Below are positions 1-57,388 of a DNA stretch of 57,388 bases, one piece after another. The stretch is from assembly GCA_001179505.1 (NCBI GenBank), contig CDMY01000527.1, positions 1 to 57,388 on the forward strand, read 5' to 3'. Origin of the DNA: Vitrella brassicaformis CCMP3155 (Eukaryota; Protista; Chromerida). The translations under genes and the position numbers were made by a program. The notes under the pieces were generated by a model that ran no database searches, was not told where the DNA came from, and was given only the letters and a program-made list of their open reading frames with translations. Numbering within the stretch: the stretch's first letter is position 1; every line of letters begins with the position of its first letter.

Positions 1-1
1 C

Positions 2-256
2 TGCCCTCTGGTGGTGACGTGTGACGGTGTGTGGGGACACGATGCCAACGTGTTCATCGCCCACATGGCTCATGCGCTGTTGGAGAAGGAGGGGTGGAAG
101 GGTCGGGGGTTCAGTCATGTGTCTGAATGGATTCGCTCTCGCTTGTCTATCGCCCTCGCGCGTGCGACTAGCTTTTGTCTGCGTGGGGGAGGGAGGGAAG
201 GGTTTGCGGGACTGGGGTGTGCTGATGGGGCGGGGATTGATCCCTCCTCCCCTTGA
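2..256 (+). mobile_element. 3' end of a non-LTR retrotransposon ORF (CRE/SLACS-like, RLE clade), cut by the window start
   Basis: Frame 2 reads CPLVVTCDGVWGHDANVF...WIRSRLSIALARATSFCLRG...DGAGI then TGA. This resembles the C-terminus I recall for CRE-like elements (PLV..DG..G.EA..F..RL....W.R.RLS.AL.RA...CLRG). No RT core is in the window. Confidence 0.72.
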
Positions 257-348
257 GCCTGTTTGACTCTGCGTGCTGATGGGACTGTATTTGTATGAGT
301 ATCACGGACACACAGACGAGTGTTACGGTTAATGACAGTTTCCCCCCT

Positions 349-422
349 CATCATACCCATGGGAATGATCATCATAGCCATGGGAATGATAGCCTGGCCG
401 GCCAGTTATTTCCCCGGCCAGG
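349..422. repeat. Tandem 21-mer (x2) followed by a GC-rich inverted repeat
   Basis: CATCATAC/GCCATGGGAATGAT-type unit at 349-369 and 370-390 (1 mismatch). CCTGGCCGG 393-401 pairs with CCGGCCAGG 414-422. Confidence 0.8.
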
Positions 423-553
423 GACACAACACTTGGCTTGAGCGTCATCTTCACCCACGCACGCCACTGTTCTTTTCATTTGAGAAATGAGTCATGACCG
501 CCGCTTTTGCCTCTTTGAATCATGAGAAACGGAGGCTACACCTCACACTGAAG

Positions 554-1068
554 AGAAGGCCTTGAAAGAGTGCTGCTGTCTCTCTGGCTCATTTGTGATG
601 AAGCTGCGGCTGCCTACCCGCTGCGGTGCATGGCAGTGCCCATCAGCACAAAGAGAAACTTTAAGGTGGCCTACAGAGAGGAAGAGAGAGAGTCAAAAGC
701 GCAGTATATATGATCCGCCAGGTACACACCTTCGGTCACATCCTTCCGCTGATGGCAGCGGCCGTGGGTGGTGTCGTTGACCAGCTGCCCTGGGCGCTGA
801 AGACGACCACCACGCGCGAAGGGCGTTAGGAGCGCCATGCCGATGGCGCACCCGGCCTTGAGTGAATGCGGCGGACGAATGGGTCGACAGAGTGCCTGCC
901 GGGCAGCGAGTCGGGCAGCTCTGCTGCCAAATGACAAATCGAAGGCAAACAGGAAAGCAGAGAAGAGGGAGCGTCGTTGAAGGAGAGAGAGCTCAGTTCA
1001 TGACGAAAAAAAGAGAGCAGCGGACGCCGTCTCCCCTGTCTCGCGTCGAGAATTCTCGCCGGTTCTGT
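554..1068 (+). repeat. Copy A (partial) of a ~660 bp upstream unit
   Basis: Closely matches ~30012-30528 and the reverse complement of 56714-57250. Ends just after the palindrome CGAGAATTCTCG (1047-1058). Confidence 0.9.
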
Positions 1069-1254
1069 AGTCCAGTTCGAAAGACATGGAGAAACCGTGT
1101 TTGGAATGTAATTCTTCAGAGGCACTCTCAGCGAAGTCGACCCTAGGGTGCTGCTTGAAACCGCTCCTTCTCCCCCCTAGATTCAAAGCTCGCAATTTTC
1201 TGAGAGGCGCCGTTTGCGCGGATCTGCACCGTGCCGTGCTTCCAAGGTGGGACG

Positions 1255-2588
1255 ATGCAACGGTCTACAATGCGTTCCATTACCCGTCGGCTCTTTCCTC
1301 TCATCCACGTCCGGCACATCCGAACCGCACCCAGATCAGCCACCCCGACTCATCCAAAGAAGAGGCCGCAGACACCAGATGCAGCCACGGCTGACCTGTG
1401 GTCGCCCTATCGCTTCGAAGATCTGGGTGGCGGCATCCATCCCATCCTCATCGAAGCGATGCGCGCGCAGGGCATCGACCGGCCCACCACCATCCAGCAA
1501 CGCTCCTACAACCTGCTTGCAGAGGGCCGGGACTGCGTGGTGGCGTCTGAAACGGGCAGCGGCAAGACGCTTGCCTACCTGTTGCCGCTGCTGAACCAGC
1601 TGTATCACGTGCACGACTTGGTGGAGGCGTCGAGGGCTGCGCAGGACGGGCAGGTGAACCCTCTGAAGGAGCTGAGGCCGTGGGTGGTGCTGGCGCCCAC
1701 ACGCGACCTCTGTGCACAGGTGAGAGGGAGAGGGGGACAGGGCGGGCGTGTCTGCTCATCCATCAGCCTGTGTTGTGTACAGATATGTCAGATGGCTCAG
1801 TCGATTGACCCGCTGGGGCGGCTGTCCATCCAGACACTCGTCGAGCTGCCCAAGTTCCCACACTCCAGGTACGTCACACGTCACACAGAAGAGTACCCAG
1901 ACCCATCAGTCTGCCTGTCTGATTGGTTCCACCATCAACAGGGCAGGTGTCGATCCCTTCCGCGTCCCTACCGGACCGTTGCCGAAGCATCTGCGGCACC
2001 TGCGGGGCATCGACCCATCCGACAGTGTGCTGCAGGACCTGTCGCTGCAGCGACAGCCACAGCCCGTCATCGTGGCCCCGAGGATCAGGTGGGGCGCCGT
2101 CGACCTGGTCGTCACCATGCCCATCAAGCTCCTGCAGGACCTCCTCAGGTGCGCGTGACCATGTGTGGTGAGTGGGGTGTGGAAACCTGACAGACGGCTG
2201 TTTTGTCTTTCTCTGTTTAGGTGTAGGTTTGTGGGCGAGAGTGTGTATCCGTCATGTCTGGTGTTCGATGAGGTGGACGAGCACTTCCAGAGCGTCACCA
2301 GGAACCTCAATTTGACATCGTCAAGGTGGGTCACTCACAGAGACCCACATGGCGCTTTTTCTCATGCGTGATCTCTTGCTGTTGACAGCACCTTCGCCCC
2401 CGCCCGCCCATCCGTCAATATGACGAGATCCGCCGGCCGCTTTGGCGCCACTAGTCCCCACCCAATTCGTGTTTGTGGGCGCCACACAGCCAACCGGGGG
2501 ATGGTGCACCACTGGCGCAATGATCATCGAACGGTGACCATCCGACCCATCCTCACAGATGCAGATGGACAGACAGGAGAGGCAAAGA

Positions 2589-2623
<35 letters not shown>

Positions 2624-2787
2624 CAGGTTCCACGTGGCCGAGCAGCTGTGGACGGCGGGTCTGCACGCCATCTCGCCTTTGGTGAGTCAGCGGTGGCTGG
2701 AGGTGCCGGCCGACAAGAACACCTTCGAGCAGAAGCTCGACATGCTCCTGACGGTCCTGAACCAGATGCCAAAGGACAGAACACTCA
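1255..2787 (+). pseudogene. Truncated, frameshifted duplicate of the DEAD-box helicase at 30713
   Basis: Motif I ASETGSGKT, Ia VLAPTRDL and II DEVD are present with the same introns as the 30.7 kb copy. There is a 1-nt deletion near 2310 and a 2-nt insertion near 2440. Homology stops at 2787, before motifs V/VI. Confidence 0.88.
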
Positions 2788-2940
2788 CCTGTCCGTTTGT
2801 GTTTCAGACATCGCTGCTTACATTTTATATCTGATGACTGATCATCAACATGTGGACGTGCCGCCACGCGTAAGGCTGCCGTCCAGCAGCCAGAAGGGTC
2901 GCAATGGCGTCCGAAGGGCGACTCGCCGGCCAGTGAGCCC
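2788..2940 (+). repeat. RCLHFI acceptor-exon module (long type), joined to the helicase breakpoint
   Basis: CTGTCCGTTTGTGTTTCAG|ACATCGCTGCTTACATTTTATATCTG...CAGCCAGAAGGGTCGCAATGGCG matches the minus strand of 13895-14115, 18310-18415 and 25846-25950. Confidence 0.85.
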
Positions 2941-3569
2941 TTGACGTTGGGCGTCGACATACGTGTTCCCACGGTCTGCGGGCTATGCAATTTGAAGGTG
3001 CTGTTGCGGCGGCTGAATGGCGTCAAGGAAGACACAGAAGTAGCTGACTGCTTGGCGGGCGGGTGGTGTGTGCACTGCGTGTCTGGTGGCGTGTGCGTCA
3101 TTTCTGCTGGTGCATGATGTAGTGCATGACAATGATCTGGCCCAGATTCACCCACTCATTCTTCTGAGCCCCTGCCTAAGGGAAAAGACATTGTTAGTGA
3201 GGTGTGGCAATTTGGAAGGGAAATCATTGCTGCCTCCATTTGTATCTGTCGGTGATGGTGATCAGCCCGTAGCTGTGTCTGCAGTGCCTGCATGATCAAT
3301 TCTCTTCGCTCCTAGCTGAGTCCTTGTTGAGTGGATGTCGATGTGTGAGTGAGGGAGACCAGTGGGAGGGAAAGGAAACGTTCCGCCAGTTAGCGACCCG
3401 GGCCCATTGCAAACTTCGGCTAGAACATCAATGTCACAATCCCTGCCACTATCGTTCAAGGCTTCGCTTCCCTAATCGGCATTTCACGTTTCTCGGGCCT
3501 AAAATTTCCCGTGAAACGTTTTTTTCAGCATCCACACACACACACAGATTCTTTCGTTCGCACAACAGC

Positions 3570-4591
3570 ATGGACGAAATCCTCACGATTTGCTTCGTAT
3601 TTTTCGGGGCGCCGGCCCTCACAACCATATTGTACCCGTAAGAATGCACAGCGGATGTGGGGATGGATGAGATGCATCTGCACGTTGATGGTAAGTATGT
3701 CATGCCGTCCGTCCTTATTTGCATATGCATTCAGCATAAATCGCCAAGAGCAGTGGCCGGACTGCTATGAAGGCTATGAGGGCTATGAGGGTGAGCCACT
3801 GGAGGGTGAGACCATCATGCATTCACAAAAGAGGAGAGAGATCCTGTGGACAGCAACCATAGTGCGTGTGTATGTGTTGTGTGCTGCAGACGACGAGGGC
3901 GTAGAGAGCCGCTGCTGTAGAGGCATTGCGGGCATCTATTGCAAGGGGGAGGGCAAGAAAACCGACGACCCGCCCGCGAGTGTGCCGGTGACCTGTGAGG
4001 CGCCCGTGCTGCGCAACACCAAGGCTTCTCTTCTCAACTCGACTGTGACCGGCGAATGGGTGCCTGTGCCTGATGAGGGCGGGCTGCCTCCCAGCAGCGC
4101 CTTCAGCTACACGGTCGGGATGCAGGTCGCTTACGAGTGCGTCCAGGGCTACCGCAGTGACCACCCCATCACGGCGGTCTGCACCAAGGAGGGCATCTTC
4201 GAGTATGACGAGAAGGACGAGTGCGTCCCCATCTCGTGCCCTTCGTCCGACACGCACAACCAGCCGCACCGACGGCAGACGGGCCACTCCTACCATGTGG
4301 GCGACGTGGTAACCTTCTCGTGTGCCGAGGGCACCCTCAATGGCCCCAGCGACATCACATGTGAGCCGTCGGGAATGTGGTCGTCTGACCCAACGGACAT
4401 CACCTGCACAGCCATCTCATGCGATGCCATCGACCTCAACGCCACACGGGGGCGGCGCCAATCGCTGCAGCAGATAGCCCCGTTGAGCAGTGAGGGAGGC
4501 CTCTGGACACTGACGGCGGCGGCGTGGCGCGAGGCGCCTGTGAGCGACGAGGCGTCTGAGGAGGACAAAGCCGTGCAGATCATCATGAAGG
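3570..4591 (+). CDS. Secreted Sushi/CCP-domain protein whose 3' part is dynein-derived (runs into N gap)
   Basis: Exons 3570-3637 (MDEILTICFVFFGAPALTTILYP, signal-like), 3735-3805 and 3890 onward splice in frame via GT-AG. Two Sushi-like units (CEAP..YEC..AVC..DEC; CPSS..FSC..ITC..W..TC) and the start of a third. Confidence 0.7.
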
Positions 4592-4891
4592 NNNNNNNNN
4601 NNNNNNNNNNNNNNNNNNNNNNNNNNNNNNNNNNNNNNNNNNNNNNNNNNNNNNNNNNNNNNNNNNNNNNNNNNNNNNNNNNNNNNNNNNNNNNNNNNNN
4701 NNNNNNNNNNNNNNNNNNNNNNNNNNNNNNNNNNNNNNNNNNNNNNNNNNNNNNNNNNNNNNNNNNNNNNNNNNNNNNNNNNNNNNNNNNNNNNNNNNNN
4801 NNNNNNNNNNNNNNNNNNNNNNNNNNNNNNNNNNNNNNNNNNNNNNNNNNNNNNNNNNNNNNNNNNNNNNNNNNNNNNNNNNNNNNNNNNN
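4592..4891. other. Assembly gaps of 300 N (also 6584-6883, 29552-29851, 47922-48221)
   Basis: Fixed 300-N length. Comparison with duplicates implies true sizes of about 70 bp (4592) or negative (29552). Confidence 0.95.
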
Positions 4892-5023
4892 CCACAACAC
4901 ACCACAACACACCACAACACACCACAACACAACACAACAGAACCACACACACACACACACACGACATGGATGGATGGATGGATGGATCTCTCTCCCTCTC
5001 TTTCTCTCTCTGCGTGTGTATAG

Positions 5024-5754
5024 GTGACGTTGGTAGGGAGCGGCAGGCCGCCGCTGATGTTGGTGAGCGGCGTCACCGACCAGGACGGCGGCCCTATCTT
5101 CGCCTCCTTCTCGGTCAACAGCCCCGTACGACCAGATCACCGACGCCGGGGTGCTACGGCAGTTCATGCAGCTCAAGCTGGAGGGGTACAATGAGCAGTG
5201 CAAGGGCGCCGGCATGGACCTGGTGCTCTTCAGAGACGCCATCGAGCATTGCTGCCGCATCCACAGGGTGATCTCGCTGCCTAAGGGCAACGCGCTGCTT
5301 GTGGGGGTGGGTGGGTCCCGCCGGCATTCGATGACGCGGCTGGCTTCGTTCATCTGGGAGTCCGATTTCTTCGAGATTGAGATCAGCAAGAAGTACAGAC
5401 ACATGGAGTTCCAGGAAGACCTCAAGAAGCTCTACCACACTGCAGGGGTCAGTGACATAGCTCATGCGCACACAGGGGCATCGGTAGGTACGTCCATGTG
5501 TTTGTCAGGTGAAAGGCAAGGCCACCACTTTCCTGTTCTCTGACACGGAGATCGTCACCGAGCTGTTCATCGAGGACGTCAACAACCTTTTGGGGTCTGG
5601 CGAGGTGACCAGCCTCTTCGTGGCAGACGAGCTGAGCGCCGTCCGCGCTGAGCTCGAGAAGCCCGCCAAGCAGAGGTGCCTCATGGCCGAGCCGCTGTAT
5701 GACTTTCTCCTCAGCAGGGTGCGGGAGAACCTGCACGTCGTCATCTGCATCTCG
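5024..5754 (+). pseudogene. Dynein heavy chain fragment (AAA4 region) with a retained intron
   Basis: PYDQITDAGVLRQFMQLKLEGYNE..MDLVLFRDAIEHCCRIHRVISLPKGNALLVGVGGSRRHSMTRLASFI..EISKKY..FQEDLKKLY..AG|VKGKATTFLFSDTEI..FIEDVNNLLGSGEV..RVRENLHVVICIS. Intron 5448-5508. Frameshift near 5122. Confidence 0.9.
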
Positions 5755-7286
5755 CTGCCTCCCAGCAGCGCCTTCATCTACACGGTCGGGATGCAGGTCG
5801 CTTACGAGTGCGTCCAGGGCTACCGCAGTGACCACCCCATCACGGCGGTCTGCACCAAGGAGGGCATCTTCGAGTATGACGAGAAGGACGAGTGCGTCCC
5901 CATCTCGTGCCCTTCGTCCGACACGCACAACCAGCCGCACCGACGGCAGACGGGCCACTCCTACCATGTGGGCGACGTGGTAACCTTCTCGTGTGCCGAG
6001 GGCACCCTCAATGGCCCCAGCGACATCACATGTGAGCCGTCGGGAATGTGGTCGTCTGACCCAACGGACATCACCTGCACAGCCATCTCATGCGATGCCA
6101 TCGACCTCAACGCCACACGGGGGCGGCGCCAATCGCTGCAGCAGATAGCCCCGTTGAGCAGTGAGGGAGGCCTCTGGACACTGACGGCGGCGGCGTGGCG
6201 CGAGGCGCCTGTGAGCGACGAGGCGTCTGAGGAGGACAAAGCCGTGCAGATCATCATGAAGGGACCCCTGCACAACGACTTCGGAATCAACCAGGTGTGT
6301 GTGACACAACACAACACAACACAACACACCACAACACACCACAACACACCACAACACACCACAACACAACACAACAGAACCACACACACACACACACACG
6401 ACATGGATGGATGGATGGATGGATCTCTCTCCCTCTCTTTCTCTCTCTGCGTGTGTATAGGTGACGTTGGTAGGGAGCGGCAGGCCGCCGCTGATGTTGG
6501 TGAGCGGCGTCACCGACCAGGACGGCGGCCCTATCTTCGCCTCCTTCTCGGTCAACAGCCCCGTACGACCAGATCACCGACGCNNNNNNNNNNNNNNNNN
6601 NNNNNNNNNNNNNNNNNNNNNNNNNNNNNNNNNNNNNNNNNNNNNNNNNNNNNNNNNNNNNNNNNNNNNNNNNNNNNNNNNNNNNNNNNNNNNNNNNNNN
6701 NNNNNNNNNNNNNNNNNNNNNNNNNNNNNNNNNNNNNNNNNNNNNNNNNNNNNNNNNNNNNNNNNNNNNNNNNNNNNNNNNNNNNNNNNNNNNNNNNNNN
6801 NNNNNNNNNNNNNNNNNNNNNNNNNNNNNNNNNNNNNNNNNNNNNNNNNNNNNNNNNNNNNNNNNNNNNNNNNNNNNNNNNNNCCTGCACAGCCATCTCA
6901 TGCGATGCCATCGACCTCAACGCCACACGGGGGCGGCGCCAATCGCTGCAGCAGATAGCCCCCGTTGAGCAGTGAGGGAGGCCTCTTCTGGACACTGACG
7001 GCGGCGGCGTGGCGCGAGGCGCCTGTGAGCGACGAGGCGTCTGAGGAGGACAAAGCCGTGCAGATCATCATGAAGGGACCCCTGCACAACGACTTCGGAA
7101 TCAACCAGGTGTGTGTGACACAACACAACACAACACAACACACCACAACACACCACAACACACCACACCACAACACAAAACAACACAACACAACACAACA
7201 CAACCACACACACGACATGGATGGATGGATCTCTCTCCCTCTCTCTCTCTCCCTCTCTCTCTCTCTCTCTGTGTGTGTGAGTGCAG

Positions 7287-8984
7287 GTGAGCAGCGGTGC
7301 CTCGGCGGGGGTCGATTCTTTGTCCTACATGGCGGCCATGGCTGGGAGTGAGGACAAGGCGGCACTCACGAGCCTGTCAGCCGTCACCAAGCGGAGACTG
7401 CGGCTCATCAACCAGCAGTACGCCAAGTTCGACCAGCACGTCGTGCTCGGTAGGTGACAGTGAATGGAATGTGTGTGGTGTGTCTTGGTGGATAAGATGA
7501 GCATCCGTATGTGTGTGTGTGTGTGTGTGTGTGTGCAGGTGAGCGCTGGAATGTGTTGAAGAAGGCCGTGTCGCTGTATGGCACCGAGGAGGCCCGCAGC
7601 GAGGCCCTCTACGAGCACGCCGCTGACACCATCGAGGCCTTGACGGCCGTCAGTGAGCGGACGGGCAGCACACTCGCCACTCTCAGCGCTAAGCTGCAAC
7701 AGGCCACCGACATGCAGAAGGCCGCTCCCCCATTCAAGGCACGTCACATGGCACACCCACACACGCACAAAGGGAGAGGCAGAGAGAGGACAGAGGCATC
7801 TACTGTGACACAATTCACTGATGTGTGTGTGTATCATGATCATGTGCAGGATTTGCGGCTGGACTACGACGCCATATCTTCCTTCGGCGAGGTCTTTGCT
7901 GTGACGGACAACGACAAGGCCATGCATGCCACCAGCAGCTGGTCCAACGGCACCATCGCCACAGCCACGTCAAGCAGCGGCGAGCAGGCTCACACGCCCA
8001 TGGCGGCCGTCGACGGCAAACAGGTCGCGCATCACACACCGCATCATCACGACATAACACGGACAGACCTTAATTTTGTGTGTGTGTGGTGTGCAGGAGA
8101 CGTATTCGGCGTCTGCCGGTCTGCCGAGCGCCGCCCCCCTGCCCGCCCCTGTCGACCTCACCATCGACCTCAGCCAGCCGCGACGCCTCAGCGAGGCCCT
8201 CGACTATGCAGCCGTCGACTATGCCGTGGTTGAGGGTCGGACAGACCGACAGGTCGACCTTCGGAGGAGGCTGCGCGAGTGCGCCAGGCGGCAGGGGCTC
8301 AACGTCTCCCTGCGCTGTCGCCAGCTCGTCCGCACCAAGCTAGGTACGGACGCAAACCACCCACAGCCACACCCAGACAGATAGACAGACAGACAGACGC
8401 TTGATTGATGCGCACCGCCCCCTCCCAATCCATCAGGTCTCGACAACGAGGAGGCCTCACGATTACTCCAACAAGCCGGCCAAGACAAGTCAGTCAGCCG
8501 CATCCCATCACCCACACCGCCGCACGAAGACACGCAGGAGGCCGACAAGAGCCCGCATGTCTCTCCAGCTGCAGTTAGGACAAGAGGGGTGTCGCGGTGG
8601 CGGGTATTCCACAATCTCTACACACACAAGGAGCTCTCTGGCGACGGAGCGGGCGAGGGCGTGTGGGAGCAGGCGCCCGAAGACACTGATGCCGGCCAGG
8701 GCGATGGTGCTGGGCAGGACAGGCATGTGGATGGGCAAGTAACTGACGAGTCCATTGTCGTCGAAGAGGAGCCTGTGAATGCTGATGACGACGATCTGGA
8801 GGAGCCGTCTGAAGCGCCCGCGGCCGATCAAGGAGACCACTCGCCGTCCGGCCCTCCCATCAATGGGCCCGAGCAGGACCAAGAGGCCGTCTCTCCGCAG
8901 GACGAGGCAGCCGACGAGCAGCCAGACACGGCTGGCAAGGCCGAGACGGCAATCGAAGCAGACGGGGGGGCTGTCGGTGATTAG
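7287..8984 (+). CDS. Multi-exon hypothetical protein (helical N-part, acidic low-complexity C-part), 5' end not identified
   Basis: Successive exons in compatible phase: VSSGASAG..KFDQHVVL|GERWNVLKK..PPFK|DLRLDYDAI..DGKQ|ETYSASAG.. ending EAPAADQG..GGAVGD-TAG. No recognisable domain. Confidence 0.5.
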
Positions 8985-8987
8985 CAC

Positions 8988-9963
8988 ATGGGGGCGGTGG
9001 CGGGGCTGCCGATTGGACGGAGGAAGGCGCGGGGTGAGGATGAGAGCAAAGGGCAAGGGCAGGAGAGGCTAAAGCCGAGCAGTGGCGTGGTCATCGAGGT
9101 CGACCTGATGGACGGCCTGACGGCAGAGCGAGACACCGTGGCCGAGGGCCGGGACAGCTGCATAATGCCGTCCCCTTCCCTCACGGTCGTCCTCGTATGG
9201 TGAGGAACACGCATGGCGACAGACAGACAGACAGACACCACAGCAATTCCATCGGGTATGTCGGGTGCGTGCGGTGCAGGGTGTTGTGCGCCAGGAAGCC
9301 GAGGCGGCGGCGCCGCGTCAGGGGCGGCCGTGTCGTGGCCCTCCGCCGCACCAAATCGTCGCCGGCCCTGCTCATGCGGCCTCAGCAGCAGGTGACTGAG
9401 TGGCAACACAGGCAGAAAAGCAGAGAACCCCACGCTGATGCACCGTGTGTGTGTATGTGTGTGTTGATGCAGAGAGAAGGAGGGCGTCGATTCGTGTGAC
9501 AGGAGATAGTCGAGGGAGCGGCAAACATTCAGCTGGGCAGGTGCACGCCACCCACACGCCCTGTCTTCGGCTGATGAACTGAGAAGGTGTCTTTCGCTGG
9601 TTCCTTACCTTTAGGAGGCGGTGGTGGCCGGGGTGGCGGCTGTGGTGCCGCAGGTGAGAGAGGAAGACCACAAGCAGACCAGACGACACAAACCGTTGAC
9701 TGCGTGTGCTGCCTTGGTGTGTGCGGCAGGTACTTTACGTGCCTGCGCACCCCGTCCACCCCGCCGTCCTGCTGCCCCAGCCCGTCGCTGCCATGCCGCC
9801 CGCACCTGCCCCAGCCCCAGCCCCTGTGCCGGTCTTCGTGGTGGTGCACCCGCCCCCGCCCCAGCTGCCGCTGCCCGTGCGCGAGCACGTCAAGAAGATG
9901 GCGGCCTACAAGCAGCTGGTGGCGGCGGGCTGGTGCCGCTTCGCGGCATACTGGGCCGCATAA
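8988..9963 (+). CDS. Four-exon Arg/Pro-rich small protein of a local family (modules O-R-Q-P)
   Basis: Exons 8988-9199, 9244-9391 (..ALRRTKSSPALLMRPQQQ), 9615-9653 and 9730-9963 (VLYVPAHPVHP..LPLPVREHVKKMAAYKQL..) splice in frame with GT-AG. Confidence 0.6.
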
Positions 9964-11233
9964 TCCACCCCCACACACACATGGGTGGAGGGGGCGGGGG
10001 GGATCCGGAGTTCCGGAAATCAGGAGTCAGGAGTCAGGAATTGCATGTGTTTTATAACGTAGGGTCGTTCATGTCCCCTTAGCAACTGAGTAGCGTTTTC
10101 TTTTTCGATTTATTCATGTGATGTGTTGTGTGCTGGTGTCGTGATGGATGTGGTGGGTGTGTGGGTTTTCTTTGTCTTTTATGGGCGTCTGATTGTGCCG
10201 TTTATGAGTGCCCAGAGGGTGTTTGGTTGTCTTTGTCGATTTATTCTGTGCTGCTGCTGTTTTTTAAAGCCATATATAGACACACACACACACACACAGT
10301 GGCCGTCATGACGGGAGAGGTGGATGGATGGATGGACTGATGCAGTGCGGCTGTCAGTGGTGCGTGTGAGGGTGCAGGGGAAGGGGTCTGTTCTGACTAG
10401 AGAAGCCTATCGCACCTTTGTGTGTCTGTGTGTGTGTGTGTGTGTGAGTTATTGACTGTGTGTGTCTGACTGTGAGTCATTGGTGTGTCTGTGTGTGTGT
10501 CTGTGTGTCTTCGATGGGTGTGTGTCTTTATGTGTAGTTCTGATCTAGAGAAGCCCATCGCACGGTGTGTGTCGGTGTGTGGCTGCATCGCACGTCGCAT
10601 CGCTCGGCTGTTTGGCCGTATGTTTGTTATCGCTGGTCTGTCTGTCTGTCTGCCTGGCTGACTGTCGTGTTCGTTGTGTGTGTCTGGGGGGCCGGCCACT
10701 TCTTCTGCACCCATCCACCCGCACCACTGATGCGTCCGTACGGCTCTGCACACCACAGCCATTCCTCCCGTCCATCCATCTATTCCATCCATCCATTCAC
10801 CCTCGGCGACACTGTTGTATTGTGTGTGCTGGATGTGCGTGCTGATATCTTTATGCTGCCCCCCCCGCCCCGCCCCTACTTGAATGTATGTAGCCACCCA
10901 CAGGCATACGGTTTATCCAGAGGGAGGGCGCCGGGCTCGTTTCTGGTTTTCTTCCGGTTTATCCAGAGGCTGCGTTCCGGTTGACAATTACGTGTCGGTG
11001 TGTTGTTTTGGTGTGACAGTATGGTGACATGTACCCCACCCCTTGCACATGCACCCTCTGCGTGTGTGACCTTTCGGGATCAACCGAATGCACACCTAGG
11101 AATGGGTAAAATCTCCAGAGGGGGATGGCACCTCTAAGCTCGCAACAACGGCGAAGGAAGGGCAGAGGAGCGAGGAGACCTTGGTGAGGTCCCGAGGTAC
11201 ATGTAGCAGTCTGATTCATCGCCTCCTTCCCAG

Positions 11234-13203
11234 ATGACGATGGCTGCCAGCGCTGTTCAGGTGAGAGAAGATCCAGAGGAGCCAAAGCAAAGCAAAGCAC
11301 GGAGATCACGGGGTGAATCATCGTGTGTGCTGTCTTTGTGTGATTGTGTTGTTTGTCGTGCGAATACTCTGCAGACGTCAATGGCGGCGATGCGGCAGCA
11401 GCTGCTGGCAAAGATTCAGGCCTATCAGACCAATCAGGCGCGGGTACGTAACCAAAACACTCACTCAGTCACTCAGTCACTCATTCAGTGCATCCGTCGC
11501 TCATCGGCTGACTGCTTTGTGTTGTTTGTGTGTGGTGTGGTGTGCAGGTCAACAATGGCATCGGCCGACTCACTCAGATGGACACCGCTGCGATCACACC
11601 ACTGGTGCGGACAGACTGCCACACACAATGACAGCACAAAGGCCTCTGTGTCATGATGCTCTCGTGTGATTCGTCAGATGGTGGCCAATGTCAGTCGTCA
11701 ACTCGCTAACGAATCGGCCCGTCTGGCCCAGCTGGCGGACAGCATCGACTCGACCATCGCACTCACAAGACACACCCGGACACAGGTCAGAGAGAGACCA
11801 CACACACACACACAGCTGCATGTGTGTCTTTCTGTGTGTCGTCAGGCTCGGCGATTGCACGTGACTGACATTCCCGCCGAGCCGAAGAGCATCATCCTCG
11901 CACTCTCTGCCCTCACGACCGTCGCCCGACTCAAGGCGACAGCCCGCCACTTCAGAAACGCCCTGCGGCCCATCATCCGCCGTATTCGGCTGCGGAAGGC
12001 CATCGAATGTGCGGGGGCGGGCGGTGTGGTGCAGTTCGACGATCAGCTGAGCCACGGCGATGTGTTGAAGGCCATGTGGCTGATGGAGGAGGGGGGCGAG
12101 GGCGGCTAGGGGGATGTGGCCGACACACTCAGATTCGGTGAGCATTTCGGCTATTGCCAGCTGCCGGTCACTGTGGGTGCCGGAGATCTGCAGACACACG
12201 CCACCAAGGCGGTAAGCACCACACACATGAGATGGGAGGCAGTGGGGCAATGAGTGAATGGCTCTCTGTCTGTGTGTGTTCGATGCAGGACTACTCATCG
12301 CTGCCCCGGTTCTGTGCGCGGTGGATGCTCGTCGGCCGCCGTGTAGTCCTCCGTCGGCCCAATGGCCAGCATGACGGCACACTACAGCTGTTCCGCCACA
12401 ACAACGAGATTCGCGCCATCCGCAACGAGCCCAACTTCGCCATCGTCATCAACCCGCCCTAGGACCTCTCCCACCCCACCCGCCCCGTCCATCCCTTCTC
12501 GCAGCACCCCTTCACCCACCACGCTAAGCCGCACGACCCGCCCGTCCGCTGCACCATTGGGTGGCAGCCTGGTGTGGGCTGGGCGCCTGATGGTGTTCAT
12601 CAAACGTATGTTTCCGCATCGGCGACTTCCCTGCTGAAGAGGCTCATGCTGGTTCACCGAGGGATGGCTGTGGGCGGCATGTCCCAGTCGCCAATAGTGC
12701 ACGTTGACCGGTAAGTGGACGGATGAAGGTGGCAGGTCGCTGGTGGTCTGCGTCAAACATGGATGTGTGCGTCAGGAGTGTGCGTGGCGGTTATCTGGAC
12801 CGCACGGTGACTCGATCGCCCCACACGCCCCTTGACGAGTGCTCACACGTGACGGCATACGAGGCGGTCAGTGGGGGGTGTGGGCAGTCGCATGTGCTGA
12901 CGTCGTCCGGTGACCCCTTCATCGCATGGATTAACTTTGGCACCCCTCCAGGCCTCACCAGCCAGAACGGTATGCATATATGTAGGAGAACAGCAACTCG
13001 ACAACACCCCCATGCTGTCATGGTGTCTGATTTTGTGCTCATGGCTACGTGCAGTGCACATGTTCATCAGTACCACCGAGGCGCCGGCAGCAGGTGTCCC
13101 CCATGACGCGCCCTTCGCACACCGATTCCCCCTGACGGCCGCCAAGGCATGTCTCGTCCTCGGCCCCATCGCAGCTATCGTCCTCGACGGCCAGGCACCA
13201 TAA
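11234..13203 (+). pseudogene. F-box-like expanded-family gene, pseudogenised paralog of 54618-56531
   Basis: Same exon structure and protein as the 55 kb copy, but with in-frame TAG at 12107 (TGG in the paralog) and 12460. Confidence 0.8.
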
Positions 13204-13894
13204 GACCATGAAGGTGAGGGCCACACAGGTGATGCAGACGACTAGGTGGTTTCAACGGAGGAGACACGACTAGCTGACTGTCTGGCGGGCGAGCGGACTG
13301 CGTGTGGTGGTGTATGCATTGTATCTGTTGGCGGCATGTCTGCACGACAATGAGAAAGACTCACCCGTAGAGAGAAAGGTCCATTTCCATCCTTTATCTC
13401 CCACATGGCAAGCAAGAACGACAAGAGAGAGTGCCGGATTGACACTGATTCATCAAGCGGCAGACAGAAAACGCATGTAAAGGAGTCAGTGACACACGGG
13501 ATATAAAATGGAGGCAGCGATAACCTGGCCCTTAAAACAATACAGCCACCTGAAGGAAGACACACACCCATCACCAAAACTGTCTGCCTATCTCCCACTA
13601 ACTATCGGGCTGACCGTTGGGTTTCTGACGAATTTGCCGAGAATCATGGACGGCCCGTCAAAGAGATGCAGGAGCGCCCCACATCGCTCCTTGTAGAGGT
13701 GCGGCAATGTTGCCAAGGGAAACGCCAAGACCGTCCGCCGCTATAGGCCATCAATAAACTATAACCACACACACAACACAACACAACGCATCACACCCAC
13801 GTCGCTGTCTCCGTGTTTCCCATACGTCTCACCTATGCATCTAAATAAGCGTGTTTCTGTGTCATGGTGGGATTGACCTTGGGGTGCTGCTCAC

Positions 13895-14170
13895 TGACCG
13901 GCGAGACGCCCTTCAGACGCCATTGCGACCCTTCTGGCTGCTGGCCCGCAGCTGAACAGACACATATAAAATGGTGGCCTGAAGGTCTCTGTGGTGTGGG
14001 CCTCGGCCTCCTTACGCGCCAGAGAGACATGCTGTGACGGCACGTCGACATGTTGACAATCAGTCGTGAAATATAAAATATAAGCAGCGATGTCTGAACA
14101 CATACAAACGGACAGATGAAGAGATGCGTGAGTGTGACGGGAGTGCTCTCCGCGTGTGTCTCCACTAACC
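13895..14170 (-). repeat. Intron plus RCLHFI exon module (long type)
   Basis: Donor GTTAGTGGAGACAC and acceptor TGTGTTCAG|ACATCGCTGCTTATATTTTATA. Matches 2788-2940, 18310-18462 and 25846-25998. Confidence 0.8.
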
Positions 14171-16297
14171 TACTGCCGGCCTCGCACCACTCAAACGGGA
14201 GACCTCTTGCGGCGCCGAAGGTGGTGGTGTGGCCTCAGACTCCTGCATCGAACACACCCAGGGAGTGATGCCGTCAACGTGTGATCACGGCCAATGTGGT
14301 CTTACCAGCAGGTACCAGCAGACACAGATGACTACGTAAAGCAGCGCTGAGAGGTGTTGCAGCACCTGCACTCACACACCACACACGACACACACACGTG
14401 CACAAGTTGCCTCCCTGCGTGTGTCTCTATCTTCTGCGTACCTCTGGCACAACCACAGATAATCGCCAACCAAATCGCGCCCCGGCCCCCTCCCTCAGGG
14501 AGAGGGCCCCCATTGATAGGAATGGAATGCACCAAAAATAGTCGGCCACGGCGAGTATATATGTGGTCTCACGGCATACACGCAGTCACCAGCCAGGGTC
14601 ATCTCCAGCACTCACACAACACATCCAGCCTCCAGCATGAAGTCATAAACCTTCCGCACTGAGCCACATCTACTCACTGCTCGTGTTGGTGAGATACGCG
14701 ACCTCAGGCTTGGCGCACCCACCATTTGTCCATCCATCCATCCATTCATCCAGCCATCCCATAGATATTTAAAAAACACCGTCTAACACACTGACGGACA
14801 TACTGACGGACAGACAGCCAGACAGACAGACAGACAGCCACCAGAGAGAGAGAGAGAGATAGATAAGTTGCGGTCTTGACAGCTCTTCCGGCGTGGGCCG
14901 TCGTTGACGGCGCCTTGTGGTAGTGTACTGCCTTGTAGGGTGGGCGTCTTAGGGCTCCTGGTGGGGCAGAAGGGCAGAAGAGGCGGGGGCGGTGGCACAG
15001 AGGGCGGATGGTGGACGAGCGAACGACTGCATTGCAGCCAACACACACAGACAGCAACACACCAGGAGAGACAAAGGTGACTTCATGTCGTGTGTGTGTT
15101 GTGTTTGTGTGGGATGGGCGTACCGATGAGGTGGTGGTGCGGTGCAGAGTGACCACAGACACACAACACAACGACGGACACACTACCCCTCACACAGACA
15201 CCACCCACCACTCACACAGACACGACAACCATGCGGCTTCTCTTCAGCCGCACCACGTGCAGCACCACCCGATTGATGGTTTCGGTCACCGACAACAGTG
15301 CCGACGCACATACATAAGTAGACAGACGGGGAGAGGACAGCGACACCCACACAAACGAAAACCATCACAAAAGAAAGATGAGAAAACAGCCAGACGGCAG
15401 CCAAACTAAGGGCGAGCCGTCCAGAGGACAGCAACGCCATAAAGGCGAGCCTCCCCGAAGGGAAGTCGACACCGATAAACCACCTCCACACAACAGACAG
15501 ACAGGGCAGACAATCGAATGCGATGAGTCCCCCACCCACCCACCCACCGCATCACTGACAGACACCCCTGATCTCTCTCACACGCCCCACTCTCGGCGTC
15601 GTGGCGGCTACTGTACGGTGTGTGTGTATGTGTGTCTGTATATGGCTTTTAAAAACAGCAGCAGCACGGCGACAAATGGACCAAAGAAAACAGACAAAAC
15701 ACACACCCTCGGGCACTCTCATAAATGGCATAAACGGACAGACGCCGACAAATCATAAAGATAAAGAAACCCCCACACACTCACACAGCACAATACATCA
15801 CAATACAGCACACAAACATCACTAAACTAAGCAAGCACAGATATCCTGATATCCCCCCCTCCTCTGAGGCCACTCAGAGGAAGCGCCGGAACAAAACGCA
15901 CAGCAGCGCGATGACTATCATGGTCCTCTCCGCCGCTGATGACCAGGTGGTCTTTCGTTCGCTGTTTTCCAACAAGTTGGCGTTGTCGTCGAAGGCAGCA
16001 AACAAGGCGGATTGGCGTTTTTGACGAGTCCACAGATATAAAATGAAGGCAGCGATATCTGAAGAGACATACAAAGACACGAGACACATGAAGAGAGACG
16101 TGGCATAGAAATGTGCGGCGTGAATCTGCCCACCGACACACCTGCCAGCAGTGCCGCCCAGTAATGGTGTCCTGCCAGCAGAACCGGGCGGCCCTCCTTC
16201 GTCTGAATGTGCAGCTATGCACACACACAGACAGAGCTGCACAAGTGCACAGCCTCTGCATATGTCTCCACTTACCGCTGCCGCCCAACACGTCGCC

Positions 16298-17674
16298 TTA
16301 TGCCAGCAGGTAGGCCATGAGGACCTGGTACGCCTGCATCTTGCGGGCGTGCTCTCGGGCGGGGAGTGGCATCCAATCATCCATGGCGGGCTGGGGCGGG
16401 GGCAGCAGCACCGGCACTACGGGAGGGGGCGGGAGGATCATGTAGTGCATGTGGTGGACTGGCTGCACTATGACATGCAGCATGGGGGCCGTAGGGTGGG
16501 CGTTGGCAGGCTGTGGCTGGGCAGCGGCGACGGCCGGGTGTACGGGGTGGGCTCGGATATAGAATGGCCCCTGTGGTGTTGTGCACGCCAAGGCAGGAGA
16601 CGCACACAGACAGGCAGACAGGCAGACAGGCAAATGGATTGATGCATGTGTGTTCGAGTGTGGCGGTGCTTAGTTCTCACCTGGGGAGCCTCCTGCTGCA
16701 CAGCCGCCGCCGCCACATAGCCTCCAGCCGCCTGGCCGTCCTGTGAGCAACAAGCCAGCAGCAACGGAAAGATGCTCAATTCACTTCAACAGATCGCTCT
16801 TTGCAGCTCTTTTTTTGCCCACCAGCTGCCGATGTCGCACCAGGAGGGCCGGTGACGACCTCGACCGCCGGAGGGCCACGGCATGACGGCCCCTGATACG
16901 GCGCCTTCTCCTGCCCCTCCTGGCACACAGCACCCTGAGCCGCACGCACCCGACAGACCCGATGGAATTGTTGTGGTCTCTGTCTGTCTATCGCCATGCG
17001 TGTACCTTACCAGATAAGGGTGATGGTGAGTGATGGGGACAGCATTATAATGTGGCTGTCCCGGTCCTCCGTGTACGATGCACTCAATCCGTCCACCTCC
17101 CGCCGGTACTCAACAGTCTCAGGGACCACAACAGTTGTCGCGTTCAGGAAGAGTAGGCGATCACGTCGCTCGGAAAGCGCTGGCTGCTCGGAGGGGCGGC
17201 CACAGTGCTGGTCGGTGGGCTGACAGTGGCATCTTGTGACACTCTGGATGAACAAAAGCAGCTGTGGCAGAGGTGTCGAGGACTCCACAGATATAAAATG
17301 GAGGCAGCGATGTCTGACACGCACAGAGACAAAGAGACACTCGCCTTGTGCCAGAGGCATCGTTACTTTGTACTAATGCACAGCCTCTCTGGATGTGTCT
17401 CCACTCACCGCTTCCGCCCAACACCCGGGGGCTTAGGTCGACAAGTAGCCGAAATGGCGAGGCAGGCCAGGCACAGCCAGCACCCCCTCTCCGCCCACAG
17501 CAGCTCGGCCTCCTCGCGGCGCCTCTTGGCCAGCTCCGCCGCCCGTCGGCTCTCCCTCTTCGGCAGCGGCACCCAGTCCACGATGGGCGGGTGGTAGATG
17601 ATGATGGGCGCTGGGACCAGTGCGGGTCGTGGTGCCGCTGCCGGGTAGAGGGGGATGGCGGGGAGATAGTTGAC
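16298..17674 (-). pseudogene. Chain of family modules P-D-O-R-Q-P
   Basis: P exon 17674-17409 splices in frame to the RCLHFI exon (17314), which runs into O (..EDRDSHIIMLSPSLTITLIW). R (~16960-16820, acceptor apparently mutated), Q and P (16570-16298) follow. Confidence 0.5.
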
Positions 17675-17896
17675 CTGTCGCAGACCAAACAGAGAGAGGG
17701 ATTCATGTGTGGTCTGCACTGGTAAGTCTGTTCGTGATGCTTGTTTCTCACCAGGGGCCGCCCGACCTGCACGCCCACCTCCCTCGTCAGGTCGGCATCC
17801 TGCAGCCAACAAACCAGCAGAGATTTCCTCTCAGTTCAGTGGATAGAATGACGTTTGTGTGGGGCCATCTGCTCACCGTTATGCCGGCCGCCCCGC
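17447..17896. repeat. ~450 bp segment duplicated at 24048-24497
   Basis: Near-identical P exon, intron and upstream mini-exon, offset about 6.6 kb. Confidence 0.85.
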
Positions 17897-18462
17897 CCCC
17901 CACTGTGTGGGTGCTTTAGGTGGCCAGGTAGGCCAGCAATGGGCCCACCGGTGGGATAATGCTCGTGCCGACATGATGGGCTGCGATGCGGCCAGACAGG
18001 CCAAGCGTTGGCGCTGCTGACGAGTCCGCAAATATAAAATGGAGGCAGCGATGTCTGAACAGATGGATATACGAAGACACAAAAGAGAGACATGGCGTAG
18101 AAATGTGCATCTGCCCACCTGCACACCTGGAAGAGTGGCGCCCAGTGACGATGACCTGCCAGGGCCCTCTTTCCTCTGAAAATGCAGCAGGATACACACA
18201 CACAGACAGCTTAGCATCGTTGTGCTGCACAAATCGTGTGTCCCCACGCTTTCGTACCACGCTTACATACAAAGTGGACACCTGACTGTCTCTGTGTGAG
18301 TTCGCCTCCTTACGCGCCAGAAAGACAATTTATGACGGTACGTCCACATGTTGATAATCAGTCGTCAAATATAAAATGCAAGCAGCGATACCTAAAGACA
18401 CAAACGGACAGATGAGATGCGTGTGCGGGATCGGACGGCTCTTTGCGTGTGTCTCCACTCAC

Positions 18463-20866
18463 TGCTTCCACTCAACACATGGTGGCTTTGTGTGGCCAGG
18501 TAGGCCGCCACCCCTCCTGCACCAGCTTCTTGTATTGTATTTTCTCATCTTGCGGGCGCGCTCGATGGCCGGGAGTGGCTTCCAGCCCATGGCGGGCTGG
18601 GGCGGGGGAGGGGGCGGGACGTAGTACATGGGGTGGACGTAGTAGATGGCTGCGCTAGCACAGAGATGGTGGCCGGGGCGGGCACGGCTGCGGGAGCGGG
18701 GGGCCGTGCAGCGGCCACTCGTGGATTGACGGGGTGGGCCGGCATGTAGATCGGCCCCTGTAGTACCAACACACCAAGGGAGGCGGATGGATTTATTCGG
18801 TGTGTTCTGTTTCGGTGGTCTGCATTGTGCACTGTGCACTGTTCGCTCACCGCCTGGTGCTGGTGTGTGCGGCGAGGGATGGCCGATGACAGCAGGGCGG
18901 GGGACGACTTGGCCCGTCGAAGGGCCAGCCGAGCCCCCGTCCCTCTGCATCGGTGTCGTGTAGGTCTCGGCTTTATTAAGGCATATACGAAAACCACCGC
19001 CCTGCAACCAAGAACACATAGATAGCCTCGATGGATGGATGGAATGGACGGTGTATGCAGTATGGTGACGACGAGGACCAGCACCAGTCCCGACAGCCGG
19101 CCCACCACCACCTCCCTCAGCTCACCGAGTGTCCTAGCACGTCTGGCCACACGATCGCCAGCCGTCTTGTCGCGGTCCTGGACAACCTCTATGTCCTCCG
19201 TGCCGTTCTGCAGCTCGTCGGCGAAGGTCCAGACGGCGCCGCTTGGTGGAGGAGCAATGGCCACGCGCACAGGGAGTGGGTGGCCTTGCAGGTAGGCCGA
19301 CAGGCGCTCAGACACAATGGGAAGGTCCATGTCGTCGGGCCGCAGACTGAGAGTGGTGTTGCCAGGCGTAATCTCGACACCGTATGTCGCTAGATAGCCG
19401 ACGACCGGTGCGCTTCTCTGCATCGCTGGGTGTGTGGTGGGTTTGGGCGAGATGGATGGGGGTGTGGGGCTGACGTAAGGGCCAGTCCCGGCAAGCCACT
19501 CGTGCACAGACATGTCTGCAGACAGACAGACAGACAGACAGGAGACATCCGGTTTGTCTGCATCGACTGGTGAATGAATGTGGTCACTCACTTGGTGCTC
19601 GCTGAGTGTGTCGACTTCGCCCTCCGTTGAGTTCATGCGGGCCTCGTATCTCTGCTTGAGGTCCTCCAGGCGCCCGGCGTGCAGTGCGGCCCTGACGTCG
19701 GGACTAACGGAAGACACCGACGGGTCAGACTCTGACACACATCCATCGACCCACACACACAGAGGTGAGATGAGCTCCATGTGTGTCTCTGTGTGTGTGT
19801 GTTGTAGGTGGTGGGTTGGCTGACCTGTGACAATCTCATGGCTGCCATGAGCCGCTTCTTGGCCTCCGCTGTGCACGGTGTGCTCACGGAAGGGGCTGGT
19901 GATGCGTCGGTCAACCACGTGTTGTGGTGCGGCAAAGGGCCTCTCGTAGAGGGTGGGGATCGTGAGACGGCTGCTACTCTCGACCGCCCCAGGCTCTTCC
20001 CCGACAGAGTCCGAGCTCTCCCCTCGCTTCGCCGCAAGGCGAGACGCCACGAGCTTCTTCTTGACGTTGCTGTTTGTCTTGCTGGCGAGTTTGTCCCAGT
20101 CCTCCCCCACGCTTGCTGCTCGGGCCGCCGCCATATGGCCCAGAGACACGCGGCGAGCCGACTGGCTAGCGCGTCCGTCGGCCTCCTTGCCGGACACAGC
20201 AGCAGCACCAGCAGACTTGTCAGCAGCGCCTTTGCCGGACGGCGGCAGCACGATGGACTCCCTGAGAATGGACGGCTGCTGCACAGACGGCTGTGCATGT
20301 ACTACACTTGCCGCCGCCGCTGCTGCCAGGCCCGCACGTGTACGCAGCTTGGTGACCTGCATGCACCGAGACACAGACAAACAGACAGACAGGCGGGAAC
20401 CGGGCACAGAGACAGAGAGGGGGATGCGTGTCCGTGTACTGGTATGTCTGTATTGAGTCCGGTCCGTTCAATATATCTCTCACCTCGTCGAGGATAGCAT
20501 CATACCACAACTCGCGCTCAGCGTCGTTTGTGCACTTGAAACATGCCTTCATCCCTTTGGCCGACTCGAACAGATCAACGAGGCTGCATCGATGAAGACA
20601 CACACACACACACACAAGTCACACATGGCCGGCCATGCACCTTGCCTGCCTCCTTACGCGTACATGTGAGAGTCACAGTCCTTGACGTCCTTTGCCGTAT
20701 AAAATTTGTCGACGTCTGTCTCCTCCTCGACAGCGGATATTCTTGTCAGCCACACCAAACGAGACACAGTCACTCATGTGTACACATGTGGTCCACCTTA
20801 CCTTGTATGGCCGCTTGGCTATCTTGGTGTCGGGCTCCAGACGAATGGTCTTGGGCCAGCACCAGC
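18463..20866 (-). CDS. PH-like domain protein spliced onto R and P modules, possibly degenerate
   Basis: LVDLFESAKGMKACFKCTNDAERELWYDAILDE resembles a PH C-terminal helix and parallels the 36.5 kb gene. It is followed by a low-complexity region, LRRAKSSPALL and the Pro-rich WKPLPAIERARKM exon, which has a frameshift near its end. Confidence 0.45.
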
Positions 20867-21705
20867 CTGCGTCAGTACACATACACAAACACAGACAGAT
20901 AGAAGCCCTTTACATACTCCCATCCTCTATCTCTCACTCACCCCTGCCCCCTCCATCCCCTTCCCATCCACGTTCGGTTGGACGTTGAAAGCAAGGCGCA
21001 CACTGGTTGGATGTCGTTGAAATACACGTTTATGAAAACATACATACATACATACATACTATGACGCGTTAGCCACTTGTGCTCACTGATTGACCAACTT
21101 ACCCATCGGATGGCAGTGCGATAGTTGGCTGTCACTGGTGTGTCAGGAAGAGGAGGATTCTGCACACAGACAGCAAAAAAGCGGCAGACAGGCAGTGCAA
21201 ACATCACCGACGGCGACAGCGTTGGTCATTTGATGAGCACGTTATTTTCTGCATGAGCGGACTGACCAAACACAGACAGATGCAGTTGGTTGTGTTGTGT
21301 GTTGTGTGTTGTGTGTTGTGTGTTGTTGTCTGTCTGTATACCTACATTGTGACGAGAGACATCTTGGCAGCATTGATATCGTATGCACCGTGATGCGCGG
21401 CAGCGCGTTGCCCGGCAAAGGACGACGAACACAAAATCCTGTCCACACGTGCGCACACGTGAATGTATGTATGGGCGATCGGTCGTTTTGCCTCTCTGTG
21501 GTCGCACTCACTGAAGAAATTCACTTGGATTGGCTGATACAGCTGCTGCAATGCTGTACACACACAGAGACCGGTTCATCGATGACAGCCAATCGTTCGT
21601 CATGAAAGACGCATGAAGTTACCCTTCACGCACCTTCCATCCCTTTCCACAAGGCGATTTAGCCGTCGCGCTCGACGATTCCGAGCATCGGGTCGTCGAG
21701 GCCAC

Positions 21706-21999
21706 CCCTTGTTCCAGCCAATAGTTGACGTCTCCATGATGCGCTCCATCCGCTTCTTCAACTCGTTCGGCGTATGCTGCTGCGTGGAGCGGTGGCGGTG
21801 TGTCACTGCCGTAAGTCCTCAGAGCGACGTCCTCATGAAAGACATCCATCAAGGTATAGGATATCCAAGTGTGACGGTACCAAGGTGGATAAGCTAGTGC
21901 CGTCTCCGGTAACGGAGTGATCTTCGCGGGAGTAGTCGAAAACTGGCTTTGGCTGCCGTATCATGAGCGGTTCTTGACCAGCTTCATCTCTAGCACCAG
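21706..21999 (-). pseudogene. Nonsense-interrupted copy of the C-terminal domain of the 36 kb PH gene
   Basis: LVLEMKLVKNRS*YGSQ..ITPLPETALAYPPWYRHTWISYTLMD..PPPLHAAAYAERVEEADGAHHGDVNYWLEQ aligns with 36020-36330. TGA at 21961-21963. Confidence 0.75.
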
Positions 22000-22790
22000 C
22001 TGGTGAAGGACGAATCCGTAATGGTTTTGGAGTGCAACTTTGTCTACTTACCTTCCTCGCTGGCGCTCGCGCGCTGAGGGACGAGCCTCCAAGACTTCGG
22101 CTCAGGTGAGAATGTGCCAGGAAGCCTGCAAAAGACACAACGCAAGAAGACATCCAGGCAGACAGACAGACAGACTGACAGAAAGACATACAGACAGATC
22201 GACGAGTGACGACTCAGTGGCGAGTTGGCGTTGTTTAAGTCTCCGCAGATATAAAATGGAGGCAGCGATGTCTGACACGCACAGAGCGACACAAGACACA
22301 TGGAGACATGTGTGTATCGGTTCACCTTGATCTGCTTGCTGCCCCTCGTGCGGTGGTGCTCATGCTGTTGGGGCAAATGGACCTTCTGTGATGGTGGCAG
22401 CTGCGGCGGGGCGCGGAGGACGACGAAAAGGGCGGATTGAGCGGAGCGGCCACCAGCCGATATGGGCCAGCTCATGCGAGGCCGGTCGTTGGTCCGCTGT
22501 TGGCGAATGGGCGAGAACGACCCCAACGCGAGTTGGCATCGTTGACGAGTCCGCAGATATAAAATGGAGGCAGCGATGTCTGAACAGATGTGTCCATACA
22601 CTTCGAGACACAGAAAGTGAGAGACGTGGCACACCTGGACGAGTGCCGCCAGTGATGATGTCCTGCCAGCAGAACCGCCACAATACACACACAGACAGCC
22701 TGGCATCATTGTGCCTCGCAAATCATGTGCCTCTCCGAATGTGTCTCCACTCACCGCTTCCGCCCAACACGTGGAAAGGTATGTGTGCGG

Positions 22791-23075
22791 TCGGCTGACG
22801 AGTTGACGTAGTTGACGAGTCCACAGATATAAAATGGAGGCAGCGATGTCTGAAGGCACATGGAGACACAAACGTGTGTCTCAGTCGGGAGATAGACATT
22901 CCCGCTTGCCTGCTGACGGCTCACCCCTTGTGGTCTCCCAGTCACAACTCAGACAGACACAGGCGGGCAGCCGCCCAACGTTTACGTTTTCAGGACGATT
23001 CATGCTGAACGCATAGGCAAACGGACGGACGGCATGACATACTTACCATCAACATGCAGATGCATCTCATCCACG
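22791..23075. repeat. ~285 bp segment duplicated at 28281-28563
   Basis: Near-identical RCLHFI exon, spacer and Sushi-family intron 1, offset about 5.49 kb. Confidence 0.88.
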
Positions 23076-23104
23076 CTGTTCAGTGGTCCGCTGTGTGTTC
23101 TTAC

Positions 23105-23650
23105 GTGAAGGTGATAGCCGCAATGGCCACTGCCCCGACGAAAACGAGCGAACAAACGAGTTCCATGACTGTTGCCTCAGGTCCCAATCCCGAATGGAGT
23201 CGATTTGAGATGGGCGACTGCGGTGGGATGCCCTCTCGGTCGCCCACATGCCGGTGGTCAGCAGCCGTTCCCTGGTGCACAACGACTTCCCCGTCTGCCG
23301 TCGGTGCGGGGGCTTGTTGGCGTCCGGGTTCGGGCATGAGATGTGGCCAGAGTCGAGCGGGTTGTCGGTCTTGCCCTCCGCCTTACAGTGTATCCCCGCG
23401 ATGCCTTGGCAGCAGCGGGCATTCCCTTCCCAGTCTGGAGCAGACACAAGACATACACACGCACTATGGTTGCCGTCCACAGGATCTCTCTCCTTTTTTG
23501 TGAATGCATCATGATCTCACCCTTGCAGACGGTTAGGACGTATTGAGGTTGATTTAGCCTGAATGCATATGCAAACAAGGACGGACGGCATGACATACTT
23601 ATCATCAACGTGCAGATGCATCTCATCCATCCCCACATCCGCTGTGCACT
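23105..23650 (-). pseudogene. Scrambled Sushi-family cassette: exon 2, Sushi fragment, then a signal exon
   Basis: LNQPQYVLTVCKG|..RCCQGIAGIHCKAEGKTDNP..ISCPNPDANKPPHRRQTG, followed by signal exon MELVCSLVFVGAVAIAAITFT (23166-23105). Introns are homologous to 3638-3889. Confidence 0.65.
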
Positions 23651-23696
23651 CTTACGTCTTGTCTCTTACATGATCCGACGCTTGACATCGCACACC

Positions 23697-23891
23697 CCTT
23701 GCCACAGCCTGAAACACACACGCCCGATGAGTAAATGATGTGGTGCTGTGTGCGTGTGTATGGGAGGGGTCAGGCGGGATCCTCACCCTATGAGGGCGAG
23801 GGTGGCGAGCAGCTGGAAGAGGCCGTGGTCCTTCGCGACGGCATCGTTACTCAACTAGAGCACATCCTGACTGTGATGATATCCGCGACTC
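23697..23891. repeat. Module T, repeated at 24745-24941 and partly at 27995-28110
   Basis: CTGAAACACACACGCCCG..GGGAGGGGTCAGGCGGGATCCTCACCCTATGA..GGTGGCGAGCAG is shared by all three. Confidence 0.85.
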
Positions 23892-24939
23892 GAGTATATA
23901 GGACTCCGCAGATATAAAATGAAGGCAGCGATGTCTGAACAGAGACAGAGGAAGGGGGCATTCGCCTTTCGCCAGCTTCTCTTGCTCTCTTGATCTGTAA
24001 GAAAGAGGCTCAGTGAGTGTGTGTGATACCCAGCTCTCCCAGGAAGCGGCCGAAATGGCGAGGCAGGACAGGCACAGCCAGCACCCCCTCTCCGCCCACA
24101 GCAGCTCGGCCTCCTCGCGGCGCCTCTTGGCCAGCTCCGCCGCCCGTCGGCTCTCCCTCTTCGGCAGCGGCACCCAGTCCACGATGGGCGGGTGGTAGAT
24201 GATGATGGGCGCTGGGGCCAGTGGGGGCCGTGGTGCCGCTGCCGGATAGAGGGGGATGTCGGGGAGGTAGTGCACCTGTCGCAGACCAAACAGAGAGAGG
24301 GATTAATGTGTGGTCTGCACTGGTAAGTCTGTTCGTGATGCTTGTTTCTCACCAGGGGCCGCCCGACCTGCACGCCCACCTCCCTCGTCAGGTCGGCATC
24401 CTGCAGCCAACAAACCAGCAGAGATTTCCTCTCAGTTCAGTTGATAGAATGGCGTTTGTGTGGGGCCATCTGCTCACTGTTATGCCGGCCGCCCCGCGTG
24501 TCATCTCTCCCCAACTAAACCGCCGCTCGTGGTCCTGTTGCGTGATGGATGGACACACAGGGCAGAGCATTACAGTCCTGTCGACAACGCATATCGTGCC
24601 CCAACACACGTGAGCCATCATCGCGGGCGCAGGGGCGGTGACATGTCGGCGGATGACGGCCGGGCGGCGGCGGCTACGTCGGTCGGCTCGGCGCGGTGGG
24701 GCTGGGCGGAAAAAGGCCATGATCCGACGGTACACACGGCACATCCCTTGCAGACTGAAACACACACGCCCGATGAGTAAATGATGTGGTGTGTGTGTGT
24801 GTGCGTGTGTATGGGAGGGGTCAGGCGGGATCCTCACCCTATGACGGCGAGGGTGGCGAGCAGCTGGAAGAGGCCGTGGTCCTTCCCGACGGCTTCGTTA
24901 CTCAGCTAGAGCACATCCTGACTGTCCTGATATCCGCGA

Positions 24940-25433
24940 CTCTTCCAGCCTCCTCCCGGCGGCGGCCGGCCTCCTCGCGGCGCCTCTTGGCCAGCTCCGC
25001 CGCCCGTCGGCTCTCCCTCTTCGGCAGCGGCCCCCAGTCGATGATGGGCGGGTGGTAGATGATGATGGGCGCTGGGGCCAGTGCGGGTCGTGGTGCCGCT
25101 GCCGGGTAGAGGGGGATGGCGAAGAGATAGTTGACCTGTCGCAGGGTGCACGCGTCACACGAGTACGTGACGACGTCGCCCACGCGGTAGGAGTTCCCCG
25201 TCTGCCGTCGGTGCGGGGGCTTGTTGATGTCGGGGATGGGGCACTCGATGCGGCAATATATTCCCGCAACGCCTTGGCAGCAGGGGGTCTCATCGCTCCC
25301 TTCCCCGTCTGCAGCACACACAACACATACACATGCGCTTTTGGTTGCCGTCCACGGGATCTCTCTCCTCTTTTGTGAATGCATCATGATCTCACCATCC
25401 CAGACGGTTAGGACGTATCGAGGTTGATTCATG
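24940..25433 (-). CDS. Chimeric ORF: Sushi-family exons fused in frame to the Pro-rich P exon
   Basis: MNQPRYVLTVWD|..ETPCCQGVAGIYCRIECPIPDINKPPHRRQTGNSYRVGDVVTYSCDACTLRQ-VNYLFAIPLYPAAAPRP..WGPLPKRESRR. Expression unknown. Confidence 0.5.
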
Positions 25434-25632
25434 CTGAATGCATACGCAAACAAGAACATCATCACGACATACCATCAACAGACACGGGCGGGCAGCCGCC
25501 CAACGTTTGCGTGTTGAGGACGATCATGCTGAATGCATACGCAAACAAGGACGGACGGCATGACATACTTACCATCAACATGCAGATGCATCTCATCCAC
25601 GCTGTTCAGTGGTCCGCTGTGTGTGTTCTTAC

Positions 25633-25694
25633 GTGATAATGACAGCCGCAAGGGCCAGGGCCCCGACGGAAACGAGGGAATGTTCGAGTTCCAT
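25633..25694 (-). other. Isolated Sushi-family signal-peptide exon
   Basis: MELEHSLVSVGALALAAVIIT followed by donor GTAAGAACACAC and the family intron 1. Confidence 0.65.
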
Positions 25695-25994
25695 GACCTT
25701 TTCCTGCTCTGCAGCCACTGAATGACGAACGATCCCTCGAAGCTTCCCATCCCGCTATCCACTCTGGCTGCCGGCACCTGCAGCTGAAGAGACACATACA
25801 TACAAAGTGGACACCTGACTGTCTCTGTGTGACTTCGCCTCCTTACGCGCCAGAAAGACAATTTGTGACGACACATCCACACGTCGATGATCAGTCGTCG
25901 TCGAATATAAAATGTAAGCAGCGATACCTAATCACACACACGGACAGATGAGATGCGTGTGCGGGATGGGACGGCTCTCTGGATGTGTCTCCAC

Positions 25995-27020
25995 TCACCC
26001 ACCCCCAATTGCCCACCCCTTCCACCCAAGACATGGGGGGCTTTGTGTAGCCAAGAAAACGATGTCCGCCCGCTGCAGCAGTGCCGTCATGGCATTCCAT
26101 GCCTCGCCCTCCGCCTGCTGCAGCATGCTGTCCAGCGTGTTGATGACCCTGCCCGCCGTCGCCTTATCACCCGGCTCCGCCCACTCAAGGAGACCCGGGG
26201 CAGGCCCGATGACATCCCAATGGAGCACATCCAGCACAATGAAGGGCTCCGCGGCCCTCTCCATGCACAGCAGCTTGGCCAGCAGCTGTTGTGTGTGGGG
26301 CGAACGGTTTTGGTAGTAAATGGCGGTACTGTCCGTGTCCACCACCGACGCAGCAGCTGCACTCGGGGCCATGAGGTCCCCGCCCCGTGCAGCGCCTTCA
26401 TTATGTCTGCAATAAATGCCGATTCCGAAGCGGCTTCAGCGCTCAACAGGGAGGTCCATTGCTGCAGGTCGAGGAGCATAGCGATGCCTTGGTCGAACAT
26501 GAGCGAGGATGAGCAATACTGCGGCATGTCAAATGTCAACAGTGGCCTCGCTGGACGTCGTCGAGGATGGCCATGTGCTTAATCTGACCATCACACACAC
26601 ACACACACACTCACAGATTCATACTGCATATTCACCAGGCCAATGCGTTGGGAAGGGTACCTGAGTGAGCTGAAGGTGGGAATGCGGTCCATGGGCAGCG
26701 ACTTGAGCTGCACAGAGAGCTGACACACACACACACACACAGAAAGAGAGAGAGAGAGAGAGATGGATGATCCCCGATGTGGCCTGACCCGACGCGACCA
26801 CAGGCAGAATAATGAGCACGTGATTGTCTGTGTATGCCTTCGCTTTCCACACACGCATACCAGTGCGTCCCTATTGCCGCTTATAGCCATGCCCTTGACG
26901 AGGTAGGTTCTGACGCCGCTCTCAATGCCCAGCGGCAGCACACGCGGGGGCTCCGTCTTGACGAGCTGCACCACCTCAGCCTCATTGATCACCTGACCCT
27001 CCGTCAGCACAAACACCTGC
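25995..27020 (-). CDS. Hypothetical multi-exon protein, probably frameshifted
   Basis: Coding-like segments MFVLTEGQVINEAEVV.., LKSLPMDRIPTFSSLRYPSQRIGLVNMQ, MPQYCSSSLMFDQGIAMLLDL.. and HTQQLLAKLLCMERAAEPFIVLD..LATQS. They are separated by microsatellite introns and end at the shared GTGAGTGGAGACAC donor. Confidence 0.4.
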
Positions 27021-28591
27021 CTGCAACGAGCACAAGGCGTAGATGCATCCCATCTCGCATCTCACGCATGGCTGCAGCAGTTATCCTAATGCATGGCGCA
27101 CATACCCCGCCGGGAGGATGCGGTAAAGGCAGCACAGGGCCGTCACCAATGGTATCATGGGTATCATCGGTGGTAGGGGGATGGATTGCAGATGCTGGTC
27201 TCGAGTAGACCGTCGTCACTTGTGAGCGAAAAAGCGAAAACAGCCAACAAAGAAGCGGGGTTTGCTATTTTTTCGTGTGTTTTGGCGAGAGCTGACCCGA
27301 CCGTCCCTCAGCACGAACACACGGCTGCAATCCACACACACACACACACACACACACGAGAGAGAGAGAGAGAGAGAGGAAGAGATGGATCTAGAGGTGT
27401 GCGTGGAAGGGGCACTCACCGTGCGTTTCCCTTAGCGGGCGTCATGCTCATGAAGGGGATCTCGGTGCCGCCCATGTCGTCATCGACCGTCGACACGAAT
27501 GCCAGCGCCTCGGCAACAGTGGCCTCGCTGGACTTGACCGAGGATGGCCATGTGCTTAATCTGACCATCACACACACACACACACACTCACAGATTCATA
27601 CTGCATATTCACCAGGCCAATGCGTTGGGAAGGGTACCTGAGTGAGCTGAAGTTGAAGAAGCGGTCCATGGCCATGGCCTTCATGCTCTGCGCCACACGC
27701 GGCGACCCACTCCAGTCCAGCACAGAGGGCAGCAAGTCTTTTATTCACTTCGCATGGTTGAAGTGCAGGTATGTCCTACACTTCGTCCACAACATTGTAG
27801 TGCTGTCGACAACACATATCGTGCCCCGACTCACGTGTGCTATCATGGCGGCCGCAGGCGCGGTGACGTGTCGCCTTATGACAGCGGGGCGGCGGCGGCT
27901 ACGTCGGTCGGCTCGGCGCCGGCTACGTCGGTCGGCTCGGCGGGGTGGGTGTGGGCAGATGGACGCCATGATCCGACGATGGACATGGCACAGCCCTCGC
28001 CACAGCCTGAAACACACACGCCCGCTTAGTAAATAAAGTGGTGCTGTGTGCGTGTGTATGGAAGGGGTCAGACGGGATCCTCACATTATGACGGCGAGGG
28101 TGGCGAGCAGAGCGAAGAGGCCAACGTCGCCCTCGTACTCATCATCCGCCACGTGGTGGTAGACTTCCTGCAGCCCATCGGCTGTCGTGGTGTTGGCCGT
28201 CTGGTTGACAATCGAGTTGACGTCAAAGAGGAAGTGCAGGTGGGGCTGGGCGTCCTCTGGTGGAAAGGCGGTGGCTGTGGTCGGCTGACGAGTTGACGTA
28301 GTTGACGAGTCCACAGATATAAAATGGAGGCAGCGATGTCTGAAGGCACATGGAGACACAAACGTGTGTCTCAGTCGGGAGATAGACATTCCCGCTTGCC
28401 TGCTGACGGCTCACCCCTTGTGGTCTCCCAGTCACAACTCAGACAGACACGGGCGGGCAGCCGCCCAACGTTTACGTGTTCAGGACGATTCGCTGAATGC
28501 ATAGGCAAACAAGGACGGACGGCATGACATACTTACCATCAACGTGCAGATGCATCTCATCCATCCCCACATCCGCTGTGCCTGTCCTTAC

Positions 28592-29057
28592 GTGAAGAGG
28601 GTGACTGCAGCAAGGGACAGTGCCCCGAAGAAAACGATCGAACGAGCGAGTTCGTCCATGCTGACTTTTTTTCCTGTGTGTGCTGGAGAAGCGTTCCACT
28701 TGCCCTTCCCCCTGCAGTAGATCCCGGCCACGCGTTGGCAGCAATGGGTCTCCACGCCTTCATCTTCTGCAGCACACACAACGGATACACACGCGCAATT
28801 GGTTGCCGTCCACTGGATCTCTCTCCTTTTTTGTGAATGCATCATGATCTCACCCTCGCAGACCGTCACTAAGTGTTGGGGTTGATTTAGCCTGAATGCA
28901 TAGGCAAACAGGACATCATCACGACATGCCATCAACGTGCAGAATTTGCAATTGCATCTCATCCATCCCCGACATTCGCTGTGCGTTCTTACCTGAACCA
29001 GACGATTGCGAGGGCCACTGCCCCGACGATAACGAGTGTTTGCGCGAGTTCGACCAT
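28592..29057 (-). CDS. Small Sushi-family-derived protein with signal exons at both ends
   Basis: Exons 29057-28993, 28891-28854 and 28766-28592 splice in frame: MVELAQTLVIVGAVALAIVWFR-LNQPQHLVTVCE-EDEGVETHCCQRVAGIYCRG..KVS-MDELARSIVFFGALSLAAVTLFT. Confidence 0.55.
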
Positions 29058-29489
29058 CCTTTCGTGTTTGCGTGTGTTCTGAAAAAGCGTTTCACCGGGA
29101 ACTTGAAGCTCGCGCCGTGACGGGTGCCGCATTGTTCCTATTGACGACTGCCCATCTCTAGCCAATAAGGCACGTCTCCGTGATGTGCTCCATCTCGAAA
29201 GCTCCGTCCACTCGCTTGGCATCGGTCCTGTGTCGCACAACTTGAACCTCGATGTCTGCATTGGCACACCTGCAGTGTGATCCTACATATGCATAGGGCA
29301 AGAGTCGAACGTTTCTTGCCTGCAGACAGGTCACATCATTCCGCTGATGGAAGCGTGATGCGATTCTTGTCCTTCAAGAAATGCCTTGTGTGTGCGCTGA
29401 AGATGGCTACCACACAAAGAGGCAATAAGTAGTCTGGAAAACAAGAAGAAAATGGAGGAAAATGCTCACTGTCTCCCGCCGTCTCGCGT

Positions 29490-30528
29490 CGAGAATTCTT
29501 ACCGGTCTGTCCTCGTGTGGGAGTGGGGTTGTGGCACAAGCTCGATGGTTGNNNNNNNNNNNNNNNNNNNNNNNNNNNNNNNNNNNNNNNNNNNNNNNNN
29601 NNNNNNNNNNNNNNNNNNNNNNNNNNNNNNNNNNNNNNNNNNNNNNNNNNNNNNNNNNNNNNNNNNNNNNNNNNNNNNNNNNNNNNNNNNNNNNNNNNNN
29701 NNNNNNNNNNNNNNNNNNNNNNNNNNNNNNNNNNNNNNNNNNNNNNNNNNNNNNNNNNNNNNNNNNNNNNNNNNNNNNNNNNNNNNNNNNNNNNNNNNNN
29801 NNNNNNNNNNNNNNNNNNNNNNNNNNNNNNNNNNNNNNNNNNNNNNNNNNNGCGGTCGAGAATTCTTACCGGTCCTGTCCTCGTGTGGGAGTGGGATTGT
29901 GGCACAAGCTCGATGGTTGCGATGACACACCCACACATTCAGATCAGATCATCCCTGTGCGCCTCTTTGCACCTGTTGCTGTCTTCTCATCCGTCCTCCT
30001 CGCGCTGGACAGAAATCCTTAAAAAAGTGCTGCTGTCTCTCTGGCTCATTTGTGACGGACCTGCGGCTGCCTACCCGCTGCGGTGCATGGCGGTGCCCGT
30101 CAACAGAAAGAGAAACTTCAAGATGGCCTGCAGAGAGGAAGAGAGAGAGTGCAAAAGCGCAGTCTATATGATCCGCCAGGCACACACACCTTCGGTCACA
30201 TCCTTCCGCTGATGGCAGCGGCCGTAGGTGGTGTCGTTGACCAGCTGCCCTGGGCGCTGAAAACGGCCACCACGCGCGAAGGGCGTTAGGAGCGCCATGC
30301 CGATGGCGCACCCGGCCTTGAGTGAATGCGGCGGACGAATGGGTCGACAGAGTGCCTGCCGGGCAGCGAGTCGGGCAGCTCTGCTGCCAAATGACAAATC
30401 GAAGGCAAACAGGAAAGCAGAGAAGAGGGAGCGTCGTTGAAGGAGAGAGAGCTCAGTTCATGACGAAGAAAAGAGAGCAGCGGACGCCGTCTCCCCTGTC
30501 TCGCGTCGAGAATTCTCGCCGGTTCTGT
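29490..30528 (+). repeat. Copy B (complete) of the upstream unit, bounded by CGAGAATTCT(T/C) direct repeats
   Basis: CGAGAATTCTTA at 29490 and 29857 (both sides of the N gap carry the same ~60 bp, so the gap looks spurious) and CGAGAATTCTCG at 30507. Confidence 0.85.
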
Positions 30529-30712
30529 AGTCCAGCTCGAAAGACATGGAGAAACCGTGTTTGGAATGTAATTCTTCACACTCTCTCAGCGAAGTCGACC
30601 CTAGGGTGCTGCTTGAAACCGCTCCTTCTCCCCCCTAGATTCAAAGCTCGCAATTTTCTGAGAGGCGCCGTTTGCGCGGATCTGCACCGCGCCGTGCGTC
30701 CAAGGTGGGACG

Positions 30713-33700
30713 ATGCAACGGTCTACAATGCGTTCCATTAACCGTCGACTCTTTCCTCTCATCCACGTCCGGCACATCCGAACGGCCCTCAGATCAGCCA
30801 CCCCGACTCATCCAAAGAAGAGGCCGCAGACATCAGATGCAACCGCGACTGACCTGTGGTCGCCCTATCGCTTCGAAGATCTGGGTGGTGGCATCCATCC
30901 CGTCCTCATCGAAGCGATGCGCGCGCAGGGCATCGACCGGCCCACCACCATCCAGCAACGCTCCTACGACCTGCTTGCAGAGGGCCGGGACTGCGTGGTG
31001 GCGTCGGAAACGGGCAGCGGCAAGACGCTTGCCTACCTGCTGCCGCTGCTGAACCAGCTGTATCACGTGCACGACTGGGTGGAGGCGTCGAGGGCTGCGC
31101 AGGACGGGCAGGTGAACCCTCTGAAGGAGCTGAGGCCGTGGGTGGTGCTGGCGCTCACACGGGACCTTTGTGCACAGGTGAGGGAGAGAGGGGGACAGAA
31201 AGAGGCAGACAGGGCGGGGGCGTGTCTGTGCATCCATCAGCCTGTGTTGTGTGCAGATATGTCAGATGGCTCAGTCGATTGACCCGCTGGGGCGGCTGTC
31301 CATCCAGACACTCGTCGAGCTGCCCAAGTTCCCACACTCCAGGTACGTCACACGTCACACAAAAGAGTACACACACCCACCAGTGCGCCTGTCTGATTGG
31401 TTCCACCATCAACAGGGCGGGTGTCGACCCCTTCCGCGTCCCTACCGGACCGTTGCCGAAGCATCTGCGGCACCTGCGGGGCATCGACCCATCCCACAGT
31501 GTGCTCCAGGACCTGTCGCTGCAGCGACAGCCACAGCCAGTCATCGCGGCCCCGAGGATCAGGTGGGGCGCCGTCGACCTGGTCGTCACCACGCCCATCA
31601 AGTTCCTGCAGGACCTCCTCAGGTGCGCGTGGGCATGAGTGGTGAGTGGGGTGTGGACACCTGACAGACGGTTGTTTTCTCTTTCTCTCTGTGTGTCCAG
31701 GTTTGTGGGCGAGAGTGTGTATCCGTCATGTCTGGTGTTCGATGAGGTGGACGAGCACTTCCAGAGCGTCACCAGGAACCTCATCTTCGACATCGTCAAG
31801 GTGGGCCACTCACACAGATCCACATGACGCTTTTCTCTCATAGGTGATCTCTTGCTTATTGTCAGCACCTGCGCCCCCGTCCGCCCATCCGTCAGTATGA
31901 CGAGATCCGCCGGCCGCTGGCGCCACTAGTCCCCACGCAGTTCGTCTTTGTGGGCGCCACACAGCCAACTGGGGGATGGTGCACCACTGGCGCAATGATC
32001 ATCGAACGGTGACCATCCGACCCATCCTCACAGATGCAGATGGACAGACAGGAGAGGCAAAGATGTGTGCGTGTGTGTGTGTGTGTGTGTCAGGTTCCAC
32101 GTGGCCGAGCAGCTGTGGACGGCGGGTCTGCACGCCATCTCGCCTTTGGTGAGTCAGCGGTGGCTGGAGGTGCCGGCCGACAAGAACATCTTCGAGCAGA
32201 AGCTCGACATGCTCCTGACGGTCCTCAACCAGATGCCAAAGGACAGAACACTCATATTCACCACTTCTGTCGGTACGCTTCCACATAATCACGCGAAGAT
32301 CAGCACGATACACAGAAGCATATGTGTGTGTGTGTGTGCTTGTAGGCACGTGTCGGCGTCTGTATCACTTGTTGAGTGAGGGCGGGTGGCCGGCCGTGTC
32401 GTTCCACCGCAGCATGACCATGGACCACCGAATGAGATCTGCCGACAAATTCTTCAGGTTAGTAGACACGCCCCCTCCACCCTTGCAAGACACACACATT
32501 GATGCTTCTGATCCTTGTGTGTGTGTATGCGATGTGTATGTCAGGGGTGAGGCGATCGTGATGGTGGCCACCAACCTGGGAGGCCGTGGCGTGGATTTCT
32601 TCCAGGTCGACCACGTCATCAACTTCGACTTCCCAAATGACGCTGGCATCTACCTCAGCAGGTAGCCAATGGCCCTCCCTCAGTCCGCACACACATCCAC
32701 AAGTGCACGTGTGTATTGTATTTCCTGCACCATCAGAGTCGGCCGCACAGGCCGTGTCGGGCGCAAGGGTCACGTGACCAATTTCGTGGACCCCCAGCAC
32801 GCCCACCTGGCGTCGGCCATCCTGGAGAAGATAGAGGAGGGCAGCAAGATACACTCGACCTTCTCGCGCAAAAGGGCGTTCAGGAACAAACTCAGAGGGA
32901 AGATACAGGTCTGTATTGTGCACACGGATGGAGCCTGACACACCCACGTGCACACATCGATCTGGCTGCTGCTGTGGGTGTTCCAGACGGCGGCATTCTC
33001 TGAGATGAAGGCCAAACTAATGGACAAGATGCAGCAGAACGTCAAAAGGAGCATCGTCCCGACACCCTCCAACCGACCCCCAGCCATGGGCCGCAAATCC
33101 ACGAGAGCAGCGCGCTCCGCTGCCGACAATGCAGCGGCTGCCGCAGATGACGATGACTGGGAGTCCGTACGTCGCACCCTGCAGCACGAGCAGGTGCTCG
33201 CGGCATCCGGCATCGACATGAGCGGCCGTGACGGTGACGATCAGGGAGGGGAGGGGCAGGAGAGCGCCCCTGGTGGTGGCAGGCCTGTCCGCAAGAAAAG
33301 AGAGAAGGCAGATGCAGACCAGCCACCGCAAGAAGTGGATAAGTCAGGTTTGATCCATCGGCCGCGGAGAGGCGAATCTTCGCAGCAGCTCTCCGGCCAC
33401 GTCGATCTGCTCGGCGCTGCCCAGTCCCTCCCACAATCACCATCAACAGCAGCAGGCAAGAAGAGACCTAAGGGCGCCATGCAGCCGCCGCGCACAGAGG
33501 TGAAAGATGCGGCAGAGGAGCCGCCATTGCCGCCATGGCACTCCGCCTTTGCCGATGATGACGGCTTTCATGCTGTCGAGAAACGGCTGGGAGAGAGGGA
33601 GAGCGTGGCAGGGCGAAAGTACGCCAGCAAACACAGGAGTGGTGTGGGCAGGGAGGAGGAAGAATCTGACATTCTCGACTCTGATGAAGAGGTGAGCAAG

Positions 33701-34830
33701 TGCACGCACACCGCATGGCCACATGCAGGAGCATCATTCTGGTGTCCTGATGCACACAGGATCTGCGCGACATCTCCCTCGCCGCCCCCACATCACCATC
33801 ACCGTCACCATCCGGCACAGACGATACCGATGACGAGTCGCCAGACGCACCCATCGGCAATCACGACTTCGACATAGCAGCCGGCCACGAGCCACGCGAT
33901 TCACAACAGCACCAGTCATCCCCCGGCCAGCTGCTCGGCCACATCACTGTCGTCACGGGCAGCGACGATGATGACAACGATTCCATGACGGACAGCGATA
34001 GTGATGAGGATGGTGACGAGGGTGACGGCGAGATGGGCGGCTTGCCGCTCAAGTACGGCGAGACGCTTGCACGTGAGCGTGGGCGTGGATGGGGTGGCTT
34101 GGCGAGGCTGAGGGACGTGCAACACGATGGAAGAATGGCGGTCATGCCGTGGGCAAGGGGGGCGGGGGGCGTCGTGCAGCTGCAAAAGAAAGGTAGGCGT
34201 CATACGAAGGCACTCGCATCGCATATTGTTGGTGTCATTGCATTCGCACGTGTGTGTCATTGTGTGCAGAGGCATCCCCACCTCATCCGGCGGCCCCTGC
34301 CGGCCTGGACGAGCTGCGCGCCCACCTGCTGGAGAGCGACTCGGACGATGACGAGGGCGGCGATAGTGACATGTACAGCACTGCCGTCATACGACGCACA
34401 CCACCGCCAGAATGGTACCAAGTGACTGACCAAAGAAAGGCCATGCTCCCTGTGTTTTGGTCGGTCGACGAATGTGTGTGCGCTATGCCACTGCAGGGCC
34501 GAGAAAGAGGCCAAGACCCCTCCCCGCCCCTGGTCAAACCCATCCATGACGGCCACCCCCTCACCCCCACCAGCCATCAAGTGGGACCAGCTCAAGAGGA
34601 AACCCACACCAGCCCTGCCCAGCAAGCGTGAGGGCAAAGACGTCTTCCAGTTCGGCACGCGGCCTGTCGACGGCCCTCCGCCACAATCGGCGCTGTCGGC
34701 TGGTCTGGGTCGGCTGCCGCGGCGGGCCAAGAACCTCAAGAAGGGCACCGCTGGCAGCCTGCTGCGCAACTACGATGAGTTCGATGGCGGCGGTGGTGGT
34801 GGTGGTGGTGATGGGGAGGTCAAGCTGTGA
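30713..34830 (+). CDS. DEAD-box RNA helicase, organellar (DDX28/RH22-like), with a long acidic disordered C-terminal tail
   Basis: Arg/Ser-rich presequence, ASETGSGKT, VLALTRDL, DEVD, VGAT, ATNLGGRGVD, YLSRVGRTGRVGRKG, HSTFSRKRAFRNKLR. Splices in frame (KIQ|TAAFSEMK) into D/E-rich exons ending GEVKL-stop. Subfamily assignment is from memory. Confidence 0.85.
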
Positions 34831-36019
34831 ACTGTGGTGGCATTGGGCCGGCCACTCAATTAGTGGTGTTTGCTGGCGGTGTGCTGGGCGTGGAGGATTC
34901 CCTCTATCAGTCGGTCTGATGCTGCCGGAGATGGATTAATCAGCTGAAAGGTGAGGGCGAGTGAAGAGGAAGGATGTGGGCAGGGGAGAGGAGGAGGGAG
35001 GCAGCCCAGATGATTCTAAAATCAATCAATAGGTCGAGATTGAGGATGGGTGTGCTGAGTGAATGCATCCGTCCACTGACAACACGTGGCACAAATGATG
35101 GGCAGAGACACACAGACAAGACAGAGAGACAGACAGACAGACAGCCGCACAGCTAGACTGCATGATGTGAGCAGCTCAGGTCAGCTCACACTTGGTGTTG
35201 GTGTGTTGGTCATCGGTGTGCGTTGCAGGCAGTAGCTTCACGTGTGGAATGGAAGACCCTGAGCCTGTGTATGTATGCGCATCCGTGTGCTGGTGCGGAC
35301 AGTATAGTGATGTTCTCTTGTGTGAAGTGCTAAGTCTGTGCTCGATGGACGACGGCATGGCATTGATTGGCGATCTCAAGGTGGGGTTGTAGCCGACGTG
35401 GCGACACGCACATGAGACACGTACTTAGGTCGCTACGTATTGCACTGTCACGCATCCGGCCTAACAGGACAGCAACCATTGGTCGTCCCGCCCTGCCTGT
35501 CTCTATGGCCTGTCTGTCTCACGTGTGTGGGGATGGATGGATGTGGATGGCATCGAGTACGGCCCACAAACGCACAGCACAGAGCCCAAGACACAACACA
35601 CACTGAAAAAGAAACCCGCCACTCACCAGCCATGCAGCCAAATCCCCCCAGTCACTAACCGCCTTCTTCCCTGCCTTGCCATCCAACACCTCATGGCATG
35701 GCAACACCCCAGGAAAATAGACCCACGGAAAAAGAGCAGCCCGTCTGTTCTCCATTCTCTATTCCTCACCCATTGCACTATGCCGTCCTGGCTCACATGT
35801 AAGTGTCGGATGCAACCACGGCATCGATCTATGGCTTATACACAGACGGTAGCCCAACACACAGGGTACAGCGACAAAGAGACTCATAGCTCGCCAGCCT
35901 TGCAGGCAAAACTGCTGTGGACGACACGAAATGGAGCAACCCGAAAAACCAGCCACTTCTACCTGTTATTCGTACCGTGAAAGCCCTTTTACCGCCATGC
36001 CCCCATCCCCTCCTTACCC

Positions 36020-37269
36020 TCATGCCCCCAAAGCCGCCTTCAGGATTAGCTCTTGCTCCAGCCAGTAATTGATGTCTCCATGGTGCGCTCCGTCTGCTCC
36101 CTCCACTCGCTTGCCATAAGCCGCTGCGTGCAAAGGGGGCGGTGCATCCTCGGTGTGGGTCTCGATGTCCATCTGGAGAATGTCGATGAGGCCATATTGC
36201 ATCCAGGTATACCGGTACCATGAAGGATTTTCCAATGCCGTCTCGAGCAGCTGTGTCACCTTCTCTCTGGTGTTCGGAGCGGCGTGGCTGCCGTGAAGGG
36301 ATGGCTTTTTGAGCAGCTGTGTCTCCAGTACTGCCGCCCTCTCCCGGTGATAGATAGGGAGCCAGTGCCGATGGTGGACTCCTGGTCTTGTGAGCGTGAA
36401 TGCTGCCGAGTCGTAAGTCGGGACGCCCGCCGCGCAGGCCTGCTTCAGCATCTTTACCCACTTGTTTTGCTCCAGGGCGGACGAGCATTGTAACACCATC
36501 TTGTGGCCTTCTGCGCGACTATATATTTGGTGGAGACTGCAAGACAACACGACAGCAGAAGAGAGAAACCAAATTTCAAATCAGCCCCACCATTTGTCGT
36601 GTCAAGATGTCTTTGTCTGCCCTTACACATCCGATTCGACAGTGGATAGATCAACGCGTCCCTCTGCTGTGTCTTCCGTGAGGCGATACTTGCGGCGGTC
36701 GTCCTTACAAGGCCGAAAGACCAGGATGGCATGGGAAAGGTTCCGATAGAAAGGCCGCTCGATCACGCACAGCTTCCTGGTGAGCTGGCACATACACAGT
36801 GTCATACACACAGACAAACACACACAAACAGAATCACAGACGCACAAAGCAGATGCCACCTGACCCTGTACCTGCACGCTCTTCCATTTCGTAGGTCTAT
36901 TGGGGTTGCACCAGCCGAGGACGTCACGGTCTGCACGAAGAAGAGAAACACACCAGTGTACACAGACCTGACGCAGCCCTGCGATGCAGAGGGCTCACGA
37001 AGGATGGCGTGGAGCGGCTCCTTGACTCCGAATGCCCGGGCGAAGGCGCATGTCGAAGGGGTCGTGAAGATCCCGTATTCGGTGGACCAGGGGGGCGGCA
37101 GGTCTGGGTCCTCTTGGAAGGGGAGGGGGTGTTCGTCGTGGTGGACGGGTGGGATCTCATGGATGGCTTCCTCCTCGTCGGTGGAGAGAGGGGGCGAGGG
37201 GCGGTGGGGCTCATCCAGATCCAGGTGGGTCCGGTGCGAGGCCGACACCAAAGGGTTGACGTGAGTCAT
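36020..37269 (-). CDS. PH-domain protein with an uncharacterised C-terminal domain
   Basis: Exons 37269-36872, 36777-36627 and 36536-36020 splice in frame. KMVLQCSSALEQNKWVKMLKQA is a typical PH terminal strand-helix. Confidence 0.7.
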
Positions 37270-37710
37270 TCTGACGATGATTCACGGACGGGTGAGCCGT
37301 GAACGGGATGAAAGCACTCGAAGACCAGCGCGAGCTTGAAATTGGGGGCGATGCGGGCCAAAGCGTTCTTTTGTCGTGTGTTGGCCACCCTCAGCGATTC
37401 ACCGGTCAATTCACAAGCAAGTCCGTGACCAAATGATAATCACACCCATCCACGCCGCCAGACTCACACACCAACAGCACCATGGATGAGGCGGCCCGAC
37501 ACGGCATAGATGAGGGGGCCATCAGCAAGGGCTTCAACAGCCATCTGGGCAATGCAGACTATGAGTTTGGTGGGTGGCAGCAGGTGGGTGGCACCCCGCA
37601 TCAAGTGAGAGGGAGGGAGCGAGGGAGGGAGGCTGTGTGCGTGTGTATGCGTCGACAGGCAGACTCTCAGTGTTGTCCGTGTTTATCTGGCCAGCCTGAC
37701 TGTGTGATTG

Positions 37711-40273
37711 ATGACTCATTGCGTGATTCAAGTTGTCTGTGGTGCTGCGAGATTGAAAGAGAATGCGTCAGACAATCCACCATGCACACAGGCAGGCAGG
37801 CAGCAGACAGCCAGTCAATTGCCCATTCAACCGTGCCATCAACAATACAGCACAGCCGTGCACCCCACACCCACGCGCAGCATCCATCCACACGTGGGGA
37901 GTCGCCGGTTGTTCTCTTGACCGATCAAAAAGCTGTTCCACAGCCACCATGCACCACGGCACGCACACCCCACAGACAGCATGAGTGTGAAATGATGCAC
38001 GCAAACGTCTTACCGTGCCAGCCATCGACTCACTACGGTGGGCGCCCTCATCGGTGGGCGGCGGAAAAACGTGTCGCAAGAAGTCGTCACTCGCACGATC
38101 CCCACAGAGAATGAGTATCGCGTCGTCCCGATTGTCACGGGTCAGGCCGTCGAATCCCCTTTCGTCAGCCTTGTGCGCCTTGCGGCAGCCCCACACGACA
38201 TTGTGACTGAGCGCACATATGAGCTTGTCTGCGAGTTGATGCTGCTCGGAGAGTGAGAGGAAGCTGTCAGGGGTCAGTTGATAGGGGCGAGGCCCAGTGG
38301 GCGCATGGGCGACGAGATATAGGATGGAGTCCGTGAACGAAGAGTAGATGTAATACAGTCCTATTGACAGACAGTCAGGCGCACGAGAAGAGCAAACAGT
38401 GAGTGATGTGCTTTGTCTTTTCTCCGGCTTTTTTCGATTGGTCTCTCACGTTTGGTGGGCGGATCAGATTGGTAGACGGAGACGGTGGCAATCTCATCCG
38501 TGAGGGTGGCCCTCAGTGCTTCAGCCGCATCCTTCACCTACATAACGCGGCACATCACCTGGTCGCCACCATGTTGACCTTTTCTCACCTTGCCATTTGC
38601 GCTGTGGATAAGAGGAAAGAGCACTGAATCCTTTCCCCCAGCGCCAAGCAGCTGGTGGAGCGCCTTTCTCTGCTGGCCATCGAGTCGCTCGGCGAGCGCC
38701 GCCAAGGTCGCCATGTCGTCCAGCACGCGAGCCTCCTCTTGCTGACAGACAGAGGACAGCAGTCAGGTGGCACGAGTGCGACGGACGCAGTTGTACGTAC
38801 CTCATTGCTCGGACATAGGGTGAGAGAATGTCGGAATGGCCAACGAGGGATCCCTTTAACTCTTCGATCCGCATCGACAGCTGCTCCGGTGGCAAGGCAG
38901 CCAACGCTCGGACCTGACATACATATCAGTCCAATCAAGCACACTGATTGACACGTCTGATCTGTGCGCCGTGCGTGTATTCTTTGGCTGGCTACAGCGC
39001 CATATTACCTGACGGCCAAGGCACCCTACAACAGTCCCTTTGGCGGCGTCGGCAAGGTGTTCACTTCCCTTCTTCATGGCCGCCGCCGCCCTTGCTGCGC
39101 CGCTGAAGGGAAGGTGCGCTGCCATCAGCGCCTCGATGGGGAGGAAAGTCAGCAGCTGCCGGTGCGACCCAACGGCCTCTCCCAAATCGTCCTGGCCGTT
39201 GGTGGTACGCTGCAGATGCAGGCAGAGGCCCGGCACCAATCTGTGGATGAGAAGGGAGAGCTGGCGGACTGCCGGTGGCCGAGAGTCAAACAGTGCCCGA
39301 CTGCCGACTTGCCGCAGATCGCCGGGTGCGACGATAATGGGTAGAGAGGGAATGATGCGGCTGTTCTTGAGGTAATAGATGAGCTGAACAGTCCGCTCCC
39401 AGCTGCCGCTCCCCTCAATGATGTGCAGCAGACGCAACAGATACTCCGCACGGCCCATCGGCATCTCTGACTTGATTCCCCTCACCCAGTTGCCGAATAG
39501 TGGCACGACTATAAGTACCGCCACGTTAAAACCAACGAAGGACGCGTATATCGACACACAACGGTCAACCGCGACGCTCAGGTCACCGCTGAAGATCCCC
39601 CTGACGTGGTCGACCAGCAATTCCTTCCAATTGATCATCAGCATCATCACCACCACCACCAGAAAGCCAACACGGCCGATGACAAAGCGTCCAGCCGCGT
39701 TAATGTTGAGGAGGGCAAACATTGTGTCCGTGATGGAGCCGCCCGGAAGCAGCCACCAGCCACCAATCACTACCCCACTCGCCAACAGGAATCCAGCCCA
39801 AGAAGCGAGCCACTCGCACGACGGCCTGAGGTCCGTGAGCTCCTTGCACGTGGCGGCCACCACAGGATGGAGGTCGAGAAGCATCACAGACACCAAAACG
39901 ATGAGTGGGAATAACTTGGCAAGACACGCCGACAGGCCGCTGCAGACGGCCGTGGCGAAATGCAGCAGGAATGCCAGGGTCGTCGTGGGGGGCTTCCTGT
40001 AGACCAGCACGCCGCTGAGTCCCTTGTTGTGGATGGCATCGTCGAGGCGGCGCGTCAGATAGCCCTCGCTGATGAGATGGCAGCCGCCGCATTTTGATGT
40101 AGCCCGCAAAACACCGCAGCTCGTGACTCCGAAATTTCGCTTGAGCTCCCGTCCGACATCATCAGGCAGACGGCTCAGATGAGGCTCGATAGCGGTCATC
40201 GTCCTGGAATCCGCCTGGCCGGCCCGCTGATCAATCTGACTCTCACACGGTAGATCACGCTTATATCATGGCC
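37711..40273. repeat. Diverged direct duplication of 44744-47894
   Basis: Colinear homology in both coding and flanking DNA. This copy lacks about 550 bp. Confidence 0.9.
38081..40199 (-). pseudogene. F-box-like family gene with multi-TM insert, C-terminus deleted
   Basis: LSRLPDDVGREL..LRATSK, hydrophobic insert, MGRAEYLLRLLHIIEGSGSW..LPIIVAPGDL..RQLSLLIHRL. The last exon stops at RASDDF, where the paralog continues to TTETP..RFPRT. Confidence 0.65.
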
Positions 40274-40701
40274 TGTTGACTTTTTTTCGGTGCTATGAGT
40301 CCACGGGCTAGCAGCAGCGGTTTCAGGGAACACCCTAGGCGGCCTGACTATCTGTCTGGGCTGCACAGCGAACGAGTGCACGAGTGAATAATTCTGATTG
40401 ACAATCGATCTCACTGGACTCCATGGACGAAGTAGGTGGTGTGGCTGCCTGTCCGGTGGTTTGATTGAAAGCATGGATGGACAACTACATAGAAAAGGAG
40501 ACATACATGCGTGTCTGAACTCGAACGACACAGTGATGAGTGCGCTGCATGCCAAGTCCGGCGTCATGCACCCAGATTGGCGTGAACTCACAGGCCCTCA
40601 CTCAACGGACAAATACGGACACGCATCGTGCCAACCGGCCCACAAAGCCAGGCCAGTATAGCATGTCGTAGAGCTAATAAAAGCTCTGCACTCACTCTAA
40701 C

Positions 40702-43700
40702 TCACTCCGGGGGCAGCAGCCGCACCTCTCTCACATCGTCAGCAAAGACGGCATCCGCCCCACACGCAGGGCAGCGCAGCTGTGCGTACCGCCTCACCTC
40801 CTCAGGCACGGGCCGCCCCTCGCCCTCCAGCCGCTCCTTCGTCGCCTTGGCTCGCTCATGCCGCGATCTCCAGTCGTGCCAGCAGCCCTCGCAGAGACAC
40901 TGCTGACGGCAGGGGAAGAATGTGACGACGGGGGGGTCGCGGCACGCCACGCAGCCGCCGCCGATGCCGTCCCGCCGCTCTTTGTCCTCAAGACGGGCCT
41001 CCGTCTTGTGGGCGTCCTTCGAGAGGGCCTGCAGCTCCTGCTGCCGTGCCAGCACCTGATGCTTGAAGGCCTCAATGGCATCGGGCGATGAAAGGGAGAA
41101 GAGACGGTCCTCAGTCAACCTGATAGACACACACATACGGGATGGACCGATGAATAGATTGGTGGGTGAGAGTGTGGTTTGTATTGATGGTGTGCGCCGA
41201 CCCACCTGGTAGCAGCTTTCTGTTGGAGGTCTTGGAACTCTCGCTCGAGCGGCGCAGTGGCCTTGGCGGCTTCGGCACATTCACGCTCAAGCGATGGGAG
41301 CGACGCAGACAACCTACAAAGAAAAGCATGGACCATCCATCCGTCCGTCCATCCGTCCATGTGTGTGGCTTGGTTGAGTGGCGCCTGTTTCACCCACTCA
41401 CTTGTTGATGTCTCTGTTGATGCTGTCAAGCATGTGTTGCAGCTGGTCGGCGTCATCGATGGTTGATGGGTCCTCGAGCGATACAGATGCAGATGCCGGT
41501 GCAGAAGAGCTGGGTGGATGAAAGGTATACACACAGGACGTGGCCGTTTCCTTCCTCCGTTTTTTACGGTCCACCCGCCTTGTGGAGGTGGCCAGTCCGA
41601 TGCGGCTCCGCTGTGTGGCCGCTGTGGGCTGTGTGCTCTTTTTGCCGGCCAGCATCAGCAGCTCCCCCAGCCGCTTTGCCTCCCTGCTGATCTTGGCGTC
41701 GAACTTACGCACCTCTTCCGATGTCGTCAAGGACAGCAACACTGCCCGGCTCAAACTGCAGACGGACAGAGGGACACACATGCATGTCGCGAATGGACAC
41801 ACTGCGATCCCTCCCTCCACTCGTTCGCTTACTCAGGTGTGACGTAGTGGAGTCTTCTGATGGCCTCTCTGAGCTCCTTCTGCCGGCACAGCGCACGCTG
41901 ATGTGAGGCCTCCAAGCCGGCAACAGTCGACTGAAGCCTGATGGGTGGATCGATGGATGGCATACAAATAGATGGATGCACGCGCTCTTGTCCTCTGGCT
42001 GGCCAATTGTGTGTTGGTTGACCTGTGTTTCTCTTTGACGGCCTCACGCACGGTAGCCCGAAGCTGATCAAAAGGCGAAGGAGTACCCTCATCTGCCGCC
42101 ATGCCTGCCTGTTTTTGCAGTGCAGGGTCCTCTGCGCCTTGTGCGTGCTGCACATGGGCTGAGGACGACTCGCTCTCAACACACCTGACCCACTCATCCA
42201 CACATGACAGGATCACACATGAGGGGGCGATGCCTCGTAAGCTTGTTGCTGCGTACGGTGAGTCGCCCGAGGTGTCGGGTGTCGATGGCGCTGTGGCGGC
42301 GGCATCGCCAGAGGGTCCCGTCAGCTTGCCTTTCTTCTTGTTTTTGGCTTTGGCTTTGGACTTGTTCTTCTTGCCGCCTGGGCCGCTGTTGGTGGTGCTG
42401 GTGTCCTTCCCATCGCCGCCCTCTAGCTCTTTGACGAGGAGCGCATCCATCCGCTCGTTCTCCCTCGACTCAATCGAATCGAAGAGCTCCAGCACCTGCA
42501 ATGAAAAAAACACGTACATACGTGCACATGCACATGGAGGGCTATTCCCAGCCCACGGACCTGCTTCAGAACGTTTGTTTGCGTCGTCTTGCCGCCGCGT
42601 TTGCCGTGCTGCTGCTTGGCGGAGCGGATTCTCTTGACTGACGGCAACTGAGGAGAGGAGGCAAGACAGCAGCAAGCCAGAGATGCAGCGACGCCTCTTA
42701 CGGACCTGCAGGATGTGACTCGTGACAGAGTTCTGTGGCGAGCTGCGGCTGATCTTCCCCTCGCTGTACCTGCAAGGCAACGGAATGCTCACACTGATTG
42801 CCCCGTGCCTACCATGCACACCATGCAATCAATACCTGACGAGGTCCTCCAGGATGTCAGAGCAGGTGGTGACGGAACCTTCGGGGAGGGCGATGGCGCC
42901 CTCAGCGTGCCGCACCAACAAACTGCAGACGGCCTCAGGCACGCCCTGTTTCAACAGCGACTGCAAACAGGGGAAGGAGGGATGAATGAGTAGGCCCTTG
43001 TCTGTCTGTCTGTCTATCTCGCCCATTCACTGACCTGCGAGTAGCCCTTCCCGCGGAAGGGCACGATGACGAGCTCGATCACCTTGGCGGCGTCAATCCC
43101 GTCATGTTTGACCAGAAACGTCACACATGTGGCAACAAATCCTGCCTCCACCAGTGCCCCGAGTTGATCCACCTCTGCAAAGGGCACAGCACCATTTTTG
43201 TGTCTGTGCGTGCGCGTGTGTGTTTACTGGCGAGGCAGAAAGCGACATGGAGCAGAAAGCTGAGATCGGTGATGCCCCTGTCGAGGAATCGACACTGCGC
43301 CGCCTTGGACAAGCACCACAATGCAAGCGGCGCGTCCAGCAGGCGGCGAATCGGCCCGTCTGGCTGGAGGATTGTGTCGACACGACTGTCAGGAATGCCC
43401 ACAGCTGCAGGCACACATACACACAAGAATATCGAAATATCGACCCGCCCTGACACACACACAAGAGTTCGTTCGAACTTGTCTTACGGAGCTGGAGTGG
43501 AATTGGGTTCACCGCCAGCCAGGCGATGTAGTTGAGACAGAAGGTCGCCTCTAGCCTGGACAGATGAGGCGCCGCGGCATCCTCCAGCTCGCTGATATGA
43601 GACGCCGCGGCACCCTCCAGTACGCCGATGCATCGATCGATCTGTGGATAAAGGTGCTGCTTGACCGCCAAATCATACTCGTGTATCAGAGCATCGCTCC

Positions 43701-44560
43701 TGTCTGCACACACACACATACGCGCAAAAAGACAAAGGCAGATGGACGAACACAGGGCTTGTGGTTACATACCATTTGAGAAGACAGCTGCCGCACAAGC
43801 AGAAATGCACTCCCGCAGGCGGCCGGCCGGTTTCGGTCTTGGCATTTCAGCGACTGTACCGACCAGCTGCAAAAACAGCGACGGGTGCACCGGTGTGCGG
43901 TGGTCGGCAGGCGTGAGCACGGTGACCAAAAAATTGACCGCTGCCTCCTGCGTCCATCATACGTACGCACATAGAAGTATGGGGGAACCCGTGCGGTGTC
44001 TGTTGGTGTGTACTCGCACCTACCTCGTCAATATGAGCGTCCTCGGAGAAATTGCGCAATACTTCCAGCAGCCGCTGTGCCTCGCCGATGAAGCCCTTAT
44101 GGCCAGCCAAAAGTGTGTCGCGATGCGCCTCGTCCATCTTGACCGCCTCTTCGAGGAGCATGAACATGACCGCCCCGGTAGTACTGGATAACTTGAGAGG
44201 CTCTCTGCAACCCCGAGGGCAGTCTCGAAGCATGTGACACATCTCGTCGAAGGAGCCGGCCAGAGAGAGCATCAGCTGACAGGTCCTCCGAAGCCGAACG
44301 AAACACAAGGCCAGCATCACAACGTAGGCGACGGTGCAGTCAGCTGATTCGCACCACGTCTGGAAGACGCAACGAAGGTGGGGCTCCACAAACCCAACGT
44401 CCAGCTGATGACGGACATCTTTATCGGCGGATGACTGAGTGATATACTTCCGCACGTAGAACAGCTGCTGCTCCAGCTTGCCTCTGTCAGTGGTGGTGAG
44501 CAGGGCTGACAGGACGGCATCCAGGGGTGGCAGATCCGTCGCATCATCCAGCTCGCTCAT
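40702..44560 (-). CDS. ARM-like helical repeat / coiled-coil / C-terminal RING-HC protein (putative E3 ligase)
   Basis: About 12 exons from MSELDDATDLPPLD to CVACRDPPVVTFFPCRQQCLCEGC..CPAC..LLPPE-stop. Coiled-coil segments precede the RING. Confidence 0.72.
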
Positions 44561-44708
44561 CCCTTCGACAAAGCAGCAAGATCTAGTAGCCAGATCTGAG
44601 GGAGCAGTGACGTTAGGCGACCGCTGGGTCGGCGGCGTTCCGGTTCCGGCGTTAGGAAAAGGGAGGGGAAAGGAGAGAACGAACGCCGTCCTCCGAACCC
44701 TGGACTTT

Positions 44709-44722
44709 AAACCCTAACCCTA
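44709..44722. promoter_or_regulatory. Telomere-like / telo-box motif upstream of the RING gene
   Basis: AAACCCTAACCCTA about 150 bp 5' of the ATG at 44560. Confidence 0.35.
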
Positions 44723-45538
44723 GCGCTTCTTAATGATGGCATGAATGACTCATTGCACAAATGGCCGGCCATGACTTGGCACATTAATTGATTGTCTGTG
44801 GTGCTGGGAGATGGGCAGAGAATCCGTCGGAGAATCCATCAGCACTCATGATCTGGCAGGCAGCAGGCAGCAGACAGACGGACAGCCAGCCAACCATTCA
44901 ACCGTGCCATCAACAACAACATCGACCAAAGAAATTGCATCCACAAGCCAGTCGATTGACGCATACACGTACGCACACTCATGCCTAAACAACAGGCATG
45001 CACCTGACCGGCACGACAGGCACACGCAGCATCCATTCATCTGTGGGTTTTCCCCGGCTGTCTTGACTTTTTCACAAAACTGTTCCAAAGGCACGCAACG
45101 TCTTGCCGTCCCATGATCGGTGGGCGGCGGAAAAACATGTCGAAAAGCCGTCGACCCATACGCGAGAAAGGAGAGACACGAGAGAGAGAGAGAGAGAGAG
45201 AGAGGCAGGGAGAGAGAGGCGGGGAGAAGAAGTAGCCTAGCGCAGCTAAAGAAGCGACACATACCCTGTCATCCCACACACACACACACACACACACATA
45301 CATATAGACAAATAGCTTACCTTACAGATGGATCGGTCGACTTACACAAATATACGTAAAGCACACATACATACGTACAGCACAAACAGACATTGTGTCG
45401 CATCGCTAGGCCCAGAGAAACCACGTCAGCCGCACAGGATTGAAACGACCACCTGCAATCATCCACCGGCTATCAAGAGAGTTCCCATGGTCCCTTTTGT
45501 CGGCCGCCGTACCTGTTCTGTCTGTTTGACATGAGGGT

Positions 45539-47822
45539 CTATGCTTCCAGCTTGTCGCGGATGAGCGCTGCCGTTCGAGGGAAGCGCTGCTGTGTGCAAC
45601 GCTTGCTGCCCGCAGGGGTCTCCGTAGTGAAGATCTCGAAGCTGAGTGTCTGGCACGTCGCGTAATCGCGACGCACGACCCACAAAGAGGCAGCGAAGTC
45701 GTCACGCGCACGCTCCCCGCAGAGAATGACTATCGCTTCGTCACGATTGTCACGGGTCAGGCCGTCAAATGCCCTTTCGTCAGCCTTGTGCGCCTTGCGG
45801 CAGTCCAACACGACATTGTGAATGAGCGCAAATCTCAGCTTGCCTGCGAGTTGATGCTGCTCAGAGGGCGAGAGGAAGCTGTCAGGGGTCAGCTTGTAGG
45901 GGCGAGGCGCAGTAGGCGCATGGGCGACGAGATATAGGATGAAGTCCGTGAAAGAAGAGTAGATGTAATTGAGTCCTAGAGACAGACAGTCAGGCGCACG
46001 AGAAGAGCAAACAGTGAGTGATGTGCTTTGTCTTTTCTCCGGCTTTTTTCGATTGGTCTCTCACGTTTGGTGGGCGGATCAGATTGGTAGACGGAGAGGG
46101 TGGCAATCTCATCCGTGAGGGTTCCTTTCAGCGCAGCTGCCGCATCCTTGACCTACATAACGCGACACATCCATCACCTCGTCGCCACCATGTTGACCTT
46201 TTCTCACCTTGACGTTTGCGCTGTGGATAAGAGGAAAGAGCACTGAATCCTTTCCCCCAGCGCCAAGCAGCTGGTGGAGCGCCTTTCTCTGCTGGCCATC
46301 GAGTCGCTCGGCGAGCGCCGCCAAGGTCGCCATGTCGTCCAGCACGCGAGCCTCCTCCTGCGGACAGACAGAGGACAGCAGCTGTCAGATGGCACGAGTG
46401 CGACGGACGCACTTGTACGTACCTCATTGCAGCTCGGACAGTAGGGTGAGAGAATGTCGGCATTGCCAATGAGGGATCCCTTGAACTCCAGTATTCGCAT
46501 CGACAGCTGCTCCGGTGGCAAGGCAGCCAACGCTCGGACCTAACACAATTGTCCGAGCAATCAAGCACACTGATTGACGCGTCTGATCTGTGCGCCGTGC
46601 GTGTATTCTTTGGCTGGCTACAGCGTCATATTACCTGACGGCCAAGGCACCCCATCACAGTCCCTTTGGCGGCGTCGGCAAGGTGTTCACTTCCCTTCTT
46701 CATGGCCGCCGCCGCCCTTGCTGCGCCGCTGAAGGGAAGGTGCGCTGGCATCAGCGCCTCGATGGGGAGGAAAGTCAGCAGCTGCCGGCCCGGCCCAACC
46801 CACTCTCCCAAATCGTCCTGGCCGTTGGTGGTACGCTGCAGATGCAGGCAGAGGCCCGGCACCAATCTGTGGATGAGAAGGGAGAGCTGGCGGACTGCCG
46901 GTGGCCGAGAGTCAAACAGTGCCCGACTGCCGACTTGTCGCAGGTCAGCCGGTGCGACGATAATGGGTAGAGAGGGAATGATGCGGCTGTTCTTGAGGTA
47001 ATAGATGAGCTGAACAGTCCGCTCCCAGCTGCCGCTCCCCTCAATGATGTGCAGCAGACGCAACAGATACTCCGCACGGCCCATCGGCATCTCTGACTTG
47101 ATTCCCCTCACCAAGTTGCTGACTAGTGGCAGGACTATAAGTGCCGCATTGTAATAAACAAAGAAGGACGCGAAAAGCGACACACAGCGGTCAACCGCGC
47201 CGCTGCGGTCACCGCTGAAGATCCCCCTGACGTGGTCGGCCAGCGATTCCTTCCAATTGACCATCCTTATCGCCACCACCAACACCAGACAGCCCACACG
47301 GCCGCAGACAAACCGTCCAGCCGCGCTAGCATTTTGGAGGGCAAACACCGTGTCCATAACGGAGCCGCCCGGAAGCATCCACCAGCCACCAATCACGACC
47401 CCACTCGCCAACAGAAATCGAGACCAAGAAGCGAGCCACTCGCACGACCACCCGCCCGTGAGCTCCCTGCACGTGGCGGCCGCCACAGGGCGGAGGTCGA
47501 GAAGCACCACAGCTACCAAGACGATGAGTGGGAACAACTTGGCAAGACCCGCCGACAGGCCGCTGCAGACGGCCGTGGCGAAGTGCAGCAGGAACGTCAG
47601 GGTCGTCGTGGGGGGCTTCTTGTAGGCCAGCACCCCGCTGAGTCCCTGGTTGTGGATGGCATCGTCGAGGTGGCGCGTCAGGTAGCACTCGCTGATGAGA
47701 TGGCAGCCGCCGCATTTTGATGTAGCCCGCAAAACACCGCAGTTGGCGGCCGACAGATTACCCTTGAGCTCCCGACCGACATCATCAGGCAGACGGCTCA
47801 GATGAGGCTCGATTGCGGTCAT
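45539..47822 (-). CDS. F-box-like family gene with multi-TM insert, apparently complete
   Basis: First exon 47822 to ~46635. Later exons include SFTDFILYLVAHAP and DDFAASLW..TTETPAG..RFPRTAALIRDKLEA-stop, matching the family C-terminus at 13.1 and 54.7 kb. Confidence 0.7.
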
Positions 47823-48732
47823 CGCCCTGGAATCCGCCGGGCCGGGCCGCTGATCAATCTGACTCTCACACGGTAGATGACGCTTATATCATGGCTGATG
47901 TGCTGACGCCTCACCTTCTCCNNNNNNNNNNNNNNNNNNNNNNNNNNNNNNNNNNNNNNNNNNNNNNNNNNNNNNNNNNNNNNNNNNNNNNNNNNNNNNN
48001 NNNNNNNNNNNNNNNNNNNNNNNNNNNNNNNNNNNNNNNNNNNNNNNNNNNNNNNNNNNNNNNNNNNNNNNNNNNNNNNNNNNNNNNNNNNNNNNNNNNN
48101 NNNNNNNNNNNNNNNNNNNNNNNNNNNNNNNNNNNNNNNNNNNNNNNNNNNNNNNNNNNNNNNNNNNNNNNNNNNNNNNNNNNNNNNNNNNNNNNNNNNN
48201 NNNNNNNNNNNNNNNNNNNNNCCCCCCCCCCCCCCCCCGTGCTGCGAGCTTCACGTTGGCATCTGCGAGCTTAGCTCCTTCGCGAGAAATGGAAAAGAGA
48301 TAATGGGAAGGCGGCTGGACTATGGACGACCTCTGCTGATGACGTGGAGAGTGAGCGAGATGACCGCCCCGGACCGTGACGCAGAGAGCTTCCCCGGCGC
48401 CTCAAGCTCCCTGTGGAAGCGATTGAATCCATCGGTGATGCGTGCAAACCTTGTTTCTCAAGTCGTGTGTTGCCTACCCTCAGCGGTCCACGGACCAATT
48501 CGAAACGAGTCAGTCACAAATGCAGCATCATGCACTCACACGCCCACCAACCAATGGACTAGTCAGCTACCGACTAAGGCACAAAATGGATACACACACG
48601 GCACACCGCATCACATCGCTGTCTGTCTGTCTGTCTGTCTGTCTCAGTGTCTCATTGAGCTCACAAATACGATTAATGGACACACGAACACACACACACA
48701 CACACACGTCAATTCGGTCATCAGCCAGTCAT

Positions 48733-51700
48733 TCATTCATCGGGCGGCTCATTGCTGTTGTTCATGAGTACGCGGAAGACCTTCCGCTGCTGCACACTGA
48801 TCGGGCCCGTGGCGAGCCTCAGCACCCCTGCCCGGTCATCCCACTCCCACATGCCCTGCGGCGCCCCCTCTGTTGGTTGCTGGTTGGCACGCAGCGACCT
48901 CTCATTCAAACCGCCGGCCCCCGCCTTCATGGCATCCAACGAATACACCTGCCCGTCGCCCACCACCAGGTCAACGCCACTGATGTGGAAAGATGGCGGG
49001 CTTGACTGCTTGGTCACACTCCTGCCACTCCCACCACCAGCCTGTGCGAGCGTCGGCGGTAAGATTACCTCAATCGAAAGCGGCTGGCTGGTCGGGCGGC
49101 CAACAGAAAGGGTCGACACAGAGGGGGCCGTTCGGTTGAGGGCCGCCTCTCTCAGTCTGTCGTTGTCTCGCTGCTGCTCCTCTGTCAGCTGGTGCTGTGT
49201 GGCGGTGGGTGACGAGAGGGAAAGCTCCTCTGGCTCGACAACCACCTCGCCCAGCATGTTTGTGGTCGTGTTGCTGCTGGGTGCCATGTTGTCGTGAGTG
49301 TCGCCTTTGTTATCGACAGAGAGGGCCGACATGGCCATCTCAGTTTGTGGCCGCACTATGCCGAACCGCTGCCAAAGTTTGGTCTTCCACCTGCACACAA
49401 AACAAGACAAACATACACACACGTGTGTGTGTATGTGTGCTTGTCTGTGGTGTTGATGTTTTGTCGTTCGGACGTTTTGTAGACAGGTCGGTGGTTGACG
49501 TCATAGTAGAGGACGTCTGTGCCGTCATCGTCGACCATCTCGACAGCCGACCCCGCCCTGCTGCCATACACCCGCACCGACAGCCTCCCCCGGTCATTAT
49601 TCTCATCAGTATGCCGCCCCGTCATAGCCTCGGTGTCACTTGCCATGGCGTGGCCGAAGACGTCCTTTGTGCGGTCGGTGACGCGCTGCACCGGGATGAC
49701 CGCCCCGGCCTTGACGAAGGCAGGGAGGGTGTAGACCTTGTCTTCATTGTAGAGGGAGACGTCCCGCAGCCATTGGCCGCCTCGGTAGTGCTTCTTGGGG
49801 TTGGCGTAGCTGTGCCACTCGTGTGTGGTGGTGCCGGGGAGGTAGACGTCCATGTGTGTCTGGCCGTGGGTGCCGGCGAAGGCCACCATGATGTCACGAC
49901 CCACCATCTTCTGATTGCCCATCGTCCGCACATTCATGTCATCGGGATAGTAATACCTGCGCACACACGCACCACACACACAGATGTGCAGACAGAGACC
50001 TGCTGCACACACACAGGGACCCTTTCTTTGCCTGCCTGACGTTGTTACCACAATGGCGCGATGACGGGCAGCCCCTCTGTGTAGGCACGGTGCGCCATTG
50101 CGTAGTAGTAGGGCACCAGCTCATATCGCTGCCTGATGTTGAACCGATTGCTCTCCACCCAGCCGATCTCAGCGGGCGATATGCGCCACGGACAGTACTC
50201 CTGGCCCTTTTTGTACTTGTCGGTGCCAGGGACGCACTTGACGTGGTCATTGAATGTGTGGATCCGGAAGGGGATGTCGAACCAGGCGCTGCTCGCCAGC
50301 CACTTTGAGAACATCTCGTCCTCACTCGGCTCGGAGCCCGTCTCGACAGCGGTGTCTCTCGGCCAGACGAAGCGCCAGAATCCGCCTGTGTCGGTGCTGT
50401 AGTAGTCGATGCCGACGGTGACCATGTTCATCTGTGACTGGTGGTGCATGGCGAGGACGTCCAGGCGCGAGCCGATGTCGCCGCTCCACATGGAGGCGCC
50501 GAACCGATGGATGCCCACGGTGCCTGCGCGGGACATCATGAAGGGCCGCTTGGTGGTGTTGGTGTCGCGGCTGTCACGCACGTAGCCGTCGTAGATGCTC
50601 TGCAGCCACAGGAAGTTGTACCTGCACCAAAGCCAGCAACAGAGAGGTAGAGTCACAGACACATGTTGCTCTGTGTGTGTGTGTGTGTGTGTGTGGATGG
50701 GTGCTGGTGGTAACATACACACATACATGTTGTGGATGTCGGCGTGTCTGTTGCCGGCCAGCCCCTCCCCCTTGTAACACGCCCTCTCGTTGTAGTCCTC
50801 CGGCTCGCCAAGATCCACCTATCGTGCGCATCGCGTCCACCCACACATGAGACGGAGGGAGGGAGGGTGTGCGTGGGGACACTCACTCACCCAGTGTCCC
50901 AGCAGCCCCTTGTCGACCAGGTTTGGCTTCCTCCTGTGGTCGTGCACCCACGCAGCCGCCTTGCTGTTGGTCCAGTCTATCATCGCACCGTTACCCCACC
51001 ACCTACGAGCCAACACATACAGCACAGCACACATCAACGAATGCAACACTCACGTCATGCCACGCCACCCGCCCCACACTCACGCGTCCATCGGGGCGGC
51101 CGATTTCCTGGCCCTGGCGGACGCACCGCATTCGTGTGCCAGGTAGCCCTGCTCCCGCATGTCGTCGAATGTGGGCGTGCCGGCAGACACATACGACTCC
51201 TCGATGGCGACCACGCCCAGGTGGTCGCGGGCGTATGCGGCGATGCGCTTGGCGGGGTCGGGGAAGGCCTCTGTGTCCCAGTCGAGCATGCCCATGGATG
51301 AGTCGCTGCTCCTCTCCGTCACACCGCCGAACCAATACAAGTCTGGAAGCGTCAGCAGCAGCAGCAGGGCAATGACAGTCGATTTCCCTCTGTGGTGTAT
51401 CTGCTCACCGAGGACGATGCCGTCCATGGGAATGTTGGCCTCGCGGATCGTCTCGATCGTGCCATCGGCCTCATCCCATGACTCGAAACCATACTCACTG
51501 ATCCACTGCCCACACGCACACAGACACACACGTGATGCTCTGACCACACGTATATTTCGTGTGTGTGCATCAATGTCTGCGTACCAGCCCGAAGACTTTC
51601 TTGGGTGGCACTGGCGGCGTGCCCGTCAGGTGCATGAAAGCGGCCCGCACACTGAGGGGGTCATCCCCGAGCAGCACGTAGAAGCGGTGAGGGTTCGATG

Positions 51701-53090
51701 GGGGGTTGTTGGGCGTCTCGACGGTCCACCACTTGTCCACAAAGTCCCAGTTCCTGATAGACACATACCCACACAGGCGGCGCTGTGCTGTGCTGTGCTG
51801 TGCTGTGCTGTGCGGCCGGTTCGGTCCTTGGTGCTTACTGTTTGTATGTGTTGTCGACCAGGAGGCCCAGGAAGGTTCTGTTGGCATCTTGTGGAAGGGC
51901 CAGCATGAAGGGGAATTGGAGAACCCCACCCATACCTGACACACACGCCCCGAACCACACACACACACACACATCCATCCATCCATCAGCCGATTGAGCG
52001 GCACAGATGTCACCGGCGGATTTCTTGGGGTCGCCGGGGTTGTGTCGCCACGTGCTGCCATACTCGTTCTTCGGAGCGAATCTGCCGAACTTGACCCAGT
52101 CGCCATTGATAGACCCAGGCCACTGGAATTCCTGACCAACCCCATACGCATGGCTGAAACCCGTGCTGTCCATCCCCAGCGTCTTCAGCGACCCCTCTCC
52201 CGCCCAGCCGTCCATGCAGTAGGTCGTGACGACGCCCTTACCGCGTCGTGAGACCTCCAGGCACCCCTGTGCCCTCCTGACTTTGATGCCCGCCCCCTCG
52301 ATTGAGTGTTTCTTCTTGTCGATGGCGCAGTCAGGCACCTCGGCGTGGAAGGACGTCTTGTGGACCATCGGTGTGCTCTTGATGGGTGCGTTGACATCCA
52401 GCCCCTCCCCCTTGCCGATCTCCACGTGTGCAGTCTGCTCGTCGTAGATGGCCACCACCGCGTAGCCCTTGGTGTTCTTGACACGGAAGAAGAACTTGGC
52501 GCGACAGTCCCGCCCTTGCTCAAGTGCGTCGGCGGCCGCCATGCCGACGTGATCTGCGGCGTGGTCGAATTGGAAGAGCGCTGCCTCTCCGTCCTTGGCG
52601 CCCTTTGGCAGGGCGAGGCCATCGGTGAGTGGGATGTCCTCCAAGAGAGCGCCTTGCAGCTCCTTCCTCGTCAACCCAAACATGCCCATCTCTGCGGCTT
52701 TGAAGGCACCTGCACACACGACCAGAAGGGGAACAGTAAGAGTACGAGCTGCGGGTGGCTGGCTTGCTGACCGCGGCAGGCTGTCCTGTTGACTGTGCCA
52801 CGATCGAGCCCTTCGAGGTTGTAGAAGGGCAGGTACTCCTGCAGCAGGCACTTGGGCATCCTCACGATAGGCTGATCGTCCTCTGGCCCAGTCAGGGTCT
52901 CCCCCTCCTCCTTTTCCTCGTCAATGTCCTCCTCGTCAGCATCGGTGGAGTCATCTGCTGCTGCTGCTGCTGCCGCCATGACGCCCATGCCCTCTTGCAG
53001 CTCCTGCATAAACGCCGCGGCGCTGCCGTCGGCCGGCTCTCCGAATACAAAAAGGGCACAATACGACAACAGCAGCGCAAAAAGGAGCAT
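48733..53090 (-). CDS. Secreted glycoside hydrolase family 31 (alpha-glucosidase/transglucosylase-like)
   Basis: Signal MLLFALLLSYCALFVFG. IPMDGIVL|DLYWFGG, nucleophile GHW|VDLGEPE, RPFMMSRAG..HRFGASMWSGDIG (acid/base), RQRYELVPYYY, YLPG..W, TLPAFVKAGAVIP. About 10 GT-AG introns. Confidence 0.92.
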
Positions 53091-53237
53091 GGTAGTGAAG
53101 GCTGGGAAGGAGCAGGGGGGAGGGGTGCTGTGTCGCGCCAAATCGCTTCTTTCTTTCTTGCCGAGGCGCCGAAATAGTGGGAATGGCCCACTATTTTGGC
53201 AGGAGGCAGGGCGACATCAGAACGCGTACGTGTTTGG

Positions 53238-53860
53238 ATGGTGGAGGCTGAAGGGCCTGATGTGCGGGAGGGTCACACCTGGCTTAACGACGTGACGCAT
53301 GAGAAGCTACAGTCGATTGCCAATAACTTTGACATCGAGCATCTGTCGCCGGCCAAGTCGGATGCTCGGCCCAGCTACCCACCCAGGGGAACACTGTGCG
53401 GTGCTCAGGACCGCCTTGTGGTGCCTCGGGTGTGCCGTTACGACAGCAAGACGGCCATTTCTCTGAATGTCCTGTTCGTTGTCAACACAGGTACAATGTG
53501 TATAGGCCTGCAGGCCTGTCTGCCTGAACGTGTGTGTGTGTGTGTGTGTGTGCAGGTGTGTGGGGATCGTACCTCAGTGAGAAGACCATGCTTAAGGCTC
53601 TCAAGGGCGATTTCGAGTGCGGTGCAGGCTCATTCATGCTGGTTCGGATGGAGAACGTTGTCTTTCAGGCCTGGCAGTCACGTTCTTGGGATGGGGGCGC
53701 TCCGGCAGCTCGGGTGGTCGCCAATGATCAGCTGGAAGCACGAGTCGTTTGTGCTCGACAAGGCAGACCTGTTCTCACTGCACACGTGACTGAGGTCGGC
53801 GAGGCATCGGCATGCAGCGCCAATCGAGTGTGGCGACCGATCGTGCAGGTACTGCGCTGA
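53238..53860 (+). CDS. Hypothetical protein, head-to-head with GH31
   Basis: Exon 53238-53490 splices in frame (NT-G-VWGSYLSEK) via intron 53491-53555. 3' end uncertain. Confidence 0.5.
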
Positions 53861-54617
53861 GGCAGGCCGCACACCCATGTGTGCATTGTAGGCTGATGTG
53901 ATGATATGTCACTTCATCTATCGCTGTGTGGTGGGTGTGGGTGTGGCTGTGGCTGTGTGTGGGTGTGGTGGGTATGGGGTTGGCTTCCGGGGCTCCAGCG
54001 GTGGCTACGGGGGCTCTGCCGATGGTTACGGGGGGCTTCAGTGAGGGTGCCACGTCTGTACGCAGGCGTTCAGATGCGATGCGTGGGCATGGATGTGTTG
54101 GCGAGGGTGTCTTGGCGTGACCAGACATACATGTCTTGTGGTGATGATGCCCGGTGGTTGGGTGTGATGCACGTGATGGATGAATCGACGGACGGGTGAA
54201 TGGGTGATGCATTAATGGACAAGTCATCGATCAATCAACGGCCATGCGCTCAGTGTGCGACGTGGGTGGCTGCGGGTACGAAGGTGAGAGTACACTGATG
54301 TATGTACGTTTGCGTGTGAGCCGACCGACCTGCACAAGTTCAATTCAAATATGTTGCTTTCCGTTAGGCTCTCTCACTTAATAAATCCGTGCACATTGGT
54401 GTCATGTGTATACCTCTGTCTCTGAACACACCACGTGCAGAAATGGAGCCAGAAGATGCGATACACACACAAACAGGCACACGCCCACCATACAGTCAGC
54501 TACTTGTGTGTCTTCCTTGACGTCATTCAGCCGCCCCGCAGAACACACACCAACAAACACACACAATGCACACATCAGGTCCTCTACAACCATGGGTGTG
54601 GCTCTCACCTTCATGGT

Positions 54618-56531
54618 CTACGGTGCCTGGCCGTCGAGGACAATGGGGGCGATGGGGCCGAGGAGAGGCCTCGCCTTGGCGGCCGTCAGGGGGAATCGCT
54701 GGGCGAAGGGCGCGTCATTGGCCACACCTGCTGCTGGAACCTCGGTGGTATAGATGATGATGCGGACTGCACGCAGCCATGAGCACAGAATCAGACAACA
54801 TGACAGCGTAAGGATGTGTCAAGGGTGTGTTGTTCTTCTCGCTGTAACCTTACCATTGAGGCCTGGAGGGACGGCCAAGATAATCCATGCGATGAAAGGA
54901 TCGTCCGACGATGTCAGCACATGCGACTGCCCACACCCCCCACCGACCAACTCCAATGCCACCACATCCGAGCAGTCGTCAAGGGGCGTGTGAGGCGGTC
55001 GAGTCATCATGCGGTCCAGATGACCTCCACGTACACTCCTGATGGACACACACACATCCATGTTTGAAAAGGACAACGAGCGACCTGCCGTCCATTCACT
55101 CACCGGTCTACCACCACCGGTGCTGATTGGGAGATGCCGCCCACAACCGCCCTCCGGTGAACCAGCATCAGCTCCTTCAGCATGGAGCTCGCCGATGAGA
55201 AAACGCCCCCGTTGTTGGCAGCGACCGTCGTCGTCCAGCCCACATTAGGCTGCCACGTAATGCGGCAGCGGACGGGCGGGTCGTATGGCTTGGCGTGGTG
55301 GGTGAAGGGGTGCTGTGAGAAGGGATGGAGGGGGCGGGTGGGGAGGGGGAGGGGCGGGTTGATGACGATGGCAAAGTTCGGCTCGTTGCGGATGGCGCGA
55401 ATCTCGTTGTTGTTGTGGCGGAACAGCTCGAGTGTGCCGTCTTGCTGGCCAGTGGGGCGGCGGAGGGCCACATGGCGGCCGACGAGCAGCCACTGCGCAC
55501 AGAAACGGGGCAGCGATGAGTAGTCCTGCATTCAACACATTCAACACATACACACATCCATCAGCTCACCGATTGCCTCTTCTCATGTGTGTCGTGCTTA
55601 CCGCCTTGGTGGCGTGTGTCTGCAGATCTCCGGCACCCACAGTGACCGGCAACTGACAATAGCCGAGATGCTCAAAGAGTCTGAGCGCGCCCGCCGCCTC
55701 CCCCCAGCCGTCCTCGCCTCCCTCCTCCACCACCCACATGGCCTTCATCACATCGCCGTGGCTCAGCTGATCGTCGAACTCGACCACACCGCCCACCCCC
55801 GCCCGCTCGATGGCCTTCCGCAGCCGAATACGGCGGATGATGGGCCGCAGGGCGTTTCTGAAGTGGCGGGCTGTCGCCTTGAGTCGGGCGATGCTGGTGA
55901 AGTCAGATTGCGCGAGGACGATACTCATCGGCCCGGCGGGAATGTCAGTCACGTGCAATCGCTGAGCCTGACGACACACACAAAGACACACAGGCAGCTG
56001 TGTGGGTGGGTGGGTGGGTGGTCTCCCTCTCACCTGAGTGCGGGTGTGTGTTGTGAGTGCGATGGCCGAGTCGATGCTGTCCGCCAGCTGGGCCAGACGG
56101 GCCGATTCGTTGGCGAGTTGACGACTGACATTGGCCACCGTCTGACGAATGAATCAAGCACACGAGAGACCATGACACAGAGGCCTTTGTGCTGTCATCG
56201 TGTGGCAGTCTGTCCGCACCAGTGATGTGATCGCAGCGGCGTCCATCTGAGTGAGTCGGCCGGTGCAATTGTTGACCTGCACACCACAGCACACACAAAT
56301 AACACAAAGCAGCCGATGAGCAGTGGATGCACTGAACGTGAGTGTGTTGGTTACCTACCCGCGCCTGATTGGTCTGATAGGCTTGAATCTTTGCCAGCAG
56401 CTGCTGCCGCATCGCCGCGGTTGACGTCTGCAGCAGACGTCACATGGCAACCAACACATTGTCAATCAGATACAGCCCCGTCGTGCTCTGCTTGGCTCCT
56501 CTTCTCTCACCTGAGCAGCGCTGGCAGCCAT
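54618..56531 (-). CDS. F-box-like expanded-family protein with N-terminal coiled coil, intact
   Basis: Eight in-frame exons: MAASAAQ|TSTAAMRQQL..|..LHVTDIPAGPMSIVL..IARLKATARHFR..GDVMKAMWVVEEGG..W..LPVTVGAGDL|..DDPFIAWI..|..TTEVP..RFPLT..DGQAP-TAG. Confidence 0.78.
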
Positions 56532-56713
56532 CGTGCATTCAAGCCACCAGAGCTATGAATCAAAATGCCGTTTGGGGCTTCAACAGGCTCCAGAAACGCC
56601 TAAGGGGGAAGAAATTGCGAGCTTTTGGAGCGGCAAGCTCGCCACTGTTCGGGCGAGTTGTCCCGTTCCCACCCCCCGTCTCCTTCTCTTTGCGTCAACG
56701 AATAACCGGATTG

Positions 56714-57388
56714 CAGAACCGGCGAGAATTCTCGACGCGAGAGTCGGACGGCGGCGAGACGGCGGAGACGGCGTCCCTTTTCTCTGCTCTCTTTTTTCTT
56801 CGTCATGAAGTGAGCTCTCTGTCCTTCAACGACGCTCCCTCTTCTCTGCTAAGTTCCTGTTTGCCTTCGATTTGTCATTTGGTAGCAGAGCTGCCCGGCT
56901 CGCTGCCCGGCAGGCACTCTGTCGACCCATTCGTCCGCCGCATTCACTCAAGGCCGGTGCGCCATCGGCAAGGGTTCCTAAAGCCCTTCGCGCGTGGTGG
57001 CCGTCTTCAGCGCCCAGGGCAGCTGGTCAACGACACCACCCACGGGCGCTCCCATCAGCGGAAGGATGTGACCGAAGGTGTGTGCCTGGCGGATCATATA
57101 AAATGTGCTTTTGCACTCTCTCTCTTCCTCTCTGCAGGCCATCTTAAAGTTTCTCTTTGTGTTGATGGGCACCGCCACGCACCGCAGCGGGTCGGCAGCC
57201 GCAGGTCCATCACAAATGAGCCAGAGAGACAGCAGCACTTTTTTAAGGATTTCTGTCCAGCGCGAGGAGGACGGATGAGAAGACAGCAACAGGTGCAAAG
57301 AGGCGCACAGGGATGATCTGATCTGAATGTGTGGGTGTGTCATCGCAACCATCGAGCTTGTGCCACAATCCCACTCCCACACGAGGAC
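56714..57388 (-). repeat. Copy C (inverted) of the upstream unit
   Basis: Reverse complement of ~29876-30528. Palindrome at 56723-56734. The window ends a few bases short of the left boundary repeat. Confidence 0.9.

What the first reader, a model, noticed from the sequence alone, without database searches (positions are those of the whole stretch)
13895..29100. Combinatorial exon-cassette locus: about ten modules reassembled in many orders on one strand
Nearly all of this 15 kb consists of reused minus-strand modules with their own splice sites: S signal exon (23166, 25694, 28659, 29057; also 3570 +), E2 (23550, 25433, 28891), Sushi, O, R, Q, P, D (RCLHFI), the GTGAGTGGAGACAC donor (14170, 16275, 17408, 18462, 22753, 25998), T (x3) and U (24550, 27800). 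Orders seen: S-E2-Sushi-S, E2-Sushi-S, E2-Sushi-P-T-U, PH-R-P-D, P-D-O-R-Q-P and unknown gene-D-S. Several novel joints are in frame. This could be a diversification reservoir for secreted/surface proteins, analogous to variant-antigen cassette archives, or a neutral rearrangement graveyard (inference).
Basis: partly seen in the sequence, partly recalled or inferred. Interest (0 to 1): 0.8.

Follow-up and report, generated by a model that had tools for sequence, protein, structure and literature searches.

The report
Shuffled membrane-protein gene cluster in Vitrella
This stretch of the alga Vitrella brassicaformis holds species-only genes for small secreted and membrane proteins that were repeatedly duplicated, cut and re-joined, mostly at conserved introns; the mosaic is real and partly under selection, but nothing shows a programmed variation system.

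Summary
The window is a whole scaffold (C527) of Vitrella brassicaformis CCMP3155, not human. The mosaic is real. The S, E2, T, P and D modules and the GTGAGTGGAGACAC sites lie at the stated coordinates, far above chance. But only 46% of the 15.2 kb is repeated within the window, not "nearly all".

The modules have several sources:
- 5' ends of an intact Sushi gene on the plus strand (3571-4591)
- an orphan family of transmembrane-plus-tail genes
- parts of a PH-domain gene and of an unknown gene

Two scaffolds carry rearranged copies of the cluster with the same odd joints; one of them starts with telomere repeats. So the joints are inherited, not assembly errors.

Chimeric exon chains stay open with canonical splice sites. 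Coding exons show dN/dS of 0.1-0.6, and exon lengths change in multiples of three. Yet introns are 3-17% diverged while adjacent exons reach dS of 0.6-1.8, and exon types are reassorted between copies.

Best reading: a cluster, probably near a chromosome end, evolving by ectopic recombination and exon shuffling. It is neither a pure graveyard nor a shown antigen-like archive.

The D "RCLHFI" module is a nucleotide motif with about 1,100 copies genome-wide; its function is unknown. The scan noted a comparable modular Vitrella-only family elsewhere (s1-212074).

The parts
28993..29057 (-). S(a): start exon, ATG plus hydrophobic signal/anchor segment, phase 0->2
   Evidence: Open, followed by a GTAAGA donor; one of 4 minus-strand S copies (family D17).
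28854..28891 (-). E2(a): 38-nt micro-exon, phase 2->1
   Evidence: Canonical AG/GT, open. Identical (0/38) to the E2 of C711 and C779, although the neighbouring CC exons differ by 30%.
28592..28766 (-). CC(a) exon (Cys-Cys motif, 5' end of the Sushi-gene large exon) fused in frame to a second S exon, S(b), ATG 28659
   Evidence: 175 nt, phase 1->2, no stop. Aligned with the parent gene.
28085..28339 (-). D1 exon: D motif (28317-28337), variable ectodomain with N-glycosylation sites, transmembrane segment
   Evidence: 255 nt, phase 2->2, open, canonical sites. A 112-nt copy of its ectodomain part lies 0.9 kb from the telomere of C711.
27835..28006 (-). T exon: basic, Arg-rich juxtamembrane tail, with a 24-nt in-frame internal duplication
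   Evidence: 172 nt, phase 2->0, open. dN/dS about 0.3-0.45 against three other copies.
25995..27700 (-). Unique segment: exons of an unknown gene (VWA-like motifs by eye only). Its last ORF is the N-terminus of annotated model P0004.
   Evidence: Three exons have 67-97% identical translated matches on scaffold C493. Pfam finds nothing. P0004 sequence.
25928..25998 (-). G linker: GTGAGTGGAGACAC plus ~70 nt ending in an acceptor, directly upstream of a D motif. Other copies are at 14169, 16275, 17408, 18462 and 22754.
   Evidence: The exact 14-mer is locus-specific: 4 of the 7 genome-wide copies are here, and the reversed control gives 10.
25905..25925 (-). D2 motif copy, followed by a GTAAGG donor, a short intron and the exon that carries the S(c) ATG
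   Evidence: Read from the sequence. The same arrangement occurs at 14071-14091 (-) and 2810-2830 (+).
24902..25694 (-). Unit C: S(c) 25694-25633, E2(c) 25433-25396, and a fused exon 25308-24902 (CC motif, N-terminal half of a Sushi domain, P-type proline-rich tail, stop)
   Evidence: Complete ATG-to-TGA frame over three exons, 168 codons, canonical sites. Sushi match is partial only.
24030..24905 (-). Unit 24k: exons X (TM) 24905-24838, T 24754-24610, U 24534-24478, V 24400-24353, P 24275-24030
   Evidence: All five are open in one phase chain and closed in the other two. No start codon of its own. Homologous to annotated proteins P0001 and P0002 on C711.
23067..23932 (-). Unit 23k: D 23932-23912, X 23854-23787, truncated T' 23708-23670 joined to the S-intron, E2 23558-23521, CC/Sushi' 23434-23067 running out of frame through S (ATG 23166)
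   Evidence: Four exons are open with canonical sites. The same joints are present on C711 and C779 at 92-94% identity.
22249..22849 (-). Three further D copies (22827-22847, 22557-22577, 22249-22269) with a short D1 exon, a G linker and an O exon
   Evidence: The 22,034-22,308 unit has an 85% identical copy on C1057.
16301..20582 (-). Annotated model P0003 (CEM20397.1, 725 aa): PH-domain end, long unique exons, then O-D1-V-P-D1-R-R2-Q
   Evidence: 12 exact exon blocks with GT/AG ends. It contains the D motif twice as coding sequence.
13501..14091 (-). Two more D copies (14071-14091 of D2 type; 13501-13521) at and beyond the left edge of the finding
   Evidence: 13,455-13,893 is 93% identical to C711 20,060-20,498.
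3571..4591 (+). Intact multi-Sushi (CCP) gene: the parent type of the S-E2-CC fragments. It runs into an assembly gap at 4592.
   Evidence: Pfam Sushi E 6.3e-12, 46.1 bits against a 20.7 cut-off, two domains. Sequence, alignment.

Best explanation
The locus is a fast-rearranging cluster of Vitrella-only genes for small secreted or single-pass membrane proteins. It probably lies near a chromosome end.

Shown:
- Whole blocks of the region exist in at least three diverged copies, on scaffolds C527, C711 and C779.
- Within and between these copies, pieces of different genes have been duplicated, truncated and re-joined. The pieces are the 5' end of a Sushi/CCP gene, an orphan transmembrane-plus-tail gene family, and parts of a PH-domain gene and of an unknown gene.
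- Exon types are reassorted between copies.
- Chimeric reading frames are open.
- Exons are under purifying selection.

Inferred:
- The joints arose by ectopic (non-allelic) recombination and gene conversion.
- Highly similar introns serve as the homology tracts.
- Because many exons share intron phase 2, exons from different sources can be spliced in frame.
- The outcome is an evolutionary birth-and-death and exon-shuffling nursery: it yields new combinations of signal exon, variable ectodomain, membrane span and conserved cytoplasmic tail, alongside broken leftovers.

Not shown: any somatic or programmed switching.
For: Identity:
- The genome is 72,700,666 bp in 1,064 scaffolds, and the hit names say Vitrella brassicaformis CCMP3155.

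Sources of the modules:
- An intact Sushi gene lies at 3571-4591 (+).
- The tail family is P0001 and P0002 on C711.
- The annotated chimeric models are P0003 and P0004.

Orphan status:
- An exhaustive HMMER search of 1.84 billion representatives finds only P0002, P0003 and P0004.
- The DNA of the family is confined to C527, C711 and C779, plus small pieces on C1057, C193 and C493.

Paralogous blocks:
- C711 and C779 share 75-96% identical blocks and end at the same right flank (C527 29,127-29,339).
- C711 begins with (CCCTAAA)6.

Inherited joints:
- T'->S-intron and CC/Sushi'->S occur on C527 and C779, and the second also on C711, with 6-8% sequence difference.

Open chimeras:
- Unit A/B has 5 exons and 705 nt without a stop.
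- Unit C runs ATG to TGA in 168 codons.
- Units 24k and 23k are open in one phase chain only.

Selection:
- CC exon: dS 0.56-1.76, dN 0.18-0.34.
- T exon: dN/dS about 0.3-0.8. U exon: about 0.1.
- E2 lengths are 38, 38, 38, 38, 38, 44, 71 and one of 39. S and CC lengths differ by 3.

Introns versus exons:
- Mean divergence is 0.11-0.17 for introns and 0.29-0.49 for exons.

Reassortment:
- E2 of C527_29 equals that of C711_22 and C779_19 (0/38), while their CC exons differ by 30%.
- CC of C527_23 nearly equals that of C711_22 (2/65), while their E2 differ by 8/38.
Against: - I could reach no transcript data, so splicing and expression of every model are unproven (one search found nothing).
- The two annotated models are long Augustus chains. 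P0004 reads the S(c) exon in a non-signal frame.
- Several copies are clearly broken: the Sushi domain is cut in half, the V exon of one C711 copy has an in-frame TAG, one E2 is 39 nt, T' is truncated, and unit 24k has no start codon.
- Telomere repeats are shown only for the paralogous scaffold C711, not for C527.
- The assembly is short-read velvet with k=75. About 90 nt of the P exon is identical in four copies, so the flanks of P could be mis-paired.
- It is not settled why introns are so much better conserved than synonymous sites.
Confidence: 0.55

Rival explanations
1. Neutral rearrangement graveyard: the region is a dump of duplicated gene fragments, the open frames are chance, and the annotated models are artefacts.
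For: - Truncated Sushi domain.
- A truncated 5' copy of a DEAD-box helicase gene at 541-2787, broken inside an exon.
- An in-frame stop in one V exon and a 39-nt E2.
- Unit 24k has no start codon.
- Only 2 of 4 exon-internal fusions are in frame.
- G+C-rich DNA gives ~90-codon chance ORFs on both strands.
Against: - dN/dS is 0.1-0.6 with saturated dS in the CC exon of the 'fragment' copies themselves. The T and U exons behave likewise.
- Exon length changes are multiples of 3 in 7 of 8 E2 copies.
- Five-exon chains are open in only one of three phase chains.
Confidence: 0.2
2. A few long multi-unit genes, or polycistronic transcripts. Here the G linker (~75-90 nt) plus the D motif is a processing or alternative-splicing signal between successive units, so that combinations are made at the RNA level.
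For: - Six G-D linkers join the end of one unit to the next. If spliced, the frame continues (phase 2->2); if unspliced, a stop falls in the donor.
- Annotators' models P0003 and P0004 chain many units.
- D usually sits just after a 3' splice site. Genome-wide, it has same-strand donors upstream: 57 against 20 on the other strand.
Against: - There are no shared constant exons and no array of alternatives for one exon position, so it is neither protocadherin-like nor Dscam-like.
- Several units have their own ATG exon.
- There is no transcript evidence.
- An in-frame stop in an unspliced phase-2 GTGAGT donor is automatic and carries no information.
Confidence: 0.15
3. Programmed diversification reservoir, like variant-antigen archives: silent cassettes are copied into an expressed gene.
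For: - A paralogous cluster lies 18-28 kb from a telomere.
- Hypervariable extracellular exons lie between conserved flanks.
- Exon types are reassorted between copies.
Against: - No distinct expression site.
- The joints are identical in three diverged copies, so they are old.
- Purifying, not diversifying, selection acts on the exons that can be aligned.
- The organism is a free-living alga.
Confidence: 0.05
4. Assembly artefact: a short-read assembler jumped between paralogues and so created the mosaic.
For: - Velvet k=75 with scaffolding and gap filling.
- Four 300-N gaps in the scaffold, and 99.8-100% identical duplicates beside the gaps at 4083-6583.
- Scaffolds C711 and C779 end inside the family.
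- A ~90-nt stretch of P is identical in four copies.
Against: - 13,895-29,100 has no gap.
- Copies differ by 3-30%, not 0%.
- The unusual joints are each seen on two or three scaffolds, with their own substitutions.
Confidence: 0.05

Closest known systems
Subtelomeric multigene families of apicomplexans (Plasmodium rif/stevor/Pfmc-2TM type). Comparison from my own knowledge; not tested by sequence.
   Same: - Short signal exon, variable extracellular part, one membrane span and a conserved basic cytoplasmic tail.
- Several diverged copies of the cluster, at least one near a telomere.
- Signs of ectopic recombination between copies.
   Different: - No sequence similarity: the family is an orphan.
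- Many short exons instead of two.
- A free-living alga, with no host immune system to evade.
- No evidence of switching or exclusive expression.
- Aligned exons show purifying selection.
Classical exon shuffling of extracellular modules such as Sushi/CCP (Patthy's phase-compatibility rule). From my own knowledge.
   Same: - Modules bounded by introns.
- Compatible intron phases allow in-frame chimeras.
- A Sushi gene is one of the donors.
   Different: - The dominant phase is 2, not 1.
- The Sushi domain is cut in mid-domain.
- Half of the joints lie inside exons rather than in introns.
Gene families with conserved introns and divergent exons: cone-snail toxin genes, snake venom PLA2 genes, HLA class I intron homogenisation. 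From my own knowledge.
   Same: Introns are 3-17% diverged next to exons 29-49% diverged, with synonymous sites near saturation.
   Different: dN/dS is well below 1 here, so this is not accelerated adaptive change of the exons. Old exon lineages with homogenised or constrained introns fit better.
Relict spliced-leader sequences of dinoflagellates. For the D motif only; from my own knowledge.
   Same: - A 21-24-nt strand-specific sequence in many unrelated genes.
- Often lies just after an AG acceptor.
- Common in same-strand tandem arrays.
- Contains a short run of T's, as the dinoflagellate leader sequence does.
   Different: - The 5' edge is sharp and the 3' side decays, the reverse of what a relict leader should show.
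- I did not look systematically for a leader-RNA gene; none was evident among the copies examined.
- Trans-splicing is not mentioned in the genome paper.

Membership tests
Sushi/CCP domain proteins (Pfam PF00084) | A complete ~56-residue domain scoring above the Pfam gathering threshold | tested here: not met
   Minus-strand unit C scores 17.3 bits against a 20.7 cut-off and covers profile positions 1-30 only. By contrast, the plus-strand parent gene (3892-4590) meets it with 46.1 bits, E 6.3e-12 and two domains.
Variant-antigen cassette archive (VSG / var / MSG type) | One or a few expression sites fed by silent, promoterless donor cassettes | tested here: not met
   Four S start exons and 12 D copies are spread along the locus. 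There is no unit that all the others resemble as donors.
Variant-antigen cassette archive (VSG / var / MSG type) | Subtelomeric location | tested here: inconclusive
   The paralogous scaffold C711 starts with (CCCTAAA)6 and carries its cluster at 18-28 kb. C527 itself shows no telomere repeat.
Variant-antigen cassette archive (VSG / var / MSG type) | Observed switching, or differences between clonal lines | not testable with these tools
   Only one assembly of one strain is available.
Exon shuffling by intronic recombination | Joints fall in introns, and the shuffled exons have matching phases | tested here: met
   - Exon phases: S 0->2, D1 2->2, T' 2->2, X 0->2, E2 2->1, U and V 0->0.
- The joints S-intron->pre-D and T'->S-intron are intronic.
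- Two other joints (CC->S and Sushi->P') lie inside exons, so the criterion is met only in part.
Clustered protocadherin / UGT1-type locus | Many variable first exons spliced to one shared set of constant exons | tested here: not met
   The tail exons T-U-V-P or R-R2-Q are repeated behind individual units. There is no single constant block.
Dscam-type mutually exclusive exon arrays | Tandem variants of the same exon within one gene | tested here: not met
   Modules occur in different orders, with their own start exons and stops.
Processed or decayed pseudogene cluster | dN/dS near 1, with frameshifts and stops spread over the copies | tested here: not met
   dN/dS is 0.10-0.57 for the CC exon, about 0.3-0.8 for T and about 0.1 for U. 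Indels come in threes. A minority of copies are broken.

The most novel reading that the evidence does not exclude
The 21-nt D motif marks RNA-processing boundaries. It has about 1,100 strand-specific copies, is Vitrella-specific, usually sits just after a 3' splice site, and is about 50-fold enriched in this locus, where ~80-nt G linkers join unit to unit. On this reading, the boundaries would be operon-like or leader-related processing sites in a chromerid. This locus would then be a tandem array of small surface-protein units near a chromosome end, expressed from long precursors. That would be a free-living forerunner of the variant surface-gene families of apicomplexan parasites.
Probability: 0.1. 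Interest if true: 0.8.

Novelty: new member of a known kind. Interest (0 to 1): 0.5.

Why it matters
Vitrella is among the closest free-living relatives of apicomplexan parasites. A telomere-associated, recombining cluster of orphan genes for small membrane proteins would show that the raw genomic machinery behind parasite surface-gene families exists in a non-parasite. That machinery comprises a variable outer part, a conserved tail, ectopic exchange between copies and in-frame chimeras.

The locus is also a clean natural example of exon shuffling in progress. Parent gene, fragments and chimeras lie side by side.

Two side observations are concrete and testable with the public RNA-seq of this strain:
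- introns are far better conserved than the synonymous sites next to them;
- a ~1,100-copy 21-nt motif sits at exon starts.

Tried and rejected
Searches that found nothing:
- Rfam at gathering thresholds and a tRNA scan.
- Pfam on P0001-P0003 and on eight minus-strand ORFs gave nothing above threshold. I therefore call the 26-27.7 kb gene 'VWA-like' by eye only.
- A look-up of contigs encoding P0001, which I hoped would give transcript assemblies.
- The 90% clusters of P0001-P0004 have one member each, so no transcript-derived members exist there.

D as a conserved peptide (RCLHFI): I first took the Leu-codon variation as a sign of protein-level selection, then rejected this.
- The motif has 1,094 genome-wide copies, including variants that put TGA in that frame.
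- The synonymous positions of its other codons are invariant.
- Downstream ORF length is the same in all three frames.

D as a relict spliced leader or a transposon end: not supported by its edge pattern. Not excluded either.

D as a general promoter element: there is no copy in the ordinary genes at 30-57 kb of the window.

Flanking ORF length as a test of whether D lies at the 5' or 3' end of genes: uninformative.

A metagenome scan for the motif gave 3 hits, which is chance level.

Procedure notes:
I replaced it with coordinate-based alignment.
- Spliced models were examined exon by exon, by reference.


Full report
**Identity and context**

The window is the whole scaffold C527 (57,388 bp) of a genome of 72,700,666 bp in 1,064 scaffolds. 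Protein hits are named Vitrella brassicaformis CCMP3155. The size and scaffold number equal those of the published assembly. It is a chromerid alga, not human. The sequence is eukaryotic and intron-rich, with 46-65% G+C, four 300-N scaffold gaps (none inside 13,895-29,100), and no tRNA or Rfam match.

**Observation check**

Self-comparison gives about 100 internal matches.

- The six GTGAGTGGAGACAC sites are also in place: 8 matches against 1.06 expected.
- The D core occurs 13 times against 0 expected.
- Only 46.4% of the 15.2 kb is repeated within the window, and 59.8% when the two paralogous scaffolds are added. Unique blocks of up to 3.6 kb remain. "Nearly all" is therefore overstated.

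**Where the modules come from**

- *Sushi gene.* An intact multi-Sushi gene lies on the plus strand from 3571. It has an S exon, an E2 exon and a large exon with two Pfam Sushi domains (46 bits). The minus-strand S-E2-"Sushi" units are 5' pieces of this gene type. The Sushi part is cut in mid-domain or deleted.
- *Tail family.* X-T-U-V-P is an orphan family of transmembrane-plus-tail genes. Annotated members are P0001 and P0002 on scaffold C711.
- *P0003* (CEM20397.1) is an annotated 725-residue chain from a PH-domain end through O-D1-V-P-D1-R-R2-Q.
- *P0004* (CEM20399.1) chains an unknown gene's last ORF, unit C, unit 24k and unit 23k, and reads the S(c) exon in a non-signal frame.
- *Unknown gene.* The 26-27.7 kb segment has a paralogue on C493 and no Pfam match.
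- *Helicase fragment.* Outside the finding, 541-2787 is a truncated 5' copy of the DEAD-box helicase gene at 29,998 onward. It is broken inside an exon and joined to a D2 unit.

**Reading frames**

I checked frames exon by exon, by coordinates, and built no joined sequence for any search.

- Unit A/B (S, E2, CC+S(b), D1, T) is open over 705 nt with canonical sites.
- Unit C (S, E2, CC-half Sushi-P') is a complete 168-codon frame from ATG to TGA.
- Unit 24k (X, T, U, V, P) is open in one phase chain and closed in the other two, but has no start codon.
- Unit 23k (X, T', E2, CC/Sushi') is open over four exons.
- Of the four fusions inside exons, two are in frame. The intron-mediated joints I checked are in frame because S, D1, T', X and E2 share phase 2 at their junctions. 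An excess of in-frame joints cannot be claimed.

**Selection and the intron puzzle**

- Across eight S-E2-CC units, mean pairwise divergence is 0.49 (S), 0.39 (E2) and 0.29 (CC), but only 0.17 and 0.11 for the two introns.
- In the CC exon, dS is 0.56-1.76 and dN is 0.18-0.34.
- In the tail units, T has dN/dS of about 0.3-0.8. U has about 0.1, with dS about 0.7 next to introns 4-7% diverged. V and P are as conserved as the introns, and about 90 nt of P is identical in four copies.
- Exon length differences are multiples of three, with one exception.
- The aligned exons are therefore old and constrained, while the introns are either homogenised or themselves constrained. I cannot say which.

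**Paralogous scaffolds**

- C711 (28,274 bp) and C779 (20,617 bp) share 75-96% identical blocks with C527. They carry a shorter or rearranged version of the cluster and end at the same right flank.
- C711 starts with telomere repeats.
- The family's DNA is otherwise almost absent from the genome.
- No relative exists among 1.84 billion protein representatives.
- The odd joints recur on these scaffolds with their own substitutions, so they are real and inherited.
- Exon types are reassorted: identical E2 sits beside 30% different CC, and the reverse also occurs.

**The D module**

- Its 21-nt core has 1,094 copies genome-wide with at most one mismatch, in equal numbers on both strands, and none in the reversed control.
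- It is at chance level in 241 million metagenome records.
- Dispersed copies share only 24-40 nt. They have a sharp 5' edge and a decaying 3' side.
- 57% have YAG within 14 nt upstream, against 29% in controls.
- Same-strand donor sites are enriched upstream (57 against 20). There is also a local peak at +60 to +150.
- No reading frame is preferred downstream. Upstream, the "RCLHFI" frame is the longest open frame in 26 of 52 copies.
- The G 14-mer, in contrast, is locus-specific.
- D is thus a nucleotide signal at exon starts or gene boundaries. Its function is unknown, and it is about 50-fold enriched here.

**Conclusion**

The best reading is a cluster, probably near a chromosome end, that evolves by ectopic recombination, gene conversion and exon shuffling. 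It produces both constrained chimeric genes and debris (confidence 0.55).

The rivals are:
- a neutral graveyard (0.2);
- long multi-unit or polycistronic transcripts that use the G-D linkers (0.15);
- a programmed cassette archive (0.05);
- an assembly artefact (0.05).

The main gaps are transcript evidence, which I could not reach, and the short-read velvet k=75 assembly.

Noticed in passing
window 13501-28337 (12 copies, minus strand), 2810-2830 (+); genome-wide: The 21-nt motif ATCGCTGNYTNCATTTTATAT has 1,094 copies in the 72.7-Mb genome and none in the reversed control. It is at chance level in metagenomes. It has a sharp 5' edge, usually lies just after a 3' splice site, and often occurs in same-strand clusters. 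Its function is unknown.
   Followed up: partly
C711 (L001) 4-45: Scaffold C711 begins with six CCCTAAA telomere repeats. A 112-nt copy of the unit-B ectodomain exon lies only 0.9 kb from them, in inverted orientation.
   Followed up: partly
window 541-2787 (+) versus 29998-32254 (+): A 94% identical truncated 5' copy of a DEAD-box helicase gene. The break at 2787 is inside the exon that encodes the start of the helicase C-terminal domain, and it is joined to a D2 unit.
   Followed up: partly
window 4083-4591 / 5754-6262 and 4892-5146 / 6329-6583: 99.8-100% identical duplicates on either side of 300-N gaps inside the plus-strand Sushi gene. They look like scaffolding or gap-filling artefacts, so the 3' part of that gene is unreliable.
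   Followed up: no
window 22700-29100 and C711/C779 copies: Introns of the family are 3-17% diverged, while synonymous sites of the adjacent exons are near saturation (dS 0.6-1.8). The divergence starts and stops at the exon borders.
   Followed up: partly
window 9089-10871 (+): An inverted partial copy of the 17.07-15.6 kb segment (end of D1, the R exon, and downstream sequence) lies on the plus strand. It is 86% identical to C779 13355-11587. The family therefore extends beyond the finding's coordinates.
   Followed up: no
window 26537-26697 and 27514-27674: A 161-nt direct repeat (94% identical) lies inside the unknown gene, next to AC and CT microsatellites. Two exon-like pieces of similar sequence suggest an internal partial duplication.
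   Followed up: no
window 38080-40272 versus 45695-47895; 11237-13226 versus 56534-54596: Further large duplications on the same scaffold: one direct at 92% identity and one inverted at 82%. The whole scaffold is a patchwork of segmental duplications.
   Followed up: no
window 24353-24400 and 17749-17799; C711 26799-26849: The ~48-nt V exon (phase 0-0) behaves like an optional cassette. It carries an in-frame TAG in one C711 copy, and the annotated model P0001 skips it.
   Followed up: partly
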